Shown here: positions 1 to 64,000 of the stretch, one piece after another | How the letters are laid out: the number at the start of each line of letters is the position of its first letter | Numbering within the stretch: the stretch's first letter is position 1 | IMG/VR virus record: IMGVR_UViG_3300035491_000042 | Span: 32,001-96,000 of that record | Length of the DNA stretch: 64,000 bases | Source of the DNA: a virus | Lineage: Duplodnaviria > Caudoviricetes | Reading direction: 5' to 3' (one strand) | The notes under the pieces: model-generated | What the model was told of the DNA's origin: nothing | Seen by the model: the letters and a program-made list of their open reading frames with translations, nothing else | The model's database searches: none | Position numbers and translations under genes: made by a program

Positions 1-1343
1 CATTTGTTCAGTAAGCGAATCTTAGACTCACACTCGGCTACGGTGCCATCGAACGGAACCTCAATATCCCGAGGCGAATCATTCAAAAAGTCCTCACAAT
101 CGTTGATCTCGTCATCAATATCCACGATCTTGTTTCGATCTTTCTCGATTTCCGATTTCAGCGTTGATAGATGCTGCTCGTCTTTGTATGGACCACCACA
201 CACATGACACGTCCCGTTCTCGTGTGCCTCAATCTGAGCCTCACGCTCTTTGATACGTTCAACCAAACGCTGGCGGGTTTTCTGTTTTTCGTTCAGAATA
301 CTCGTTTGACGTGCTCGCTCGTCGTTGTGCTGAATAGCTTCAATGCACATGTGGTATTCTTCTTCAGACCGATAGGTCTTCTGTTCAGCAAGGCGCTCGT
401 CGAGCTCTAGTTGTGTCTCAGCGCCATGCGTTTTCTCGCTTAGAAGAAGTTTATCAATCTTCGAACGAAGTAATGTGTGCTTCTGCAACTTGTTTTGTTT
501 TACGGTGAGTTCAGCATTTGCCTCGTCGCGACGGGTTTCGACTTCCTTGATCTGCTGGAGTATCTCATCACGCTGCTTGAAAGCCGCTTCAACCTCATCA
601 AAATTGATGCTATTGAGACGCTCCAAATCTTTCTTCAATTTCTCAATTCGGACGGTCTTCTCACTATCAAAGTCAGCGACAGCAGACAAATGGCGGTTCA
701 CTTGACGGAATGCTTTGTCACACGCATCGTTGAGGATATCCATCTCACGTCTCAGTGTCTTCATCTCAGCCTTGTTCTCGCTGGTGAACTTCTTTGCTAC
801 CTCATAGCGAGCCGCAAGCACATCCAGACAGAGTAGTTGCTCAACAACAGTACGTTGCTCTGGACCACTCATCTCGAAGAAAGTCCGCTTTGTTGGGCTC
901 ATAAAATGTGTGAGCATGAAGACGTCGTAAGACATACCAACGAACTCAACGATGGCTTCATCGGTGTTCTTCATGCTGTCTCGGGTCATACTGACACCGT
1001 CGACTTCAAACTCAAGCAAACTTGGCTTGCGTCCGCGACGAACGATGGCAGTGCTGGCACCTCGCTTCATGTGTACTTCGGTGAGAAGCTTCTTGCCATT
1101 CGAAAGATTGACCAGCTCATCAGCGCGAACCTTGTCGATACCTTCACCGTACAAACAGAAGATGAGCGCATTGAACGCTGCTGTCTTACCAACACCATTA
1201 GCACTCTCGTTTGTGTCACCAATATCTTGGTTCTCACCACGAATCAGTGTCAGTGGGCTCTTATCCAGTTGAACCCACTGCATTTTATTGCCAAACGACT
1301 GGAAGTTTGCGAAACCTACAGTCGTAAAAATCGTTTTTTGCAT
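1..1343 (-). CDS. Recombination endonuclease ATPase subunit (T4 gp46/SbcC/Rad50-like), 3' end outside the window
   Basis: Not in the ORF track; translated by hand from the ATG at 1343 (overlaps the gp47 stop): MQKTIFTTVGFANFQSFGN...Walker A ANGVGKT, then coiled coil and a zinc-hook-like CHVC near 190-215; follows the gp47-like gene. Confidence 0.9.
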   Translation of the reverse strand, partial: MQKTIFTTVGFANFQSFGNKMQWVQLDKSPLTLIRGENQDIGDTNESANGVGKTAAFNALIFCLYGEGIDKVRADELVNLSNGKKLLTEVHMKRGASTAIVRRGRKPSLLEFEVDGVSMTRDSMKNTDEAIVEFVGMSYDVFMLTHFMSPTKRTFFEMSGPEQRTVVEQLLCLDVLAARYEVAKKFTSENKAEMKTLRREMDILNDACDKAFRQVNRHLSAVADFDSEKTVRIEKLKKDLERLNSINFDEVEAAFKQRDEILQQIKEVETRRDEANAELTVKQNKLQKHTLLRSKIDKLLLSEKTHGAETQLELDERLAEQKTYRSEEEYHMCIEAIQHNDERARQTSILNEKQKTRQRLVERIKEREAQIEAHENGTCHVCGGPYKDEQHLSTLKSEIEKDRNKIVDIDDEINDCEDFLNDSPRDIEVPFDGTVAECESKIRLLNK

Positions 1344-2374
1344 TACTTTTCCTCGGTTTTGAGCTGCAAATATAGGGCTTCGAGCATTTTCTTGTCAATC
1401 CCATCAATGTCGACGCTCTCCCTGATCACCTTCACCACGACATCGTCAATGTTCTCGGTGTCAGAGACTTCGATATCTGCGCTCATGATCTCACGGGATT
1501 TGGTGTTGTTGAACTTGATACGCACACCGTCAAACGCCATCCCTGACAGCTTCTCTTGCACCTCATCGACGATGGAGTCATCGGTGACATCATCACCAAA
1601 CACAACGCGGATGGTTGTGTTTTCAACGTCATCACCCAGCTCCGCAAGCACCTCATCCAGCTTGTCATGATCAACAGAGATCACCTTGATACCCTGATAT
1701 GTCTCGAAGGTGGTTTTACCAGTGACGTCGTCGAAGATGAACACACCGTGGTCTTCGTTGGCTTCGTTCATGGTGATCGGGTATGGTGTTCCGACGTACA
1801 GGATGTTGTCCTTTTCCTGCATCGAGTGGTAGTGACCAGTCAGAACACGTTTGTACCCACGCAGCTCTCGGTGCGACTGACCATGTTCCATCTCATAGCG
1901 ATCATTCACCATGAAACCATTCAGCTCAAGGTGAGCGAACAGGTACTCAGCGTCCTTACTGGCGTTCACGACCTCATCCCACTGCTCGCCAGAGGCGATC
2001 CAAGGGGTCATCATGATATCACCGACCATAGTCGGTTCGTGGATCACTGTCACATATGGGCTCAGTACGTTGATGCTGCTGATATCAAGACGATCCAGAT
2101 AGAACAGGTCATGGTTACCTTCAAGCACGTAGACATTCTCACGTCCGAATACCTGACCCAACATCTGGGCACCGACGACGCCATAGTTCAGCGTCTGTAC
2201 CTGAATCTTACTGCGGCTGTGGAACCAGTCACCAAGTTGCACCACCTTGTCGACCTTATGGGCGAGACCAGTGTCAATCGCCCATTCCACGAAGTCAAGG
2301 ATGCTGTTGTTAAACTTCTCAGAGTCTCCGCGCTCACCAAAGTGCAGGTCTCCGATTACTAACCATCGGCTCAT
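1343..2374 (-). CDS. Recombination endonuclease nuclease subunit (T4 gp47/SbcD/Mre11-like)
   Basis: Metallophosphoesterase motifs GDLHFG, LGDWFH, GNHD, AHLEL, GHYH; lies between gp55-like and gp46-like genes. Confidence 0.92.
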   Translation of the reverse strand: MSRWLVIGDLHFGERGDSEKFNNSILDFVEWAIDTGLAHKVDKVVQLGDWFHSRSKIQVQTLNYGVVGAQMLGQVFGRENVYVLEGNHDLFYLDRLDISSINVLSPYVTVIHEPTMVGDIMMTPWIASGEQWDEVVNASKDAEYLFAHLELNGFMVNDRYEMEHGQSHRELRGYKRVLTGHYHSMQEKDNILYVGTPYPITMNEANEDHGVFIFDDVTGKTTFETYQGIKVISVDHDKLDEVLAELGDDVENTTIRVVFGDDVTDDSIVDEVQEKLSGMAFDGVRIKFNNTKSREIMSADIEVSDTENIDDVVVKVIRESVDIDGIDKKMLEALYLQLKTEEK

Positions 2375-2934
2375 TGTTCATTTTCCCATTCAATGACGTC
2401 TTCATCGTCGAAGTCGTCTTCATCACCGTCGTAGCGATCTTCCAGAATGGCTTTGCGTTCCTGTTCGCTGATCATGTCCATGTAGGCAGGATCGGCTTCG
2501 AGACCAAGCTCAAGCTTCATCTTGTTTACGACGTTGCGCTCAGTGTACTCGTTCTTGAGGAAATGGAACAACACATGCTTCATGCACGTGGTGAAATAGG
2601 CGTGTGGGTTGTTGCAGGTCAGGTAGTTGTACTCAACGATTTCGCCGTGCCATTCGACGATCTCTTTCCGAAGGATGTTGCCCTCTTCGTCTCGCTCAAG
2701 GATTTTTGTTCGATAGGGTCGAAACTTTGGGAAGCCTTTCACGCAGGCGAGCATGCATTCAGAGATGATGTCGTCGCGAATGTGAAAGAAGCGAACGTAG
2801 TTCGGGTGGTTGGCATAACGCTCCGCAAGGAGCATGAACATCTTAGCTAACTCATCACTGATCTCGTCTTTCTTCAGAGAGAGAAGCATTTCACGAAAGA
2901 AATCAGCGGGCTGAATGTAGTTTTTTTTACTCAT
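2371..2934 (-). CDS. Late-transcription sigma factor (T4 gp55-like)
   Basis: NNPHAYFTTC motif resembling gp55; 187 aa; acidic C-terminus; canonical gp55-gp47-gp46 order. Confidence 0.85.
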   Translation of the reverse strand: MSKKNYIQPADFFREMLLSLKKDEISDELAKMFMLLAERYANHPNYVRFFHIRDDIISECMLACVKGFPKFRPYRTKILERDEEGNILRKEIVEWHGEIVEYNYLTCNNPHAYFTTCMKHVLFHFLKNEYTERNVVNKMKLELGLEADPAYMDMISEQERKAILEDRYDGDEDDFDDEDVIEWENEQ

Positions 2935-2957
2935 GTGGTAACTCCAGTTGTGTCTTG

Positions 2958-2986
2958 ATTGTATGACAAAAATTCAAATCTGTCCA
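2958..2986 (-). promoter_or_regulatory. sigma70-like promoter for the gp55-47-46 operon
   Basis: Minus strand reads TGGACA-17 nt-TACAAT just upstream of the gp55-like start. Confidence 0.6.
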
Positions 2987-3043
2987 ATGATTTATCCATA
3001 GATTTTGATGGTTCTGAAAACACGGGATATGTTGTTGAATCTA

Positions 3044-3162
3044 AAGGATTTTTCATTCTTTGAATACAGTAATAAGTATTGAGTCGCTGCGCTCGCTGTC
3101 GCTCGCTCCGCTCCTCACCTGTTCACTGGATTTTCGTTGAAGTTTCATTGAAATATATTAGG
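3044..3162. repeat. 119-bp non-coding direct repeat, copy 1
   Basis: Ungapped match to 43770-43888 with 5 mismatches by manual alignment; contains (G)CTCGCT-like reiterations. Confidence 0.95.
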
Positions 3163-3259
3163 CGACTGAATGAGAATCATTTGCATTTAAAATTGTTTTT
3201 CATTTGAACAGTGTTTGTGTTTGAGAATTGTTATCATAATACAGAATACGTCTTTTCTC

Positions 3260-3265
3260 TAAATA
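3260..3265 (+). promoter_or_regulatory. Putative late promoter (TAAATA) heading the tail operon
   Basis: TAAATA core of the T4 late promoter TATAAATA, ~30 nt before the 3298 start. Confidence 0.55.
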
Positions 3266-3297
3266 AACATGTAGATTTCATCCATTTGGAGAAAAGA

Positions 3298-3486
3298 ATG
3301 AAAAAGTATACAAACAACACTCACTCGATGAAAACCGTTCTGTTCAAGGATGGGTCGGCACAGTTCCTGATGAGGGGCCAGTCGTTCGAGAGTGACAAAG
3401 AAATTGAGCGTGTTTCTAAGGGTGTGCTCGTCAAAGACGTGGTAAAACCAAAAACCGCCAAAAAACCGACTGAAGAAACAAACTAA
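3298..3486 (+). CDS. Small hypothetical late protein (62 aa)
   Basis: ATG at 3298 with GGAG RBS inside ORF 3211..3486; directly precedes the sheath gene. Confidence 0.6.
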   Translation: MKKYTNNTHSMKTVLFKDGSAQFLMRGQSFESDKEIERVSKGVLVKDVVKPKTAKKPTEETN

Positions 3487-3506
3487 GAGATTCATAGGAG
3501 AAAAGA

Positions 3507-4979
3507 ATGTCATTTCCAAATTCACCGGGCGTTTATGATCGCATCGTAGATCGCTCTTTTGTTGTCAATTCCGGTGGTATCGTAGCTGGTGGTATCGTTG
3601 TATCTGCCAAGCGTGGACCGGCTAAAGTAAAAACTGTTACTTCGGCTCGTGAGTTCATCGAGACCTATGGTCTTCCGTCTCGTGATAACCCATCACTGTA
3701 CGCCGCCCTTCGATATCTGAACCGTGCTGGTGTGCTGAGTGTGCGTCGTGTTACCACTGAAGGCGACGACTATGCCACTGGTACTCTACTGAGCGGGGTT
3801 GATGACCAACTTATCGTTGAAGCCGCGAACGAAGGCTCGTGGGGCAACTCACTAACTGTTTCGTTTGAAGAGAGTGTCATTGGCTCTCCATCCGTCGTCG
3901 GTTGGTTCTACTTGATCGTCAAGGACGATGGTGTAGAAGTCGAGCGTTTTGAAGTTTCTCGTGACCCGAATGCGAAGAATGGTTTTGGTAACAGCATCTT
4001 CATTGAAGACGTTGTAAACAACCGTTCGAAGTACGTTCGAGTGTATGACGTCCCAACCGTTACAGCCGAATATGACTACGACGCCGTTATCACGCTGAGT
4101 GGTGGTACTGATGCAAGCACTGCCCCAACCTCCGGCGAGATCAATCTGGCTTGGGCTGAGTTCAATAACGTCGAAGAAGTACCGGCTACCCTTCTGATCA
4201 ATGGTGGTTGGGCAGTGCCTGAAATTCATGTCGCCATGCTGACTGTGGCTCGGAATCGCAAGGATGCTGTTGCGATCCTAGACGTTCCAGAAGACGTTGC
4301 TGACGACGTACAGGGGATGATTAACTATCGAACTACCGAACTCGCTGCTAACACCTATTTCGGTGGTATTTATGGCGGTTGGTTGCGTGTTTACGACCAA
4401 TACAACGACCGTGAAGTTCTGGTTCCGCCATCTGGTGACGTTGCTGCTGTTTTTGCAAACACCATTGAAGTTGCTGAACGCTGGGATGCCCCTGCTGGTC
4501 TGCAACGCGGTATCATCCCGAACGCACTTGGCGTGAGCAAGGTCTTCACCGAAGGCGAGCGCGATCTTCTCTATCGTTCTGGTGTGAACCCGGTCACCAC
4601 GTATGCTGGTGCTGCTGCTGTTATCTGGGGCCAGAAGACCCTTCAGGTACAGGCGAGCGCTCTCGACCGCTTCAACGTTGTCAACCTCGTCCTTTGGATG
4701 AACCAACGCATCGTAGAATCGCTGCAACCGTTCGTGTTCCAGCCGAACACCGTGTTCACTCGCGATAGCGTGAACTACCTGATTTCGAACTTCCTTGAGA
4801 ATATTCGTCTTCGTGGTGGTCTGTATGGTTACTCTGTCGACACATCTGAAAATATCAACACCCCACAGGTGATTGATAATAACCAGATGCTTGTTGATGT
4901 GTATATCAAACCGACACGCACGGCAGAATTCATTCGAGTTAGCACCATTGTTACACCGACTGGCGTAACTCTGGCGTAA
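3507..4979 (+). CDS. Contractile tail sheath protein (T4 gp18-like)
   Basis: N-terminal SPGVY, VPPSG..A, W.APAG..RG, WGQKTL, FVFQPN, IKPTRTAEFI sheath motifs. Confidence 0.95.
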   Translation: MSFPNSPGVYDRIVDRSFVVNSGGIVAGGIVVSAKRGPAKVKTVTSAREFIETYGLPSRDNPSLYAALRYLNRAGVLSVRRVTTEGDDYATGTLLSGVDDQLIVEAANEGSWGNSLTVSFEESVIGSPSVVGWFYLIVKDDGVEVERFEVSRDPNAKNGFGNSIFIEDVVNNRSKYVRVYDVPTVTAEYDYDAVITLSGGTDASTAPTSGEINLAWAEFNNVEEVPATLLINGGWAVPEIHVAMLTVARNRKDAVAILDVPEDVADDVQGMINYRTTELAANTYFGGIYGGWLRVYDQYNDREVLVPPSGDVAAVFANTIEVAERWDAPAGLQRGIIPNALGVSKVFTEGERDLLYRSGVNPVTTYAGAAAVIWGQKTLQVQASALDRFNVVNLVLWMNQRIVESLQPFVFQPNTVFTRDSVNYLISNFLENIRLRGGLYGYSVDTSENINTPQVIDNNQMLVDVYIKPTRTAEFIRVSTIVTPTGVTLA

Positions 4980-4993
4980 TAAAATCTGGTCAG

Positions 4994-5023
4994 AAAAAAA
5001 ACCCCTCATTGAGGGGTTTTTTT
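4994..5023. terminator. Bidirectional intrinsic terminator
   Basis: A8-CCCCTC-ATT-GAGGGG-T7 between the convergent sheath and endonuclease genes. Confidence 0.85.
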
Positions 5024-6679
5024 CAATTCGAAGCATAGTGAACCAGCGTCATAAACTCGCAACCAACCAGCTTCTCTCATGTTTTCGTGCTCTGTCTTCT
5101 TAACGTCGAATTGATCCAGAACTTTAGATAACTTGTGCTTCATGCACTGATGCCTTGAAAGGGTATATGTTTTACGTGTGTTGTAGTACCGGTAGTTTGG
5201 TTTTGTGATGTGCGACAGCTCGAACCCACTTTTCATGTACAAATCACCATGGCTGTAGTCGAGCGAAGCGAACGTCAAAATTCTTTTGATATTTTTCCCT
5301 CGCATAAAATGACTCAGTAGTTTAGTGAAACCTCCAACAACAGCCACTGACGTTGCATATCGAACTAGGTCATACTCTCCATCATCTTTTAGGCGTTTGA
5401 AGCTCATACATGCAACCAGTCGGTCTCCCGATACCAAACCAATAGTACTTACACCATGCACCGACCCTTGGATGTGGTTTTCGTCATAAAACGCTTTCGC
5501 GATGTTCTGGTTAACATCAACCACCCGTGTTTTCCTTGCAAATACTCGTTCTGATAAAACACCGATTGATCTAAGAATCCTCTTCTTTAATATTTTTTGC
5601 TTTCTTTCATCCTCCCAGTCATCCTCCCAAATATGAAAAAGATTGACCCCCTTCTTCATACACTCTGTCGATTTCTTTTGATGATAGTCCGATGGTTTGA
5701 ATTTCTCCGAATGCCAAAACAGTCCGTTATATTCGATTGCGAGTTTTTTGGATGGGATGTACAAATCGAGCTCCCTTCCATCAAGAACTGTGCGATCCGA
5801 TCTGATGATCTCATCATGTGGTATGATGGTGCTAATAAAATCATAGAGAACGTCTTCCCCGTGCGAGTGATTAGTGTCGTTTTGAACGCCAAGCTCTGCC
5901 ATTCTAGCTACCGTTCTACTGACCGAATAATCAAGAACCCTAGCAATCTCTTTTGTGTGTTTATATTCATTGACAACTTCTATAAACTTTGCGTCGTCAT
6001 TGAAAATGTCGTGATGTTTTTTATACGCTTTAGTTGTGTGATCAACACCATAACGCTCTGAAACAGTTTTTAGGTATGACAGTCTGGCAGCATGCTTGAA
6101 TGGTTTATGGTGCATTGGGTGTTCAACACCATACTTTTTCAACAACGTTTCCTTCTTAGTCTTACGACCTTGTTCGGTGTTTAAGTACATAACCCCACCA
6201 TACCGACTGGTGTTTGTATCAGCGACCTTCTTCTTGATACTATCTACCATCATTGGGTTTTCAACACCATACTTCTCAAGCATAGTATTTTTGAACTTCT
6301 CAATACCATCCGGTGTTCTCATATTGTGATCACCATACCTAGCAGTCATAGTATTTGTTCTCTTTTTTACTGTTGTTTCTGACTTCCTCGCGCATTCACG
6401 AGAACAATATGTGGAGAAGATATAGGAGTCGTAGTGACACTCACCGGCTCGTGAGTTCTGGCGAATAGTGACGTGACGTCCACACTCACATAGTGGTACG
6501 GATGTGATGTTCTTCATGATGCAATATAGCCGCATTGAGAACCGCTCCTTACCGCCCATATGTTTTGTTAAAAACTCCGTCTCGTTGATTATCAGCTCTT
6601 TCAGTTCTTTCAGCTCTTTTGACCTCCCAAATTTCACGGCATCTGGAAATCCAAGCTCTGTTATGATGTCAACAATCAT
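5006..6679 (-). CDS. Free-standing homing endonuclease, Hef-like PD-(D/E)xK type with YGVENP-like repeats
   Basis: Repeats KYGVENPM/KYGVEHPM/RYGVDHT; ELDLYIP..KLAIEYNG.FWH nuclease motif; C-terminal RVYDAG; sits antisense between sheath and tube genes. Confidence 0.75.
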   Translation of the reverse strand: MIVDIITELGFPDAVKFGRSKELKELKELIINETEFLTKHMGGKERFSMRLYCIMKNITSVPLCECGRHVTIRQNSRAGECHYDSYIFSTYCSRECARKSETTVKKRTNTMTARYGDHNMRTPDGIEKFKNTMLEKYGVENPMMVDSIKKKVADTNTSRYGGVMYLNTEQGRKTKKETLLKKYGVEHPMHHKPFKHAARLSYLKTVSERYGVDHTTKAYKKHHDIFNDDAKFIEVVNEYKHTKEIARVLDYSVSRTVARMAELGVQNDTNHSHGEDVLYDFISTIIPHDEIIRSDRTVLDGRELDLYIPSKKLAIEYNGLFWHSEKFKPSDYHQKKSTECMKKGVNLFHIWEDDWEDERKQKILKKRILRSIGVLSERVFARKTRVVDVNQNIAKAFYDENHIQGSVHGVSTIGLVSGDRLVACMSFKRLKDDGEYDLVRYATSVAVVGGFTKLLSHFMRGKNIKRILTFASLDYSHGDLYMKSGFELSHITKPNYRYYNTRKTYTLSRHQCMKHKLSKVLDQFDVKKTEHENMREAGWLRVYDAGSLCFELKKTPQ

Positions 6680-6707
6680 TTTATTTCCTCGCTGGTTTTA
6701 TATATTT

Positions 6708-6736
6708 ATCATATTCGCTTTCATCGGCTGAGTCAA
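6708..6736 (-). promoter_or_regulatory. sigma70-like promoter of the endonuclease, overlapping a late TAAATA
   Basis: Minus strand TTGACT-17 nt-TATGAT; TAAATA at 6703-6708 (minus). Confidence 0.6.
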
Positions 6737-6822
6737 CTGCTGGTTAGAAATAAATAAAAGACTAAATAGAAAGAGATAAATCAACACGAGGTTTGACATT
6801 CCTCGCCTTTCAGGAGTAAATA

Positions 6823-7329
6823 ATGGCTAATATTCAAGATGTTCGATCAGTAGCCTCACCTCAGAGAGCTTTCGAATTTGAGGTAGAGTTGCTAGCAAAC
6901 ACCGTAGCAGGCTTGCTACCGATCCTGACGCAACGCGTCGAGTCTGTTAACATCCCAGACAAAACAACCGAGACCATCGAGATCAATTACAAGGGTCAGA
7001 AAACCATTCACGCTGGTCGTGATGCGTCTTCACACTCGGTAACTGTCACTTTCTGGGATACCGAAGAACGAGAAGTGTATCGGTTCTTCAAGAATTGGAA
7101 AGAGAATGGTATCAACAACAGTACCGTTGGTGGTGGTGCCACACGAGACGAATACGCGACGCAGATGCTCATTCGTACTTTCGCTCATGACTCTACTCAG
7201 GTAACCGGTACTCACCGACTAACGCAGGTTTGGCCTACTTCAATTGGTGAAACATCGCTTTCATATGAATCGAGTGAACACATTAAGGTCGAGGTCACAT
7301 TCTCGTACGACACCCAACTGTTCGAGTAA
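6823..7329 (+). CDS. Tail tube protein (T4 gp19-like)
   Basis: 168 aa; VNIP..T.E.IEINY.G, VTFWD, WPTSIG...LSY..., VTFSYD; TAAATA motifs at 6751 and 6763; GGAG RBS. Confidence 0.88.
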   Translation: MANIQDVRSVASPQRAFEFEVELLANTVAGLLPILTQRVESVNIPDKTTETIEINYKGQKTIHAGRDASSHSVTVTFWDTEEREVYRFFKNWKENGINNSTVGGGATRDEYATQMLIRTFAHDSTQVTGTHRLTQVWPTSIGETSLSYESSEHIKVEVTFSYDTQLFE

Positions 7330-7354
7330 TAAGGCAACGCTTCCCTTGCGATTT

Positions 7355-7375
7355 AAGCCCCTATGGGGCTTTTTT
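7355..7375 (+). terminator. Intrinsic terminator after the tube gene
   Basis: AAGCCCC-TAT-GGGGCTT followed by a T-tract. Confidence 0.8.
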
Positions 7376-7409
7376 CGTTTCTAAATAAGAGATATAGAGG
7401 TTTTAAGAT

Positions 7410-8009
7410 ATGCCACTTAACATTGTTGAACTAGGTAAGAAACACCTTCGAGAATTACTTCCTGACAGGGCAGAAAACGCTATTGGGTTCTTGGAGCAAT
7501 CGGGTATTCTCAACACATCGATTGTTGTTAACGACAAGACAAAAGAACCACAGCGCGGATATATGTGGGAGGTCCATTTTCGTGACACACAGGGACGAGG
7601 TGAGTTTATTAAGCTATATGCAAAGAACACTAACATCCCTGCGAGTATAAATGAGAACGTAAAGCGTATGTATGCTGGGGTTGAATATAGTTACTCAGGT
7701 AGGGACACTTCACCTCGTGTGTTTCGTGTGACTTTCTGGGACAACCAAGAACAGGATGTTTATAACTATTTCGTTGCGTGGTTTGACTCTATGCAGCAGG
7801 GAAGATCGCGAAGAAAGGTAAACCCAGTAAACTATCAGCGAGACATTACACTACAGTTAAAAGACAGCCTTGGTATACAAAACGGAAGCACAATAACACT
7901 TACCGATGCATACCCAACAGAAATTGGTGATGTACCACTGTCATATTCAGATAGTTCTGAATTCACATTTGATGTTATGTTTAGCTACCGCAATAAGGAG
8001 ATAAGTTGA
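7410..8009 (+). CDS. Tail tube-fold paralog (gp19/gp54-like)
   Basis: Similar to 6823..7329 (VTFWDNQEQDVYNYF..W; AYPTEIGDVPLSY; FDVMFSY); TAAATA at 7382. Confidence 0.7.
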   Translation: MPLNIVELGKKHLRELLPDRAENAIGFLEQSGILNTSIVVNDKTKEPQRGYMWEVHFRDTQGRGEFIKLYAKNTNIPASINENVKRMYAGVEYSYSGRDTSPRVFRVTFWDNQEQDVYNYFVAWFDSMQQGRSRRKVNPVNYQRDITLQLKDSLGIQNGSTITLTDAYPTEIGDVPLSYSDSSEFTFDVMFSYRNKEIS

Positions 8010-8926
8010 TGAGTACTATCGAAGACGCAATCGCCAGAAAGTATCAGCAACTACCGCAGTTCGACTATATGTGGCGTGTTGAGCTCCCTGAGCTAGGGAG
8101 GGAGGGGTTTATGGACCCATTCGGTGTAACTGCACTAAACTGCTCGCCAGACGTCGCAGAGTTCATTACAGGCGGTTTTGGTGGTGGTGCCCTATCTACA
8201 TTTGCATCAGGTGTTCGGAGATTGGCAAATACTGTGACTGCTGCTGTCGGTAATGTGACTGAACGTTTCGGCTTTCCAAATCCACTTGCTGGGAGAAGCT
8301 TCGAGTCTATTGGTCGCTCAACGTCGCTCAAGACCGAACGACAAACCGATATGCTTAATCACCGAGTCTTCTCGATTGATACACCGTACAAATCATTTGA
8401 GGTGACTAAACACACATTTGGTCAGAGTTTCTTCTACAACGCCGGAACAAATGACATCGGGTCGATGTCGATGCGTATTGACGAGTATGAAGACGGTGCG
8501 ACATTAGACTATCTTCTCCAGTGGCAGAAGCTAATACAGAACAGCGACGGGACACACAACCCGCCTGCTGCATATAAGAGAGATATTCGGTTCATCAAGA
8601 TGGCGTCAAGTGGTATCGACTTGCACGTAACGGTTTTTCGTGGATGTTGGCCTAGTGAGATTTCAAACTCATCGTTTAGCTATGATTCCAGTGCCATTTC
8701 TCAGGTAAACGTTACGTTCTCTGTTGATGGGGTAGAGCATTTCATTATCCCAGCGTCACAAGTTATCTCTGCTGTTGAGAGCGTACAAGGTGACATCCTG
8801 AATGGTATCGATATGGGTAGGAGCGGTGACTTTACTGGCATCATAAATACTAATAACCTAAAGAAAAACCTGACGACTGCGGTGGTTTCAGAAATCAGTC
8901 GACGTGTCAGTAAGTATTTCTTTTAA
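8009..8926 (+). CDS. Tail tube-fold baseplate protein (gp54/gp48-like)
   Basis: C-terminal half has tube-fold pattern GCWPSEIS...FSY...VTFSVD; TGATG coupling. Confidence 0.6.
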   Translation: MSTIEDAIARKYQQLPQFDYMWRVELPELGREGFMDPFGVTALNCSPDVAEFITGGFGGGALSTFASGVRRLANTVTAAVGNVTERFGFPNPLAGRSFESIGRSTSLKTERQTDMLNHRVFSIDTPYKSFEVTKHTFGQSFFYNAGTNDIGSMSMRIDEYEDGATLDYLLQWQKLIQNSDGTHNPPAAYKRDIRFIKMASSGIDLHVTVFRGCWPSEISNSSFSYDSSAISQVNVTFSVDGVEHFIIPASQVISAVESVQGDILNGIDMGRSGDFTGIINTNNLKKNLTTAVVSEISRRVSKYFF

Positions 8927-8940
8927 AAAGGAGAAAACAT

Positions 8941-9786
8941 ATGACGAAGAAAAAAAGCCTGACTAGCCAGATGTTTGTTGAAGATGACGAACTCACAGTC
9001 GATGTACAAAAAGAAGAAAGTGTTACAGAAGAACCAACAACTGCACCTGCTGATGCAAACTTGGTTGAACTCCCATCAAAAGGTCTTCTTGGCTACCCAG
9101 CAACTATTGAGTACCGAGAGATGATGGTTTCTGATGAAGAAATCTTGGCTGGTGCTACTGAACAAACATATTCTAGAACACTCAATGGCGTTCTAAAGTC
9201 TGTTCTGAATAACTGTCCTTTCTATGAGAAACTAACACTCATCGACCGTGATTGGGCACTTATTTGGGTATGGGCAAACAACTACACCGATATGAAACGA
9301 GTTTCGGTTGATTGTTCTCATTGTGGTACTAAAAACGAGCATGTTGTTTATTTGAGCAAACTCCAAAGTACTCCCATCAAGGAGAGTATTGCAACTCGCA
9401 ACCCTATCCAAATCCCGATTGAGAAAACGGGTGGTTTCGTTGAAGTTCGGTTGAATACTGTTGCTGACGAGATGTTTGTAGAAGACTACATGATCAAAAA
9501 CAAAGACGCGAAGTGGGATTTTCTCATGCTGTGTCGCTCTATTAGTCTCGGTCGTGATATTCCTTTTGACGTCAAACTCAAGTGGATTCGAGAGAATATC
9601 AGTGCGAAGGAGTTTGGGCTGATTCGTAAATACCATACACACTTCTCGTATGGAATCAACCCAACCATTGAACACAAATGCGACGCGTGTGGTGGGGTCA
9701 CGCATGGTCTTGTTCCCTTTCAAGCAACCGATGTTCTGTACCCCGTCGTATCGGACGATTTTGCACACGAGCTATTTGGCGACTAA
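8941..9786 (+). CDS. Baseplate hub assembly / tail assembly chaperone (gp26-like)
   Basis: LVELPSKG, YREMMVSDEEIL, two CxxC pairs (CSHC, CDAC). Confidence 0.75.
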   Translation: MTKKKSLTSQMFVEDDELTVDVQKEESVTEEPTTAPADANLVELPSKGLLGYPATIEYREMMVSDEEILAGATEQTYSRTLNGVLKSVLNNCPFYEKLTLIDRDWALIWVWANNYTDMKRVSVDCSHCGTKNEHVVYLSKLQSTPIKESIATRNPIQIPIEKTGGFVEVRLNTVADEMFVEDYMIKNKDAKWDFLMLCRSISLGRDIPFDVKLKWIRENISAKEFGLIRKYHTHFSYGINPTIEHKCDACGGVTHGLVPFQATDVLYPVVSDDFAHELFGD

Positions 9787-9922
9787 GGTTCTCAAGCTCC
9801 AGCCGTCTGAGATACGTAGCATGTCTGTGTCGAAGTTTAACTTCTACCTTGAGATGCTTGTCGAGGACATACGGAAGAAAGACCCTTTCATACTGCCCCC
9901 ACAACTTCTGAAGATTTCATAA
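9731..9922 (+). CDS. Small gp51-like / chaperone-extension ORF, start uncertain (possible frameshift product)
   Basis: In the +1 frame overlapping the gp26-like end: LKLQPSEIRSMSVSKFNFYLEML resembles tail-chaperone C-terminal extensions; no strong RBS. Confidence 0.5.
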   Translation: MFCTPSYRTILHTSYLATKVLKLQPSEIRSMSVSKFNFYLEMLVEDIRKKDPFILPPQLLKIS

Positions 9923-9937
9923 TCTTCAGAAGTTTTT
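9904..9937 (+). terminator. Hairpin/terminator
   Basis: 13-bp perfect stem ACTTCTGAAGATT-TCAT-AATCTTCAGAAGT followed by TTTT. Confidence 0.7.
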
Positions 9938-9942
9938 GTCGT

Positions 9943-9950
9943 TATAAATA
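9943..9950 (+). promoter_or_regulatory. T4-type late promoter TATAAATA
   Basis: Exact consensus 31 nt upstream of the 9982 start. Confidence 0.8.
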
Positions 9951-9981
9951 ACACTGTAAACCTCAGAATAGGGTAAAAACA

Positions 9982-12144
9982 ATGAATCAAAACGTTAACG
10001 AACAAGTAACTCCCGACTTCGGTGCAGGAGACGCACTTCTCGATGCTCTCCTAGAGAGTGGTGTTATTAAAGAATCATCGCACTCGCTGATCCTAAGCCA
10101 CCAACTTATCAACGAGAGTAAGGAGAATACACCTACATCGTACGTTCACAAAGGACGTCGTATTAGCTGGGAGCTCTTCAAGGCGATCTACACTACATAC
10201 GATGATTACCAGACTATTCAGTCTATTTGGGATGCGCTTGGGTACAAACCAGAGTGGTTTGAACCGGGTCCAGAGGCTAAAAGTCAGACCCGCGAAGGGA
10301 ACATGCGTAAGTCACTAGACCGTATTATCACCTACTTCAAGACAAACAACGCTGATGCTCGAAAGATTCTGGTTCCATACGGAAGTCGGATGAAGGCATA
10401 CTCTCGTCACTCACAAACTCCTCTTGGTAGTGAAATCGACGACGACGGTGATTTTGACTTTGATCCTTATCGCGAGAGACCAACACGGGACGAATCCATC
10501 TTCCCCGGTGCACGTGGACGTCGTAACCGTTCGACCCAGATCATTGATCGTATTAACTCTCAGGAGCTTATGCCCGGTCAGTTCTATTCTGATTTTACGC
10601 GTATCCCACCATCTAGATGGGGTAGCTGGCTGCGATTCTGGGAACGGGACGTAACGTCAGTGAAGCATGACAAGAGTCTCTTCGGTCGCACATGGAAGAA
10701 GTTTTTCGTTCTTGGGTATCAGTTAGAATCCAACTTGATGTACGAAATCTGGTACAACAGTATCGACTCTACGTTCACAATCCACGATTTTCGTGGTAAC
10801 CAGATGCTGCGAAAGTTTCCTTCACTGAGCGAAGCAATCAAAGGTGTGTTCAACGCTGTTTCGCAGGCGTCTAATCGTGACAGTGAAGTTTTCACTTCAA
10901 TGAACAACCAGATTGCTCTTTCTGTCGGTCGCGCAATGGCTAATGGTCTTGATCCGTTTATTGATGACGTTCAGCGTCTTGAGAAGAAGGAACATGAGGA
11001 AGCAGAAGCTAAGAGACTTGAGGCTGAGAAGAAGCAGAAAGAAGCTGAAGCTGAAAAGATGCGGTTGAAAGCTGAGATCAAGAAACAAGCTGCTGCAAAC
11101 CGTGCTGCTTGGTCGAAGCAGATGGAAGAAGACCGAGAAGAAGGTATTGAGCAAATCAATCGTGTGAAGGAAAAGGCTGCTGATCTAGCAACTCAGTTTG
11201 GTCACCATGCTGCCGATGCTATGTTGAAGGCATATTCAACCGGTCGTGTGAATGCTGAATTCTTTGCCAAGAAGACTTCCGAGATGATGGGTATCTTTGG
11301 TACTCAAGAAGAACGTGAGATTCGCGCTCGTTTCGTAAGCGGAGAGATTGGTATTGACGACTATGTCCTTGAGGTTCGTAGTCTTGCTGCAAAGATCAAA
11401 GGTCAGAAAGCCCGTGAGGCTGCTGACGAGTTTCGTAAGAAGAGCGAAGACCTTGCGAAACAAACGTCCACTCCGGCTAAGAAAGCTCCAGCTAAGAAAG
11501 CAACGACTAAGAAATCTTCAGCCGTTTCTGTTGTTGATAAAGCCGTTGCAAAGCGGAATGGGAAGATTACTGAGGGGTTTGATTTCAAATACCTGATGGA
11601 AAACTTTGAAAGCTTTGAAGCACAAGAAGAGGCGGTCGATGATGTCGTAGACAGTAGTGGATATATGGCTGGTATTCGGAAGCTTCGTAAAGAGGCTACC
11701 GGTTCGCAGACCCAGAACGCAGTTCGCGGATCAATCAACTCCGAGCTGATCGAAACTTACACAGCAACCCGTGTCAACGAATCGCAGTTTGCTGGTTGGT
11801 TTAGCCGTTGGTTGAACGTGGGTCGTAAAGACCCCGTTGTTCTCCCCACTGATAAACGATCATTCTGGAACCGTGCAAAGATGTTTCTCAGTGGGCAACG
11901 CTACCAAGCAGACTTCATCGTTGGGTTCAGTCTTCGTGGTGCTGTCAATATTGAGATTTGGTATGTTACAGAACCAAACCCAGAATATGCGTTGACTGAC
12001 TTCATCTCTGGCGAGTCAAACATCCATCCGGTTGTTTCGACGTTCTATGTTTTTGATGTAACGAGTGGTCGCTTACTTCGCAAGTTCATCCCGTACTACA
12101 GAAATGCAGTACAGATCGCTATGGCGAAGATTTCAGCTCTATAA
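9982..12144 (+). CDS. Large hypothetical late (probably virion) protein with an internally duplicated domain and coiled coil
   Basis: 720-aa ORF with its own late promoter; duplicated F.(L/V)G(Y/F).L....EIWY...STF...D......LRKF domain. Confidence 0.7.
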   Translation: MNQNVNEQVTPDFGAGDALLDALLESGVIKESSHSLILSHQLINESKENTPTSYVHKGRRISWELFKAIYTTYDDYQTIQSIWDALGYKPEWFEPGPEAKSQTREGNMRKSLDRIITYFKTNNADARKILVPYGSRMKAYSRHSQTPLGSEIDDDGDFDFDPYRERPTRDESIFPGARGRRNRSTQIIDRINSQELMPGQFYSDFTRIPPSRWGSWLRFWERDVTSVKHDKSLFGRTWKKFFVLGYQLESNLMYEIWYNSIDSTFTIHDFRGNQMLRKFPSLSEAIKGVFNAVSQASNRDSEVFTSMNNQIALSVGRAMANGLDPFIDDVQRLEKKEHEEAEAKRLEAEKKQKEAEAEKMRLKAEIKKQAAANRAAWSKQMEEDREEGIEQINRVKEKAADLATQFGHHAADAMLKAYSTGRVNAEFFAKKTSEMMGIFGTQEEREIRARFVSGEIGIDDYVLEVRSLAAKIKGQKAREAADEFRKKSEDLAKQTSTPAKKAPAKKATTKKSSAVSVVDKAVAKRNGKITEGFDFKYLMENFESFEAQEEAVDDVVDSSGYMAGIRKLRKEATGSQTQNAVRGSINSELIETYTATRVNESQFAGWFSRWLNVGRKDPVVLPTDKRSFWNRAKMFLSGQRYQADFIVGFSLRGAVNIEIWYVTEPNPEYALTDFISGESNIHPVVSTFYVFDVTSGRLLRKFIPYYRNAVQIAMAKISAL

Positions 12145-12154
12145 GGAATAAGAA

Positions 12155-14101
12155 ATGGCGTTTGACAATGACGAAAAGGAATATCTCCAAGCACTAGGTA
12201 TCTTTGGGGCACGACGTGCCCTAGAGATGCAGTCTGGTGATGACCGAATTACCGAGTACCGTCGCATGGAATCGATGCAGAACATGCTCTCGCGTATGGA
12301 GTTTCCAGTCGTCGTTGAAGGAATTGACGACCGTACTGCTGAGCGATTTGCGAGTGTGATGACTTCACACGTGCAGCGTGTACGCCTCACTGGGGTATTG
12401 GGCGATCTTATCCACCCATTCATGGATCGGCTGCGTGGTCTTCAGGACGAGAGTAGTGAGATGCACATGCGCAACCACTATGAATCGTCTCTGTACGCCA
12501 GTAAGATGCTGAGTGCCCTTCAGCGTATGGAAGCGGCTGGACAGGCGCAGGAGCGTGGTATTTATCTGGCTATTCGTGAATTCCAGATGAATCCGCTACT
12601 GAAAACGCTCAACGTCTCGATGCGAGCGATTCGTGGCTCACTTAGCTTGGCATTTGGTGTTGCGTTCGGTTTTAAGAAGCGCAAGTCAGATACAGATCGT
12701 ATCGTTGATGCGATCAAGGAGCAGACCGAATGGATGATGGAAGGACAGATCAGCCAGCAACAGGGAATCTTTACACGTCTCTTTCGTCAGGGTCTCATCG
12801 GTTTCAGCGCTAGAACATTCGGAGCATTAGGTGCGGGTGCTCTTGGTATCGGTAGAGATAGGGCTCAGGACGCCGAGAACCGCCGCTCACGAGGTGAAGA
12901 GACAAACTTCGGGGACGCGGTGAGTCGTTTCCTTTTCCGCAACACAATCACTCGTAGGGGACGTATGAACCCATTCGGTGGGGGTTCTATTGGTTTTGGA
13001 GAAGACGCGCAGTTTGAAGAACTTGGTGGGGTTAACATTTATCAAGTCGGTGACCGGGTAACACATCGTCTACTTGGCGACACGTTCAAACATATCAGTC
13101 GATACGACGAGCGTCAGGAGATTCTTGCTATTGAGGATAACAGCAACTTCCAAGCAATCCGAAAGTTCACAAAGGAAACCAAAGAAGAGGTTCGTAAACA
13201 TCGTCGTCAGGCATTTTGGCAAGGGATGCTCAACATCGGTGCAAACGTCATTCGTGGTATTGGTGGTCTGGCACTGAAGGCTGTCAGTCTCATTGGTGCG
13301 CTAGCACCGCTGGCTAAGCTTGGTGGGGTCATTCTCGGTGGTCTCGCCGCACTGGGTACTAGGATCGTGACTGCGATCAGAACATCTCGTCTTGGGTCTC
13401 CGGGTGGTGATGGACCAGATGGCGGTAGAAGAAACAGGCGTGGTGGTGGAAGAAACCCGCGCGGTGGTGCTGGTGGTGCTGGTGGAAGACCCCCGAGTGG
13501 TTCACCGCGCATTGGTGCTGGTCGTTTCGGACTTGGATTTGGTTCTCTACTTGGTTTTGGACTTGGACTTGGTGCTGACTACGTCGGAAGAGATACTGGT
13601 GCCGGTGCTGCTCTGGACGTTGCTGGTAGCACACTAGGATATGCAAGCACTGGAGCTCTCCTTGGTTCATTCATACTACCGGGTATCGGGACGGCGGTTG
13701 GTGGTGTCGCTGGTGGGTTGCTTGGTCTTGGTCTTGGTGCATACAATAACAGGGAAACCATTTTTGGCCCATCTCCAACGGAAATTCCGTACTCTGGGTC
13801 TCCTATGGCTGTTCCTAACCAGAATGGTCCTGTTCGTTATGGCTCCACCATGCCTAACTATGAAGATGTGCTGAGCTCTGCGCATCAAAAGAACATCGAG
13901 ACCCTTATCAACGAGACCTCGCTTCAACGCGATGAGAGTATCCCTGAGATGGTTGACCTGATGCGTAATCAACAGAATATTAACAAAGAACAGATGCGCA
14001 TACTTGAGCGCATCGCTAATAACACTGAAACTTCACCATCTGGTAGTGTTTTTGATGGTGTTACAGATGCAGAGCTCATGAGAGCTATTGGTGGGAGATA
14101 A
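12155..14101 (+). CDS. Probable tape-measure / baseplate hub protein (gp29-like)
   Basis: Helical N-terminus, Gly/Ala-rich hydrophobic segments (GALLGSFILPGIGTAVGGVAGGLLG); position after the chaperone genes. Confidence 0.6.
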   Translation: MAFDNDEKEYLQALGIFGARRALEMQSGDDRITEYRRMESMQNMLSRMEFPVVVEGIDDRTAERFASVMTSHVQRVRLTGVLGDLIHPFMDRLRGLQDESSEMHMRNHYESSLYASKMLSALQRMEAAGQAQERGIYLAIREFQMNPLLKTLNVSMRAIRGSLSLAFGVAFGFKKRKSDTDRIVDAIKEQTEWMMEGQISQQQGIFTRLFRQGLIGFSARTFGALGAGALGIGRDRAQDAENRRSRGEETNFGDAVSRFLFRNTITRRGRMNPFGGGSIGFGEDAQFEELGGVNIYQVGDRVTHRLLGDTFKHISRYDERQEILAIEDNSNFQAIRKFTKETKEEVRKHRRQAFWQGMLNIGANVIRGIGGLALKAVSLIGALAPLAKLGGVILGGLAALGTRIVTAIRTSRLGSPGGDGPDGGRRNRRGGGRNPRGGAGGAGGRPPSGSPRIGAGRFGLGFGSLLGFGLGLGADYVGRDTGAGAALDVAGSTLGYASTGALLGSFILPGIGTAVGGVAGGLLGLGLGAYNNRETIFGPSPTEIPYSGSPMAVPNQNGPVRYGSTMPNYEDVLSSAHQKNIETLINETSLQRDESIPEMVDLMRNQQNINKEQMRILERIANNTETSPSGSVFDGVTDAELMRAIGGR

Positions 14102-14103
14102 CA

Positions 14104-14895
14104 ATGCAGCGTAAGATGTCGGAGTTGTCCAGTAAACACAAGATTGTCTTGTCATCTGGAACAAGAAAGGTGGAAGCTCCACTTCCACCTGACTTTGGTT
14201 TTACTGTAGGCTCTGAGTATACAACTCCATTTGATGTGGGGAACATTTCTGGTAATATCCAGAAACTTTATGCCGTGTTAGGTATTTCTAACCCGGTAGG
14301 TCTTCGCATGCGTAAATTATATGCGAACCCAGAACCAAGTGAGATTTCTTTTGACATGGAGTTTGCTGCTTATTACTCTGCTAAAGAAGAAGTCGTTCTT
14401 CCTATTGTGACTCTTCTTATGATGTCTCTTGGGCACGTAACAACTAATGCGGACATTGAGGCTTATATTAAGAGGTTTGCAGACTTGGCAGCTAAGGGTA
14501 TTGCGTTAACCGGTGAGGCTGCTGAGACGGTGGAACTTTTGAGTGGCGGTGCGGCAGATGCAATCAATTCTGGTGCTACATATACTGAAGGTGCCGTCGA
14601 TACAGCTACCGACGTCGCTACCGAGACCCTGAATAATGGAACGGTGTCTGCTGTTACTGGGTCGATACTAGACTTGATCAACCTCATCTCAGCGCCTGAA
14701 CCATGCATCCTTCGGTTTGGCGACTTCATTACACTGCCAAAGGTGTTTGTGACGAGTACGGCTGTTCAGTTCTCTAATGTTCTGGACAAAGATGGGTATC
14801 CTATGAGCGGAACGGTTTCCGTGACATGTGTACCGCAACTGGCGATTCTTGCTGATGATATTGGACCGATGTTCGGTTCCATTGTGGGGGTATGA
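14104..14895 (+). CDS. Baseplate / tube-initiator-like protein
   Basis: APEPCILRFG...V.FSNVLD..GYPMSGTVSVT pattern of contractile-system tube initiators; synteny. Confidence 0.55.
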   Translation: MQRKMSELSSKHKIVLSSGTRKVEAPLPPDFGFTVGSEYTTPFDVGNISGNIQKLYAVLGISNPVGLRMRKLYANPEPSEISFDMEFAAYYSAKEEVVLPIVTLLMMSLGHVTTNADIEAYIKRFADLAAKGIALTGEAAETVELLSGGAADAINSGATYTEGAVDTATDVATETLNNGTVSAVTGSILDLINLISAPEPCILRFGDFITLPKVFVTSTAVQFSNVLDKDGYPMSGTVSVTCVPQLAILADDIGPMFGSIVGV

Positions 14896-15212
14896 CAATG
14901 TCGATGACAATCAGGAAATACTTCTTTGATGAAGTTGAAGTGAATGGAAACAAAGAGATTGACTACCTATCAACTCGACTTACTGGTATGTCTCTCAGTA
15001 CAGTAGATACCCATAGGGTAAGTGCTGTAACGGCTGGTAGGCTTGATTTGATCTCAGTGATCTTCTACGGGACGTATGACCTTGGGTGGCTCATATGCGA
15101 ACACAATCAACTCAAAGACCCTGTCGGAGATGTGTTCGTTGGGAGAGTTTTAAAAATTCCTTCAATCACAGAATACTATCAATACTATAACAGAAACACA
15201 AGGAAGGTTTGA
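14892..15212 (+). CDS. Baseplate wedge protein (gp53/LysM-like)
   Basis: RLDLIS..FYG...LGWLICEHN...P......G.VLKIP. Confidence 0.8.
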   Translation: MTMSMTIRKYFFDEVEVNGNKEIDYLSTRLTGMSLSTVDTHRVSAVTAGRLDLISVIFYGTYDLGWLICEHNQLKDPVGDVFVGRVLKIPSITEYYQYYNRNTRKV

Positions 15213-16492
15213 TGAAAACATTCGAGATTTTCTCTCAGCTTATATGGGTCGGCTCTTCGACTGAGTCTATCTTTGTTCGCCTCTCCTGTAATCAGGATAT
15301 TGGTCTGAAGAGCATTACTGCTGAGTCGATGGAAATCGTTGAGTCTTTTTCAATTGCCTCTCCTGCTGTTTCTTTTGAGTTCACAGATGGGAACGGTGAT
15401 TTTGTCAACCATATAAAACCCAACCCATCAACAACGTTTTATCTTGATATTGGTCGAAGCATAATTGACACGACCCGAATCAGTTTGAAGTGCGTAAAAC
15501 TTGTGATGCTGAACAAGAAAGCCGGGTCAGCAGAACAGATTGCGTTTAAGATGTTCTTTGCTCATGAGAGCTGGGACACCATGACGAGTATTCGTAGAAA
15601 CCGTGGCTGGGCAAACACAAAACACACTGACATTGTTCGTGAGATTGTTGCGGATGCCGGGTATGACTTAACTGATATTGCTGATGGGTCATCAAAAGAA
15701 GAATACACCATCCAGCCGTACTGGGATAACATTAAGATGATCCGTTACCTTCAGATGTCAAATAGAAGCCCAAATGGTGGACATACTGAGTTCGGTATGC
15801 GGCTGAATGGGGAGTTTGTCTTCAAGACAACTGGGGATATGATTGTTGAGCAACGCACATCAGCAATCAACCGAGAACTTCCTATCATCCGGCTGGAAGG
15901 ACAGATTTCGGATGAGAGCACTCGTAAGACTGCGTATGATAACAACTACGGGGTTCCTACATACTTTGCTCACTTCTCTGCGTCCGAAAGATACATGGAC
16001 GCGGTTCGTAACGGTGGTGGTGGTTACAAAGCCATGCAGTATGATTCGATAAGCGACGTTCTGAACGTCAGGGACGTAAAGTATTCAACCAGCCAAACCA
16101 TTCAACTGTCGGACTGGGCTGCTGTTCAGACTGTTCATGAAACCTCCAATATCATGTGGTATGGTGGTAGGGATGCGAGTGTCTTTGATGATGCTTTGAA
16201 CGATGTAGTTGATATCGTAGACTCGATGAATACCTTTGAAATCTCGATGGATGGTGCGGTTGATCTGCATATTGGGAGATTAGTCGAACTGATTATCCCA
16301 GTACCAATTAACATCGGCTCTCTCATCCCCAGCAACCTTCTGTACTCTGGGTTCTATCTTGTTTCCGGTGTCCAACACAAAATCCGTTTCTCAAGCGGTA
16401 GAGTTGGTACTCAAGTATTCCTTATGCGCGAAGGGTTCGACACCAAGAACCTAGACGGATATATAAAGAGTCTAAAAGGGAAATTCGTATGA
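15212..16492 (+). CDS. Baseplate hub protein (gp27-like)
   Basis: Position before gp5; C-terminal YSGFYLVSGVQHKI pattern of hub proteins. Confidence 0.65.
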   Translation: MKTFEIFSQLIWVGSSTESIFVRLSCNQDIGLKSITAESMEIVESFSIASPAVSFEFTDGNGDFVNHIKPNPSTTFYLDIGRSIIDTTRISLKCVKLVMLNKKAGSAEQIAFKMFFAHESWDTMTSIRRNRGWANTKHTDIVREIVADAGYDLTDIADGSSKEEYTIQPYWDNIKMIRYLQMSNRSPNGGHTEFGMRLNGEFVFKTTGDMIVEQRTSAINRELPIIRLEGQISDESTRKTAYDNNYGVPTYFAHFSASERYMDAVRNGGGGYKAMQYDSISDVLNVRDVKYSTSQTIQLSDWAAVQTVHETSNIMWYGGRDASVFDDALNDVVDIVDSMNTFEISMDGAVDLHIGRLVELIIPVPINIGSLIPSNLLYSGFYLVSGVQHKIRFSSGRVGTQVFLMREGFDTKNLDGYIKSLKGKFV

Positions 16493-17934
16493 AAGGTGGT
16501 TTTGATTCTGACGCTGACAAGTTTTCATTCACTGGGATTCGACGTGGGGTAGTCGTTGACAACAATGACCCATATGGTTTCGGTCGCTGCAAGATTCGTG
16601 TGTTTGGTGTTTACGATGAGTTAAGTGCAGACGTCATCCCATGGGCTGAATACGCAGACCCGTTCATGATTGGTGGAACCGTGAACGCGGGTGGGTGCTT
16701 CGTCCCAGCAGTAGGGGCGAAGGTGTGGTGTTTCTTCGAAGCCGACGACCACAGACAGCCGGTTTATTTCGCTGGAGCACCATCAGCCAAGGACATGCCA
16801 TCGAATCGCAATTCCAACCCAGAGGGGACGGTTGCGTACCCTAATAACAGGGTCTTCAAATCACTCTCTGGTCATGTCATCGAGTTTGACGATACCCCCG
16901 GTGCCGAACGTGTCCGTATCCTCCATAAAAGTGGGACCGAGACGGTCATGTACGCCAATGGCGATATGATTGAACGCGTCGTTGGGGATTTTACCCGTAT
17001 CGTGAATGGTAATCTTACTGAACAGATCGTTGGTGATGTTGTCCGTCAATATGGCGGAAACAACAAAGAACTAATTGGTGGTGATTCGCTTCGCACTGCA
17101 AATGGCCAACTTAGCGAAATGAGTGGTGGTGGGTCATCCTACCTCACTGGTGGGAACATGTCACTGGATGGTTCCAAGATCGACCTGAACAAAGGTGGTA
17201 TGGCTATCATCTCTGCTGGGGCAGTTGCCGGTTTTGAGGTGCCAGACGATATTCAAATGACACCACGTAACGCAACGCTGGTGATTCAAGAGCTCGGCTC
17301 TCGCGCAGCGTTCGATGAGGATGGTCAGGAAATCCCAGAGGACTGGCCTGCTGAAGAGTCGGAGACATCTGTTCTTGAACCGACACAAATCCTAACACCA
17401 CCAACACCAGCGTCGGAGATCACTGCTGAATGCGAGATCATCACTAAAGTAGATTACTCGTATAAATTGTCACCAAACTTCACCATTGGATCACTTTCGA
17501 TCAATACAATCTTTCCGCACACGGTGAAAGCGCAGGGATCGTTTGATCTCAGTGGGATAATCTGCAATATGAAACATTTGTGCTTGAATATTCTTGAGCC
17601 TCTTCTCGCCCAATACCCGAACATTCGGATCAACAGTGGTTTTCGCACTGGCTCTGGTTCATCTCAACATGAGCGCGGTCAGGCAGTTGATATTCAGGTT
17701 CCCGGTTTCAGTGCTGCTGATTATAGTGACATGGCATCGTGGATCATGAGTAATTTGAATTTCGACCAATTCCTGCTCGAATTTGGTAGAGCACCATGGG
17801 TACACCTATCATTCGACCCAACCAGAACCGGTGGACAGCGAGGGATGATTGGGACGTTCTACCCACGGAATTCCCCGCAGTGGGAATTTGGCGTATTGAA
17901 GAACTACTACGACAACGGTAGAATCATTACTTGA
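16489..17934 (+). CDS. Baseplate central spike (gp5-like) with C-terminal peptidase M15-like domain
   Basis: OB-fold GVVVDNNDP...GRCKIRV; SGHVIEFDDTPGAERVRILHKSGT; beta-helix repeats; C-terminal INSGFR..SQHERGQAVDI..WVHLS. Confidence 0.88.
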   Translation: MKGGFDSDADKFSFTGIRRGVVVDNNDPYGFGRCKIRVFGVYDELSADVIPWAEYADPFMIGGTVNAGGCFVPAVGAKVWCFFEADDHRQPVYFAGAPSAKDMPSNRNSNPEGTVAYPNNRVFKSLSGHVIEFDDTPGAERVRILHKSGTETVMYANGDMIERVVGDFTRIVNGNLTEQIVGDVVRQYGGNNKELIGGDSLRTANGQLSEMSGGGSSYLTGGNMSLDGSKIDLNKGGMAIISAGAVAGFEVPDDIQMTPRNATLVIQELGSRAAFDEDGQEIPEDWPAEESETSVLEPTQILTPPTPASEITAECEIITKVDYSYKLSPNFTIGSLSINTIFPHTVKAQGSFDLSGIICNMKHLCLNILEPLLAQYPNIRINSGFRTGSGSSQHERGQAVDIQVPGFSAADYSDMASWIMSNLNFDQFLLEFGRAPWVHLSFDPTRTGGQRGMIGTFYPRNSPQWEFGVLKNYYDNGRIIT

Positions 17935-17953
17935 AAAAGTGGGAGAACAATCT

Positions 17954-18709
17954 ATGCCATCACAAACAATCTTTGTTGGTGATACACTACCAAGTAACCA
18001 GTATGGCGACTTTGTCGTCATTGCGTACAAGAACGCGCATGAGATATATGTTCGCTTTCTAAACACCGGATCAGTTGTAAAAACGAAGTCGTCCCACATC
18101 AAGAGTGGCTTGGTCAAGGATAGATACGCCCCGACACTATACGGAATAGGTGTCATCGGTGACAAACACCCGACTATGCTAGATGGTAAACCTCATCCCG
18201 TTTATGTCAAATGGGCAGGCATGTTTGAGCGGTGTTATGGTGGCAACGACTCGACAGAGTCTTATAGAAGAAATTGTGTCACCGTCGCAGAAGATTTTCA
18301 TTCCTATGAGAAATTTTACGAGTTCTTTACTAACCTACCAAACAGCGACAAAACACACTGGAATTTAGATAAAGACCTAAAGGGTGGGAGTGAATACTCA
18401 CCAGAAACAGTATGCCTTCTACCGCCAGAGATCAACATGGCTTTGGTTTGTATCACAAAAAGGAATTCAAGCGGTCTTCCGGGGGTTCGTCGAAGTGGTG
18501 AGAAATTTACTGCTCGTATTATGTTGGCTAACGACGAACGGCATATAGGAACCTTCGCAACACAAGAAGAAGCATATCATGCATACCGTGTGGCGAAGAA
18601 CAAATGGGTGATTGAACTGACTGAGAAGTATTCTGAACACCTAGAAAGCGATATTGTTAATCTTCTGCAAAATTGGTTTCCTCCAACCATAGACGAAATC
18701 ATTACCTAA
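17954..18709 (+). CDS. Free-standing HNH-like homing endonuclease with AP2-like C-terminal domain
   Basis: W.GM..RCY, LDKDL...YSPETVCLLP.EIN, SGLPGV...HIGTF.TQEEA..AY; ATG 17954 with GGAG RBS. Confidence 0.8.
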   Translation: MPSQTIFVGDTLPSNQYGDFVVIAYKNAHEIYVRFLNTGSVVKTKSSHIKSGLVKDRYAPTLYGIGVIGDKHPTMLDGKPHPVYVKWAGMFERCYGGNDSTESYRRNCVTVAEDFHSYEKFYEFFTNLPNSDKTHWNLDKDLKGGSEYSPETVCLLPPEINMALVCITKRNSSGLPGVRRSGEKFTARIMLANDERHIGTFATQEEAYHAYRVAKNKWVIELTEKYSEHLESDIVNLLQNWFPPTIDEIIT

Positions 18710-18723
18710 TCCGATCACAGAAA

Positions 18724-18758
18724 ACTCCGTCGATAAATACTCATAAGATCGACGGAGT
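18724..18758 (+). promoter_or_regulatory. RBS-sequestering hairpin with a late promoter in its loop
   Basis: 11-bp stem ACTCCGTCGAT/ATCGACGGAGT; TAAATA at 18734-18739; GGAG RBS of the gp25-like gene in the 3' arm. Confidence 0.75.
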
Positions 18759-18764
18759 AGTCTA

Positions 18765-19151
18765 ATGACCGATTATGTATATTCAGATATGAATCCGCAC
18801 CTAACACTTAGTGCGGATTCAGCAGTAAACCTTGTATATGATGAAGATGTGATTATTCAGTCACTAAAAACCATCATAGCAACAGTTCAAAACGAACGAG
18901 TGAGAAACCCAATCGGGACTCGCCTGCTTCGCCTATTGTTTCAACCAATCGACAGAGACACGACACTTCTGCTTAATACAGAACTCCGTGAGGTCATAAA
19001 TAAGTATGAACCACGGGTTGAAATTGTTGGGCTCAGTGTCGTACCTAACCCGGATCAAAACTTCTATAAAATCAGGATTGACGTTCGCATTAAGTCTATC
19101 CAGCGAACAATATCGTTCAGCTCTCGTATTCGCTCATTCGCAACAACATAA
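18765..19151 (+). CDS. Baseplate wedge protein (gp25-like)
   Basis: IIQSLKTII.T...ERV.NP.GT.L..LLF.P; INKYEPRV. Confidence 0.9.
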   Translation: MTDYVYSDMNPHLTLSADSAVNLVYDEDVIIQSLKTIIATVQNERVRNPIGTRLLRLLFQPIDRDTTLLLNTELREVINKYEPRVEIVGLSVVPNPDQNFYKIRIDVRIKSIQRTISFSSRIRSFATT

Positions 19152-19160
19152 AGGACTACA

Positions 19161-21647
19161 ATGAAAGACTATACAAACTACGACTATCAGGCTAACCTAC
19201 AGCGTATGACTGATCTTCTTGCAAATGCAGAAGGTTGGGGTGAAGGCTATCAGTCATCCACTGGTCAGACATTGATCCAGATGGTGGTTGATGCAACTGA
19301 CTACCTTCACTACATGTTGGAACGTCGAAGCGCTGAGAATTATATTCAGTTCGCACAAATTCGCAGCTCTCTTATTGCTCGGGCATCTGATCTTGGGTAT
19401 CGAATCACTCGTGCGCGAGGCAACACAGGAACTCTGAATCTTGCCCTCCCAGACGATGAAATTGCTGTAGTTGATGTTGTTATCCCCCGTTATACCGAGT
19501 TCACTCGCAATGGGGTTAGCTACATCACAGCAGATGATGCGACGATCAAAGTCGGAGAGAACAGCGTAGACGTGAGCGTCATTCAGGGAAGCCTTGAGTC
19601 TATCACAGCTTCGGTCGATGGTAATGGTGAGATCATGATCAGTGATTATGAAACCATTGACAACCGTGGTATGATTGTTTCGGAAGGAACAGTAGAATAC
19701 CTTGACGTATTCACACAGACAGATGCAAATTTGCGTTCTCTGTCTTTTGTTGGCCCGGATGAGGCATTCTACGATATCAAGTATACCGTACTCGGTATGG
19801 TTATTGTCTTCGGTGACAACGATTACGGTAAACGTCCGTCAAACCCAGTGACTATCCAGTTCATTCGAGTCAATGGTTCAAATGATGCTGTTCTAGCGTT
19901 GAACCAGACGTTCGATGTCGTATCAACGCTTCCTCGTGAAATCGTTGCAACCAACGTGAGCCAGATTCGTGGGCACTTTGACGTTGAGAGTGATGACAGC
20001 ATCAGAAAGAACGCACCACTGTACCATCGTTCTGGTGGACGAGCTGTAACCAGTGACGACTATGCTTTCTGGGTGAAGAACTCCGGCATCGCAAATATTG
20101 TTGATTGTAAGGCTTTCGGTGAGGACGAGCTCGACTCCCTGATCTACAACCTGAACAACGTCTACATCACCTACCTGAAAGAGGATGGTTCTGTACTCAC
20201 AGTCGAAGAACAGAAAGCGCTACGATCATATCTTGATAACATCAAAACCAGTCAAGCGCATCTAGTGTTTAATGGTGCTCGCAAACTTTTGATTCAGAGC
20301 CTACTTGAGTTCCAGAAGAACCCAGAGGCACCTATCGCTGACTCGGAAGCATATGAGATTGTTTATAAGTTCCTCGTGGATTATTTCGACCTCGGGGAGG
20401 GATCGATTGGTGGTTCTGTACAGTCATCCGACATCATCAGAGACTTGTACCGCCTGACAACAACCAGAAGTAATGTCACATATCCTGTGATTGACTGGGC
20501 TAAGATCGAACTGAATGGTGTGTTTCCGTTCACAACACCGTTGCGAACTGACCGAGTATTGGCACGTCTCTCGACATCTTACACTCCTAGTAACGATGAT
20601 AAGTTTGTTTTGATCTTCGATAATCTTGTGTCAGAGGTCGACGTATACGAAACAGACACGGCCACCGATATCATGACTCGCATGCGAGATCAGATTTTCT
20701 TAACCACACCATTTACAGCTCGTGTTATTCTGAATGGCGTGGCCCTTGATGCGTTCGGTAAGCCTATCCCGGTTGAAATCAACCCTGCGGTTGGTGCGAC
20801 GATGCTCGTTGGTGTCGACACCCCGTACTTCGGACCTAGTACGCTTATTGATGGAGCTGCTGTTGGTAGTACACTTGCGCGTGTTGTTCTACGCTCTCCA
20901 GCGATTACTGTGTATCACTACTACTACTCGTCTCGTGCCGGTCGTAGACCGATGATCCCACTGCGTGATAACACAGAGATCAATTTCACAGCACCGTCTG
21001 ACACTGATGTTCTCGTGTATACCCGGTTGAATAAAGATCAAGAGAACACAGAAAGCCTGATCGCTACCATTCCGGCTGGTCAATCGTACAGCTTTACCTC
21101 TCTCAACGATGAACATATCCTACAATTTGAGTATGTTAATGATTCGTATGAGGATCGCACTGCGGAGATCATCTATGATAACTTTGATGGTACTTCATAT
21201 GGTCTGGAAATCACAAGTACAGACAGAATTGGTGTCTTCTCGGTAATCAAAACATCTGGTGACCTTGGTAATTTCATTGATCTTGATTACACCGTTACAC
21301 TTCCAGTGTTTGCGTCTGTTGTTGACCCTAACAAGGACTTGATCTTACCGGGTAGTGTGAAGATTGTTTATCCTGATGGTGTTGTTCTGCTTCGAGATCG
21401 CGGTGATGGCTACTTCGAGAATGTGTCTGGTGAGTTGGTGCCATCTGGTCGTATTGACTATAAGAACGGCGATGTGACTATCCCGAATGTCGTCCCAGAT
21501 GGAGAGTTCCTGTTCACGTACAAACAGAACAAGTATGACAACTTCGTCGTTGATGCGAATACCGCAATGCAGTTGATCGAACCGAAGCCTACCATAAATA
21601 GCACCATGGAAAGCCTCTCTACTATTGGAGTTGTGAATGAGTCTTAA
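19161..21647 (+). CDS. Baseplate wedge protein (gp6-like)
   Basis: N-terminal DYTNYDY, LGY, FGDNDYGKRP, ESDDSIRKNAP...RAVTSDDY. Confidence 0.88.
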   Translation: MKDYTNYDYQANLQRMTDLLANAEGWGEGYQSSTGQTLIQMVVDATDYLHYMLERRSAENYIQFAQIRSSLIARASDLGYRITRARGNTGTLNLALPDDEIAVVDVVIPRYTEFTRNGVSYITADDATIKVGENSVDVSVIQGSLESITASVDGNGEIMISDYETIDNRGMIVSEGTVEYLDVFTQTDANLRSLSFVGPDEAFYDIKYTVLGMVIVFGDNDYGKRPSNPVTIQFIRVNGSNDAVLALNQTFDVVSTLPREIVATNVSQIRGHFDVESDDSIRKNAPLYHRSGGRAVTSDDYAFWVKNSGIANIVDCKAFGEDELDSLIYNLNNVYITYLKEDGSVLTVEEQKALRSYLDNIKTSQAHLVFNGARKLLIQSLLEFQKNPEAPIADSEAYEIVYKFLVDYFDLGEGSIGGSVQSSDIIRDLYRLTTTRSNVTYPVIDWAKIELNGVFPFTTPLRTDRVLARLSTSYTPSNDDKFVLIFDNLVSEVDVYETDTATDIMTRMRDQIFLTTPFTARVILNGVALDAFGKPIPVEINPAVGATMLVGVDTPYFGPSTLIDGAAVGSTLARVVLRSPAITVYHYYYSSRAGRRPMIPLRDNTEINFTAPSDTDVLVYTRLNKDQENTESLIATIPAGQSYSFTSLNDEHILQFEYVNDSYEDRTAEIIYDNFDGTSYGLEITSTDRIGVFSVIKTSGDLGNFIDLDYTVTLPVFASVVDPNKDLILPGSVKIVYPDGVVLLRDRGDGYFENVSGELVPSGRIDYKNGDVTIPNVVPDGEFLFTYKQNKYDNFVVDANTAMQLIEPKPTINSTMESLSTIGVVNES

Positions 21648-22992
21648 AGAACAACTGATCAAGAATATCCCTGAGTTCCAACGAGAATCGCCTTCTATGA
21701 AGGCGTTTGTTAGCGCGGTCGGTGACTACCTTGATGATGCCAAAGAGGCAATTGAACAGTTTGACTACACATACGATGGTACACGAGGGACAGTATTCAA
21801 CGTAGAGCAGACTCTGAAAGATCGCGGGCTTGATATCCCTGCTGGTGTCCCAGAAGAGACACGCAGACGCGTCCTGAGAGACGCTGCGAGTATCTTTGCG
21901 AAGATTGGTACGTTTGATTCTTTACGATTCGCCTTGAGGCTCACGGGGCTCAAGGCGAAAGTTCTTAGTGGGTGGATGCCAGCACCGAGAACATTCCGTA
22001 CCGGTTTTATCCGCAATATCGACACAGATGTTGTAAGTCGCTATGACGTAAACCGTTATCTTTACACTGAGTTGCTCTATGGCGTAGAGGAAGTTCGCGA
22101 GGATGGTGTGTTCTTTCGTGGATACCGCTATGACGACTACGATGGTGACACTGAATACACTGACATCCCTATCCTCGGTGAGACATACGAAAACATCCCA
22201 GAAAAGAACTACACTGTGGCAAAAACGCCATATGTGATCGTTCGCATCGAAGAGGGTGAACTGAATGCGTCTATTGTTTCGTACACTGACCCGGTAACCG
22301 GTGAAACGTATGAATATTCTGCCGATGAAGAGTTTCGACTCGTTAACGAAATCATTCGATACTTTTTGGCTACCACGTTCCGCCCAACAACCGTTCGCGT
22401 TATTATCATCATCAATATTCAACCATTCTCAGATGAGATTGAGATTGTTGACGACTTGGTTGACGACACGACTTATACCCCGGATGGCGGGGATGACCTG
22501 TTTGATGGTCTGGCGGTTTCCGATGGGGATTTTGGGATTCTCTCTGAGTCGATCATTGATACAACTGCGATTGGTAGCGCCAAGATGACTATTGGTGGGG
22601 TAACTCCTTTCCATGCACCGACGGAAATCGTTTCGACCGATCCTATGAAGATTGGCGTACTGAGTCTTACTGGTGTCGACGACGAGGACGTGTATGAGGT
22701 TCAGAAGCCCAGTGGGACACAAAGCATCGATGTTGCGCTAGACGGTGCAACATTCTACGCATGCAGCGGCGACTCATTCGATATCACATCCCCTCCCGGT
22801 ACTGTGATGGAGTTCAGGGTTCAGTCATACAACTTGACAACCGGTGCATACGAATGGACTCCATGGTTTGATCTACAACCAAACGAGAATCTGAGCGGGG
22901 AATTTACTGTTCTCACATATCTGATCGAATTCCGTTACGTCTCTCTGCCGTCGCTACCGGTCAGAGCCGTTCTAAATATAACCACGCCATAA
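21637..22992 (+). CDS. Baseplate wedge protein (gp7-like)
   Basis: IPEFQRE..., KIGTFDSLRFALRL pattern; follows gp6-like gene. Confidence 0.55.
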   Translation: MSLKEQLIKNIPEFQRESPSMKAFVSAVGDYLDDAKEAIEQFDYTYDGTRGTVFNVEQTLKDRGLDIPAGVPEETRRRVLRDAASIFAKIGTFDSLRFALRLTGLKAKVLSGWMPAPRTFRTGFIRNIDTDVVSRYDVNRYLYTELLYGVEEVREDGVFFRGYRYDDYDGDTEYTDIPILGETYENIPEKNYTVAKTPYVIVRIEEGELNASIVSYTDPVTGETYEYSADEEFRLVNEIIRYFLATTFRPTTVRVIIIINIQPFSDEIEIVDDLVDDTTYTPDGGDDLFDGLAVSDGDFGILSESIIDTTAIGSAKMTIGGVTPFHAPTEIVSTDPMKIGVLSLTGVDDEDVYEVQKPSGTQSIDVALDGATFYACSGDSFDITSPPGTVMEFRVQSYNLTTGAYEWTPWFDLQPNENLSGEFTVLTYLIEFRYVSLPSLPVRAVLNITTP

Positions 22993-23003
22993 GGGTATGA
23001 AAC

Positions 23004-23582
23004 ATGATAAAATTTACTGAACAAGCATCAATGACTGACGAGGTTACAATCCGCGAACAGGTTATTGGTCAGCAAGAAGTACACACTGAAAGATTTGGTA
23101 TTCGTGGTGATGTAACCATTGTCGAGCGATGCATCAAAACTGGAAAAGTGCTTGACACTGTAGAATACAAGAACGTCGTACTGACGCAGGGTAAGGGTGA
23201 AATTCTCCGTGCTTTCTCCGTGCCTCTTTTGGACACCAACAAGGTGAAAACAATTGTTGTTGGTAATGATGTTGGGTCTGGTGATCTTATGAACCCGGAA
23301 GACCCGGATGCGTCGTATACAGAAGCTAACATGGAGACAGTTTATACTGTACCGGAAGAGGAGTTCTTCATTGACTTTCCGACTGATAACTCTGTTCGTT
23401 ATCGGGCAACACTGAATGGACCCGCTGTTATGATTCTGTATCCTAACCTACCAAACGTTGTGTATACCAGTGCGTCTATTTTCACAAACGCAAACAAGGC
23501 TGTTACGTACAAGAGATTCCCTGCTCGTACTATCTCTGCTCTGATCAGCGTAGAGATTACTTGGACACTGACAATCACCTAA
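23004..23582 (+). CDS. Baseplate / fibre-attachment structural protein
   Basis: KNVVL..GK; YKRFP...IS....ITWTLTI C-terminus seen in baseplate/collar proteins; TAAATA at 22973. Confidence 0.5.
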   Translation: MIKFTEQASMTDEVTIREQVIGQQEVHTERFGIRGDVTIVERCIKTGKVLDTVEYKNVVLTQGKGEILRAFSVPLLDTNKVKTIVVGNDVGSGDLMNPEDPDASYTEANMETVYTVPEEEFFIDFPTDNSVRYRATLNGPAVMILYPNLPNVVYTSASIFTNANKAVTYKRFPARTISALISVEITWTLTIT

Positions 23583-23598
23583 AAGGACAATAAGCCTC

Positions 23599-25518
23599 AT
23601 GACAACTATCGATAAATCGAAGATTCACTTCATTCAGAACGGTGAAGGGCACTTCCCGAAAGTCTATAACAGACCAACAGACAATCTCGCTGATGAGATT
23701 CAGCGTGGGTTCAATAGCATCGATAGTGATCTTGATCTTATTAGAACAAAAATCGCCGATGCTATTCGTGACACTGCTACCCTGAAACTGGACTTCGCTG
23801 CTAATGATTATGGTGTTGGTGGTGTTGGTTCGTATAGGGACGATAGTCTTGAGTTTGGTGATATCGTAACTTTCGGTCGATCTACTGGTGGTGGTCGTTT
23901 CAATGAACAGGGTTTGTATGAGTGGGTTGGTGTCAACGTGCCTCGAATTGATCATGACCCTTCCACGGTTCGTACTAACCTTGTAATTCAGAGTGGAAGC
24001 TTCGGTGGTTCGGAATGGGTTCGTGAACGGATAACAGTCAGTGATGGGACAGTAGTTGGATTGGACGGGGAACTGTCTGCGAGTAAGCTAATTGAAGACA
24101 CTACGACAAATAGTCACCGTCTCCGACAGAACATAGTTGTGATGGCTGGCACAACGTACACACTTTACGCGTTCGTCAAGGCTTCAGAACGAACTAAGGT
24201 AAGACTGTTTGCTGGTGGCACCTCTGCGTCTGCTGATTTCGATTTGGTTTCCCTTCAAATAAGCAACCAAGTAAACACAATTGGTGCTACAATTACCAAT
24301 CTACCCGATGGGTGGGTTCGCGTGAGTATTAGTTACAGACAGACATTCACCGGAAGCGCACTGCACCTAGTTGCGTTGCTCAATGAGAACGGGAGCTTTT
24401 CGTATCTTGGTGATGGTGTTAGTGGTGTTTCCATATACGGTGTTCAACTTTTACCCGGTGTCGATGTGTATGATTACATCCCAACAGAGGCAACCGCTAT
24501 TAGTACACCAGCAGAACCACTTGGCTTGTTGGTTGAAGAACCCCGAACTAACCTTTTCCCGTCATCAAATGGAGACGGTACTTTTGGTAACGTTCCGACA
24601 TTCACTGCAAACGCTGTTATATCTCCCGATGGGACATCGAACGCCACGCTTATTAACAGCGGTGCGTCACCTAACAGATATGAACTAGCTTTGACTTCCG
24701 GGTCTTCCGGCCTTGCGACCGGACAGGTATTCACAATCAGTTGGTGGGAGCTTCCCATCAATTACACGTTTAGTACGTGTCTGTCTCCGCAGTCTTTTGT
24801 GAACGCGAATATTATTAGCGGGACATTCGCGTTAGTACAGACTCTTCCTTCTGGGTGGAAAAGATATTCAGTCCAAGCAAGTATTATCGATGGAAGCCAG
24901 CTAGCGAGATTCAGGCTTTATTTTAGTGGCGGAATGTCCGGTGTAGTAGACCCTTGTGCAATTTGGGGCATTCAGGTTGAGATTGGATCGCTTTTAACCA
25001 GTTTGATCCCAACCTCGGGGACTGCTGTTACGCGGGCTGACGACAGAGCGTTTGTCAGTCAAACTGGTTGGTTAAACGCACTGGAAAGTACGTTATACGC
25101 AGAGTCCTCATCGATGTCTCAGAACAACGGGTATCGTGCAACCGTAACAGTCAGTGACGGAACACGATACCATCGTGCCGGACTTTATCGGAAACATTCT
25201 ACAGATACAATTGGTTTCACTGCATATCTTTTTGAGAGTATTGAAGGTTCTGCTCAGCTAAACAATAGTTCCAACTTCAACAGTGTTGGATTTGCAAAAC
25301 AGGCTATGGGGTGGGATCGCTCAACGTTTGCAATGGTGGGTAATGGCGGGGATGTTGTTTCAAATCTTAACTCCCCTGAGCTCACTTCATTGAATCGACT
25401 TTTGATTGGTGCTGGTAGTTCGGTTACTACTGAAAAGCTAGCAGGACACATCAAGTCAATCCGCTACATCCCTCGTAGGCTAACAGACGACGAGCTGAAG
25501 AAAATTACGTCACACTAA
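23599..25518 (+). CDS. Fibre/spike protein, paralog 1 (lectin/CBM-like modules)
   Basis: Anchor IDK..I.FI.N.E.H...VYNRP; F.RSTGGGRFNE.G.YEWV...PRIDHDP; GLLVEE.RTNL; GHIKSIRYIPRRL. Confidence 0.7.
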   Translation: MTTIDKSKIHFIQNGEGHFPKVYNRPTDNLADEIQRGFNSIDSDLDLIRTKIADAIRDTATLKLDFAANDYGVGGVGSYRDDSLEFGDIVTFGRSTGGGRFNEQGLYEWVGVNVPRIDHDPSTVRTNLVIQSGSFGGSEWVRERITVSDGTVVGLDGELSASKLIEDTTTNSHRLRQNIVVMAGTTYTLYAFVKASERTKVRLFAGGTSASADFDLVSLQISNQVNTIGATITNLPDGWVRVSISYRQTFTGSALHLVALLNENGSFSYLGDGVSGVSIYGVQLLPGVDVYDYIPTEATAISTPAEPLGLLVEEPRTNLFPSSNGDGTFGNVPTFTANAVISPDGTSNATLINSGASPNRYELALTSGSSGLATGQVFTISWWELPINYTFSTCLSPQSFVNANIISGTFALVQTLPSGWKRYSVQASIIDGSQLARFRLYFSGGMSGVVDPCAIWGIQVEIGSLLTSLIPTSGTAVTRADDRAFVSQTGWLNALESTLYAESSSMSQNNGYRATVTVSDGTRYHRAGLYRKHSTDTIGFTAYLFESIEGSAQLNNSSNFNSVGFAKQAMGWDRSTFAMVGNGGDVVSNLNSPELTSLNRLLIGAGSSVTTEKLAGHIKSIRYIPRRLTDDELKKITSH

Positions 25519-25545
25519 CTATTGTGATAATATAGGAAACAAATT

Positions 25546-25740
25546 ATGCCAGTAATCGACAAAGGTAATATCGAGTTCATCGTTAACAACGAGAACCATG
25601 ACGCATCTGTCTACAACCGTCCTGTGGACACGCTAGCAGATGAGGTTCAGCTTGGTTTTAATGAGATAGACACTGATATCGCGAGCCTTAGTACCGGTAT
25701 CGAATCTCTCCTAGATGAGATCAATGGCGAGGTAATCTGA
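25546..25740 (+). CDS. Stand-alone fibre anchor/adaptor (64 aa)
   Basis: Homologous to the N-termini of 23599 and 31030; ends LLDEINGEVI; TGATG-coupled to the next gene. Confidence 0.7.
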   Translation: MPVIDKGNIEFIVNNENHDASVYNRPVDTLADEVQLGFNEIDTDIASLSTGIESLLDEINGEVI

Positions 25741-28712
25741 TGTCGTTCGTTGAAAAGTTTCAATATCTACGAAACACAAAATGGCTTCTTCGTGAAGCCA
25801 TCAGTGCTATTGGCGGGCGTGTATCTACAAGCGATACATTCAGATCGTTCAGAAAAGAGATTCTCAAGGATGAGGCTACCCTGATCCTTGATTTTGATCG
25901 TGACTTGTACGGTATCGGGGCAACGTCACAAACAAGAAATGACACCGCTGGTTTCTCCGATATCGTAACGTTCACTCGATCTACTGGTGGTGGACGTTTC
26001 AACCAGTTCGGTATGTATGAGTGGGTAGGTAATGATGTCCCTCGATTTGATCATGATCCAGCAACTCTGACAACATCGGCATCGAGTGTCACTATTGGCT
26101 ATGGTGAGAAGCGTTTCCACACCACCGGTCAATATGCACTTGGTGAATCTATTGTCGTGAGCTATGACGCCAACAATTACATGATTGGTACGGTAATCCT
26201 GTCTTCTGCTAGCACAGTGACCCTGAATGTTGTAACTGTTGTTGGTAGTGGGACTTATAGCGCTTGGACACTGATCGTTCGGCTTGGGCTGTTGGTTGAA
26301 GAAAGTCGGACTAATCGGCTGACATACAGCGAGTTTCAAAACGGGCTGGCTGACGCTCCAGTTAGATTCAATGTTACTGCTTCTGTAACGCCAGACTTCA
26401 ATCCCCTCGGGACTACGTCTTGTATAGTTTACCCTTACACACCAACGAGTAACACTTACGCATATAAGCAGTTCTCCGCTACAAGCGGAACACCTTATAC
26501 GTTCTCGTGTCTTGTGGTGATGGAAGACGGAGGTGTTCCCGTTATCGCGGAATCATCGACAGATGCGTCTGGCGACTTTCGTGTCGTAGTAGACAGCTCA
26601 AACGTGCTTATTTACTCCAAAGTGGAGCACGTTTGCGGTAACGTATACAAGGTAATCGGCCATAAGATCGGTGAAGCTACAGGGACAAGAAACTATGGTC
26701 TGTATAAAGCGATGGGTAACTCGACTCGCGGATTCAAAGTAACCGGATACCAGCTTGAAGTAGGAACCTTCCCTACCTCCTACATCCAAACCACAGGGAC
26801 TGCTATCACGAGGGCCAGTGAGTTATCTTACACAAAGACAATGGAGTGGTTCAACGCCGATGGTGGAACCGTCTACCAACACGTCGACTTCACCGACGGG
26901 CAAACCCAAACGACAGGCAGAGTATACCCTGCGATACTGAAAAGCTCTGTCGACGCTACCAGCTCTGCCTATACGCTGGGCCTGTACAACTTTGCGCGGA
27001 TGATTAAAGGAAATCCAGCCCCGACCGCCATTGATCCTTTGGGTACGTTCGACGGGGCAATGGGCAACGACGTAACTGACCCAATCAAGGTGGTGTACAC
27101 CTACGACGACGACGGACTCGTTACGGGGACAGCCAACGTTGGGGCCCCGAGGCCCCCAATCGACATGGGGTGCGACTTGTCACTGACTACCCGGTTAGGT
27201 ATCGTGCAGGCTAACAACTACTCAGGTCACATCAAATCCATCCGCTATATCCCTCGTCGTCTCGGATCATTGGAAATTGATGACGCCATTGCAACTATGA
27301 GCACTGAGTTTACCGAGGAAAAATATTCTCTGAATGGGATCGGGGGAAGCTCCGTGTCCGATGTTATGACATTCACACGTTCTACCGGTGGCGGGCGTTT
27401 CAATGAGCTTGGATACTATGAGTGGGTAGGCACTACCGACACACCGCGTATTGATCACGACCCGTCTACAGTAGGAACCAGTACAGACAGTATCACCATG
27501 AGTATTGGTGCTAAGACTATCAACACAACCAGACAGTATACTGCTGGGGATGTGATTTCAATTGCTTATGACGCATCAAACTATATGATTGCTCGTGTTC
27601 GTCATGCGACAGCGACTGTTGTTAATGTGGATGTCCTGAAGGTTGTTGGTAGTGGGACATATAGCGATTGGAGGATGGTTGTTCGTAAAGGTGTTATGGT
27701 TGAGGAGGGTCGGACTAACTTGCTGCCTAATTCAAAACCAATCACATACGGTTTTGGTGTGGCGACGAAAGAAGACGAAGTTGGGATTTCTGGTTCGATT
27801 GGGAGTGCTGTAAAAGTAACGCAAGTCGGAACCGGAGCAGAATATTCAAACTTAACAATTAGCGTAAGCACAACAACAACGTACACAACCTCTGTGTATG
27901 TAGCAAAACAAGCTAATGCCTATTCGGCGCGAATCTCAATTGGGCTATTACGCGCCCCGGCTGCGTCTGTGTATCGTGCAGACTTGCGCTTGAATCCGAC
28001 CGATGGGTCTCTCTTTCGGGCTAGTGGTCTAGCGCCGGCAACAGTGAGCGACGCTGGCGACTGGTGGAGAGTTACGGCAACAATTGTGCCAGATGGCGTG
28101 ATATCAACAATGCAGCTCTATGTAGAGGCGTCTAGTGCTAGGACTCCGGGGCAGTACAACACGTTCGACGCATTCCAGATAGAAGCAGGTACATCCGCGA
28201 CCTCCTATATCCCAACAGCAGGGACTGCTGTTACTCGTTCATACGATTCTCTATACCGCACAATCGGTTCGGAGATCGACTGGAATGAAGGTACTGTCAC
28301 TATGGACATGTCTATCGATAGTATTCCTCCTCAGTTGTATCGGCTGCTGAGTTTCAGCTCTGGTTCTGCTGACGACAGAATCACCATGTTCAATTCCAAC
28401 GGAAACTTTGGATTTGATTGTGCTGTTGGTGGAGTTACCTCGGTTTCGTATGACAGTGGCGTCTCTATGACCACTGGTAAGCATAAGATTGGTCTGTCGT
28501 GGTGTCGTACTCTGGGGATTCTGAAAATCGCGATAAACGGGGTTGTAACTACTGTTGATGGTGCTGTTTTAGACCCGTCAATCTTTGGACAGGTTTGGTT
28601 CGGACAACGAGGATATTCAGCCCTTGGTGCCATTGTCAACAGCTCGTTCGAGAATATCCGTTTCTCAAAGAGCATCATGATCGATGATGAGCTCTCGGTG
28701 ATTACCAGCTAA
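25740..28712 (+). CDS. Fibre/spike protein, paralog 2 (two tandem modules)
   Basis: Two copies of FTRSTGGGRFN..G.YEWVG...PR.DHDP...VEE.RTN; N-terminal K..YL..TK.LLR.AI. Confidence 0.7.
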   Translation: MSFVEKFQYLRNTKWLLREAISAIGGRVSTSDTFRSFRKEILKDEATLILDFDRDLYGIGATSQTRNDTAGFSDIVTFTRSTGGGRFNQFGMYEWVGNDVPRFDHDPATLTTSASSVTIGYGEKRFHTTGQYALGESIVVSYDANNYMIGTVILSSASTVTLNVVTVVGSGTYSAWTLIVRLGLLVEESRTNRLTYSEFQNGLADAPVRFNVTASVTPDFNPLGTTSCIVYPYTPTSNTYAYKQFSATSGTPYTFSCLVVMEDGGVPVIAESSTDASGDFRVVVDSSNVLIYSKVEHVCGNVYKVIGHKIGEATGTRNYGLYKAMGNSTRGFKVTGYQLEVGTFPTSYIQTTGTAITRASELSYTKTMEWFNADGGTVYQHVDFTDGQTQTTGRVYPAILKSSVDATSSAYTLGLYNFARMIKGNPAPTAIDPLGTFDGAMGNDVTDPIKVVYTYDDDGLVTGTANVGAPRPPIDMGCDLSLTTRLGIVQANNYSGHIKSIRYIPRRLGSLEIDDAIATMSTEFTEEKYSLNGIGGSSVSDVMTFTRSTGGGRFNELGYYEWVGTTDTPRIDHDPSTVGTSTDSITMSIGAKTINTTRQYTAGDVISIAYDASNYMIARVRHATATVVNVDVLKVVGSGTYSDWRMVVRKGVMVEEGRTNLLPNSKPITYGFGVATKEDEVGISGSIGSAVKVTQVGTGAEYSNLTISVSTTTTYTTSVYVAKQANAYSARISIGLLRAPAASVYRADLRLNPTDGSLFRASGLAPATVSDAGDWWRVTATIVPDGVISTMQLYVEASSARTPGQYNTFDAFQIEAGTSATSYIPTAGTAVTRSYDSLYRTIGSEIDWNEGTVTMDMSIDSIPPQLYRLLSFSSGSADDRITMFNSNGNFGFDCAVGGVTSVSYDSGVSMTTGKHKIGLSWCRTLGILKIAINGVVTTVDGAVLDPSIFGQVWFGQRGYSALGAIVNSSFENIRFSKSIMIDDELSVITS

Positions 28713-28720
28713 GGAAAAAT

Positions 28721-30256
28721 ATGAGTATTGAAAATAAAGCAAAGTACCTTCTTGAAACGAAGGTACTTCTACGCAATGCGATCAATCGGGTCGGTGGTAA
28801 TCTCTCCGCTACCGACCCTTTTCGCGCCTATCCTGAGCAACTAACAGCGGTCGACGAGCCCAATGTTCTTCTTGACTTCACAACCGGATATTTCTCCGTT
28901 GGGGCTGGGCTCAAACGTAATCGTGGTGGAAAGTTCTCTGATGTTCTAACATTCACTCGATCTACTGGTGCTGGTAGATATAACGAACTTGGTATGTATG
29001 AGTGGGTAGCTGCTGACACTCCAAGGATAAATCACAAACCAGCAACCAAAAGCACGAGCACAACAACGAATGTGATCGGTATTGGATCAAAGACGTTCCA
29101 GACTACCGTTCAGTATGCGGTTGGGACGCCTCTGTGCATTTCTTATGACCTCACAAACTTCATGAGGGGGGTTGTCACAGCCTCAACAGCCTCAACCGCT
29201 ACCGTTGACGTACAGTCGGTGGTGGGTAGTGGAACCTATTCATCGTGGACGCTAATCGAGACCGAAGGACTTCTGATTGAAACTCAGGAGACAAACGAAA
29301 TCGAAAGTAGTGAGTTTTCTGCTGGAATATCTGATGCTACTGGTGAGAATGCAAGTATTGCAGCATATACAGGAGACTTTGGTCCTCTTGGAACAACAAC
29401 TGGTATCGAGCTCACAACAGGTGCAGCAGAGTCATATGTTACCGTGATCCAATGGCTCACAAAAGGAACCAGAACAGCCTTTTCATTCTTTGTGAAAATG
29501 AGTAATGGCGCTCAACCGAATATCGGTGAAGACGTTAGTGATGATTTCTCTCTGATTGTGAACTCACTGGCAGTTAGTCAGAACGCGGGTGCCACTGTAG
29601 AGGTCGAGCCACTAGGGGATGGGGTATACCGTGTCTCTGTCGTCTTCGTGTACACCACACCACCGTTTGGTGATGGTCGCTTCGGCATTCGACGTGAGAG
29701 CGGACAGGAACTGAAGAGTATCTATGTAACTGGCTTTCAGGTCGAAGCTAGCACATCTGTCAGAAAACAAACTTCCTATATCAGGACGAGTGGAACAACC
29801 ACCACAAGAGCATCGGAGTATACTTCTCTTGCGAATGGTATATGGTTTAACAAGACCGAAGGAACTGTGTTCGCAGAAGGCTACGACAATAACGCTCAGA
29901 AAATCGTCAGCATCGGGACATCCATCTCTGATTATTATGCGAACGTGGGTAATGATATTATTACTAACACAGCAGAAGCACTAACACGAACTGGTGGAAC
30001 TGTTCAGGCGGATATCACTATCCCATTCACAAGCCAGATACCCAAATACGCGTATGCTTACAAAACCAACGACGTCGCATTTTGCGTTGATGGTTCTGCG
30101 GTGGGAACTGATACCAGCGTTACGCTACCCACAACAGATGCTGCCATGTATATTGGTACAGGTCTCGGAGTTAGCGTTATGGCGGGTGTTGTGAAGAGAA
30201 TCAAGTACATCCCAAGACGACTAACTAATATGGAACTACAGGAACTTACATCATGA
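28721..30256 (+). CDS. Fibre/spike protein, paralog 3
   Basis: N-terminus homologous to 25740 (KAKYLLETKVLLRNAI..VGG..S.TDPFR); FTRSTGAGRYNE.G.YEWV; IKYIPRRL. Confidence 0.7.
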   Translation: MSIENKAKYLLETKVLLRNAINRVGGNLSATDPFRAYPEQLTAVDEPNVLLDFTTGYFSVGAGLKRNRGGKFSDVLTFTRSTGAGRYNELGMYEWVAADTPRINHKPATKSTSTTTNVIGIGSKTFQTTVQYAVGTPLCISYDLTNFMRGVVTASTASTATVDVQSVVGSGTYSSWTLIETEGLLIETQETNEIESSEFSAGISDATGENASIAAYTGDFGPLGTTTGIELTTGAAESYVTVIQWLTKGTRTAFSFFVKMSNGAQPNIGEDVSDDFSLIVNSLAVSQNAGATVEVEPLGDGVYRVSVVFVYTTPPFGDGRFGIRRESGQELKSIYVTGFQVEASTSVRKQTSYIRTSGTTTTRASEYTSLANGIWFNKTEGTVFAEGYDNNAQKIVSIGTSISDYYANVGNDIITNTAEALTRTGGTVQADITIPFTSQIPKYAYAYKTNDVAFCVDGSAVGTDTSVTLPTTDAAMYIGTGLGVSVMAGVVKRIKYIPRRLTNMELQELTS

Positions 30257-30576
30257 CAACTTTTTTTGATTACTTTTTACGTTTTACCGATGAACAAGAA
30301 GCCCATGCGATCTTGGAGCAAGCTGGTTTCGAGGTCGTTCATGAGGTCGAAGACGAAGTAATTCGATCTTCCTCTGAAACGGCTACTGTATACCACGTTG
30401 GGATCCTCTCTGAAGGTGGTGAATGGGATGAAGACGGTACTGTGATCACTGAACCAACCGTGATCGAAGGTTGGCACGTGAACATTCGTCTTCGCGAGGA
30501 TATGACCGAGGAACAAGCTGCACTGTTCGTTGGGAAGATTGAAAACCCAGAAACACCAAAGGTGATTTTTGGATGA
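30253..30576 (+). CDS. Fibre-associated small protein (possible chaperone)
   Basis: D.FLRF.DE..A; GWHVNIR; PETPKVIFG; coupled to the fibre gene. Confidence 0.55.
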   Translation: MTTFFDYFLRFTDEQEAHAILEQAGFEVVHEVEDEVIRSSSETATVYHVGILSEGGEWDEDGTVITEPTVIEGWHVNIRLREDMTEEQAALFVGKIENPETPKVIFG

Positions 30577-31004
30577 AGATTCCATACTATCGTTTGAAGG
30601 TAGACGACTCTGCATTTGACGACGAGAGAGACGTCACAAAGCGCATCGACGCCTATCAGATGTTCTTTAACATCGTCATCAAAAGCGCATACGTGGATGA
30701 TGTAGCACTGATGGAGCATGAGAAGGCTCATGTTCGTTGGTGGTACTATACCATGTTCTTCTTCGCTGCAATCGGGCTTGTTTCTGGGTACTTCTTTTGC
30801 GAGTACGCATATCTTCTTGTTGCGATCTCTCCTTTCATGCAGGGAATCTTCAATCGAATCCCTCTCACCAATGGTTGGATGGAACTACCCGGATATATCG
30901 TTCAGGTGAAATACGCACCATCGTACTATGAGACTGCTGTGACACGGCTGGTTAATAAGTACGGAATGAACGAGAAGCTTATGAGAAAGATTCTCAAGCC
31001 TTAA
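30573..31004 (+). CDS. Hypothetical membrane protein with HExxH motif
   Basis: EHEKAH followed by hydrophobic segments. Confidence 0.5.
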   Translation: MKIPYYRLKVDDSAFDDERDVTKRIDAYQMFFNIVIKSAYVDDVALMEHEKAHVRWWYYTMFFFAAIGLVSGYFFCEYAYLLVAISPFMQGIFNRIPLTNGWMELPGYIVQVKYAPSYYETAVTRLVNKYGMNEKLMRKILKP

Positions 31005-31029
31005 ATATGGTACAACTGGAGTTTAAATA

Positions 31030-31854
31030 ATGCCGCAAATTGATAGAACGCAGATTCGCTTCATCCAGCGAGGGGAGCCTCATGTTGGTGAGGTTTACAA
31101 CCGCCCTACGGATGACCTTATTAAGCAAATCGATATCGTACTCGGTGAATTAGAAGGTAGTATCACAAACATCGCAACCGGTGGTATCTCTCCGTGGGAT
31201 GAAAACGTTGCATACCTAGCAGACGTTACCTATGCTATCGGTCCTATTTCTGGGGATATCTTCAGGGCAAAGGTAGACAACATCGGTGAGAACCCAGACG
31301 AGGATACGAACGAAGACTTCTGGGCGGTTGCATTTATCACTACCGAGTCCGGTTACACTCGGGTGCAGAGCGATGCTCGATTTTTACGGACAGAGCTTAA
31401 CGGAGCTGACGTACCAAACCCAGAAGAGTTCCGCAATAACCTTGGTATCATTTCTAACACCGACGTGATCGCCTTGGCACCGAAAGGATTCATCTCTTTC
31501 AATGGTGCAACTGGTATTGTTTATTCGTCTCGAAATCTGACGCTGACGAAGCTTGGGACTGGTCAGTATCGCCTGAACATCGCTTCTGGTGCTCGCTCTG
31601 GAAACTCGAACTATTGTGTTGTAGTCAGTGCGATTGATACTGGTGTCACGTCGCAGGCGTCGACACTGTCTGCTGGTGCCCACAACACAACAACCGCGTC
31701 TCTCAGTACTCGCTCTACAACATACTTTGATGTAAACTGTGTACTGCGTTCATCCCAATTGGCATATGCCGGTGGTAACGACGCTAACAATGCTCAGGCT
31801 CTGGCAATCAATCTCGCCGACCACGCATACATAAGTCTATCATTCTTCTGGTAA
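31030..31854 (+). CDS. Short tail-fibre-like protein with the shared anchor N-terminus
   Basis: MPQIDRTQIRFIQRGEPHVGEVYNRP; NGADV.N..EFR.NLG fibre motif; TAAATA at 31002. Confidence 0.65.
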   Translation: MPQIDRTQIRFIQRGEPHVGEVYNRPTDDLIKQIDIVLGELEGSITNIATGGISPWDENVAYLADVTYAIGPISGDIFRAKVDNIGENPDEDTNEDFWAVAFITTESGYTRVQSDARFLRTELNGADVPNPEEFRNNLGIISNTDVIALAPKGFISFNGATGIVYSSRNLTLTKLGTGQYRLNIASGARSGNSNYCVVVSAIDTGVTSQASTLSAGAHNTTTASLSTRSTTYFDVNCVLRSSQLAYAGGNDANNAQALAINLADHAYISLSFFW

Positions 31855-31865
31855 AATGGTGTAAA

Positions 31866-32375
31866 ATGGAAAAAGGAAAGCTGTATTACATATTCTTTCA
31901 GAGTCCAGCGCGGAAGGGTCGGGTAGCGTTCACCGTTTCCGATCAATCTGTCGATGAACTAAAAAAGGAGTATATCATCCCAAACAATTCTAAGACTCTC
32001 CTCATTGAATACAAAGATGAGCGAGAGATGGACATGGAATTGTTTCTCCTGATCTACAACTTGGATTGTGCGTTATTTGATAACGACGAGAACCCAACCA
32101 CCCTTGTCATGAACAAGGATATTGCGTTCGTTCGACACCTCCAAGAGATTCGAACCAAGCGAAACAAACTACTGTCAACCCTCGACGGTATTCAAATGCG
32201 TTACATGATGGCTGGGCGACATGATATTGTCAGCGAGATTGAAGAAGACAAAGCAGCGCTTCGTGATGTCCCAGATGATATTGACCTTAGTGACGTCGAG
32301 ACGATGGTTCAGCTTCACAACAAAATCCCAACTGCGCTACTGATCGACTACAACGAAAAGTACAAGGATCGCTAA
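31866..32375 (+). CDS. Tail fibre assembly chaperone-like protein
   Basis: IR.KRNKLL..LD......K.ALRDVP motif; follows a fibre gene. Confidence 0.6.
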   Translation: MEKGKLYYIFFQSPARKGRVAFTVSDQSVDELKKEYIIPNNSKTLLIEYKDEREMDMELFLLIYNLDCALFDNDENPTTLVMNKDIAFVRHLQEIRTKRNKLLSTLDGIQMRYMMAGRHDIVSEIEEDKAALRDVPDDIDLSDVETMVQLHNKIPTALLIDYNEKYKDR

Positions 32376-32376
32376 C

Positions 32377-32904
32377 ATGTTCATTGGTAAGAATCAAGTG
32401 GATATCGATCCACGCGTCTTTGCTCGCCTTGAGGAATTTATTGGGGACTTCCCTACGAATATCCCATGTAAGAACCTCGCTCACGCTCGGGAGCGTACTC
32501 TTTTCGGAGTTCATATCGATACCACTGTTGATATCCCTACCGCAGAGGGAGATATGGATATGAACGATTTGGGTCGTTCCATCGGGCTTGCTGTTGTGCA
32601 GCAGGTGGCAAAAAGCTTCCCCGGTAAGTGCGTCAACCCTTCTGGACATTGGCATTACCCGGCTGGTGGGTATATGGGGTGGCACACTAATTCCGACGCA
32701 CCATTTGAGCGGGTGTATCTGGTGTATTCTGAGAATGGGGACTCAATGTTTGCATACATCGACCCGGAAACAAACACCCCGGTGGTACACTATGACGATC
32801 CGGGTTGGAATGTCTACCAGTTCACCACACCGAAAGACCCATTGTTTTGGCATGCTGTAATGTCCCAATGCAATCGTTTCAGCTTCGGATTCAAGATTGT
32901 ATGA
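32377..32904 (+). CDS. 2OG-Fe(II) oxygenase / cupin-like protein
   Basis: YPAGGYMGWHTN..., WHAV.S..NRFSFGF (H-x-N...H...R-x-S pattern). Confidence 0.65.
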   Translation: MFIGKNQVDIDPRVFARLEEFIGDFPTNIPCKNLAHARERTLFGVHIDTTVDIPTAEGDMDMNDLGRSIGLAVVQQVAKSFPGKCVNPSGHWHYPAGGYMGWHTNSDAPFERVYLVYSENGDSMFAYIDPETNTPVVHYDDPGWNVYQFTTPKDPLFWHAVMSQCNRFSFGFKIV

Positions 32905-33215
32905 GCATCCATCTATTTGACGATGGTACTGAGCTTGATGTACTGGGTGATCTCATCCCGTATATCAAGATGAAGAAGTACAAGCCGTCTAATCTACCGA
33001 TTTTGGACATCAAAAATAACGGATTGGACATAGCATTGGACAGCCCTCGGTATTTGGCTGCTGATACCTCGTTCCCGGTCGTGGTGATGGAGAAGGATGG
33101 CGAATACCATCTCATTGATGGGCGTCATCGAACATTGAAGCTCCTAAATAAAGGCGAACACCAGATATCTGCGTACATCCTAAGCGAGTACGAGATTGAT
33201 TTGTTTCGAAGATAA
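32901..33215 (+). CDS. ParB/Srx-like domain protein
   Basis: P.VV.....YHLIDGRHR; ATG at 32901 overlaps the oxygenase stop. Confidence 0.65.
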   Translation: MSIHLFDDGTELDVLGDLIPYIKMKKYKPSNLPILDIKNNGLDIALDSPRYLAADTSFPVVVMEKDGEYHLIDGRHRTLKLLNKGEHQISAYILSEYEIDLFRR

Positions 33216-33232
33216 CATAAAGGAAAACAACC

Positions 33233-33868
33233 ATGCATATCATCCTAGCACTACTCACATGGGCAATCGCTTGCCTGTATCGCGTAACATTCATCGTTCT
33301 GGGGCTGTTCCTTCAGCCGCTGGCGATCAAGTTCGCAAAGAAAGACCTGAACAGTCACGTTCTGTTCACCCAGTACGCCGAACACGGTTACTGGTATCAT
33401 GTCACTGCGCCCAAGTTGCTGTACCCATGGGGTAACGCACGAGATGGCTTCCTTGGTGATAAACGTGGCTGGTGGGCGAACGAGCGCAAAGGCAAACACG
33501 AGAGCTTCTGGAGCAAGTATCTCTGGTCTGCCATCCGAAACCCATGCAACAACCTTCGCTTCATGAAGTTCTCTTCTGTCAACGTCTCTAAAACTACCGT
33601 TGAGCTCCTCGGTGGATTCAAGGAGGTTACAGATGAAGTCGGTAAGGACGGCTGGCAATTCGTTCGTGCTGTTCAGGATGGGATTCCATACTACGGCTTC
33701 AAACTGATGCATCAGTGGGGTAATTCTGGTCGAGGGCTTTATGTTTGGGTTGGTTATAAGATCGAACCAAAGCACAATGAACAATACCCAGACCCGATTG
33801 ATGACCCCTTTGGGAAGCAGATGAAAGGTCTAACTTTCCGGGTGAATCCTTACAAGGACATCTCCTGA
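33233..33868 (+). CDS. Hypothetical phage protein with N-terminal membrane segment
   Basis: Hydrophobic N-terminus; W.N..DG..GD, W.AIRNP.NN; AAGGA RBS. Confidence 0.55.
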   Translation: MHIILALLTWAIACLYRVTFIVLGLFLQPLAIKFAKKDLNSHVLFTQYAEHGYWYHVTAPKLLYPWGNARDGFLGDKRGWWANERKGKHESFWSKYLWSAIRNPCNNLRFMKFSSVNVSKTTVELLGGFKEVTDEVGKDGWQFVRAVQDGIPYYGFKLMHQWGNSGRGLYVWVGYKIEPKHNEQYPDPIDDPFGKQMKGLTFRVNPYKDIS

Positions 33869-33872
33869 TAAC

Positions 33873-33897
33873 AAACCCCTCCTTGTGAGGGGTTTTT
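33873..33897 (+). terminator. Intrinsic terminator
   Basis: AAACCCCTC-loop-GAGGGGTTTTT. Confidence 0.8.
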
Positions 33898-33932
33898 ATT
33901 TGTCCTAAATAGTTCTGATATGGAGAAAGAAA

Positions 33933-35576
33933 ATGTTCCTTCCAGTTAAAAAAGACATTACGATTTTCAAAGGAATTCAATTCCGAATGGTGTTTCGAGC
34001 TTCCACAAAGAACTGTGCTGCCAGAGATAACACCAAGGTTCCGGTGGACCTAACAAATTATGATGCATACATGCAGATCAGAAAGAAAACTTGTGGTTGT
34101 GATAAGGAACTGCTTTTTGATCTGAACACCCCTGTTTCATATATCTCTGTTACCGACCCAGCCAACGGAGAGGTCACGATCAATATCCCTCCGTCCGTAA
34201 CTGGTGATCTATCATTCACATGCGGCGAATACTGGATAGTCATGCATAGTAAGAAAGCTGATGAGAACTTCCTTCTTATGTATGGGGAAGTATCAACTAC
34301 TTGCCCAGTGACCATCGTGCCCGACTTCGTAGTCCCTGATCCTGATCCTGATCCAGAGCCCGAACCAATTGACGTGTTTCTGCTCTCAATCGTTGATAAT
34401 GATGGGTATTATAATCGCGAGTTGTTTCAGCAAGACAACCAGACGAGTCTTGGATTCCTATGTGACAGAAGTGTCTACATTGGTGGTGGTGCCATTATCG
34501 GCACACAGGTAGAAACAACCAGTGGTATGGCATATCACAGTATCTCCATGATTGATAGCACCACCGCTATACCTTCTATGATTATCGACCCACTCGGAAA
34601 GTATGGCTTTGCTGGGTATGGTCGGTATGTCGAATCTACCGATGGGGTAACTCCGTCTTTCTGGTCCATCGTTCTTATCGACGAGCGGGTCTATAGCATT
34701 GACTGTCGCCACGTTGTAGTTGCCCTGATCGACGGTGCGTTTCAAGTTCTACAAACACAGGACTTCACTATCGGAGATGAATCCGCAGCATCGACTTACC
34801 TCTACTTCACAGGAACCATGGACATCTCTCCAGATGGACAATATCTCGCTATCATGTATGAGGTTGAAGAGGTGTCTACTGGAAATCTGGCGGTTAGTTC
34901 ACATGTTTATGACCTTACGACATATACTGGAATGGAGATCGGACCGTATCAATTGGAAATGTTCACACCGGGACGAATTCTAGCCGCAGAACTGTTTTGG
35001 CTTTCTAAGCTAAGCACAACCGGTGAACACATTCTTGTTGTCTTCTCTATGGACCCAACCTCATATTGGGCGAACTCCGACTCTTTCGTTTTTAGTGCGA
35101 TTGGAGTGAGTGATAGCGGGCTTGGTTACTTAGATACAACCGAATATTACCAGTCTCTGCGTTATGTTGGGCCATTTGCTGATATTCGTCGCGTGACATG
35201 GCAGGATGGTGGGATGAATAAGGTTGCTGTTTATACGCAGCTTGAAAGTTATACGTCCAATCCACTGTTTGTTCTTGACTTTGAGAATGTCGAGTTCGAT
35301 GGGGATACTCGGACTATTAGTCAAAACCCAAGGTCCACTCCGACTTCGTTGAGTACTGACGGTAACCCACGTGTGGTTCCTTGTTGGAGTGTCGATAAGA
35401 ACTCGGTAATCATCGCTGATATCAATAAAGGCATCCGAGTTGCTGATTTGGTTGGGGAAACTGAGACTCTATATGATCAGTATCCAATAGTGCAGAATGA
35501 TAGTTTCTGTGGAATTCAAGCACTATCGATAACTAACCTACAGCCAGTCACGTGTTTAATACCGGTTGTATCATGA
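33933..35576 (+). CDS. Putative virion protein: Ig/BppU-like N-domain, Pro/Asp linker, probable beta-propeller
   Basis: VDLTNY.A.MQIRK...G.V.INIP...T; PDPDPDPEPEP linker; DISPDGQYLA; TAAATA at 33906. Confidence 0.55.
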   Translation: MFLPVKKDITIFKGIQFRMVFRASTKNCAARDNTKVPVDLTNYDAYMQIRKKTCGCDKELLFDLNTPVSYISVTDPANGEVTINIPPSVTGDLSFTCGEYWIVMHSKKADENFLLMYGEVSTTCPVTIVPDFVVPDPDPDPEPEPIDVFLLSIVDNDGYYNRELFQQDNQTSLGFLCDRSVYIGGGAIIGTQVETTSGMAYHSISMIDSTTAIPSMIIDPLGKYGFAGYGRYVESTDGVTPSFWSIVLIDERVYSIDCRHVVVALIDGAFQVLQTQDFTIGDESAASTYLYFTGTMDISPDGQYLAIMYEVEEVSTGNLAVSSHVYDLTTYTGMEIGPYQLEMFTPGRILAAELFWLSKLSTTGEHILVVFSMDPTSYWANSDSFVFSAIGVSDSGLGYLDTTEYYQSLRYVGPFADIRRVTWQDGGMNKVAVYTQLESYTSNPLFVLDFENVEFDGDTRTISQNPRSTPTSLSTDGNPRVVPCWSVDKNSVIIADINKGIRVADLVGETETLYDQYPIVQNDSFCGIQALSITNLQPVTCLIPVVS

Positions 35577-35737
35577 GAGCGAACGTATACGTAGAAACAG
35601 AGACAACCGAGCTCATCATCGAAGAAGAGGCACATACTAACCCGTATGTGTCTTTTGATAGCGGCGAGGTTATCACAGGAACCAATGAGCGAGGTGGTTC
35701 CCATAATACATACACGGTGGATATCGTAGATGAGTAA
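35573..35737 (+). CDS. Small hypothetical protein
   Basis: ATGA-coupled 54-aa ORF filling the gap before the endolysin. Confidence 0.45.
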   Translation: MRANVYVETETTELIIEEEAHTNPYVSFDSGEVITGTNERGGSHNTYTVDIVDE

Positions 35738-36305
35738 AAGATTAGTAGAGACTGATTACATAAACGCAGCAACGCGTCTCGGTGTTGATGTCGCTGCTGT
35801 CAAAGCAGTTGCAGAGGTTGAGAGTCGTAATGGTGGTTTTCTTCTCTCCGGTGAACCAGTGATCTTGTTCGAGCGTCACTGGATGCACAGGTTGCTCCGT
35901 AAGAAAGGCATCACACCGCCTCAGAATAGCCCTGTGGCGATGATTAAGGCTGGTGGGTATCTCGGTGGGACTCGTGAGCATAAACGCCTACAGGAAGCCG
36001 CTCTGATCGACCGTGAGTGTGCTCTGATGTCGTGTTCGTGGGGTTTGTTCCAGATCATGGGCTTCCATTGGGAATTCCTTGGCTATCCATCCCTACAGGC
36101 GTTCATCAATGCTATGTATAAGGATGAGGCATCTCAGATGGATGCATTCATTCGGTTCATTGAAAACTACACTGGTGGAAAACTTCACAAGGCGTTGAAA
36201 GAGCATGACTGGGCGAAGTTTTCATTCATTTACAACGGACCGGCATACAAGAAATACTCGTATGACAGTAAGATTGCTGCTGCATACAACAAATTTAATC
36301 GTTAA
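35730..36305 (+). CDS. Endolysin, N-acetylmuramidase (DUF3380-like)
   Basis: AVAEVES..GGF, ILFERH, SWGLFQIMGFH, F...YNGPAY...YD. Confidence 0.9.
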   Translation: MSKRLVETDYINAATRLGVDVAAVKAVAEVESRNGGFLLSGEPVILFERHWMHRLLRKKGITPPQNSPVAMIKAGGYLGGTREHKRLQEAALIDRECALMSCSWGLFQIMGFHWEFLGYPSLQAFINAMYKDEASQMDAFIRFIENYTGGKLHKALKEHDWAKFSFIYNGPAYKKYSYDSKIAAAYNKFNR

Positions 36306-36317
36306 TAGGAGAACGAC

Positions 36318-36590
36318 GTGAACTATATCAATGTAACACTAACCGCTGGCGTTTGGACTAACATGAATACTGCCAGTGGTATTGCTGCTGGTGCTGCTGT
36401 ATTCGTGAAGAACCTCGGTAACACGCTGGTTCGGTTTCAACAAGCAGCGTCTGAGCCCACTGGCGAAGTTGGGGATATCCTAACTCCGATGAGCCGTGCT
36501 TATGCACACAAGGATGTTCCTGCTGGTGGAGCTGCTATTTGGGTTAAGGCAGATTACGCTTGTGAGGTTGTTATTGGGGAGGTCGTGTGA
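36318..36590 (+). CDS. Hypothetical protein (small beta-rich, possibly virion decoration)
   Basis: GTG start with GGAG RBS; 90 aa. Confidence 0.5.
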   Translation: MNYINVTLTAGVWTNMNTASGIAAGAAVFVKNLGNTLVRFQQAASEPTGEVGDILTPMSRAYAHKDVPAGGAAIWVKADYACEVVIGEVV

Positions 36591-36634
36591 CGTAATTCCA
36601 CGATACTAAGTTGATCAAATGGGCGAAAAGTGTA

Positions 36635-36907
36635 ATGAAAAGGATACTACACAAGGTTTTCAATGAGCAGAAGTTCTTTCGTCGCCTGATTCTTATCTGG
36701 GTCTTAGTGATTCTGACTCATTGGTCGCTATTCATGATGAATGAAGAATTGCTGAAGACAATCAGTCCTGCCGGTGCTACAGTTGTTACAGGCATCTTTG
36801 GGATGCTAACAACAGTTATTGGTTTCTACCAGTGGCACAGAAAGGCAGATGACGACAAAGAGCGAGAGCTAAGTAAGAGAAAGGAGACAGAAAATGATTC
36901 TGAGTAA
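36635..36907 (+). CDS. Putative holin
   Basis: Two transmembrane segments and a charged C-terminus, between endolysin and spanins. Confidence 0.6.
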   Translation: MKRILHKVFNEQKFFRRLILIWVLVILTHWSLFMMNEELLKTISPAGATVVTGIFGMLTTVIGFYQWHRKADDDKERELSKRKETENDSE

Positions 36908-37361
36908 AGTGAAAGCATGGTTCATGGATAAGGCAGTTGTGATACTTCTCACGCTGGTTGTTAGCCTTGCTGGTGCGCTTGGTACTGTCTCGTATCTGTA
37001 CAACGAGAAACTGACTGAGAATGCTCAACTGCTCACTGAGAAGAAGAATCTGGCTGTGGCTGTAGAAGGGTGTGAGGCACGAGTTCGTACCCTACTGCTG
37101 ATCAATGGCGATATTGTTGAAGCAGATACAGTAACAGATACAGCCATTGATGATTCACATGAACAGTTCTCTGATCTGCTGAACACGATCAAAGACCTAC
37201 AACGAAAGAAAGACTGTGCTTCTCAGGTAATCCACGAGGAAACCACAAATGAACAAACTGAAAATAGTGACAATGATGCTGCTGATATCGATACTCTGTA
37301 CAGGGTGCTTTTTCACGCGCACTGTCTATCAGCAGGTTCCGGTTCCTGTGACGATACCTGA
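36894..37361 (+). CDS. Inner-membrane spanin (Rz-like)
   Basis: N-terminal TM segment plus coiled coil; overlaps the lipoprotein gene. Confidence 0.75.
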   Translation: MILSKVKAWFMDKAVVILLTLVVSLAGALGTVSYLYNEKLTENAQLLTEKKNLAVAVEGCEARVRTLLLINGDIVEADTVTDTAIDDSHEQFSDLLNTIKDLQRKKDCASQVIHEETTNEQTENSDNDAADIDTLYRVLFHAHCLSAGSGSCDDT

Positions 37362-37611
37362 GAAGTATTTCGCAGAGTGTGTCATGGTAGCACCAGATCC
37401 CGGTGCGAAGTCGAAGGATGAGCTTCTAACCAAGCTCTCCTTTGCGTATGTAAAATCAGCAGAGAATGTTGCGGAGTGTAATATCAAGAGAAGCACTGGG
37501 TTAGCTCTCCAACGTAAGATTGCTGCACGGATTAGTTTGGAGACTGATGATGGTAACACTGCTGATACTGGTGTGATCAGTTCGTGGTCTAAGCCGCAAA
37601 TTATTCCATAA
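37249..37611 (+). CDS. Outer-membrane spanin lipoprotein (Rz1-like)
   Basis: Signal peptide with lipobox-like LCTGC, Pro-rich; overlaps the i-spanin 3' end; GAGGA RBS. Confidence 0.8.
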   Translation: MNKLKIVTMMLLISILCTGCFFTRTVYQQVPVPVTIPEKYFAECVMVAPDPGAKSKDELLTKLSFAYVKSAENVAECNIKRSTGLALQRKIAARISLETDDGNTADTGVISSWSKPQIIP

Positions 37612-37654
37612 GCACTAAATAGTAATGTAACTTTTTCAACTAGGAGAAAAACAA

Positions 37655-38014
37655 ATGGCTGTAACAATCGTACAACGTACAATCGGTGGCGTCGAGAAAG
37701 ATGCTGTTGTGGTAGCTGGTGCCGCTGAGACTGAAGAAATTCTGCTCGACGAACAACTCATGGCTGCTGACTATAAGTTTCTGGATGAAGTAGATTCCAC
37801 TACCATTGAAGGTAATGAGAGTGCAACATTTATTGAGAAGTTTGCTGTAGCTGTACTTTCAATCGGTATCAGCGCTGTAGGCTTCTTTGCTGCTCGCACT
37901 CATCTAACTACCGAACTTCAGGCTGCTGCAAACAAGCGTATTGTTGCTGGTGATCTGGTAGCTGCCATCCAATCACTGGAAGATCGTGTTGCTGCACTTG
38001 AAACAGCGCCGTAA
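37655..38014 (+). CDS. Hypothetical late protein
   Basis: TAAATA at 37616, GGAG RBS, C-terminal coiled coil LEDRVAALE. Confidence 0.6.
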   Translation: MAVTIVQRTIGGVEKDAVVVAGAAETEEILLDEQLMAADYKFLDEVDSTTIEGNESATFIEKFAVAVLSIGISAVGFFAARTHLTTELQAAANKRIVAGDLVAAIQSLEDRVAALETAP

Positions 38015-38046
38015 AACCAACAATAAATAACAATAATAAGTAATTT

Positions 38047-38071
38047 GCGGGGCGAATAGCCCCGTCTTTTT
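38047..38071 (+). terminator. Intrinsic terminator
   Basis: CGGGGC-GAATA-GCCCCG followed by TCTTTTT. Confidence 0.75.
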
Positions 38072-38089
38072 GTTTTAAGGAAGTTAGAT

Positions 38090-38461
38090 ATGGTTGATAG
38101 TAACGACGTTCATGAAAGACTGACAAGACTTGAGGACACCGACCGTCAACTTACGCAGGAAGTCAATAAGCTTCAGAATAAGTTGGATAACGCATTACTG
38201 ACGCTTACGAATAACGTCAACAATCTTACGAATGCAATTCATGTTTTACAGGAGTCGCAATCTCAACAAACTGCTCTACAACACTCGATGATCGTTCTTC
38301 AGGAGCGTGCATCTGTTCTACCAACGATGCAAACCGAACTAAATCGCCTTGTAGTTGACTCTGCCACAAACAATCTGATACTGAAAGGAATTCGGTTCTT
38401 AGCTGGTGCTGTGGTGGTTGCTGTTTTTGGTGGGTTAGCCACGCTTCTCGTCGGAGGGTAA
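38090..38461 (+). CDS. Coiled-coil protein with C-terminal TM segment (XhlA/holin-associated type)
   Basis: ERLTRLE coiled coil and hydrophobic C-terminus. Confidence 0.55.
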   Translation: MVDSNDVHERLTRLEDTDRQLTQEVNKLQNKLDNALLTLTNNVNNLTNAIHVLQESQSQQTALQHSMIVLQERASVLPTMQTELNRLVVDSATNNLILKGIRFLAGAVVVAVFGGLATLLVGG

Positions 38462-38465
38462 GCAA

Positions 38466-38801
38466 ATGTGGGTTGACATGATCGGTGGTATAAATGCGAC
38501 AGTGTTCGCATTGGTCCTCTACAAGAGTATCATCGTTCTGGTGCGTCTTGTAAAAACAGACGGCGCATATAAAACGGCATCGGTCTTCGCCACCGTTTTC
38601 ACAATGATCTCATGCATCTTGTTTGGTGCAACACAATTTTACCTCATGGATATTGCAAGCCAGTTTGACGAAGCAGTCATCTGGTTATGGTCCGCTATGA
38701 ACTTCTTTGTAAGCTCGTCCTTCCTGATCTACACCGTATGGATAGATATCTGGACATCTATTACTTGTAAGTATCGGAGAAAATCTGAAATCAGATTTTA
38801 G
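38466..38801 (+). CDS. Small three-TM membrane protein
   Basis: Three hydrophobic segments, basic C-terminus; GGAG RBS. Confidence 0.55.
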   Translation: MWVDMIGGINATVFALVLYKSIIVLVRLVKTDGAYKTASVFATVFTMISCILFGATQFYLMDIASQFDEAVIWLWSAMNFFVSSSFLIYTVWIDIWTSITCKYRRKSEIRF

Positions 38802-38807
38802 AGGGAA

Positions 38808-40343
38808 TCAGAAACTGATCCCCCACACCTCATCATCCATATTGACCTCGTCAATATTGTTTACCCTGTCATAGACATCATCATCAAAGTTCGCAAGCTG
38901 TGGAAGCATATTCATCAGCAAGACAAGCGCCATCACCAAGTCATCCTTCGCACCTTTCTCAGCAGCAAACCCAGCTCCCTGCTTGATGAAGAACTTTAGC
39001 TCCGTCAAAACTTTGATGGAGTGTAGCGTCATGCGGTTGGTCTCAACCAAGTCCTTCAGCGACATACAGCCTGTCATCTTCTTCGGGTTGGTAGTATACG
39101 TGCCCAGTCGGGTGATAGTGCCATCTTTATTGATGTCCGAGATCATGATAGCATTCTGAAGAGCGTCATTGGTGCTGTTCTCGATCAGACGGATGATGCC
39201 CTGACCGATACTGTTCGCTTCTACAGTGTAGTAGACATCAACCGCCCCTTCATCGAATAGGTGCTCAATGAACGCAACGATCTCCTTGAAGTACATGGTC
39301 TGGTTCAGCGTATTGTTTGAGAACTCTGCAACCTGCTCAAACGTCTCCACGTCTACAGCCTGAATAGCATGGTTATCCTTCGAGATACCTTCAGCCACGT
39401 CACATGCAAACGCGATACGTCTTCCTTTGAAGCTCTCGACATAGATATCAAAGAACGTCCTGAACGTCCTTACTGGCTCCTTCGATGGGAGTGCTTCAAG
39501 AATCGAAGAGTTGATCAACAGGGGACTGTCAGACACGAACGCGCCTTCGTATTCCTGATGATACTTTTCCTTCGACATCTTACCAAGCATCTTCTTCTTG
39601 AACTCTTCAGTACGACCGGGGATCAGCTTGTAATCCACTTTCATGTACGCGAAGCCGTTACGCTTAGCCATGGCACCGAATGCCAGCTCAGCATATTTCC
39701 CTACAGTACCACGAGGGGTAGAGATGAAGATTGCCTTGGTTGTACTCTCTTCACCATCCGCAGTCAGCGATGGTAGCAGAGCAGTATAGAATTCTTCAGC
39801 CACCAGTGGGCTCACGAACGCAAATTCGTCGACGATAGCCAATTGGTTAGTACGACCACGAAGAGCGTTCTCACTGGTTACCTGTACATAGATTTGTGAA
39901 CCATGAGCGAATGCAACCTCAGTACGGTTGTACAAAGTAACAGCAGGCTTCAGGAAGTCAGGCAGTTCTTCATACGCAGTCTTCACACGCGCAAGGAAGT
40001 CCTTACAGTTCGCTGTTTTGAACGATGTGAAACCTACGGTGAAGTCGTCGGTGAAAATCGCCTGATGTAGAGCGTACAATCCAAGCGTAATAGTCTTTCC
40101 CGATTGACGCGGTGCGTTGACACACGTCATTTGCTCATCACAAATTAACCGAATCAAATCTTCTTGATAGATTCGAGGCTCGTAAAGTTTACGACCCTTT
40201 GGTGTTACTACCTTACAGTAGGTCGTCATGAAGTAGAACGGATCAGCAGCACACTTGATCCACTCTTCATCTTCTTCTTTGGTTCGAGGTTTCTCAGCAC
40301 CGGGTTTCTTGACAAGCGCCTCGACGACATTGTACTGTCCCAT
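38808..40343 (-). CDS. terL: Terminase large subunit (T4 gp17-like)
   Basis: KCAADP.YF, PRQSGKT Walker A, IVDEFAF Walker B, ISTPRG, DVAEG...D, DDLVMA. Confidence 0.95.
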   Translation of the reverse strand: MGQYNVVEALVKKPGAEKPRTKEEDEEWIKCAADPFYFMTTYCKVVTPKGRKLYEPRIYQEDLIRLICDEQMTCVNAPRQSGKTITLGLYALHQAIFTDDFTVGFTSFKTANCKDFLARVKTAYEELPDFLKPAVTLYNRTEVAFAHGSQIYVQVTSENALRGRTNQLAIVDEFAFVSPLVAEEFYTALLPSLTADGEESTTKAIFISTPRGTVGKYAELAFGAMAKRNGFAYMKVDYKLIPGRTEEFKKKMLGKMSKEKYHQEYEGAFVSDSPLLINSSILEALPSKEPVRTFRTFFDIYVESFKGRRIAFACDVAEGISKDNHAIQAVDVETFEQVAEFSNNTLNQTMYFKEIVAFIEHLFDEGAVDVYYTVEANSIGQGIIRLIENSTNDALQNAIMISDINKDGTITRLGTYTTNPKKMTGCMSLKDLVETNRMTLHSIKVLTELKFFIKQGAGFAAEKGAKDDLVMALVLLMNMLPQLANFDDDVYDRVNNIDEVNMDDEVWGISF

Positions 40344-40364
40344 GAAATCATCTCCTTTTTAATT

Positions 40365-40372
40365 TATTTATA
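40365..40372 (-). promoter_or_regulatory. Late promoter TATAAATA for the terminase gene
   Basis: Exact consensus on the minus strand 21 nt upstream of the start. Confidence 0.8.
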
Positions 40373-40382
40373 GGATTTTTCA

Positions 40383-41036
40383 ATGGAAAAAGAGATTCTG
40401 AGTAAATACCTCAATTACAACAGACGGACTGGGATTTTCACATGGAAGAAACGTGGTGATAAACGTTTCGATTCGCGATATGCTGGAACCCCTGCTGGAA
40501 CCATCCATGTCTCCACTACCGGGCGCAAGTCGGTGAAGATTAAGATCGAAGGAAAGAGCTACTACGCTCATCGGTTAGCATGGATTATGGTGACTGGTGC
40601 CCACCCAGAAGGTGTCATCGATCACATCGATCACAATCCCCTGAACAACAAGTGGAAGAACCTTCGTGACGTCTCACAGGCTGACAACATGAAGAACCGG
40701 AAGATGCCAGTGACCAACAAGACTGGGATACCAAACTGTTTCTTCTGCAACAAAAAGAAGAAGTACGTGGTGAAGATCGCCCCATTTGGTGAGGTGGGAT
40801 ATGCCACCAACAAGGTAGACGCTGCGAAGCTATCGAAATCTGCGAGAATTCGTGCTGGATATCACCATTCTCACGGAAAAAATGCACTTTTTGATAAATA
40901 TAAGTGTGAGAGGTTTTTCCTTCCTTTTTCCCTCTCATATAGGAAACCCGCCGATTGGCGGGTTTTTTGTTACCTCATTCTGCGACCTAGTATCCCTTCT
41001 CGGTTCATCCGTTTGATCAGTGTTTGTTTGAACTGA
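40383..41036 (+). CDS. HNH homing endonuclease; C-terminal ~50 aa is probably read-through
   Basis: YYAHRLAW...G..P...IDHIDHNPLNNKWKNLRDVS...N; family-like sequence ends near GYHHSHGK (~40880). Confidence 0.8.
   Translation: MEKEILSKYLNYNRRTGIFTWKKRGDKRFDSRYAGTPAGTIHVSTTGRKSVKIKIEGKSYYAHRLAWIMVTGAHPEGVIDHIDHNPLNNKWKNLRDVSQADNMKNRKMPVTNKTGIPNCFFCNKKKKYVVKIAPFGEVGYATNKVDAAKLSKSARIRAGYHHSHGKNALFDKYKCERFFLPFSLSYRKPADWRVFCYLILRPSIPSRFIRLISVCLN
40895..40968 (+). ncRNA. Putative late small RNA (promoter, hairpin with C/U loop, terminator)
   Basis: TAAATA 40895-40900; stem GTGTGAGAGG/CCTCTCATAT; loop TTTTTCCTTCCTTTTTC; terminator AAACCCGCC-GATT-GGCGGGTTTTTT. Confidence 0.5.
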
Positions 41037-41791
41037 ACTGCCTTATCAGTCCTGTCTCTCCTATCAGACTGTTGGAACCCTCGATATGTAATACCAAGAA
41101 CGTAAGATTTGTCCATGAGGTCGTCAAATGTGAAGCGATCCCAAATCTTCTGGTATTTCCGATATGCCTGATATACGTTGTGCGTCATAGCTTCCATCTC
41201 GTAGTCGGTGAGATATATCTCGCTCTTACCACGCTTACGAATTTTGTCTAGGTTCTTTCCACCAGTAGTATCGACATCATCAACTGACTTTCTGATCATT
41301 CTCGTTAAGTGCTTGTTATTCCTGATGTCATCAACGTAGTGAGCCAGCTCGTGGTAGATAGATTCTTTCACGCGGTTAGGGGACAGGTCGCGTTGTAGTT
41401 GGTTCAGGAATCCGGGCATCTTTTCTTTGATGCCGTTGATAGTTCCATCACCATATTGTTTCATGAATTTCAGTGCCTCTTGGCTGATACTCAATGATAG
41501 AATACCAGTGTGGGAGTTGTAGTGATTTCCTTCTCGGTTAACGAGGATGCTGATAGGTGCCTCGGCAAATACCAGTTTCAATTCATTTGACGCGAACAGA
41601 TTGCGGCGAATGATCGTTGGTGGTGTGAGAAGACGAACCGAAACGTCATCAGCGTGTCCGCCGTTGAACAGTTTCTGTACATCATCTCTGAATAACTGCG
41701 TATAAATCCTATCCACGTCTTTCGCCAGTTCAGTACGAAGAGCTTCGGTCAATAGCTCGTCTTTGTTTTCAAACAATTCTTCAATATTCAT
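40970..41791 (-). CDS. Putative internal head protein with zincin metallopeptidase motif
   Basis: N-terminus MNIEELFE..ELLTEA; SIYHELAH...YLTDYEMEA (HExxH...E). Confidence 0.6.
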   Translation of the reverse strand: MNIEELFENKDELLTEALRTELAKDVDRIYTQLFRDDVQKLFNGGHADDVSVRLLTPPTIIRRNLFASNELKLVFAEAPISILVNREGNHYNSHTGILSLSISQEALKFMKQYGDGTINGIKEKMPGFLNQLQRDLSPNRVKESIYHELAHYVDDIRNNKHLTRMIRKSVDDVDTTGGKNLDKIRKRGKSEIYLTDYEMEAMTHNVYQAYRKYQKIWDRFTFDDLMDKSYVLGITYRGFQQSDRRDRTDKAVQFKQTLIKRMNREGILGRRMR

Positions 41792-42708
41792 TCTAGGTAT
41801 CCTAATCTTTCTACTTCGGCATGAATCGCTTCAGCCAGATCGATGACGTTTCCTACACGGAATTTCACCATCAGTGTTCGGAGCTTCTGCATAGACTCCC
41901 GCTTTGTTTCGTTGAACATATCGTTCTTCAATTTACCGATCATTTCTTTCCTGTAGTACGGGTTATTGTACCCATACGGGCCAGTGAAGAAGAACATCAT
42001 TTCCTTGGTCGGTCGCTTTCCCTTCAGTAGCATCTCGCCAATGAGGATAAGGTTACGCAGAGCGTCAGTCTCGTATGGCTTGTAACGTCGACTTGGTGCG
42101 TCGCCGAACATCGGAGAGCCTTCGCTGCGATTGACAACAGCACCAAGACCAGCCGGGTTTCTACCGGTTAGCATCGTACTCTGGGTGTCAAATACTCTAA
42201 CAGGGACTCCAGCTCGTTTGGCAGCGAAAATCAGCTTATTGAGACCGCGATGAGTGTCTTTCATTGGCTCATCGCTGAACGTGCTTCTACGAGGCTCTTT
42301 CATCATGATATCGACACTCATGATGTACTTCAGCGCCGGGATCGTTCTGGTTGGTGAGAAGATGCGATCTTCCATCTCATCATTCAACGGAACACCGTGC
42401 TCGTTTCTGAACGAATCGCCCCAATAATCGACTGGCTTGCCAGCATAGGTCTGAGCAAGCTTTCGCCCATCCAAGACAAAGATGACAGTTCCATTAAACA
42501 TACTGTTCTCACTATTATGGTAGCTACCAGCACGACTACGTGTGGTACTTAGATAGAACATAGGCTTACCAGACTTCATTTCTGCATCTTTCGCAAAATC
42601 GGCACTAAGGATAAAGCGATTGTCCTCAATGATACTGGCTGCTTGCATTATGCCAGTTGAGTGATAGAGAACATTGCTGATCCCCTCAAATAGTTCTTCT
42701 ACTTTCAT
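41788..42708 (-). CDS. Putative internal head protein with ADP-ribosyltransferase-like fold
   Basis: MKVEELFEG; LYHST...YLSTTRS...DEMEDRI. Confidence 0.55.
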   Translation of the reverse strand: MKVEELFEGISNVLYHSTGIMQAASIIEDNRFILSADFAKDAEMKSGKPMFYLSTTRSRAGSYHNSENSMFNGTVIFVLDGRKLAQTYAGKPVDYWGDSFRNEHGVPLNDEMEDRIFSPTRTIPALKYIMSVDIMMKEPRRSTFSDEPMKDTHRGLNKLIFAAKRAGVPVRVFDTQSTMLTGRNPAGLGAVVNRSEGSPMFGDAPSRRYKPYETDALRNLILIGEMLLKGKRPTKEMMFFFTGPYGYNNPYYRKEMIGKLKNDMFNETKRESMQKLRTLMVKFRVGNVIDLAEAIHAEVERLGYLE

Positions 42709-43304
42709 CCGAATTTAAACCCCATGTTTGTAAGCATTGATTTGAACTCCTTCACAGAGTCATTATATGTTCTTTGTATATTCCGCAACAGGTAGTTGGT
42801 AGTTGGGATTCCTCGTTCTGATGTAACAGTGATAAAAGGAATACCTTTCAGCTCTTTCACCACATCGATAATGTGTCGAAGCTGTTCGTTGTAGTCACCA
42901 TCGAGGTTATCCCCACCACCAGAACGGTACACCTCTCGTGGCATATAGATGATTGCTCTGGTGATATACCGACGAATGCCTTTGATCTCGTTCGTATAGA
43001 TACGATCTTCCATCTGTGATCCCTTGCCTCTTAGGTGTACGATCTGCCAGTCATCTTCATCCATTTCTTCACGCCCAACAGGTGAACCGCTGTAGCGTTG
43101 ACCCAGAGCTTCACCATCGAGCTCGAAGAGTACACCAATCATTCGGTGGTCGCGTGGGTTTGACCCCATGACCGACCGGCTGAATGAGATTTCACCGATT
43201 CGTGAACGCATGGTATTCGAGCGAAGGATACCGCTCGCATGATCGAACGTGGTGAAATGATAGAGAGTCTTGGAAACTCCCTCGAAAAGGTCTTCAACTC
43301 TCAT
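42705..43304 (-). CDS. Putative internal head protein with ADP-ribosyltransferase-like fold (paralog of 41788)
   Basis: MRVEDLFEG; LYHFT...ISFSRS...LDG..L.Q.Y.G.PV...QMEDRI. Confidence 0.55.
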   Translation of the reverse strand: MRVEDLFEGVSKTLYHFTTFDHASGILRSNTMRSRIGEISFSRSVMGSNPRDHRMIGVLFELDGEALGQRYSGSPVGREEMDEDDWQIVHLRGKGSQMEDRIYTNEIKGIRRYITRAIIYMPREVYRSGGGDNLDGDYNEQLRHIIDVVKELKGIPFITVTSERGIPTTNYLLRNIQRTYNDSVKEFKSMLTNMGFKFG

Positions 43305-43714
43305 TTCTTAACCAGTCTGACCTTCTCTGCAAGCTCAGCACGACTCAAAGGCTTGTACTCAGCGGTGCTTTCTTCATCTTCACCAGCGCCGTCTTTGGCA
43401 ACCTCTGACCCCGTCTTACCGGCATTCGCCTTAACGATGCGTTTAGCCATCTCTTCGAGGTACTTCTTCTTGTAGATAGCGTCTTTGGCTTGGTTCAGGT
43501 ATCGCTCGCATACCTCAAGGTACTTCACCCGGTTCTTTGGTTCGATCAAGGCGATATCATCCATCTGCTCCTTGTACGCCTTTAGCGCAAGGTCAGCAAT
43601 CAAGTCAAGGTTTTTCAGCTCGCGCTCGTCTGGGATGTGTACGGCTACGTAGTCATCATCGATCATGTTGTCTGTTGCGATATTGAATTCGTCATCTAGT
43701 GGGTTCTTTGACAT
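43301..43714 (-). CDS. Possible terminase small subunit
   Basis: 137-aa helical protein, first gene of the late unit (TAAATA at 43737-43742, minus) pointing toward terL. Confidence 0.4.
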   Translation of the reverse strand: MSKNPLDDEFNIATDNMIDDDYVAVHIPDERELKNLDLIADLALKAYKEQMDDIALIEPKNRVKYLEVCERYLNQAKDAIYKKKYLEEMAKRIVKANAGKTGSEVAKDGAGEDEESTAEYKPLSRAELAEKVRLVKK

Positions 43715-43769
43715 GGTCTTCTCCTGTCGTTCCTAGTATTTAGTCGCTTGGGATATGTCTATGAAATGG

Positions 43770-43888
43770 AAGGATTTTTCATTCTTTGAATACAGTAATA
43801 AGTATTGAGTCGCTAGGCTCGCTGTCGCTCGCTACGCTCCTCACCCGTTCACTGGATTTTCGTTGAAGTTTCATTGGAATATATTAGG
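43770..43888. repeat. 119-bp non-coding direct repeat, copy 2
   Basis: Ungapped match to 3044-3162 with 5 mismatches. Confidence 0.95.
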
Positions 43889-43959
43889 GAAATAAATTTG
43901 ATCAATCGGTTTTGATTTATGAATAGAAAAAGTCAATGAACAATTTTTTTTAGGTGGGT

Positions 43960-43967
43960 TATAAATA
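43960..43967 (+). promoter_or_regulatory. Late promoter TATAAATA upstream of phoH
   Basis: Exact consensus 38 nt before the 44006 start. Confidence 0.7.
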
Positions 43968-44005
43968 TTCCTAAGCGGTGTGCGTCGATAGGAGCATCCT
44001 GAACT

Positions 44006-44749
44006 ATGAGTAAAACACGTAAGCAGCATCTGAATACTGAAAACGAGAGTGAGAGTAATGTCCGTATACTGGGAGCCAACAAGAGGCTCCATTCGCATGA
44101 CGTGAAACCATTCAAAGCAAAAAGTGAGAACCAAGCAGAGTTTCTGCGACTCTACTACCAAGACATCCCCATCATCTCACTACACGGTTGGGCAGGTACA
44201 GGTAAGACATACTTAGCTCTGGCTGCTGCAATGGAAGAGGCGTTTGACAGTTCGAGCCCATATGAGAAAATCACCATCATCCGTTCTGCTGTAGAGGTTC
44301 GGAAGAAAGGGTTTCTACCGGGTACGGAAGAAGAGAAGATGGCAGTTTATGAACGCCCATACGAGAGTATCTTCCGAGAGCTTCTTAGTTTCAAAGATGG
44401 CTACCGACATGCCAAGGCACTGGGTCAGGTAGACTTCATTTCATCTTCATTCCTACGTGGCGACACGTTCAATGATCAGATCGTCATCGTCGACGAAGCT
44501 GAGAACATGGACTACGCCGAGTTATCAACCATTATGACCCGTGTCGGTGTCAATTGCCGAATGATCTTCATCGGTGACGACCGACAAACCGATCTCACAC
44601 GCCATCGTGAGGTGTCCGGTTTTAACCAACTTCGCAAGGTTCTGAACGAAATGAGCCAAGACCTAGTTGGTATGGTAGATTTCACCCAAGACGATATTGT
44701 CCGCAGTGAGATCGTAAAACAATTCCTGATCGCAGAATCTCGAATCTAA
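44006..44749 (+). CDS. phoH: PhoH-family ATPase
   Basis: GWAGTGKT, GFLPG..EEK, FLRGDTF, IVDEAEN, GDDRQTD, DIVRS. Confidence 0.93.
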   Translation: MSKTRKQHLNTENESESNVRILGANKRLHSHDVKPFKAKSENQAEFLRLYYQDIPIISLHGWAGTGKTYLALAAAMEEAFDSSSPYEKITIIRSAVEVRKKGFLPGTEEEKMAVYERPYESIFRELLSFKDGYRHAKALGQVDFISSSFLRGDTFNDQIVIVDEAENMDYAELSTIMTRVGVNCRMIFIGDDRQTDLTRHREVSGFNQLRKVLNEMSQDLVGMVDFTQDDIVRSEIVKQFLIAESRI

Positions 44750-44773
44750 GCAGTACCGTCCACCGCTAACATT

Positions 44774-44803
44774 AAACGCCCAAGTATTGACTTGGGCGTT
44801 TTT
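44774..44803 (+). terminator. Intrinsic terminator
   Basis: AAACGCCCAAGT-ATTG-ACTTGGGCGTTTTT. Confidence 0.85.
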
Positions 44804-44837
44804 GTTTGTAAATATATCGTCTTATTTGGAGAAACAG

Positions 44838-46313
44838 ATGAGCTTTGAAAACCTGATTTACGAAGAGATGGAGTTGTTAGAAGCAGCCCGTTTCGATCAA
44901 ACTGCTAGAAAAGTAGTGCTTCGCAATATTAACCGGTTTCGTTTCGGTATAGAATTTGAGTTTAACGTAACCGAAGGTGCCAACGCGCTCAACGAGTTCC
45001 TTCCTCCAGATGAGCAAGAGAACCCTATCACCAAGAAGATTGTTGCCCCTGTGAAACTTCTCTCTCGTGGCATCAAGAATATCCAGTCATACAGTCGCAC
45101 CACCATTCAAGAGTACGCTGACGATATCGAAGGTTTTATTTTCGACACGACGACCATCGACGAAGTGGAAAAAGAATATATCCAAGAGACAGTTCTCCCA
45201 GAAGCGGCTAAGATTGCATACGAGTTCGGTGTGAGCATCTTGAAACCGAGTCAGGAGATCGTCAGTTCGTATAAGGGCGATATCACCCGAGGTATGGGCA
45301 TAGCATACAGTCTCATGGGACCAAAGGGTTCAGCCAAGGCACGATCCATTGTTGCTGCTGCTGGGTTACGCCAGAGCCCGTCAATCGACAAGAGGAGCGC
45401 ATTGGTTGTCTTTGAGGCGATGAGTGCCATCGTTGATTATCTGGATCAAGACTGTGAGTTCGTTTCGCCGAATATCAGTGAGAAAGCTCTGAATGATGGC
45501 ATCGTCAGCGTTATTGATGCAGATCGCGATGGCGACGTGATGAAGACTAAGGTCGAAATCGTTGCAGCCGGTATTCCTGTTGATTCTCGATATATTGACA
45601 GAGTAACCCCTGACATTACTGTCCCCGATGGGGTGGAAGTGATCACAAAACCACTTCGATATGAAGAAATCCTAGACGTCATGGATGAGATGTTTCAGTT
45701 TATTCGAAAGGTCGGTGGCACAGACAACAGCACTGGCATGCACCTGAACGTCTCTATCGACAATGGTTTGAGTCTGGACAAGATTGATATCGTGAAGATG
45801 ATGATGCTGATGGACGTTGACTTCTATCAAGGGCGGTCTCGTGGGTCGAAGAAGTTCATGAAGTTCCCACTACGCAACCAGTTCGTCATGCCAATAACCG
45901 ATTTCCTTACCAGCAGCTCGAATCGTAGCGGTGAGACACCAGTCGAAGAACTGGCACGACTCTATAAGTTTAACGGTTCCCGAAATTTCTTGGATGAGTT
46001 CTCCAAGATGGTTCTCCGTGACAACGCCAAGGAACGTGCCATCAACTTGAGACACATGCTGCATGCTGACGTTTCTCAACGTCGTATCGAGTTCCGATTC
46101 TTCGGTGGTGCAGATTACGAAAGACGCTTTGATGAGATACAAAATGACATTCTGTTTATCTCTTATGTTATGCTAGTCGCTATGGACCCCACGTTCATGC
46201 GAGAAGAATACTATCGCAGCGTCATCCGACACCTTGATCGGGCAGCAAGAGATGTAACAAACGACCCTAATGTCAAAAGTTTCGCAGATTTGATAAAAAG
46301 GGTTGACGGTTAA
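44838..46313 (+). CDS. Putative amidoligase (COOH-NH2 ligase / Amidoligase_2-like)
   Basis: FGIEFEF, D.T....VEVITKPL, TDNSTGMHLNVS, AINL, IEFRFFGG; ATG 44838 with GGAG RBS; TAAATA at 44809. Confidence 0.75.
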   Translation: MSFENLIYEEMELLEAARFDQTARKVVLRNINRFRFGIEFEFNVTEGANALNEFLPPDEQENPITKKIVAPVKLLSRGIKNIQSYSRTTIQEYADDIEGFIFDTTTIDEVEKEYIQETVLPEAAKIAYEFGVSILKPSQEIVSSYKGDITRGMGIAYSLMGPKGSAKARSIVAAAGLRQSPSIDKRSALVVFEAMSAIVDYLDQDCEFVSPNISEKALNDGIVSVIDADRDGDVMKTKVEIVAAGIPVDSRYIDRVTPDITVPDGVEVITKPLRYEEILDVMDEMFQFIRKVGGTDNSTGMHLNVSIDNGLSLDKIDIVKMMMLMDVDFYQGRSRGSKKFMKFPLRNQFVMPITDFLTSSSNRSGETPVEELARLYKFNGSRNFLDEFSKMVLRDNAKERAINLRHMLHADVSQRRIEFRFFGGADYERRFDEIQNDILFISYVMLVAMDPTFMREEYYRSVIRHLDRAARDVTNDPNVKSFADLIKRVDG

Positions 46314-46331
46314 ATGAAACCGTCCTAAGAT
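46303..46331 (+). promoter_or_regulatory. sigma70-like promoter with an internal inverted repeat
   Basis: TTGACG-17 nt-TAAGAT; GACGGTT-6 nt-AACCGTC at 46305-46324. Confidence 0.65.
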
Positions 46332-46355
46332 TCAAGCTGAAAAAGGAGAAGTAAC

Positions 46356-46652
46356 ATGAATTTTGAAGAAGCACTGAGCGCCGTCAAGAACGGCGAACGC
46401 GTATGTCGCGAAGGCTGGAATGGGAAGGGAATGTTCATTTTCCTTGTACCCGGTTCCCAGTTTCAGGTCAACCGCGCTCCTCTGATGGGTATCTTCCCAG
46501 AAGGAACTACCATCAACTACCAAGCACACATCGATATCTTTACTGCTCAGAAGACAGTTTCAGTGTGGCAACCGTCCAACGGTGATATGCTGGCAACCGA
46601 CTGGCAAATCTTCACTGGTGAACCAGTAGCACTGCTTCAGGAGTCTGTGTAA
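46356..46652 (+). CDS. DUF2829 protein, Tad2-like anti-defence nucleotide sponge
   Basis: MNF.EAL.AVK.G.RV.R.GWNGKGMFIFL...W.PS..DMLA.DW. Confidence 0.85.
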   Translation: MNFEEALSAVKNGERVCREGWNGKGMFIFLVPGSQFQVNRAPLMGIFPEGTTINYQAHIDIFTAQKTVSVWQPSNGDMLATDWQIFTGEPVALLQESV

Positions 46653-47671
46653 TGGTTGATCTGACTAAGATTCGCAAGGCTCTCACTAAACGAGACATCA
46701 TGACGGAGATGAATGACCCTGACGCATGGATCAGCACGGGTAACGCGCTGTTGAACTATCGCATGACGGGTCGCATCGATGTCGGTATCCCAAACCGTCG
46801 TTCTGTTCTGTTGTGGGGCGAGAGCGGCACAGGCAAAACGTTTCTAACGTCGAACGCAGCACTGGACGCTCAACGCAAAGGCTATACTATCATCTACATG
46901 GACTCTGAAGATTCAATCTCTGAAGACTACATGACCAAGATTGGTATTTCGCTGGATGAAAACAAGTTCCTTCCGATCAATGTGGCAACCATTGAGGAAG
47001 CCACAGTCGCATTGTCTGAGATTTTCGGTATTCTGGAACCAGACTCTAAGTTCATCCTGATCATCGATTCTCTGGCTGGTCTGCTTTCTGAGAAGGAAGA
47101 AACCGAGTTTGAGAAGGGTATCACCAAGGGTGATATGGGTCAGTTCAGCAAGAAACTGAAGCTGTTCGTGAAAAACATCAACAAGAAGATCAGCAAGTAT
47201 GATGCCTTCTGTGTAATGGTCACCCACGCGTACCAGAACCAAGACATGTTGAACGGCGAAGGTCGCTGGATTTGTACCGGTGGTAAGGGCTTCCAGTTTT
47301 TCCCTAGTATGGCTGTCAAGTTGGAAAAGGCTAAGCTGAAGGAAGGTGGTGAGGTTACTGCTGGTGTGCGCATCAAGTTCGAGGTCAGTAAGACTCGCTT
47401 CACCGCACCATTCCAGAAAGGTGAGCTACATGTTCCGTATACCAAGGGTCTGGACTTCAATGACGGTCTTCTTGAGGTACTGGAAGAAACTGGAATCGTC
47501 GGGAAGAACGGCGGCTGGTATAGCTACGAAGATGATGGTGAGACTGTGAAGTTTCAGGCCAGTAAACTTGACGATCACGTAGAGGCGCTAATGGTATTGT
47601 TCAACGAGAAGTTCGGTAAGGATGAGCTCGTTGAGAGTGATGAACACTTCGACGACGATATGTCAGAATGA
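46652..47671 (+). CDS. uvsX: RecA-like recombinase
   Basis: ISTGN..LN, GESGTGKT, DSE, IIDSL, GGKG, KTRFTAP. Confidence 0.9.
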   Translation: MVDLTKIRKALTKRDIMTEMNDPDAWISTGNALLNYRMTGRIDVGIPNRRSVLLWGESGTGKTFLTSNAALDAQRKGYTIIYMDSEDSISEDYMTKIGISLDENKFLPINVATIEEATVALSEIFGILEPDSKFILIIDSLAGLLSEKEETEFEKGITKGDMGQFSKKLKLFVKNINKKISKYDAFCVMVTHAYQNQDMLNGEGRWICTGGKGFQFFPSMAVKLEKAKLKEGGEVTAGVRIKFEVSKTRFTAPFQKGELHVPYTKGLDFNDGLLEVLEETGIVGKNGGWYSYEDDGETVKFQASKLDDHVEALMVLFNEKFGKDELVESDEHFDDDMSE

Positions 47672-47673
47672 AC

Positions 47674-47701
47674 AAGGGGAGCTAAGCTCCCCTTTTCTTT
47701 T
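47674..47701 (+). terminator. Intrinsic terminator
   Basis: AAGGGGAGC-TAA-GCTCCCCTT followed by a T-rich tract. Confidence 0.8.
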
Positions 47702-47761
47702 ACTTAATTTGGGTATTAAAAATTCGCTACTTCATAAATAGAGACATAGGAGAATGTATGT

Positions 47762-48814
47762 ATGTATCACTATGTCTATCGAATAACGTCCATTAGGGAA
47801 CAAAAACACTACTACGGTAGTAGATCATCACGACAACACCCACGAGATGACCTTGGCGTGTCATATTTTTCATCTTCAAGTGATCAGTCTTTTTTGCTCG
47901 ATCAAAAGGAAAACCCTCAATCCTACCGGTATAAGATCATTGTCGTAACCAAATGCAGGGAACGGGCGACGATGATCGAACAGAGGTTGCATAACATTTT
48001 CTCTGTGGACACGAATAAGAACTTCTTCAACCGAGCAAAGCAGACGAGCGAGAAGTTCTACCATGACGTAGCACACAACCGAGACAACCGCATTTTCACA
48101 TTCACGCATAAGGATGGTAGGCAACAAACATGTAGTGTGTATGAAATGGGGGTTCTTTACAGTTCCAAGCACTTCGGTGGGCTTGTTAGAGGCATCCATC
48201 GATCTGTCAAAGGCTGGTCAGTTAGTAACCACAGCAGAACGAAACCACTTGACTTTGTGTGTATTCAAGATGTTATGTGTCATTTCGTAAACAAGATGAG
48301 TGGTGAAGAGTTTGTCGGGACGTATGGTGAGTTTGTTCTGAAAACTGGTATAGATTTCTCCCGAAATCGACCATTTTTCGACGGGAGAAAAGTAAGCAAA
48401 AATGACTGGATGTACAAAGACGCATACGACAAACACATTGAGCTGATTGAACGAAAGAGACCGTGTCCTGCTATCATAGACACCAAATTTCTGTTTGTTG
48501 TCAACAACATTGAAACAGAAACAACACCACGTATATTATCTGAGGAATCTGGTGTTGCTCTGAGCGAGTTACTGACACTGATCAGGGGTGACATTAAAAC
48601 GTGTCGTGGGATTCATATGGCATGGAACCGTGAGAATTTCGCCCCGATTGGTAGGACAGACCAGAAGACATATCATTTGTGTTCTCCTAGTGGAGATACT
48701 GTTTCGCTTACTCGCGCTGATATGAAAGAGGTATTTGGTGTATCAGAAGGTGCAATTTCTATGTTTTTATCTGGAAAAACAAAGACATGTCGTGGTTATC
48801 GGAAATTAGACTGA
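47762..48814 (+). CDS. Free-standing GIY-YIG (Seg-like) homing endonuclease
   Basis: YHYVYRIT......YYGSRS...YFSSS...E......FFN; repeated C-terminal DNA-binding modules; TAAATA at 47735. Confidence 0.8.
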   Translation: MYHYVYRITSIREQKHYYGSRSSRQHPRDDLGVSYFSSSSDQSFLLDQKENPQSYRYKIIVVTKCRERATMIEQRLHNIFSVDTNKNFFNRAKQTSEKFYHDVAHNRDNRIFTFTHKDGRQQTCSVYEMGVLYSSKHFGGLVRGIHRSVKGWSVSNHSRTKPLDFVCIQDVMCHFVNKMSGEEFVGTYGEFVLKTGIDFSRNRPFFDGRKVSKNDWMYKDAYDKHIELIERKRPCPAIIDTKFLFVVNNIETETTPRILSEESGVALSELLTLIRGDIKTCRGIHMAWNRENFAPIGRTDQKTYHLCSPSGDTVSLTRADMKEVFGVSEGAISMFLSGKTKTCRGYRKLD

Positions 48815-48821
48815 AATGGGG

Positions 48822-48850
48822 TTGCTATATATTTAGCCATATGCTACTCT
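48822..48850 (+). promoter_or_regulatory. sigma70-like promoter for uvsY-uvsW
   Basis: TTGCTA-17 nt-TACTCT with TGn extension. Confidence 0.5.
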
Positions 48851-48870
48851 TCGGGCAATAGGAGTTCTTA

Positions 48871-49317
48871 ATGAAGATTCAAGATATTCAAACCAAATTC
48901 GCAGCTCTACAAGCAAGATTCGATCAGCTATACGAAGACACAGTCGACGACATCAGTGTTTCTGATAAGGTACTAAAAGAGGCACTGTCCACACAGGTCG
49001 ATCTTCAGCTTCAGTGGGGTATGTTCGGTAAGAACCTTTCACACCTGCACGACATATGTGAGATGGAAGTCGAGGCCGCATACGCCACAGCAGTTGGTAG
49101 AGAGATGAAAGACGGCTACAAGAGCGTGAATATCTCCGAGGCGAAAGAATATGCCAAAGCCGATGCCGACTACAAGGCTGCAAAGCGTCTTCTCATCGAC
49201 ATCCGACAGCTCCGTGACAACACACGCGAGATCAACGAGGCGATCATCAGCCGCAAGTACGTGCTGAACAACATCACTGGTGCTGTCATCGCCAGTGCAG
49301 AAAATCACATGATCTGA
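48871..49317 (+). CDS. uvsY: Recombination mediator (UvsY-like)
   Basis: 148-aa helical protein with E.KEY.KAD.DY; located between uvsX and uvsW. Confidence 0.7.
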   Translation: MKIQDIQTKFAALQARFDQLYEDTVDDISVSDKVLKEALSTQVDLQLQWGMFGKNLSHLHDICEMEVEAAYATAVGREMKDGYKSVNISEAKEYAKADADYKAAKRLLIDIRQLRDNTREINEAIISRKYVLNNITGAVIASAENHMI

Positions 49318-49325
49318 GGTGACAT

Positions 49326-49631
49326 ATGAGCCTAATGAACCGCATGCGCATTATCGACGACTTCTTCCATATTGAAGCAGACCCAGACACCCTTGAGTGG
49401 CTTTCTGGTAAGACGGATGAAGAACTTTCTGATATGATTGAGCGTCTTCAGAAAGAAAAAGAGGTCGCCATCCGACTCCAAAAAGACCTCACGATGTATC
49501 ATAACAACATCAAGACCGCCATGCTGCTGATCGAGTACCGCGCTCTGAAGAAGCTGTCTAACAAGGTGATGGCGTCTGTCATTGGTGATGAAGAAGTCGA
49601 GGAAGAGATCGGGGGCATCTCGCTCACATGA
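49326..49631 (+). CDS. Hypothetical protein
   Basis: 101-aa ORF with GAGG RBS, coupled to uvsW. Confidence 0.6.
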   Translation: MSLMNRMRIIDDFFHIEADPDTLEWLSGKTDEELSDMIERLQKEKEVAIRLQKDLTMYHNNIKTAMLLIEYRALKKLSNKVMASVIGDEEVEEEIGGISLT

Positions 49632-51088
49632 AAGAACTCCAGCTTACAATCCATGACCATGTAAACTTTGAACTGGCTGGCCTGCGTCGTAAGGATATTG
49701 ATTTTATTCGCGACAACACCGGTATCTTCGTCAAAGGCTGCTTCACTACGGCTGCATATAAAGCAAAGATTTGGGATGGCAGGGAGAGTCTGTTCGATGA
49801 GTCTGGCCTTGGATTCATCTATGAGCTGGATAAGGTTCTTGACAATGTTGAGCGCCTTGGGTACGACCTCGACGAAGACATCGACCTGATCGTAGAGCAA
49901 GAACCATTCAATCCCGATATCAAGGAGATCGATTCATCGTTCCTGCTTGAAGAGTCTGGACACCACCTACGCGACTATCAGGTCGACTGTATCAACGCAG
50001 CGATAAACAATCGCATGGGTCTGTTCGATGTTGGCACAAACGGTGGTAAGTCGTGGATTTGTGTCGGTATCTCAAAGGTTTACGACCCATTCATCAAAAG
50101 TGTTGTGATCGTTCCTACTGAGAAGCTCGCTAAGCAGACATATGCTGACTACGCTAAGACGAACCTGAACGCTGCTGTCCTCACGGCTAAAACCAAGCCT
50201 GCTGATCGGAAGAAGTTCATTCAGAACGCCCGCCACATCATCATCACCAACAAGCTGTTCATGAACTGTGTCAAAGAGTTTGCAAACTGCCAATGGGTAA
50301 TTATGGTTGATGAAATTCACACGTTTGGCGACGTTTTCGCCGATATGCTTCGCTTCGACATGGGACACTGCCCTGTTCGCCTTGGTATGTCTGGCTCCAT
50401 TCCGAAGGTGAAGGCTGATCCGTTCAAACGCAACAAGATTATGGCTCACTTGGGTGGTGGCATCCTGCGTACTGTCAAACAGAAAGAGCTTATGGAACGC
50501 GGTATCTCCAGTGCTATGAAGATTGAGATGGTTGTAACAAAGCATGCTGAGATCGAAGGTGTGATCGACGCGCTTGGTAAAGACTTTGACTGGTCAATAG
50601 AAGAAGACTATAACCTTTCTAATTCCGAGCGAATTCAGGCTATCGCGGACTTCATTGAAACCCGTCATAAGCAAGACCCAAAAAACACGCTGATTCTATG
50701 TCACGCTGGTCTTGGTAAGTTGATGTCTGATTACCTTGGCGTTGGGCTGATCGTGGACGAGACGAAGTCCGAAGTTCGAGACGATCTGTTCGCCAAGTTC
50801 GATGATATGGACGATCACATGTTCTGTGCTACGTTCGGAACTTCTGGTACTGGTATCTCATCCAACCGAATCTTCCGCCTGTACCTGATCGACGTGGGTA
50901 AGAACTACACGTACATCATGCAGGGCATCGGTCGTGGACTTCGTCGCGATGGTGTGGTTGATGAGGTTGAGGTGGTTGATGTTTCATCAAACAATCCTTT
51001 TGCTAAAAAGCACAGAAGAGAGCGATTGGCTATTTACAGGGAAGAGCATTACGAGTATACTGAAGGAACAAGCAACATCATTGTTTGA
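49628..51088 (+). CDS. uvsW: SF2 DNA helicase (UvsW-like)
   Basis: LRDYQ, GTNGGKS, VDEIH, GMSGS, QGIGRGLR. Confidence 0.9.
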   Translation: MKELQLTIHDHVNFELAGLRRKDIDFIRDNTGIFVKGCFTTAAYKAKIWDGRESLFDESGLGFIYELDKVLDNVERLGYDLDEDIDLIVEQEPFNPDIKEIDSSFLLEESGHHLRDYQVDCINAAINNRMGLFDVGTNGGKSWICVGISKVYDPFIKSVVIVPTEKLAKQTYADYAKTNLNAAVLTAKTKPADRKKFIQNARHIIITNKLFMNCVKEFANCQWVIMVDEIHTFGDVFADMLRFDMGHCPVRLGMSGSIPKVKADPFKRNKIMAHLGGGILRTVKQKELMERGISSAMKIEMVVTKHAEIEGVIDALGKDFDWSIEEDYNLSNSERIQAIADFIETRHKQDPKNTLILCHAGLGKLMSDYLGVGLIVDETKSEVRDDLFAKFDDMDDHMFCATFGTSGTGISSNRIFRLYLIDVGKNYTYIMQGIGRGLRRDGVVDEVEVVDVSSNNPFAKKHRRERLAIYREEHYEYTEGTSNIIV

Positions 51089-51105
51089 AAATTTGAGGAT
51101 TTTTA

Positions 51106-51585
51106 ATGAACTTTATTGATGAGGATATGAACCCAGTATCGTCGAAGACGGCTGGCTGCGTCGATACACAAATATTTGAGTTTTCCATCGAAGACGAAGA
51201 CTATATGCTACGATACCAGTATACTTGGGATGTTATCGAGGGCGACTTCTTCAATGTTCGCATCGGTGAACTATCATTCGATATTCCGGCTGGGACATAC
51301 ATCCTATGTTCCTGTCCTGATGGAAACATTGACTGGATTATGATTGATGAACTAATCGGTCGCGATATTCAAGTCTTGACCATATCGAAGAACCTTCGTA
51401 CATGGACACTGAACGATATCGCACTGAGAGATTACCGAAAAGACGGTAAGTGCTACTTCCCCATGTCCAAGGACAAAGCACCCATCCCGGTAACTTCCAA
51501 TGACTGTGGCGGTATCATTCTGGTTAGTAGCATCGACCAGCACAACAAAATGAAAGACAAGACTTTTGAAATATTCTTCGTATGA
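51106..51585 (+). CDS. Hypothetical protein
   Basis: 159-aa ORF with GAGG RBS. Confidence 0.6.
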   Translation: MNFIDEDMNPVSSKTAGCVDTQIFEFSIEDEDYMLRYQYTWDVIEGDFFNVRIGELSFDIPAGTYILCSCPDGNIDWIMIDELIGRDIQVLTISKNLRTWTLNDIALRDYRKDGKCYFPMSKDKAPIPVTSNDCGGIILVSSIDQHNKMKDKTFEIFFV

Positions 51586-52115
51586 GAGAGTATCTAGACG
51601 AGGCAAGACGCCGTATCCTTCTTGAAAATGGGTACAGTTTAGTAACAGCAGATACCATGGCTGAGAATATCATCCGTGGTAGAAGCATTGATTGGATGAT
51701 CATCGACGACGATGTGGAGGGGTATGATGGGGAAGTCTACCAAACTTTGTACCACAAGGACATTCTCACGTCTCCTGAGCCTGAGTATGAAGATGTGCAC
51801 ATCAACGAAGACGAAGCGTTTGAACTGCTTGTTTCTCGGATAGAGGCTTCCCCGCGTTTCAGTGACAACCCAGCGTACATTGAAAGGCTTGAACAAGAGC
51901 TTACATATTTTCAAAAGAAACAGAACACAATTTTTCTATTACGAACTTCCGACGTTATACAGAAATTTAAGGAAAATGGTGTGGTGTGGGGTGTTGGGCG
52001 TGGAAGTTCCTGTGCGTCTCTGGTATGCTACCTCCTAGAGATCAATGACATCGACCCTGTCAAATATGACATTCCTTTCATTGAGCTTACTAAAATCGAC
52101 GACAATGATTATTGA
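51582..52115 (+). CDS. Mini DnaE-like protein (fragment of DNA polymerase III alpha)
   Basis: RLEQEL..F...GVGRGSSCASLVCYLL.I.DIDPVKYDIPF; only 177 aa. Confidence 0.8.
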   Translation: MREYLDEARRRILLENGYSLVTADTMAENIIRGRSIDWMIIDDDVEGYDGEVYQTLYHKDILTSPEPEYEDVHINEDEAFELLVSRIEASPRFSDNPAYIERLEQELTYFQKKQNTIFLLRTSDVIQKFKENGVVWGVGRGSSCASLVCYLLEINDIDPVKYDIPFIELTKIDDNDY

Positions 52116-52140
52116 CACATAGTCCTCGTTCCTGTACGAT
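52112..52140 (+). promoter_or_regulatory. sigma70-like promoter
   Basis: TTGACA-17 nt-TACGAT. Confidence 0.7.
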
Positions 52141-52161
52141 AAAATTTTTGGAGACAACTGA

Positions 52162-52446
52162 ATGAACCCTGAAACATTTCGACCAATGAACGCCGATGTA
52201 CTTCTGAAGCTGAAACCCCACCACGAAGCGAGTGGTTCTACTATCTTCTACAAGGAAGACATCAGTCAGAACGACATGCAGAACTTCACAGTGATCGCGG
52301 TTGGCCCCGATGTGAAGTACGTAAAGGTCGGTAACACCGTACTGGCATCATGGAAACGTATCACACCGCCGTTCGCACTGGAAAGCTCCAAGAAGGAGTA
52401 CGGTGTTACCGCTGAGAAAGAAATCATGGCTATCATCGAGGAGTGA
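52162..52446 (+). CDS. GroES-like co-chaperonin
   Basis: FRPM...VLL, VIAVGPDV..VKVGNTVL, EKEIMAIIE. Confidence 0.75.
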   Translation: MNPETFRPMNADVLLKLKPHHEASGSTIFYKEDISQNDMQNFTVIAVGPDVKYVKVGNTVLASWKRITPPFALESSKKEYGVTAEKEIMAIIEE

Positions 52447-52449
52447 CAA

Positions 52450-52764
52450 ATGAGTCGCAGACTTTACACACGGTTGTCTTGTGTAGACACAGGAAACGAA
52501 TCCCTTGGGGTAGTCGACATATTCAACACCGATGAAGGCGTCAGTACCAAGGAAGCATTTAAAACAGCGAAGCTTGCCACACCACTCAAGTCTGGTGTAT
52601 ACAAGATTGTTGGTCCTGTAGCAGGTTGTCAGGCTGACGGCGAGGATGGGTACTTTACTCGAAACGAGCTTAATATCGAGAATCAATACCTTGTTTACGA
52701 TTCCAAGTCTCACTACTTGGATGTTATTCCTGCTGCTGATCTAGAAAGGCTTCGAGGTCTGTAA
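52450..52764 (+). CDS. Hypothetical protein
   Basis: 104-aa ORF, translationally coupled to the next gene. Confidence 0.55.
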   Translation: MSRRLYTRLSCVDTGNESLGVVDIFNTDEGVSTKEAFKTAKLATPLKSGVYKIVGPVAGCQADGEDGYFTRNELNIENQYLVYDSKSHYLDVIPAADLERLRGL

Positions 52765-53852
52765 TGGCTGAATATCATAAGATTGACATCGCAAGAGCGA
52801 AGAACCTGTTTCGTCGCATTGCCAAACACCAGCTAGCAAACCCAGACCGTGGTTGGAAGAATGTGTTCATCCATGGTGCTCCTGCTTTGGGTAAAAGCCA
52901 GATCGTTCGAGAGGTAGCAGAAGAGATCGGCGCTGATTTTATCGATGTACGCCTCGCTGGTGTTGATGCCTCTGCTGTACTTGGTCTTCCGTATGTATGG
53001 GAGGGTTCTCAGTTCTTTTCCACTCATACATGGTTCCCTACCGGTGAACGTCCTACTATCATTTTCTTCGACGAGCTGAAAAATGCGCTACCGGATACGC
53101 TGGTTGCATCTTTCGCGTTGATTCTCGACCGAAAGCTTCAGAACGGTAAAAAGCTGCCGGACAATGTGATAATCGTCGCCGCTGGCAATATGAGAACCGA
53201 TAAGACTGGTGCTCGGGAACTGTCAGTCGCAATGGCTACTCGTTTCGCTGTTCACATGGTTATCGATCCTGAGTCGGCGAAAAACACGTTCATCCCATAC
53301 GCCATCGACCGAAAGCTAAACCCGCACATCATCGGTTATTGCTCGTGGAAGAGGGACCACATCTACTTCGTTGGATCGAATGATGACTCTATCACCAGCG
53401 CTGTTCCTCGAACATGGGAGTTGCTGAGTGGTATCATGGAGATGTTCTCCGAGAGTGAGTATGACAGTGATGAGTTCTACGACGCAACACTTGGATGTGT
53501 TGGTAGCGTAGTCGGTGCAAACTTCTGCGCCTATATGAAGTTCGCATCGAAACTACCTGACTGGTCTCGTGTGCGAAGCAATGACCCAACGTATGAGTAC
53601 AAAATCCCGCGTGAAGAACCGGCTATCGAATTTGGGGTCGCCACTGGTCTTGCCGTAGAACTGATCGATGTCGTCGAGAACGACTCGTGTACCGATCTAA
53701 CAGGATACGCTGAGATTGCAAATCAGCTCCAAGACGAGATGTTCATTGTGTTCTTTCGAGCGGTAAGAAGCTCAATTCGGGTAGGCGTGAGTATTATTTC
53801 CAACCCGCTATTCTCTGGGCATTGGGAACGTCTCAAAACGAGAATCAAGTGA
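52764..53852 (+). CDS. MoxR-like AAA+ ATPase
   Basis: GAPALGKS, IDVRL, IIFFDEL, IVAAGN, TRF, PRTWE. Confidence 0.85.
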   Translation: MAEYHKIDIARAKNLFRRIAKHQLANPDRGWKNVFIHGAPALGKSQIVREVAEEIGADFIDVRLAGVDASAVLGLPYVWEGSQFFSTHTWFPTGERPTIIFFDELKNALPDTLVASFALILDRKLQNGKKLPDNVIIVAAGNMRTDKTGARELSVAMATRFAVHMVIDPESAKNTFIPYAIDRKLNPHIIGYCSWKRDHIYFVGSNDDSITSAVPRTWELLSGIMEMFSESEYDSDEFYDATLGCVGSVVGANFCAYMKFASKLPDWSRVRSNDPTYEYKIPREEPAIEFGVATGLAVELIDVVENDSCTDLTGYAEIANQLQDEMFIVFFRAVRSSIRVGVSIISNPLFSGHWERLKTRIK

Positions 53853-55096
53853 TGAGTATTTTCAGCGACCTTGGCATCGAGACTGTAGATGTACCAGAGT
53901 CATATACCCGTGCGTTAGCTGACACACGGGTTCAGATGATTCTGGCTTCTCCTCTTTTCTCATACCTCATTGCAAAAGTAGACGAGATAGGGTTTAGTCG
54001 TTTTGAACAAACAGCATTCGCCGTTGTGCACGAAGAGAGAACCGGGATATACTTCAATGATCAATTCTTCGGTAGTCTGACTCTGGAGGAACGAGCATTT
54101 GTCTTGTATCATGAGCTCTCTCATATATACAAGACGCATATCGAGCGGATGATTGATTTGGGGTATCGAAAGGAACGCTGGAACCGAGCCACTGACTATC
54201 AGATTAACCTCGATGCTGCTGGTGTGTACCTAAATGATAACGGTGATGTTGTTTATAATAAACGTTATCGAAAGTATATGTCTCTTCCTGCTGGTGGTTT
54301 ATACGATCAGAAGTATCTTGGTATGTCGTCTGACGAGATATATGATCTCCTTGATGATGATCCAGAGAATGACACTAACCATTTCGTCGGTAATGGGGGA
54401 TCGAAAAAACTCATTGAGCAACAGATTCGAGACGTCCAAGCAGCAACTACTTACGCAGAGATGACAGATCACGGTGTTGGTGTTGGTGATTGTGTTGGTG
54501 AAACGTACGTGATCAGGAGATTTCGCGAGTTGTATAAGCCGGTGGCTGACTGGGGTGCAATGTTCTTTGCTGCGATTGACAGTACGGTCCCGTCTCGACG
54601 CAGTTACATGAAATACTCGTCATTGAACCAACCAAACGGTGGGGTTATTTTCCCTGCAAACCATGGAAAGAAAATAAAAATCGCATTCGCCGTTGACACA
54701 TCCGGCTCAATGGGAGACGATGACTACCTGAGAGCAGTCTCCGAGTTAGACGGTATCATGAATAGTTATGAGAGCTGGGAGATCACACTCTTCAACTGTG
54801 ACACTCAAGCGCATAAAATCGGTACTTTCACCTCGGAGGATGGTATCACAGTGCGAGAAATCGCAGAAAAGACGATTGGGGGTGGTGGTACATACATGAG
54901 CCCAATCATCGAAGAAGTTGAAAGAAGTATCGAAGCCGATGATGAAAAAATCAACGCGGTTGTTATAATAACAGACGGTTATATTTCTGATGGCGATATT
55001 GACAACGCAATCAGATCAGATATAATGCTCATCGTTGTGGTAACAAAAGCAAAAACCCTAAAATTGAAAAAGGCAGTCACAATCCATGTTGAGTAA
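53852..55096 (+). CDS. Metallopeptidase-VWA protein (DUF2201-like)
   Basis: FVLYHELSH..H, WN.ATDY.IN, MIDAS-like VDTSGSM, GGGGT, ITDG; ATG at 53852. Confidence 0.85.
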   Translation: MSIFSDLGIETVDVPESYTRALADTRVQMILASPLFSYLIAKVDEIGFSRFEQTAFAVVHEERTGIYFNDQFFGSLTLEERAFVLYHELSHIYKTHIERMIDLGYRKERWNRATDYQINLDAAGVYLNDNGDVVYNKRYRKYMSLPAGGLYDQKYLGMSSDEIYDLLDDDPENDTNHFVGNGGSKKLIEQQIRDVQAATTYAEMTDHGVGVGDCVGETYVIRRFRELYKPVADWGAMFFAAIDSTVPSRRSYMKYSSLNQPNGGVIFPANHGKKIKIAFAVDTSGSMGDDDYLRAVSELDGIMNSYESWEITLFNCDTQAHKIGTFTSEDGITVREIAEKTIGGGGTYMSPIIEEVERSIEADDEKINAVVIITDGYISDGDIDNAIRSDIMLIVVVTKAKTLKLKKAVTIHVE

Positions 55097-55910
55097 AACC
55101 ACTAACGTAACAGCAAAATCGAAGAGCGATGAAGATATGGACGATATGGGTCCATCGTCCATCATGGTCGGCGTTGATCAAGAAGTAGGACGGGTAGTCT
55201 TGCAGATACGGGGTGCTATTCAACAACCAGCCGTCTACTCAGACGCTCTGAATTCTCTCCGTGAGATGGCTCGTCAGTACGACACGTGCATGGTCTACCT
55301 CAACTCCCCCGGTGGGGATGTATCAACCCTCTGTGAGCTCATGGATATTCTCAAGACATATCGAAACCTGATCACCATCGTGAACGGTATTGCCATGTCT
55401 GCTGCTTTCATGATCTGGTGTATGGGGAACGTCCGCGTCACCTCAAGAACTTCCCTTATTATGGCGCATCGGGAAGGGTATCAGTATACTGGTAAAACAC
55501 CACAACATGTTGTATTCTCTGAAGTGAACCAACGTCTTTTCCAGCCGATCTTTGCTACATACGTAGTACGCGGGATTATGACAGAGGAAGAAGTGAATGA
55601 CGCTGGTAAGACAGACGTCTTCTTCACCGGAAATGAAATGATTGAACGAGGGGTGGCTATCAGCTACGAATCTTTCATCGAAGCGGACACCACTCTACCA
55701 GTCCCGTATCATCGCTCGTATATCAACATTGGTGGTATCGAGTACGAGCTGTTGGACTCCTGTTGTGGCGTCCGTGTTAATGCGTTAGAAACCGATGACG
55801 ACTTCAATGTCGCAGTAAACCTTATCGAACTTCATTACAATACTGAGATCACCAGTGGTGGTTCTGGTATTGTTGGCGAAGACGAAGTAAACATCACTAA
55901 TATGCAGTAA
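55086..55910 (+). CDS. ClpP-like protease
   Basis: YLNSPGGDV, G.AMSAA, IMAH. Confidence 0.75.
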   Translation: MLSKTTNVTAKSKSDEDMDDMGPSSIMVGVDQEVGRVVLQIRGAIQQPAVYSDALNSLREMARQYDTCMVYLNSPGGDVSTLCELMDILKTYRNLITIVNGIAMSAAFMIWCMGNVRVTSRTSLIMAHREGYQYTGKTPQHVVFSEVNQRLFQPIFATYVVRGIMTEEEVNDAGKTDVFFTGNEMIERGVAISYESFIEADTTLPVPYHRSYINIGGIEYELLDSCCGVRVNALETDDDFNVAVNLIELHYNTEITSGGSGIVGEDEVNITNMQ

Positions 55911-55922
55911 AAGGAAAATACC

Positions 55923-56159
55923 ATGAAACACGAAACAAAAAGCAATGTACGTCAACTGAGCAGTGCGGAACGTCGATTCCGCAGTGTTATGCATCAATTG
56001 CGCACCAAAAACCGCCCTTCCGATAAGGAAACTCAGGTAGAGATTTCTCATCATGTGAAGAAAATCCACGACTATGGTTTTGGTTTCTTCCCGAATCATT
56101 ACGTCATGGATAGTATCATTGCGTTGGAAGGTATTTCCAACCGAATCCAAGGAAAATAA
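55923..56159 (+). CDS. Hypothetical protein
   Basis: 78-aa ORF with AAGGA RBS. Confidence 0.55.
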   Translation: MKHETKSNVRQLSSAERRFRSVMHQLRTKNRPSDKETQVEISHHVKKIHDYGFGFFPNHYVMDSIIALEGISNRIQGK

Positions 56160-56168
56160 GGGGACAAC

Positions 56169-56489
56169 ATGTCAGATATCATTTTTTCAGCAGAAGTATT
56201 GACCAAACTCGACAACGCCGTACAGGAAGCAGCAGACAGCCTTGTCCGCCAGCAAGGCGAGAAAGACCTTCGCGCAGAGATCGCATCGATGGTTAAAGAA
56301 GAAGTCGGGCTAACCACCGCCGAATTTAACGCACTGGTCAAGGAGCGTTACGATGACAGCATCAGCGAGAAGATCGCGAAGCTGGAGCTCACCGTTGAGC
56401 TGAACGAGAAGCTCACTGACCACCGTCGAAAAACCCGAACAGCTACTGCCATTCCGGCACCGGTTGACGGCGACTCGGACAGCGAGTAA
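56169..56489 (+). CDS. Probable dsDNA-binding protein (T4 DsbA-like)
   Basis: Helical pattern L...V.EA.....R...EK......K.E.G.....FN.LV..RY. Confidence 0.5.
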   Translation: MSDIIFSAEVLTKLDNAVQEAADSLVRQQGEKDLRAEIASMVKEEVGLTTAEFNALVKERYDDSISEKIAKLELTVELNEKLTDHRRKTRTATAIPAPVDGDSDSE

Positions 56490-56492
56490 AAT

Positions 56493-56518
56493 AGAAAGGG
56501 GCTCTGAGCCCCTTTCTT
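56493..56518 (+). terminator. Intrinsic terminator
   Basis: AGAAAGGGGCT-CTG-AGCCCCTTTCT. Confidence 0.8.
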
Positions 56519-56533
56519 GTTTTGGAGAGTTTC

Positions 56534-58258
56534 ATGAACTACAACTATATTGACGCAGTAGCCACCTCAGACGAGTTGACTGTGTGGTGCCGCGACAAAG
56601 ATGGGGAGTTGATTGTCGAGACTCACCCCATCTCCAAATACCTGTACTGCTACCAGCTAGACAACAGCGGTAACCCGGATGCGAAAGACCTCTTCGGTCG
56701 TCCCCTCAAACGCATGAACTTTGAAGATCGCTGGACTTTCAATAAATTCGTTGACAGCAGGCAGTCACTCTATGAAAGCGACGTATCACCGACGTACAAA
56801 TGCCTCATCGACACATACGCTGCTGCCCCTTTGGATGCTCCCTATAACGTCTTCCTGTATGATATCGAGGTCTTCTTTGACCTGAACGACGGAAACGGAT
56901 ACCCATCACCACAAAACCCATACGGGTACATTAACTCGTTCCAAGCTTTTGACACCAAGCGTCAAGAGTATCTCATCTTGAAGCTCGATGAAGCTAAGGT
57001 GAAGGTAACCGACAAGTACGGTGAGTATCCTGTCGTGACCATCTCGTGTCGTGATGAACGTGAGCTACTCGAAACACTTGCAGACATGCTGGAAGAGCGT
57101 GATGTTGACATCATGGCGGGTTGGTATACCAACGGCTTCGACTTACCGTATATCATGGAACGGGCGATCATGGAGTTCGGAGAGAAAGACGCGCTCCGCA
57201 TGTTCTGTCGCGATGGCTTCAAAGCCAAGAAGCGTGAGTTTATCAATGATAATGCCGAAGAGCGTGTCGAATGGACACTTGTTGGTAGACAGCATCTTGA
57301 TATGCTTGAGCTCTACAAGAAGTTCATCCCGTCTGAGAAGACTTCGTTCAGCCTCAGTGCCGTCTGTACTGAAGACTTGGGTATTGACAAGGTTGACTAC
57401 GAGGGTGACCTTGGTGAGCTCTACCGCGAGAACCCTGACCTCTTCTTTGAATACGGTATCCACGACGCTCGTCTGTTACTGTACCTTGACCGTAAGCACC
57501 AGATCATTCGTCTGGCAGTAACCCTGTCTCGCATGAACAGTGTGTTCGCCCGAGACGTAGTTGGTTCTGTAAAGCCGATTGAAATGGGCTTCCTGAAGTT
57601 CTGCCATAGCCGTGGGGTTGTGTTGGCTGACAAGACTGGTAGTGAGAAGGAGAAGTTTGAGGGTGCTATCGTTTATGACACCATTTCAGGGCTTCACAAA
57701 TGGGGCTTTACGGTCGACTTGACTGCTCTGTACCCCAGTGCCATGATGATGCTCGGACTCTCCACAGAGACGATGGTTGGGCAGCTCAACGGCGGATACA
57801 AAGATTATATCGCTGTAATGACCAAGAAAGACACAATGGTTATTCTTGATCAGATCATTGATGGGGAAGTCACCGATCACATCGAATGCAATGCTAGCGC
57901 ACTCTATGATATTATCATTGAGAACGGCTGGTGTATCTCTGCGAATGGCACTCTCTTCAGTGGTGAATTCGGCTTGTTGTCTGTATACGTCAAAGACAGA
58001 TTCGACACCCGTAAGATGTACCAGCGGATGAAGAAGGAGGCAGAAGAGCGGGGTGACGAAGATGAAGCAAACATCAATAACCTCTATCAGAGCGTGATGA
58101 AGATTATTTGTAACTCGCTGTATGGATGTATCAGTAACGCGCACTTCCGCCTCTACGACATCCGTCTGGCGAAGAGTATTACTCTGACCGGTCAGGTGAT
58201 TAGTAAATTCCAAGCATACAAAGCAAACTCGTATGTGGAGGCACTGGCAAATGACTGA
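56534..58258 (+). CDS. Family B DNA polymerase, N-terminal subunit (exonuclease, motifs A and B)
   Basis: YDIE, GWYTNGFDLPYI, YGIHD, DLTALYPS, KIICNSLYG, SITLTGQ; ATG at 56534. Confidence 0.92.
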   Translation: MNYNYIDAVATSDELTVWCRDKDGELIVETHPISKYLYCYQLDNSGNPDAKDLFGRPLKRMNFEDRWTFNKFVDSRQSLYESDVSPTYKCLIDTYAAAPLDAPYNVFLYDIEVFFDLNDGNGYPSPQNPYGYINSFQAFDTKRQEYLILKLDEAKVKVTDKYGEYPVVTISCRDERELLETLADMLEERDVDIMAGWYTNGFDLPYIMERAIMEFGEKDALRMFCRDGFKAKKREFINDNAEERVEWTLVGRQHLDMLELYKKFIPSEKTSFSLSAVCTEDLGIDKVDYEGDLGELYRENPDLFFEYGIHDARLLLYLDRKHQIIRLAVTLSRMNSVFARDVVGSVKPIEMGFLKFCHSRGVVLADKTGSEKEKFEGAIVYDTISGLHKWGFTVDLTALYPSAMMMLGLSTETMVGQLNGGYKDYIAVMTKKDTMVILDQIIDGEVTDHIECNASALYDIIIENGWCISANGTLFSGEFGLLSVYVKDRFDTRKMYQRMKKEAEERGDEDEANINNLYQSVMKIICNSLYGCISNAHFRLYDIRLAKSITLTGQVISKFQAYKANSYVEALAND

Positions 58259-59162
58259 TATGATCGATTTTGAAGAGACAAACGTGGTATGGGGTTGGAG
58301 AGACGACCCCAAAGAAGGGTATGTGTGGGATCAGTTACCGCTGAAGCATGCGATTGCTGGTGATACTGACTCGATCATGCTGACCTTGAACAGTGTCGTC
58401 GGAGAAGACGACTCACTTGACGATATCGTGGCTGTGGCAGACGAGATCGGTAATCTGACCAATGAAGCATTCCCAGACTTCTGTGTTCGAGCATTCAACA
58501 CGCCTGAGTCTCGTAAGGGGACGGTAAAGACGGATCGCGAGGTAGTATTCGACAAGGCTCTGTTCCTGACGAAGAAGCGTTACATCATGCATGTTGTCGA
58601 CTCTGAAGGAAAGCGCGTCGACAAGATGAAGATCATGGGTGTTGAGCTCAAGAAGTCCGACACATCCAAGGCGATTAAACAGATTCTCCGTAAGCTGGTG
58701 GATATGATTCTTGACGGTTATGATATGGATTATGTGTTGGATGAGGTTCAGAAGATGCGTCGTTCGTTTGAAGAGTTCAGCGCTATCGAGATTGCCAAGC
58801 CAATCAACGTCAAGACGCTGAAGCGCTGTCAGGATGCCTATGCCATGACGGGGTCGATGAAAGGTTTCCCGTATCAGGTACGAGCTACTATGTTCTGGAA
58901 CGAGAACTGTGGTAAACTGGACAAGCAGATCATGCCGGGTGAAAAGGTTGGTCTGGTGTACATCAAACATCCGAAGAGCAAGTACATTGCGTTCCCGATT
59001 GATATGACAGTCTTTCCAGACTGGTTCGACGAGTTCAAGATTGACTATGCGACGGAATGGCTAAAAGCCAAGAAGAAAATTGAAAACTATCTTGCGTCCC
59101 TTGAGTGGGATGCCAAAGGAAGACGAGATGCAATCAAAAGAGACCTCTTCGGGTTCGACTGA
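58251..59162 (+). CDS. Family B DNA polymerase, C-terminal subunit (motif C, thumb)
   Basis: AGDTDS, KKRY, KIMGVE.KKS; C-terminal clamp-binding-like DLFGF; ATG at 58251 after GGAGG. Confidence 0.9.
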   Translation: MTDMIDFEETNVVWGWRDDPKEGYVWDQLPLKHAIAGDTDSIMLTLNSVVGEDDSLDDIVAVADEIGNLTNEAFPDFCVRAFNTPESRKGTVKTDREVVFDKALFLTKKRYIMHVVDSEGKRVDKMKIMGVELKKSDTSKAIKQILRKLVDMILDGYDMDYVLDEVQKMRRSFEEFSAIEIAKPINVKTLKRCQDAYAMTGSMKGFPYQVRATMFWNENCGKLDKQIMPGEKVGLVYIKHPKSKYIAFPIDMTVFPDWFDEFKIDYATEWLKAKKKIENYLASLEWDAKGRRDAIKRDLFGFD

Positions 59163-59352
59163 ACGTCGAAGCCAGTCAGGGCGCTTTGTCGCTCTGCGAA
59201 AAATCATCGATGGGCTCATTCGAGAGGGCTGGACTATCCAGTCCCGCTCGGAAGATGAGCCGGTGGTGTTGACACGCGGTCGTGGTACTGCTACCGTGAA
59301 GCCTTCTGGAATCGTAGTGTACGGTTCTATCAAAAAAGACGAAACGGAGTAA
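59128..59352 (+). CDS. Small hypothetical protein
   Basis: ATG at 59128 with AAGGA RBS within ORF 59080..59352. Confidence 0.45.
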   Translation: MQSKETSSGSTERRSQSGRFVALRKIIDGLIREGWTIQSRSEDEPVVLTRGRGTATVKPSGIVVYGSIKKDETE

Positions 59353-59356
59353 TTCC

Positions 59357-59914
59357 ATGACCGACGAAGTCATCTTCCAAGAAACACCCGGTAGCATTCG
59401 CTATATGCATGCCGATCTCATTGAGTACGCACTCAAAAGCGGCGAAATCGACATCATCGCACATCAGACCAATTGTCAGGGTGTTTTTGGCTCTGGCTTT
59501 GCTCGCGCTGTCGCAGTCAATTTTCCGCGTGTCGAGGCGTTTGACCAGAATATCGTCAAGGCGCTCAGGGAGGTAGAAAAGACACCTGCCGGTGAGACAT
59601 ATGTTACTCATGCTGCGAAGAATCCACAAACAGGGCATATTCTGTACGTCGCTAATATGTATGGTCAGGTATCTCCGGGGCCAAACACCGACTACGTGCT
59701 TCTTCGATCTGCCATCAAGCAACTTCGGGAATACTTGGTTCGATCCAAATACCCACTGCATCGTGTCAAGATTGGGCTCCCGATGGTTGGATGTGGTGTT
59801 GGTGGAGGAGACTGGGATGTTGTTTCTCGGATGCTCAGTGAAGAGTGGTATGACCTCAACTTTACCGTCTTCATCAAAGACAAAGAAATTTTTGACAAGG
59901 TAACAAACTCATGA
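59357..59914 (+). CDS. Macrodomain protein (ADP-ribose binding/hydrolase)
   Basis: IAHQTNC.G.FGSGFA, ANMYGQ, TDY..L, P.VGCG.GGGDW. Confidence 0.85.
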   Translation: MTDEVIFQETPGSIRYMHADLIEYALKSGEIDIIAHQTNCQGVFGSGFARAVAVNFPRVEAFDQNIVKALREVEKTPAGETYVTHAAKNPQTGHILYVANMYGQVSPGPNTDYVLLRSAIKQLREYLVRSKYPLHRVKIGLPMVGCGVGGGDWDVVSRMLSEEWYDLNFTVFIKDKEIFDKVTNS

Positions 59915-60681
59915 AAGTATCAATTTTTTCTGATCTTCATACAGAAACTCGTCAGCGTATGACACCCGGTATGTTCAAGTATGTTGGAGCAAACTCCGAC
60001 ATCGTTCTGCTCTGTGGGGACATCGTCAACGCCAAGAACTACTATGATCTGGCTGCTATCCGTGCATTCATTCCGGCTCATGTGCCTGTACTGTTCATTC
60101 CGGGGAACCACGAGTTCTATGGTGCTGCGAGTGTCAAGAAACAGCGTCAGGATATGCGTGAACTGTGCCGTCGTACTGGCATCACCTATATGGATCGAAA
60201 CACCTTCGAGTTTCATGGTCATCTGTTCATTGGTGCTACTGGCTGGTCTGATCTGAAGGCGTATTCAGATAAAGAACCACTTGAAGATCGAGTCAAGAAC
60301 GTTCATTTTAATATCTCTGACTTCCATTTCCATAATGATTGGTCAGTGGAGCGAATGATCGAGAACGCGAAGCAGGACAAGAAGTTCATCAGTAAGGCGA
60401 TCACAACTGCCGAGCAGAACAAGCTGATTCCGTTTGTTATGACTCACTTTCCACCGCTGGAATACCTGAACAACGAGGACTTCGAGTACAATGGAGTTTC
60501 TGCGTACTTCGTAAACCAGTGGCTTGAAGTTGCTCTTCGTGCGAAGTATTGGGCGTTTGGTCATGTTCACGGTCGTTGCAGGCAGGAGTTGATTGGTGAT
60601 ACAATGTTCATCTCAAATATGCAGGGTTACCCACGTGAGAGCGAAACAACATTCGATCCATATATGGTTATTGAAATTTAA
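59911..60681 (+). CDS. Calcineurin-like metallophosphoesterase
   Basis: SDLH, GDI, PGNHE, THFPP, FGHVH. Confidence 0.88.
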   Translation: MKVSIFSDLHTETRQRMTPGMFKYVGANSDIVLLCGDIVNAKNYYDLAAIRAFIPAHVPVLFIPGNHEFYGAASVKKQRQDMRELCRRTGITYMDRNTFEFHGHLFIGATGWSDLKAYSDKEPLEDRVKNVHFNISDFHFHNDWSVERMIENAKQDKKFISKAITTAEQNKLIPFVMTHFPPLEYLNNEDFEYNGVSAYFVNQWLEVALRAKYWAFGHVHGRCRQELIGDTMFISNMQGYPRESETTFDPYMVIEI

Positions 60682-60693
60682 AAAGGAAATATC

Positions 60694-61014
60694 ATGAAAA
60701 CGAAACAAAACGGTTTTACCATCATTGAGCTGCTGATCATCGTTGCGTTCATTCTGATTTGTGTGGTCGCGTTTTTCGGTTCAAGAGAGTCTCATGCTCA
60801 GGGCTTTCAAGGAAGCATGACGTACACTTGCGTCGACACCCGCGACGGATACGAGTTCACTTTTCAGACGAAGAACCAGCGACAGGTTTCAACCGGTTCT
60901 GTCACCGGTCACGTATACCTGATCGCACTGGACAATGAGCCGAAGATGATTCTTGTGAGTGAACTTCAGCTACAAGACTACTACCGCTGCCTGATCTCAT
61001 CGGAGGGAATCTGA
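60694..61014 (+). CDS. Protein with type IV prepilin-like N-terminal cleavage/methylation motif
   Basis: MKTKQNG|FTIIELLIIVAFIL. Confidence 0.7.
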   Translation: MKTKQNGFTIIELLIIVAFILICVVAFFGSRESHAQGFQGSMTYTCVDTRDGYEFTFQTKNQRQVSTGSVTGHVYLIALDNEPKMILVSELQLQDYYRCLISSEGI

Positions 61015-62408
61015 TGTCATCCCTTCAGGCATCACAGATCACGGCACTCGTCGACTTGCTGGCAATGACCAGCAAGAAGACAGAGAAACTAGCCATCATC
61101 AACGGATTCGTTGGTAGTGGAAACAGTGTAGCATTGGTAGATTTTGATCGTTTCCTGATGTTCGTGTACGACGAGGTGCGGTATACCTACGGACGCACCA
61201 ACATTGATCCTATTGTCGAAGAGTACAAAGGAACGACTGGAATCGGGGTTGGTCTCGAAAAGGTGTTCTCGCTATTTGAGAACATCAGTAGTGATGGGAT
61301 TCGTGGTCATCGTAGTGATCATCTAATTCGTATGGTCTACTCTGCTGCGAACAATGATGAGCGTCGTGTCATCAAGATGATTTTTGAGCGTGATCTTCGT
61401 TGTGGTTGCGGTATCAGCACGTTTAACTCGTCTGACAGGGGTGTTGTTGTTGCTGAACATCCGTACCAACGCATGTCTAGCTTCTCTGAGAAGAAGCTGA
61501 AGAAGCTGAAAGATCGTAAGATCGCACAGTTGAAGGCTGATGGGAAATACGTCGATATCATTGTGTATCACAACACAGTACAGGTCTTCTCCAGAAACGG
61601 TAAGCCATGTGATGGACTGCTCACCGCTGATGAGGTCGAGCAACTGCTGGAGAAGCACAAGAACACGGTTATTCAAGGTGAAGCACTGGTTCTGAGCGAC
61701 GATGGCACTGGTGTTATGGACAGGCAGACAGGTAACGGTTACCTGAATCAGAAACCAGAAGACATCGATTCCACAAGGGTTGTTTTCAGTGTCTGGAATC
61801 AAATACCGCTCGATTCGTTCTTTGCTGGGTCTGACGACACCCCGTACTCACAGATTTGGGATGACCTCGTCCATCAGATGACTGCTGGTCAATATCCGAG
61901 CAGCTTCTCGCTGATAAAGTATGTTGACTGTGTAAATTTCACACAGCTTGCAGACTTTTTCAATGAAGTTCGCTTGGCAGGCGAGGAAGGTCTGATCGTA
62001 AAAGACCCGAACGAGGTATGGAAGAACGGAACCAGCGGCAAGCACATGAAAATGAAGGTTGCTGTTGATGGTGAAGTCAAGGTTATCGGGATCAAGGAAG
62101 GCAAGGGGAAATATGCCGGTATGGTTGGGTCGCTCGAATGTGTGACTACCTGTGGAACTGTTCACTTCTTCTGTGCTGGCATCACCGACAAACAGCGAAA
62201 GGAATGGTTCAAAAACCCTGAGCTAATCGTAGACAAAATCATCACTGTTCGATACAATGATGTGGTATATGACGAGCGCACTGGTATGTACGCTCTCTAT
62301 CTTCCTCGTTTTGTCGAGATTCGGACTGATCGAGATTTTGCCGACAGCCGAGAACGGCTGGTTGAACAGGTGACGGCATTCGTCGATCTGATCCAGCTTA
62401 TGGACTAA
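61014..62408 (+). CDS. ATP-dependent DNA ligase (T4 gp30-like)
   Basis: KADG, FSRNGK, QGEA, EEGLIVKD, KMK, LYLPRF. Confidence 0.93.
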   Translation: MSSLQASQITALVDLLAMTSKKTEKLAIINGFVGSGNSVALVDFDRFLMFVYDEVRYTYGRTNIDPIVEEYKGTTGIGVGLEKVFSLFENISSDGIRGHRSDHLIRMVYSAANNDERRVIKMIFERDLRCGCGISTFNSSDRGVVVAEHPYQRMSSFSEKKLKKLKDRKIAQLKADGKYVDIIVYHNTVQVFSRNGKPCDGLLTADEVEQLLEKHKNTVIQGEALVLSDDGTGVMDRQTGNGYLNQKPEDIDSTRVVFSVWNQIPLDSFFAGSDDTPYSQIWDDLVHQMTAGQYPSSFSLIKYVDCVNFTQLADFFNEVRLAGEEGLIVKDPNEVWKNGTSGKHMKMKVAVDGEVKVIGIKEGKGKYAGMVGSLECVTTCGTVHFFCAGITDKQRKEWFKNPELIVDKIITVRYNDVVYDERTGMYALYLPRFVEIRTDRDFADSRERLVEQVTAFVDLIQLMD

Positions 62409-62436
62409 AGAGGGGGCTTCAGCCCCCCTTTCTTTT
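62407..62436 (+). terminator. Intrinsic terminator
   Basis: GGGGGCT-TC-AGCCCCC followed by a T-rich tract. Confidence 0.75.
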
Positions 62437-62446
62437 GGAGAAAACT

Positions 62447-63559
62447 ATGCTGGCAACAACATTCTTTGTCATCGCAATCACCCTTCCTGTCTATGTGGTG
62501 TTCATGTTCGCAGCACGTTACGTGTATGCGAAATATTTTCTTCATCGTCGAAAAGTACGCTACCGTTTCGGTGCTGATGATGGAATTTCCTACAAGGAAA
62601 TCGCCATGGGTGGTGTCTTCTACTCGCTGGTGATTGGTGCGACTCTTCTTGTCGCTTTCAATAGTGCTGGTGATGACACACTGGTCATCAACGGTGAGGT
62701 CACCGGAAAGTATCGCGACCGCGTGTCATGTGAGCATTCATATCGTTGCAATTGCCGTCAGAGCTGCTCAGGATCGGGGTCAAACCGTTCCTGTACCGAA
62801 GTTTGCTCTACTTGCTATGAGCACTCATATGACTATGACTGGGTTGTCAAATCCAACGTCGGTAACATCCTGATTGATCGTGTGAACCGCCAAGGAACGC
62901 GTGAACCACCTCGTTGGACTGCTGTTCGCATCGGCGAGCCCTTCGCCAAGCGTTTCAGCTACTTCAACTACATCAAGGCATCACCGACGACGCTGTTCAA
63001 CAACGTTGATGCTGAAAGTCTGCCTGCTATTGGCTACCCGACACGCATCACAGATTACTACCGTGCAGAGCGCGTCATCACGTATCAGACCAAGTACACT
63101 CCGTCTGGCAAGTTCAATGAACTGCTGAACGAGGGGCTGAAGACTCTACGCAGCCGCGCAGTGAACGTGAACGTCATCATCCATGGACACACCTCGGAAA
63201 TCGATGATGACATCATGACGAAGCTCATTGGCGGTAAGATCAACGATGTAACAGTCTTGATTGGTGTTGAGCCGGATGGTACAATCAAGTCTGCTGGTGC
63301 ATACTCTTGGAGTAAAAATCAGATGTTGACGATTGCGATCAGAGACGGTATCCTTGACGTCGCAACATTCGACAACAAACTGGTGAGTGATGTGATTCTG
63401 ACAAGCATTACGAAACACTATGTCCCTCGTGACATCGAAGATTTTGCATACTTGGAAGACAGCATCGAAATCCCAAAGGGCGTCATCATCTTCGTGATCC
63501 TGTTCAGCATTTTCGCTCCGTTCGGGATCGCAATCATCGCAGCAAAACTTGATAGCTGA
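62447..63559 (+). CDS. Membrane protein with a Cys-rich extracytoplasmic domain
   Basis: Two N-terminal and one C-terminal TM segments; CEHSYRCNC...CSTCYEH; ATG 62447 with GGAG RBS. Confidence 0.65.
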   Translation: MLATTFFVIAITLPVYVVFMFAARYVYAKYFLHRRKVRYRFGADDGISYKEIAMGGVFYSLVIGATLLVAFNSAGDDTLVINGEVTGKYRDRVSCEHSYRCNCRQSCSGSGSNRSCTEVCSTCYEHSYDYDWVVKSNVGNILIDRVNRQGTREPPRWTAVRIGEPFAKRFSYFNYIKASPTTLFNNVDAESLPAIGYPTRITDYYRAERVITYQTKYTPSGKFNELLNEGLKTLRSRAVNVNVIIHGHTSEIDDDIMTKLIGGKINDVTVLIGVEPDGTIKSAGAYSWSKNQMLTIAIRDGILDVATFDNKLVSDVILTSITKHYVPRDIEDFAYLEDSIEIPKGVIIFVILFSIFAPFGIAIIAAKLDS

Positions 63560-63574
63560 AAAAGGAAAGAAATC

Positions 63575-64000
63575 ATGAAAGCAGTAGCAATTGTACTGGC
63601 AGTAATCCTGTCTCTGGGCATGATGGTTGGTGTTAGTGCCGTCGGTATGTACGTCACCTACGCGAACAAGGGTGTGCAGTTTGAGACACGCCTTAACGCC
63701 ACATACGACGAGAACAAGGTTGTCCTGAACAACTACACCACGAAGGTGCAGGAAATCGCCCAAGTGCCTGACATGTTCAAGAATGACCTCGAAGACGTCA
63801 TTGAGGCTACCTTCCAAGGTCGCTACGGTGAGAATGGCTCTCAGGCTGTGTTCCAGTGGATTCAGGAACAGAACATGAGCCTCGACCCCATGTTGTATCG
63901 TCAGATTCAGCAGGTTATGGAAGCCGGTCGTAACGAGTTTGCAGCGTCACAGAAGCAGCTCATTGATGTGAAGCGCAACTACGAAGCCGCGTTGAGCTAC
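63575..64000 (+). CDS. LemA-like membrane-anchored helical protein, 3' end outside the window
   Basis: Translated by hand: MKAVAIVLAVILSLG...WIQEQN..LDP.LYRQIQQVMEAGRNEF...Q..LID; AAGGA RBS. Confidence 0.6.
   Translation, partial: MKAVAIVLAVILSLGMMVGVSAVGMYVTYANKGVQFETRLNATYDENKVVLNNYTTKVQEIAQVPDMFKNDLEDVIEATFQGRYGENGSQAVFQWIQEQNMSLDPMLYRQIQQVMEAGRNEFAASQKQLIDVKRNYEAALSY

Follow-up and report, generated by a model that had tools for sequence, protein, structure and literature searches.

What is the role of a non-coding stretch that is found, almost letter for letter, at both main divergent strand switches of a T4-related phage? The question arises from a window of 64,000 nucleotides (the whole stretch of DNA that was analysed), which belongs to a phage genome of 152,211 bp, and it touches on how T4-related phages beyond the T-even group initiate replication. 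The first copy (E1) occupies positions 3044-3162 and the second (E2) positions 43770-43888, both on the plus strand, in direct orientation to each other and 40,726 nt apart. As the initial annotation had claimed, the two copies align without gaps over 119 bp and differ at 5 positions only (3091, 3092, 3108, 3121 and 3151), which leaves 114/119 identical letters. The annotated upstream motif was also found, GGGATATGT, on the plus strand at 3024-3032 (11 nt to the left of E1) and at 43750-43758. A repeat search lengthens the pair to 148 nt at 89% identity (3024-3171 and 43750-43897), with an identity that fades at the left edge, where 13/20 positions of 3024-3043 are shared. Moreover, the proposed BLAST search of the whole genome with the element returned exactly two places (E values of 1.5e-75 and 1.1e-52), and blastn-short found no other match longer than 13 nt. 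The analysis described below supports the view that the element is a functional, conserved cis-acting DNA site and not a gene.

A misassembly, which had been contemplated together with the original claim, is not the explanation, given that both copies and their junctions were recovered in independent metagenomes. In this regard, a single contig of an independent wastewater run covers positions 2657-4300 and so joins the element to the gp55-like gene on one side and to the tail sheath gene on the other. The repeat was assembled as a separate piece in two seawater runs, and in both of them loose contig ends match the flanks of E2 on both sides; in one of the two, the 92-nt repeat piece reaches a depth of 465, against 270-278 for unique contigs. 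The element breaks short-read contigs, and is therefore of relevance for assembly. It also adjoins a boundary between modules, as seen in the comparison with one other strain (run X4). The left flank in this strain shows 11 differences in 774 nt (98.6% identity), whereas to the right, starting at position 3205, a different sequence of 269 nt takes the place of 289 nt, and the two sheath genes agree at about 80%. This places a mosaic boundary some 43 nt to the right of the element and, within this single strain comparison, agrees with the early suggestion of a recombination point between modules, which makes the element relevant to mosaic evolution as well. No RNA data set was listed among the sequencing runs that contain this DNA, and the single run labelled as RNA-Seq, which is probably a DNA run, does not cover the element.

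A closer look at E1 shows an ordered series of parts, all read on the plus strand. The left part (3044-3083; 43770-43809 in E2), identical at 40/40 positions between the copies, contains a T-tract, GGATTTTTCAT, followed by an imperfect palindrome of 18 nt, AATAC-N8-GTATT (3063-3080), which holds TACAGTAATAAGTAT; the pattern ATACAG-W6-STAT occurs twice in the genome, in the two element copies. Three GC-rich direct repeats of 9-10 nt (TCGCTnCGC) come next, TCGCTGCGC, TCGCTGTCGC and TCGCTCCGC, at 3084-3113 (43810-43839 in E2), for which TRF reports a period of 9 and 3.2 copies. The GC content over the core 3081-3117 is 0.70, as expected from the GC-rich reiteration quoted in the initial annotation, and three of the five mismatches between E1 and E2 fall in the variable middle positions of 9-mer units 1 and 3. 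The pattern TCGCT-N(1-2)-CGC has 15 matches in the genome, 5 of them within the two copies, and mononucleotide shuffles of the genome contain 6.75 on average. A third block is AT-rich and comprises three 11-nt direct repeats, TGGATTTTCGT, TGAAGTTTCAT and TGAAATATATT, at 3127-3159 (43853-43885 in E2; TRF period of 11), whose pattern TGRANTTTCRT is found 7 times in the genome, 4 of them in the two copies, compared with an average of 1.45 in the same type of shuffles. To the right of both copies we find the AT-rich DNA described from the start, with a GC content of 0.28 over the 135 nt of 3163-3297 for E1 and of 0.33 over the 117 nt of 43889-44005 for E2, relative to 0.47 in the genome.

Both sets of repeats are spaced by about one helical turn, so that the element shows the arrangement of at least three direct repeats at helical spacing that is expected of an iteron-type origin (TRF periods of 9 and 11), and the 11-mers together with the AT-rich flank would correspond to the downstream A+T-rich unwinding element of a T4-type origin. 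Variation among strains goes by whole repeat units: the number of 11-mers per element is 2 in a metagenomic relative (L008), 3 in the window, 4 in run X3 (with an additional TTGAAGTTTCA) and 4 in run X4 (with an additional TGGATTTTCGT). Two other ideas on the architecture were discarded. A MITE-like element was rejected, as neither terminal inverted repeats nor a target duplication were seen at either copy, and so was the idea that each copy has a second core of degenerate sequence on its right, the score of which is reached by 47 and 80 of 500 shuffles.

The conservation of the element was followed in three lineages. In L008 it is retained in the spacer that separates the gp55-like gene from the tail sheath gene, and its left part (34/40 identical positions, compared with 55/89 and 73/135 for the flanks) is the best-kept piece of this region. 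The whole element is 68% identical to this ortholog, compared with 95.8% between E1 and E2. The gp55-like protein is 77% identical to that of L008 and 42% to that of an Alishewanella phage in a three-way alignment (40% by BLASTP). In the cultured Alishewanella phages Slickus01 and Slicko01, for which the protein identity to the window phage is about 40%, a different exact 22-mer is present exactly twice per genome, and the genes around it correspond at both loci to those around E1 and E2, with its orientation towards the sheath gene and phoH preserved as well. Among the exact repeats of at least 22 nt listed for the Alishewanella genome, which were matched by eye to the annotation and with that genome's cluster of early cassettes left out, all but the 22-mer fall in coding sequence, a tRNA or a terminator. 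The two 22-mers are inverted to each other, whereas the copies of the window are direct. In a third lineage (L017), two tandem exact 30-mers lie 156 nt apart, both in the spacer between the gp55-like and sheath genes. These Alishewanella and L017 elements measure 22-30 nt and have no GC-rich repeats. Copies sit at divergent strand switches in both complete genomes compared, and the orientation with respect to the downstream genes is constant in every case: the two copies of the window, L008, the two copies in each of the two Alishewanella phages and the tandem pair of L017.

Despite this common layout, the similarity of the window core to those of the Alishewanella phages and L017 does not exceed chance. 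The best ungapped matches are 13/22 and 15/30, equalled by 466 and 783 of 1000 shuffles respectively, and a register picked by eye to align TACAG gives 11-12/16. Homology across lineages consequently rests on synteny and on the two-copy pattern. A cross-lineage core motif drawn by eye, TACAGWWATAWSTAT, is likewise not beyond chance for the window element and was kept as a lead only. Counted by eye, the Alishewanella and L017 cores are alike at 15 of 16 positions (TACAGnTATATCTATA). Copies that are alike within a genome and different between genomes would fit either gene conversion or a binding protein that is specific to the phage and evolves along with its site.

Wider searches added few relatives. 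Against public phage records, megablast gave no match and blastn a single irrelevant one of 36 nt. Exact-pattern scans of viral contigs returned 0, 0 and then 59 stretches, the best 8 of which are unlike the element beyond the 16-mer, so that all were taken as chance, and the equivalent scan of metagenomes returned 0. With the gp55-like protein as the query, viral contigs yielded two distant loci and then L017; PhoH led to a locus that is not syntenic (L007), a 137-aa open reading frame (ORF) next to E2 to no relative, and a protein-guided search of genome contigs to none. No description of the element was found in the literature, and the available part of the Alishewanella phage paper contains the words 'origin of replication' 0 times and speaks of repeats solely in relation to CRISPR or sampling (PMC10507051).

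The genes around the two copies belong to four divergent units. To the left of E1 lies the gene of a gp55-like late sigma factor (2371-2934, minus strand; PHROG 234, E 6.5e-13), with SbcD- and SbcC-like genes behind it, and to the right a 62-aa ORF (3298-3486, plus strand) and the tail sheath gene (3507-4979, plus strand; PHROG 23, E 3e-71; Pfam Phage_sheath_1). E2 is preceded by the 137-aa ORF (43301-43714, minus strand), which opens a leftward unit with TerL (38808-40343) as its last gene some 3 kb away, and is followed by a PhoH-like gene (44006-44749, plus strand) at the head of an arm that encodes UvsX, a helicase, a split DNA polymerase and a ligase. In a crude ORF map, the two rightward arms extend for about 35 and 44 kb, the latter being the one headed by phoH. 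The initial assignments of gp55, tail and PhoH held with PHROG and Pfam, while the terS-like label for the 137-aa ORF found no confirmation. This protein has no match to any family, terminases included, nor to PDB sequences. A sequence search gathered 10 proteins at E ≤ 0.001, its own included, 0 of them with a functional name, and its AlphaFold2 model, a long generic helical hairpin with a mean pLDDT of 69.7, found no Foldseek match at E ≤ 0.001. A syntenic Alishewanella ORF is 40% identical to it.

All four units have recognisable promoters of their own outside the element, and can therefore do without it as a promoter. The gp55-like gene is preceded by a sigma-70-like promoter (TGGACA-17-TACAAT, 2958-2986, minus strand) that is conserved in L008, and the packaging unit that starts with the 137-aa ORF by a late-promoter-like ACTAAATA (43737-43744, minus strand), an octamer which also precedes the Alishewanella ortholog of this ORF and a small ORF in L017. 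On the rightward side, the AT-rich flank of E1 contains a T4-type late-promoter-like TCTAAATA (3258-3265), whose counterpart in L008, in another relative (L006) and in the Alishewanella phage reads exactly TATAAATA, and the flank of E2 contains a perfect TATAAATA (43960-43967), 39 nt upstream of phoH. No late octamer like TATAAATA was found inside the element, the nearest being 73-96 nt to its right and, for E2, also 26 nt to its left.

The main alternative, to which we give less credit than to an origin, is nevertheless one of control. A phage regulator would bind the repeats at both divergent control regions, in the manner of two-copy operator or enhancer sets, or the element would be an atypical promoter that requires a phage activator and sends a transcript rightward through the GC tract. 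Such a transcript could itself prime replication as at oriF and oriG of T4, origins that are promoter-based (PMC3016281). The constant orientation to the downstream genes speaks in its favour, as do the perfect TATAAT at the end of the L017 core, the tandem copies of L017, an arrangement typical of tandem promoters, and the Alishewanella cores, with TTGAAT or TTGACA before them and TATATA or TATATT at their end. However, these -35-like and -10-like boxes are 20 nt apart in Alishewanella, and the two copies of the window have no -35/-10 pair in common at a spacing of 16-18 nt; their -10-like hexamer, TATTGA, lacks the final T. Early promoters of this genome are either classical or of a cassette type, whose family lies elsewhere, at 8.4-10.9 kb, and late promoters are TATAAATA-like, so that the element belongs to neither class. 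Neither MotCF (MotA) nor AsiA was detected in the genome at E ≤ 1. No homolog of a single-subunit RNA polymerase was found either, a blank of little weight since the control of that search gave no signal. Moreover, there are only two such sites per genome, and the arms that they would serve differ in temporal class, tail genes on one side and replication genes on the other.

Readings based on RNA or on a folded single strand fare worse. A small ncRNA gene or a structured leader, for instance an antitermination signal heading two rightward arms as long as those seen here, would be in line with the high identity over 119 nt and with a high-identity part that starts about 10 nt after a -10-like TATGT, and RNAalifold on three sequences detects 1-2 base pairs in which both sides have changed. 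With the same three sequences, though, the covariation term is positive, i.e. unfavourable, on both strands. Rfam 15 gives 0 matches at the gathering score in the 64-kb window, and within 2900-3320 a single sub-threshold match to an insect lncRNA model (E 0.25, 19.8 bits against a threshold of 50); a tRNA scan gave nothing and no terminator-like site was seen at the element. RNA folds of the two copies on both strands have z values of +0.25, +1.12, -1.55 and -0.67, with 120, 181, 15 and 43 of 200 shuffles at least as stable. A micro-ORF of 17 codons starting from GGGATATGT was discarded, for L008 has no ribosome-binding site there and the frame reads on, with mostly non-synonymous changes, and this weighs against a leader too. 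The phoH-side arm of the Alishewanella phage is 1 kb only, which adds to making an ncRNA quite unlikely. Least probable of all, and by now very improbable, is a single-strand initiation (ssi) signal or primosome assembly site of the ColE1 or phiX174 type. The GC tract forms an imperfect inverted repeat centred near 3097-3100 and is rich in GCT and GTC, trinucleotides that some phage primases recognise. Yet single-stranded DNA folds of the 79-nt core, for both copies and strands, do not differ from shuffles (z of -0.01, -0.08, +0.98 and +1.42; 93, 82, 173 and 185 of 200 shuffles at least as stable), and the resemblance to the ColE1 primosome site that had been noted initially amounts to 14/16 in the ColE1 record (NC_001371), a score equalled by 21 of 200 shuffles and thus at chance level. 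From the functions initially listed, a protein-binding or origin-like site survived, with its phased direct repeats adjoining AT-rich DNA, while the hairpin-type ssi signal and the structured ncRNA found no support in the folds and Rfam.

Two other readings, each of them unlikely, deal with the organisation of the genome and with its history. A packaging or genome-organising site, such as a small-terminase binding site, a synapsis site or a centromere-like array, is suggested by the position of E2, directly before the leftward unit that ends in TerL and beside a 137-aa ORF kept in synteny in the Alishewanella phage; pac sites and ParR-type centromeres typically contain bent DNA and arrays of 10-11-nt direct repeats. 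Against it stand the 137-aa neighbour itself, with no terminase match and a generic helical model, and the location of TerL in the Alishewanella phage, 12 kb away in another unit. The gp55/sheath locus is also the better conserved of the two, L017 has both of its copies there, and the inverted copies of the Alishewanella phages, compared with the direct ones of the window, would be odd for a directional start of packaging. The element could also have no function of its own, if gene conversion simply keeps the two spacers alike or if it is left over from a recombination of modules. T4-type phages recombine heavily, and both the much higher identity within the genome than to the ortholog and the abrupt switch at 3205 in run X4 are compatible with such a history. 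This would not account, however, for a two-locus pattern that is kept at about 40% protein identity despite a changed sequence, for a left part that is the best-conserved piece of its spacer, or for changes that respect the repeat units.

Altogether, we tentatively place in front of these alternatives a cis-acting site for a phage protein that would evolve along with it, with a replication origin as the likeliest candidate, a reading drawn from sequence comparison. It would be consistent with the anatomy of the element, its variation by whole units, the conserved two-locus pattern, the likeness within the genome and the position at the switches. A sequence-specific phage-encoded protein would bind the repeats on one face of the helix, the 11-mers and the AT-rich flank would form the site of duplex opening, and the two copies would act as origins at the two divergent strand switches; from there, the outgoing forks would run with transcription. 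Some observations go against this reading. Any spacer that bears promoters sits at a divergent switch by construction, and no known initiator was recognised among 27 ORFs near both copies and in the rightward arms of the window. DnaA boxes are not enriched, with one box with one mismatch in the E1 spacer and 0 in the E2 spacer, relative to 0.56 per kb in the genome. The cumulative GC skew, proposed as a check at the outset, does turn at both copies, with a global minimum near E1 and a local one at E2. However, it tracks gene orientation throughout, even in the leftward packaging unit of 5 kb and at a homing-endonuclease gene in reverse orientation, so that it cannot tell replication from transcription and offers no independent evidence.

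If the candidate origins are real, this phage would have origins that are sequence-specific and conserved in position across lineages, with nearly every gene read along the movement of the fork, in contrast to the origins of T4, which are said to share few sequence characteristics with one another (PMC3016281). Even as a pattern, the position, the orientation and the count of two are kept at about 40% protein identity while the sequence turns over, which marks a candidate origin or master control site and implies a putative phage protein that reads it. Moreover, the analogous element in the cultured Slickus01 and Slicko01 makes the matter directly accessible at the bench.

Among known systems, the primosome sites of ColE1 and phiX174 resemble the element in their GC-rich tract, skewed in purines and pyrimidines, and in some dyad symmetry, but the fold of the element is unstable and the sequence similarity is at chance level. 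The promoter/stem-loop (PeSL) cassettes are also repeated non-coding DNA in T4-type genomes and exchange points between strains (PMC4122927). They are however many-copy cassettes with early promoters and terminators in hyperplastic regions, whereas the element has two copies and neither early promoter nor stem-loop. Another parallel is found in oriF (uvsY) and oriG (gene 34) of T4, units of about 100 bp with a promoter and an A+T-rich unwinding element according to a review in which the title of a cited reference has the T4 origins coincide with recombination hot spots (PMC3016281); in the lytic myovirus ICP1, a second origin appears late in infection (PMC7145576). Like oriF and oriG, the element is a short non-coding unit of about 100 bp with A+T-rich DNA on one side, present more than once per genome. 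The T4 pair, though, works with MotA-dependent middle promoters and has little sequence in common, in contrast to copies that are 96% identical and made of direct repeats, in a genome with no MotA or AsiA detected and at sites with no sigma-70 -10/-35 pair.

Iteron-type origins comprise plasmid origins, the ori of lambda and oriC with its 9-mer boxes and AT-rich 13-mers. Like the element, they combine at least three short direct repeats, set a helical turn apart, with AT-rich repeats in tandem and a neighbouring stretch of AT-rich DNA (for iterons, PMC7145576), and a sequence specific to each lineage is what would be expected with the co-evolving initiator of such an origin. The repeats of 9-11 nt are nonetheless shorter than typical iterons of 17-22 nt, the element comes as two matched copies 40.7 kb apart, and its spacers are not enriched in DnaA boxes, unlike DnaA-dependent iteron origins. 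That a whole T4-related lineage would use iteron-type origins, with a private co-evolving initiator and two matched copies per phage, is accordingly a broader and rather doubtful proposal. A precedent for the arrangement itself is the satellite phage P4, in which the distant ori and crr share iterons that are read by a single primase-helicase initiator; with two distant cis regions that carry the same short repeats, the pair described here resembles that of P4 in design only.

The 119-nt non-coding element pointed out in the initial annotation is found at window positions 3044-3162 and 43770-43888, and the ungapped alignment of its two copies was confirmed, with 114 of 119 positions identical. 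Both copies also have the sequence GGGATATGT at a distance of 11 nt on their left side, and a longer alignment of the pair spans 148 nt at 89% identity. The genome record (152,211 bp, GC 0.47) has a 127-bp terminal overlap that points to a circular assembly, and BLAST located the element at exactly two places in it; a short-word search of the whole genome gave, beyond these copies, no match longer than 13 nt. The misassembly named as a possible refutation in the initial annotation was ruled out by independent metagenome runs that recover the junctions of copy 1 and the flanks of copy 2. A wastewater run yielded a single contig over 2657-4300 that runs from the gp55-like gene through the element into the sheath gene. 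Two seawater runs assembled the repeat as a separate piece, with loose contig ends on each side matching the copy-2 flanks, and in one of them the 92-nt repeat piece reached a depth of 465, about twice that of the unique contigs (270-278).

The core starts at its left with a T-tract with GGATTTTTCAT. Next come an imperfect palindrome with the pattern AATAC-N8-GTATT (3063-3080) and a GC-rich array of three 9-10-nt direct repeats, TCGCTnCGC (3084-3113, TRF period 9); a short spacer separates these from an AT-rich array of three 11-nt direct repeats (3127-3159, TRF period 11). To the right lies an AT-rich flank of 117-135 nt, already noticed in the initial annotation, with a GC of 0.28-0.33 against 0.47 for the genome. 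Inside the two copies fall 5 of the 15 genome matches to the 9-mer pattern and 4 of the 7 to the 11-mer pattern. Variation in the element respects the repeat units: three of the five inter-copy mismatches hit 9-mer units 1 and 3 at their variable middle positions, and the 11-mers change in number by whole units, from two in a metagenome contig of a relative (L008) to three in the window and four in two independent runs, each with a different unit duplicated. Altogether, the element is real and conserved non-coding DNA, present in two copies and iteron-like in anatomy, and it has no description in Rfam or in the literature searched.

The phage is distantly related to T4. In a crude ORF map both element spacers are among the largest of the genome and correspond to its two main divergent strand switches, as originally proposed. 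Left of copy 1, the genes of a gp55-like late sigma factor and of SbcD-like and SbcC-like proteins run leftward; on its right, a conserved 62-aa ORF precedes the rightward tail sheath and tube genes. Left of copy 2 lies a leftward unit of 5 kb, whose first gene, a 137-aa ORF, matches no family and whose last gene encodes TerL; PhoH, a UvsX-like recombinase, a helicase, a split DNA polymerase and a ligase are encoded on the right. Outside the 119-nt core, a promoter of its own can be recognised for each of the four flanking units: a sigma-70-like TGGACA-17-TACAAT, kept in L008, before the gp55-like gene; a T4-type late octamer, TCTAAATA, before the 62-aa ORF heading the sheath unit (exact TATAAATA in three relatives); the exact late octamer TATAAATA before phoH; and the late octamer ACTAAATA before the 137-aa ORF, found also before its ortholog in the Alishewanella phage.

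The 62-aa ORF (MKKYTNNTH..., 3298-3486, plus strand) has no family match, is kept in the relatives L005, L006, L008, L009 and L017, and is not annotated in the Alishewanella phage; in another relative, the small ORF and the sheath gene are separated by an inserted ORF of ~280 aa (L010:120-980) that by eye resembles a GIY-YIG endonuclease. A 557-aa HNH/homing-endonuclease gene (5006-6679, minus strand; PHROG 3339, E 5.8e-116) sits between the sheath and tube genes on the opposite strand, a site at which it is absent in L008 and the Alishewanella phage. The replication arm contains two more homing/HNH endonuclease genes, one following the UvsX-like gene (47762-48814, plus) and the other an ATPase gene (53822-55096, plus). 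The DNA polymerase is split into overlapping plus-strand ORFs, 56522-58258 (578 aa) and 58233-59162 (309 aa), the first matching PHROG 262 in its N-terminal part and the second in its C-terminal part; the Alishewanella phage likewise has two adjacent 'DNA polymerase' CDS.

In L008, whose sheath and gp55-like proteins are 62% and 77% identical to those of the window, the gp55|sheath spacer is the same and the element is in place, its left part being the best-kept piece of the spacer (34/40 identical, against 55/89 and 73/135 for the flanks). The L006 contig (sheath 70% identical) begins within a CGCT-type tract, as if the assembly had broken at a repeat. The nearest cultured relatives, the Alishewanella phages Slickus01 and Slicko01 (sheath 44%, gp55-like protein 40% and 137-aa ORF ortholog 40% identical), keep both gene neighbourhoods. 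Each genome has an exact 22-mer, CTATATACAGATATATCTATAT, in two places and no others, one per spacer, and it is oriented alike towards the sheath gene and towards phoH. In one of these genomes (OQ508957.1) the two sites are divergent strand switches too, and among the exact repeats of at least 22 nt listed for it outside its early-cassette cluster, matched to annotation by eye, the 22-mer was read as the only non-coding, non-tRNA, non-terminator repeat. In a third lineage, L017 (gp55-like protein 44% identical), the gp55|sheath spacer holds an exact 30-mer in two copies at a distance of 156 nt. The cores of L017 and the Alishewanella phages agree at 15 of 16 positions over TACAGnTATATCTATA, counted by eye. 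The window core matches them at chance level, the observed match being attained in 466 and 783 of 1000 shuffles, so that the link is one of position, orientation and the two-copy rule rather than of sequence. On the 141.6-kb circular map of the Alishewanella record OQ508957.1, gene orientation has its main convergence at ~57.2 kb, nearly diametrically across from the sheath|gp55 element at 128.7 kb, with arcs of 71.5 and 70.1 kb.

A role as a recombination point, also advanced in the initial annotation, finds a compatible observation in seawater run X4, which carries a strain of this phage. On the gp55 side this strain shares 98.6% identity with the window; to the right, starting at 3205, it has 269 other letters in place of 289 nt, and the likeness of the sheath gene drops to ~80%. 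This single observation sets a module boundary ~43 nt right of the element, which equally fits any conserved island in variable DNA. The strain mosaic itself swaps the late-promoter region and small ORF (3205-3495) for unrelated sequence. Elsewhere, four diverged copies of a 113-nt segment (23854-29046) lie inside large plus-strand ORFs with other repeats at ~1.4-2.1 kb spacing, probably repeated tail-fibre modules.

Other identities fared worse. A structured RNA is not supported: the element matches no Rfam family, its RNA folds are no better than shuffles, and consensus folding of the three available sequences gave an unfavourable covariation term. A tRNA scan excluded a tRNA, and single-stranded DNA folds were again no better than shuffles. 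The resemblance to ColE1 proposed in the initial annotation did not hold up either, the best match in the ColE1 record being 14/16, a level reached by 21 of 200 shuffles. DnaA boxes are not enriched, none of the 27 ORFs scanned near the copies and in the two rightward arms is a known initiator, and the element has no terminator-like site. It was rejected as a late promoter, the late octamers of the flanking units lying outside the core; no sigma-70-type site is common to both copies, and no MotA or AsiA homologs were found. For its real early promoters the genome uses classical sigma-70 sites and, elsewhere, a cassette family. These cassettes (C1:8486-10920, outside the window at C1:32001-96000) form at least four near-identical copies of 46-58 nt, reading on the coding (minus) strand AGTTGACTTCACC, a stem TTGGGAT...ATCCCAA and GCTAAAGT; they look like an early promoter with an embedded hairpin, PeSL-like, and an analogous cassette is present in many copies in the Alishewanella phage, at 9.6-15.3 kb.

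Within a genome the copies resemble each other closely (96% identity here, 100% for the Alishewanella 22-mer and the L017 30-mer), and between lineages the sequence differs while position and number are kept. This pattern suggests a cis site that would be read by a phage-specific protein evolving with it, and gene conversion may help to keep the copies alike. Phased short direct repeats, tandem AT-rich units and an AT-rich flank make up the classic layout of an origin. Such a layout, the pattern within and between genomes, and precedents from T4 and a lytic myovirus lead us to rank a candidate replication origin first, as a tentative choice. A regulatory site or activator-dependent promoter follows as a somewhat less probable reading; both could hold together, since a transcript from the origin would link them. 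GC skew, a check proposed in the initial annotation, does turn at both copies, but it follows gene orientation everywhere in the genome, and the turn was therefore given no weight. The putative role is most like that of an origin or master control site, a likeness rather than membership in a named family. Slickus01 and Slicko01, being cultured, make this role directly testable. As for the precedents, PMC3016281 describes T4 origins of about 100 bp formed by a promoter and an A+T-rich unwinding element, and a title cited there has T4 origins coinciding with recombination hot spots; PMC7145576 reports on a lytic myovirus in which a second origin is seen late in infection. Like the T4 origins of the former source, the element is on the ~100-bp scale and has A+T-rich DNA alongside (PMC3016281).

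Follow-up and report, generated by a model that had tools for sequence, protein, structure and literature searches.

A short element on the plus strand, placed between the gene for the terminase large subunit (TerL) and the convergent gene p273, both of which are encoded on the minus strand, and directly following a plus-strand HNH_3 gene, is with good confidence a genuine small RNA gene that stands on its own in a T4-like phage. It lies in what we call the window, the whole 64,000-nt stretch of DNA that was analyzed, which corresponds to bases 32001-96000 of a complete virus record of 152,211 bp with direct terminal repeats. Pairing of the hairpin loop of this RNA with sequences resembling ribosome-binding sites is the most likely single mechanism, which we put forward tentatively; if the stand-alone gene and the pairing of its loop are weighed together, we assign this reading a probability of roughly 0.6.

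PHROG scans of the genome point to a T4-like myovirus, with matches to RIIA/RIIB, NrdA/B, clamp loader, Dda and UvsX-like proteins as well as to a major head protein of the T4 type, a portal, a prohead protease and the sheath and tube of the tail. The same scans assigned about ten ORFs to HNH or homing endonucleases. The nearest cultured relatives are the Alishewanella phages Slickus01 and Slicko01 with TerL identities of 43-44%. A single-protein TerL scan of IMG/VR found nothing; alignment-based scans were required. The features of the locus are listed in Table 1.

Table 1. Positions of the putative small RNA gene, its parts and the genes discussed in the text (numbering of the window; L083 is a close relative)
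Feature	Position	Strand	Basis and remarks
TAAATA, candidate late promoter (-10-type element)	40895-40900	+	Motif enrichment before starts; conservation
Stem 1, 10 bp	40904-40913 with 40931-40940	+	Read from sequence; RNA fold
G-U pairs of stem 1 (n=2)	G40904-U40940, G40906-U40938	+	Read from sequence
Loop of hairpin 1, 17 nt, pyrimidines (U/C) only	40914-40930	+	Sequence
Hairpin 1, overall	40904-40940	+	Stem of 10 bp, of which 8 bp fall within the predicted transcript
Intrinsic terminator	40941-40968	+	GC core stem, 4-nt loop, T6; common to the HNH mRNA; faces convergent p273
Terminator core stem	40947-40952/40957-40962	+	Loop 40953-40956; T6 40963-40968
Predicted transcript, 63 nt	40906-40968	+	Putative start at G40906
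HNH_3 homing endonuclease ORF	40383-41036	+	phrog_99, E 1.5e-48 over residues 3-174; PF13392
TATAAATA, late promoter motif of TerL	40365-40372	-	21 nt before the TerL start codon; kept in L083
Terminase large subunit (TerL)	38808-40343	-	RNA element upstream of TerL, on the opposite strand
p273, convergent gene of unknown function	40970-41791	-	Stop codon adjoins the terminator; 85% amino acid identity in L083
gp55-like late sigma factor	2371-2934	-	phrog_234 'late sigma transcription factor', E 6.5e-13

An earlier interpretation made from the letters of the window (hereafter the sequence-only reading) had recorded TAAATA, a 10-bp stem with two G-U pairs, a 17-nt pyrimidine loop and a strong terminator, and all of these parts were found exactly where it had placed them. 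Folded as plus-strand RNA, the whole element reaches -30.3 kcal/mol (z -5.35), which none of 200 shuffled sequences equalled, and the predicted transcript reaches -27.6 kcal/mol (z -5.80); in the minus-strand fold the first stem is reduced to 7 bp. The G-U pairs, the full U-tract of the terminator and the promoter motif are all confined to one strand, the plus strand. The loop lies within a run of 23 pyrimidines (40914-40936) that is the longest in the 152-kb genome, its first 16 nt are mirror-symmetric, and no second hairpin of this type exists elsewhere in that genome. No family in Rfam 15 attained its gathering threshold over the element; the best match was STnc30 with 23.8 bits against a threshold of 120, and the remaining matches (E 0.57-9.5) were leader or terminator look-alikes. 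A nucleotide search of the phage collection with the element and its flanks yielded no match, and exact and degenerate pattern scans of IMG/VR yielded none either; a single 20-mer match (L168) lacks the stem and was dismissed as chance. Two further candidate features were also discarded: a pseudoknot of the H type, in which the loop would pair with AGGAAA (40942-47), would fail on geometry, with a 1-nt connector across the 10-bp stem, and a small ORF starting in the terminator loop loses its start in the X3 variant described below.

Judged by its placement, TAAATA is a promoter-like motif of this phage. It is found 12-45 nt before a called start on the same strand at 25 of its 77 sites in the genome, compared with about 2% of the sequence that is so placed; the same enrichment was seen in the relatives Slickus01 (33/165) and G001 (21/73). 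In this placement the motif precedes genes for tail tube, baseplate, major head protein, protease, portal, scaffold and TerL. The other 52 sites are not promoter-placed. The bases flanking TAAATA do not separate the two groups, the site at 40895 ranking 9 among the 52 non-promoter-placed ones, and flank-based promoter scoring was abandoned as having no discriminating power. The site of the element, a candidate late promoter, reads gATAAATA and agrees with the T4 consensus at 7 of 8 positions. At T4 late promoters, transcription begins 6 nt beyond the motif. Counted from TAAATA, the sixth base is G40906, the putative start, and this is the position at which the stem starts in four more distant relatives (L002, L003, L097 and L087, see below), while it falls two pairs into the possible stem of the window. 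TAAATA is located 5 nt before the stem in all members of the family, and in the window 3 nt before the outermost possible pair.

Constraint on the element can be judged from L083, a metagenome contig that aligns collinearly to the window (2.6 kb, about 80% identical) and whose p273 and p306 proteins show 85% and whose HNH protein shows 69% identity to those of the window. The best-conserved 60-nt interval of this alignment is 40910-40969 (0.98; 0.58-0.82 in the adjacent HNH gene), and conservation starts exactly at TAAATA. Within 40895-40968 the two sequences differ only by A40902 to T, by G40904 to A, which converts a G-U into an A-U pair, and by the deletion of one base from the terminator loop, with no change in the 17-nt loop. 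If the X3 variant is included as a third lineage, changes in 40905-40968 are restricted to the 4-nt terminator loop, where GATT is replaced by its reverse complement AATC in X3. Another terminator of the region (at 38047) kept its stem and did not keep its loop, and the invariance of the 17-nt loop is thus unlike the behavior of a plain terminator. The perfect identity with L083 continues for 21 nt into the coding end of p273; a recent recombination patch could also explain such a stretch.

The description of the element as a self-contained unit in the sequence-only reading needs to be qualified for this genome: the unit does have its own promoter motif, hairpin and terminator, but the HNH ORF, which has no in-frame stop before 41036, reads through both hairpins here. 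In contigs of two seawater runs, X3 and X5, we found a near-identical variant (for X3, 6 substitutions and 1 indel relative to the window over 801 nt, at a depth of 278) with one extra A at the A6 run 40877-40882. The additional base brings TGA 40892-40894 and the next TAA into frame, and the HNH gene stops before the hairpin; in L083 the HNH homologue ends with 'SHGKK' and a stop codon 18 nt before TAAATA. As the HNH gene stops ahead of the hairpin in both readable relatives, the element is non-coding in both, and the read-through in the window apparently reflects a 1-nt frameshift at the A6 run and not coding constraint.

The HNH gene does not belong to the unit. In L002, L003, L087 and L097 the unit occurs without an HNH gene upstream, and a downstream pyrimidine-loop hairpin was present in just 2 of 47 loci of the nearest HNH relatives (at most 41% identity), neither of them resembling the element; the notion that the hairpin is part of an HNH cassette was rejected on these two grounds. 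Most simply, the HNH gene would have entered the lineage of the window by insertion at a point between the promoter of TerL and that of the small RNA, the RNA gene being older than this insertion. This would represent a case of a homing endonuclease gene entering between a small RNA gene and a terminase gene and destroying neither.

The unit appears to represent a new, uncatalogued, single-copy RNA family in a T4-like clade that includes the Alishewanella phages Slickus01 and Slicko01. The covariance model R1, for which the window and L083 supplied the sequences, matched L002 (which is Slickus01; 31.3 bits), L003 and L097, and the rebuilt model (R2) scored these three at 57-70 bits, added L087 as a further member and found no second copy in the phage's own genome. 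The TerL proteins of these four unit-bearing phages are 43-52% identical to that of the window, and the evidence for the family comes from five independent lineages. Among 160 TerL-centred loci (1.33 Mb) full-length matches were restricted to L003, L083 and L097, and the others were terminators alone; likewise, R1 matches at 4976-5022 of the window, at 2109-2161 and 365-406 of L003, and in L125 and L135 were discarded as terminators that lack hairpin 1. One unit each is present in the complete genome of Slickus01 and in the G001 record of 60.7 kb. The unit is unannotated in the records of both Alishewanella phages, no gathering-level Rfam match was obtained for six loci holding family members, and a literature search returned, in the portions of the literature it reached, no account of such a late small RNA of phages or of its presence in Alishewanella phages.

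All members share a layout of TAAATA, 5 nt, a perfect stem, a loop of 11-17 nt, a spacer and the terminator. The loop takes the form of a U-run, a C-rich core (CCUUCC, CUCCCC, CUCUCC, CCCCUCCC or CCCC) and a second U-run, with a core of the CUCC or CCCC type in four of the five lineages, and in L002, L003 and L097 a further pyrimidine loop is found on the terminator hairpin. The stem differs in sequence yet pairs in the four distant relatives. Covariation among relatives, which the sequence-only reading had named as a check on the RNA, is evident: in the five-sequence alignment 95.7% of 92 cells pair and 13 of 21 pairs change on both sides, which none of 500 shuffles equalled, although the alignment was fitted to the model and therefore leans towards structure. 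When the partners were slid by 1-3 columns as a control, only 44-61% of cells paired and at most four pairs covaried. All six predicted RNAs of the family fold as two hairpins (z -5.8 to -9.0). Family members, too, have G-U pairs on the strand of the unit only.

A model-free scan for stems of at least 6 bp around a loop of U-run, C-core and U-run used a pattern that was written after the matches had been seen; its positives are thus circular, whereas its empty distant control is not. One such hairpin was found in each of 5 out of 16 near-clade loci, always with TAAATA at most 30 nt upstream and with perfect 7-10-bp stems of different sequence, and none in 145 more distant TerL loci (2.4 Mb, both strands counted). 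G000, W01 and G001 contain exactly one each. The 11 near-clade loci without a unit mostly comprise at most 10 kb around TerL.

Taken together, these observations uphold the part of the sequence-only reading that saw a small RNA here, in that geometry, covariation and a loop character kept at 43-52% TerL identity argue for a discrete plus-strand gene; the targets it had named did not stand up. We propose that host polymerase carrying the gp55-like sigma factor of the phage would read the late-type promoter, with a probable start at about G40906, and that the intrinsic terminator would end the transcript at the U-tract (40968). The product of about 63 nt would consist of a 5'-terminal hairpin with an unpaired U/C loop of 17 nt, a short spacer and the terminator hairpin, and its paired 5' end would favor stability. 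The exposed loop, with its C-rich core and U-runs on either side, might then pair with purine-rich single-stranded RNA late in infection, candidate partners being the Shine-Dalgarno regions of phage or host mRNAs.

Which mRNAs these might be is not indicated by pairing energies. The purine run at 63558-63572, the foremost of the targets named earlier, is present and pairs with the loop at -13.9 kcal/mol, a value not above chance. Against 197 ribosome-site regions the loop averages -6.24 kcal/mol, compared with -6.14 +/- 0.39 for 400 composition-matched shuffled loops, 163 of which were as good or better. Likewise, 23 sites pair at -10 kcal/mol or lower (22.6 +/- 5.8 for shuffled loops), and the best ribosome-site match of -16.3 compares with -16.4 +/- 1.6. 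Ribosome sites reach -10 or lower more often than coding windows do (11.7% versus 3.4%) because they are purine-rich. Among 75 ortholog groups no orthologous target is kept across G000, Slickus01 and G001. NrdB, the best predicted target, pairs at -16.3 in the phage of the window and at -5.1 in Slickus01; TerL is the best predicted target in the three-way comparison, but with a combined rank of only 0.11 among the 75 groups. A pairing in cis of the loop with the HNH start region, noticed by eye as an 8-nt match, was rejected since this start region differs in L083.

A real RNA could also act through protein binding or mimicry and not through particular mRNAs, which we consider somewhat unlikely. 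The loop might be a landing site or decoy for a pyrimidine binder such as ribosomal protein S1, Hfq, a KH-domain protein or a phage protein, or it might mimic the pyrimidines at the 3' end of 16S rRNA and sequester ribosome-binding sites on a global scale. It is the character of the loop and not its exact sequence that is conserved, including the recurrent CUCC/CCCC-type core and the second pyrimidine loop on the terminator of three members, and the lack of a specific or conserved target would fit as well. However, no candidate protein partner emerged, the same loop features are shown by C-rich-loop sRNAs whose mechanism is base pairing, and a global decoy would also strike the phage's own late mRNAs, whose ribosome sites are similarly purine-rich. 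One specific version can be imagined, although we regard it as rather a long shot: the family might be a late-expressed anti-Shine-Dalgarno mimic. The RNA would then be small and abundant, with a protected 5' end, and its exposed C/U loop would either vie with 16S rRNA for ribosome-binding sites rich in purines or titrate a translation factor that binds pyrimidines. Such a role would account for a loop character that is kept without a specific target, and it would mean that a T4-like phage reprogrammes translation globally late in infection and not gene by gene.

The position of the unit next to TerL raises the possibility of an antisense RNA or insulator acting in cis, in which the transcript, fully complementary to read-through RNA coming from the convergent late operon (p137 to p273) towards TerL, would tune the expression of TerL or uncouple it, either by pairing or by a collision in transcription. 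In the window, L083 and L003 the unit indeed separates that operon from TerL and is encoded on the opposite strand; in L003 it is immediately upstream of TerL as in the window, with no HNH gene between, and no TAAATA is present between unit and TerL on the strand of TerL. Leftward read-through is plausible since the U-tract of the terminator is complete on the plus strand alone, and TerL is, at an insignificant rank, the best three-way predicted target. However, in Slickus01, L087 and L097 the unit occupies other places with respect to TerL, either downstream of it or ahead of a p306-like gene, and no matching convergent arrangement exists, TerL of the window has its own TATAAATA, and an antisense role leaves the kept pyrimidine loop unexplained. 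We consider this explanation improbable.

That there is no separate gene at all, the hairpin and terminator being the 3' untranslated end of the HNH mRNA and a two-way terminator for the convergent genes, and TAAATA being there by chance or as part of tandem stops, seems quite improbable to us. The unit does directly follow the HNH gene, the TGA-TAA stops overlap TAAATA in the variant with seven A residues, the majority of TAAATA sites (52/77) are not promoter-placed, and T4 promoters and terminators are embedded in or around free-standing endonuclease genes, as described in the part of a review of T4 mobile elements that was available (PMC2988022). Against this, TAAATA, hairpin and terminator are kept in four relatives without an upstream HNH gene, and in L083 TAAATA is kept even though the HNH stop is 18 nt away. 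Moreover, pyrimidine-loop hairpins behind HNH genes are rare and unlike this one (2 of 47 loci), and ordinary terminators of the region do not keep their loops, unlike the 17-nt loop that is invariant in L083.

A functional minus strand, the CsrA/RsmA-type alternative of the sequence-only reading, for which a purine-rich loop with three GGA motifs might speak, or a DNA element (homopyrimidine mirror repeat, protein site or endonuclease target, for which the mirror symmetry within the longest pyrimidine run of the genome might speak) is hardly credible: both G-U pairs turn into mismatches on that strand and leave a single weakened hairpin of 7 bp, that strand has no promoter motif, the position of TAAATA and the plus-only U-tracts also pointing to the other strand, minus-strand RNA would arise only as terminator read-through, the loops of the relatives are not mirror repeats and their minus strands lack spaced GGA, and stem covariation with changing sequence points to pairing in RNA.

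If the loop of the stand-alone RNA does pair with ribosome-binding sites, RNA-based translational control would join the late programme of T4-like phages. To our knowledge, the small RNAs described from strictly lytic phages are few, and hardly any of them has a defined promoter class. The family offers a precise architecture, with a late promoter motif, a predicted start on the first base of the hairpin and a terminator, and single-copy conservation across a deep clade. Two cultured phages carry a homologue and their host, Alishewanella sp. SMS8, is known, so that expression, timing and function of the RNA are directly testable.

Among known systems, type I 3'-UTR-derived sRNAs of enterobacteria such as DapZ and MicL have an internal promoter near the stop codon and share their terminator with the mRNA. 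The arrangement in the window and L083 is similar, as the promoter lies where the HNH gene ends and the mRNA terminator is shared. In contrast to these sRNAs, the arrangement would be secondary here, and the RNA gene stands alone in four relatives.

In its presumed way of working, the element comes closest to base-pairing sRNAs that have C-rich loops. RsaE/RoxS of Firmicutes belong to this type. So do, according to the sections of the respective papers that were accessible, SprX of Firmicutes (PMC4005690) and 6C of Actinobacteria, where C-rich loops face G-rich ribosome-binding sites (PMC6486639). The element resembles 6C, RsaE/RoxS and SprX in being short, with one or two hairpins, C-rich pyrimidine loop cores and an intrinsic terminator, and in that the expected partner is a purine-rich, Shine-Dalgarno-like sequence. 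It differs in that it has no sequence or model similarity to them (no Rfam match), is phage-encoded and has a T4-type late promoter motif; in addition, its loops are much richer in U, with U-runs on both sides, and its partner is a predicted one.

The closest parallels for the setting of the gene are found in T4 itself. As in T4, a gp55-like sigma factor is encoded, and a candidate A/T octamer core of the TATAAATA type would lie at a fixed short distance before the predicted start. In T4, promoters and terminators occur around free-standing endonuclease genes, and hairpins hide the ribosome sites of endonucleases, according to the available part of the review of T4 mobile elements (PMC2988022); as in T4 so described, a free-standing endonuclease gene is located here among the promoters and terminators of its neighbors. 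The T4 late promoter treated in that part of the review is found where the endonuclease gene begins, at its 5' end, inside the hairpin that hides the gene's own ribosome site (PMC2988022). In the element, by comparison, the promoter comes after the endonuclease gene, would drive a predicted non-coding RNA of hairpin and terminator, and is present without the endonuclease in relatives.

The whole 152-kb T4-like phage genome is heavily colonised by mobile elements: about 10 of its ORFs match HNH or homing-endonuclease families, its NrdA ORF, with 1411 aa, contains extra inserted segments, and its DNA polymerase appears to be split into several pieces. In the large terminase subunit (TerL) of close relatives, about 1 kb is inserted after approximately residue 83 (window about 40085-40111; 2660-3706 in L083, a metagenome contig collinear with the window). 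This insertion, found for example in protein P0001 (851 aa, 99% identical), which carries a LAGLIDADG_3 domain, is likely an intein. Long TerL forms with intein-type domains occur in several further relatives as well; the window's own TerL shows no interruption.

The HNH endonuclease ORF next to the small RNA unit differs from its counterpart in the near-identical variant represented by contigs of the seawater sequencing runs X3 and X5, where the A6 run of the window reads A7. The frameshifted ORF thereby gains an extra tail of 47 residues and runs 67 nt into the convergent gene p273. The HNH mRNA would have no stop codon if the terminator of the small RNA is functional. The frameshift could be genuine, or it could be an artefact of assembly.

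Coordinates of features in the window and in relatives carrying small RNA family members
Feature	Position	Strand	Remarks
Late promoter motif (37616), 5' leader and first codons of gene 37655-38014	37590-37670		
HNH endonuclease ORF	40383-41036		A6 run at 40877-40882; frameshifted vs X3/X5 variant and L083
p273, p306, p199	40970-43304	minus	three adjacent genes, function unknown
137-aa gene	43301-43714		upstream of p273/p306/p199; relatives near TerL in L003 and L004
Terminator hairpin with second conserved pyrimidine loop	L002 (Alishewanella phage Slickus01) 7730-7760; L097 9560-9600; L003 4890-4930		

The three adjacent minus-strand genes appear to be paralogues, with the motif M-x-[VI]-E-[ED]-L-F-E at the N-terminus of each product, and in L097 the small RNA unit is directly followed by a p306-like gene. 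The 137-aa gene might, as a guess, encode the small terminase. Compared with L083, the late promoter motif, leader and first codons are near-perfectly conserved, with a 38-nt deletion in L083 immediately upstream; they form a further regulatory stretch under strong constraint.

The terminator loop of the small RNA (40953-40956) reads GATT in the window and AATC in the X3/X5 variant. Being exact reverse complements, these sequences look like the outcome of one hairpin-loop inversion event rather than of two substitutions; in L083, 1 nt is deleted in the same loop. The second, terminator-hairpin loop of the family members in L002, L097 and L003 reads UUCCUCUCUCAU, UUCCCUCUCUCA or UUCCCCUG, whereas the window's lineage lacks this second pyrimidine loop and instead has two CC motifs in its first.
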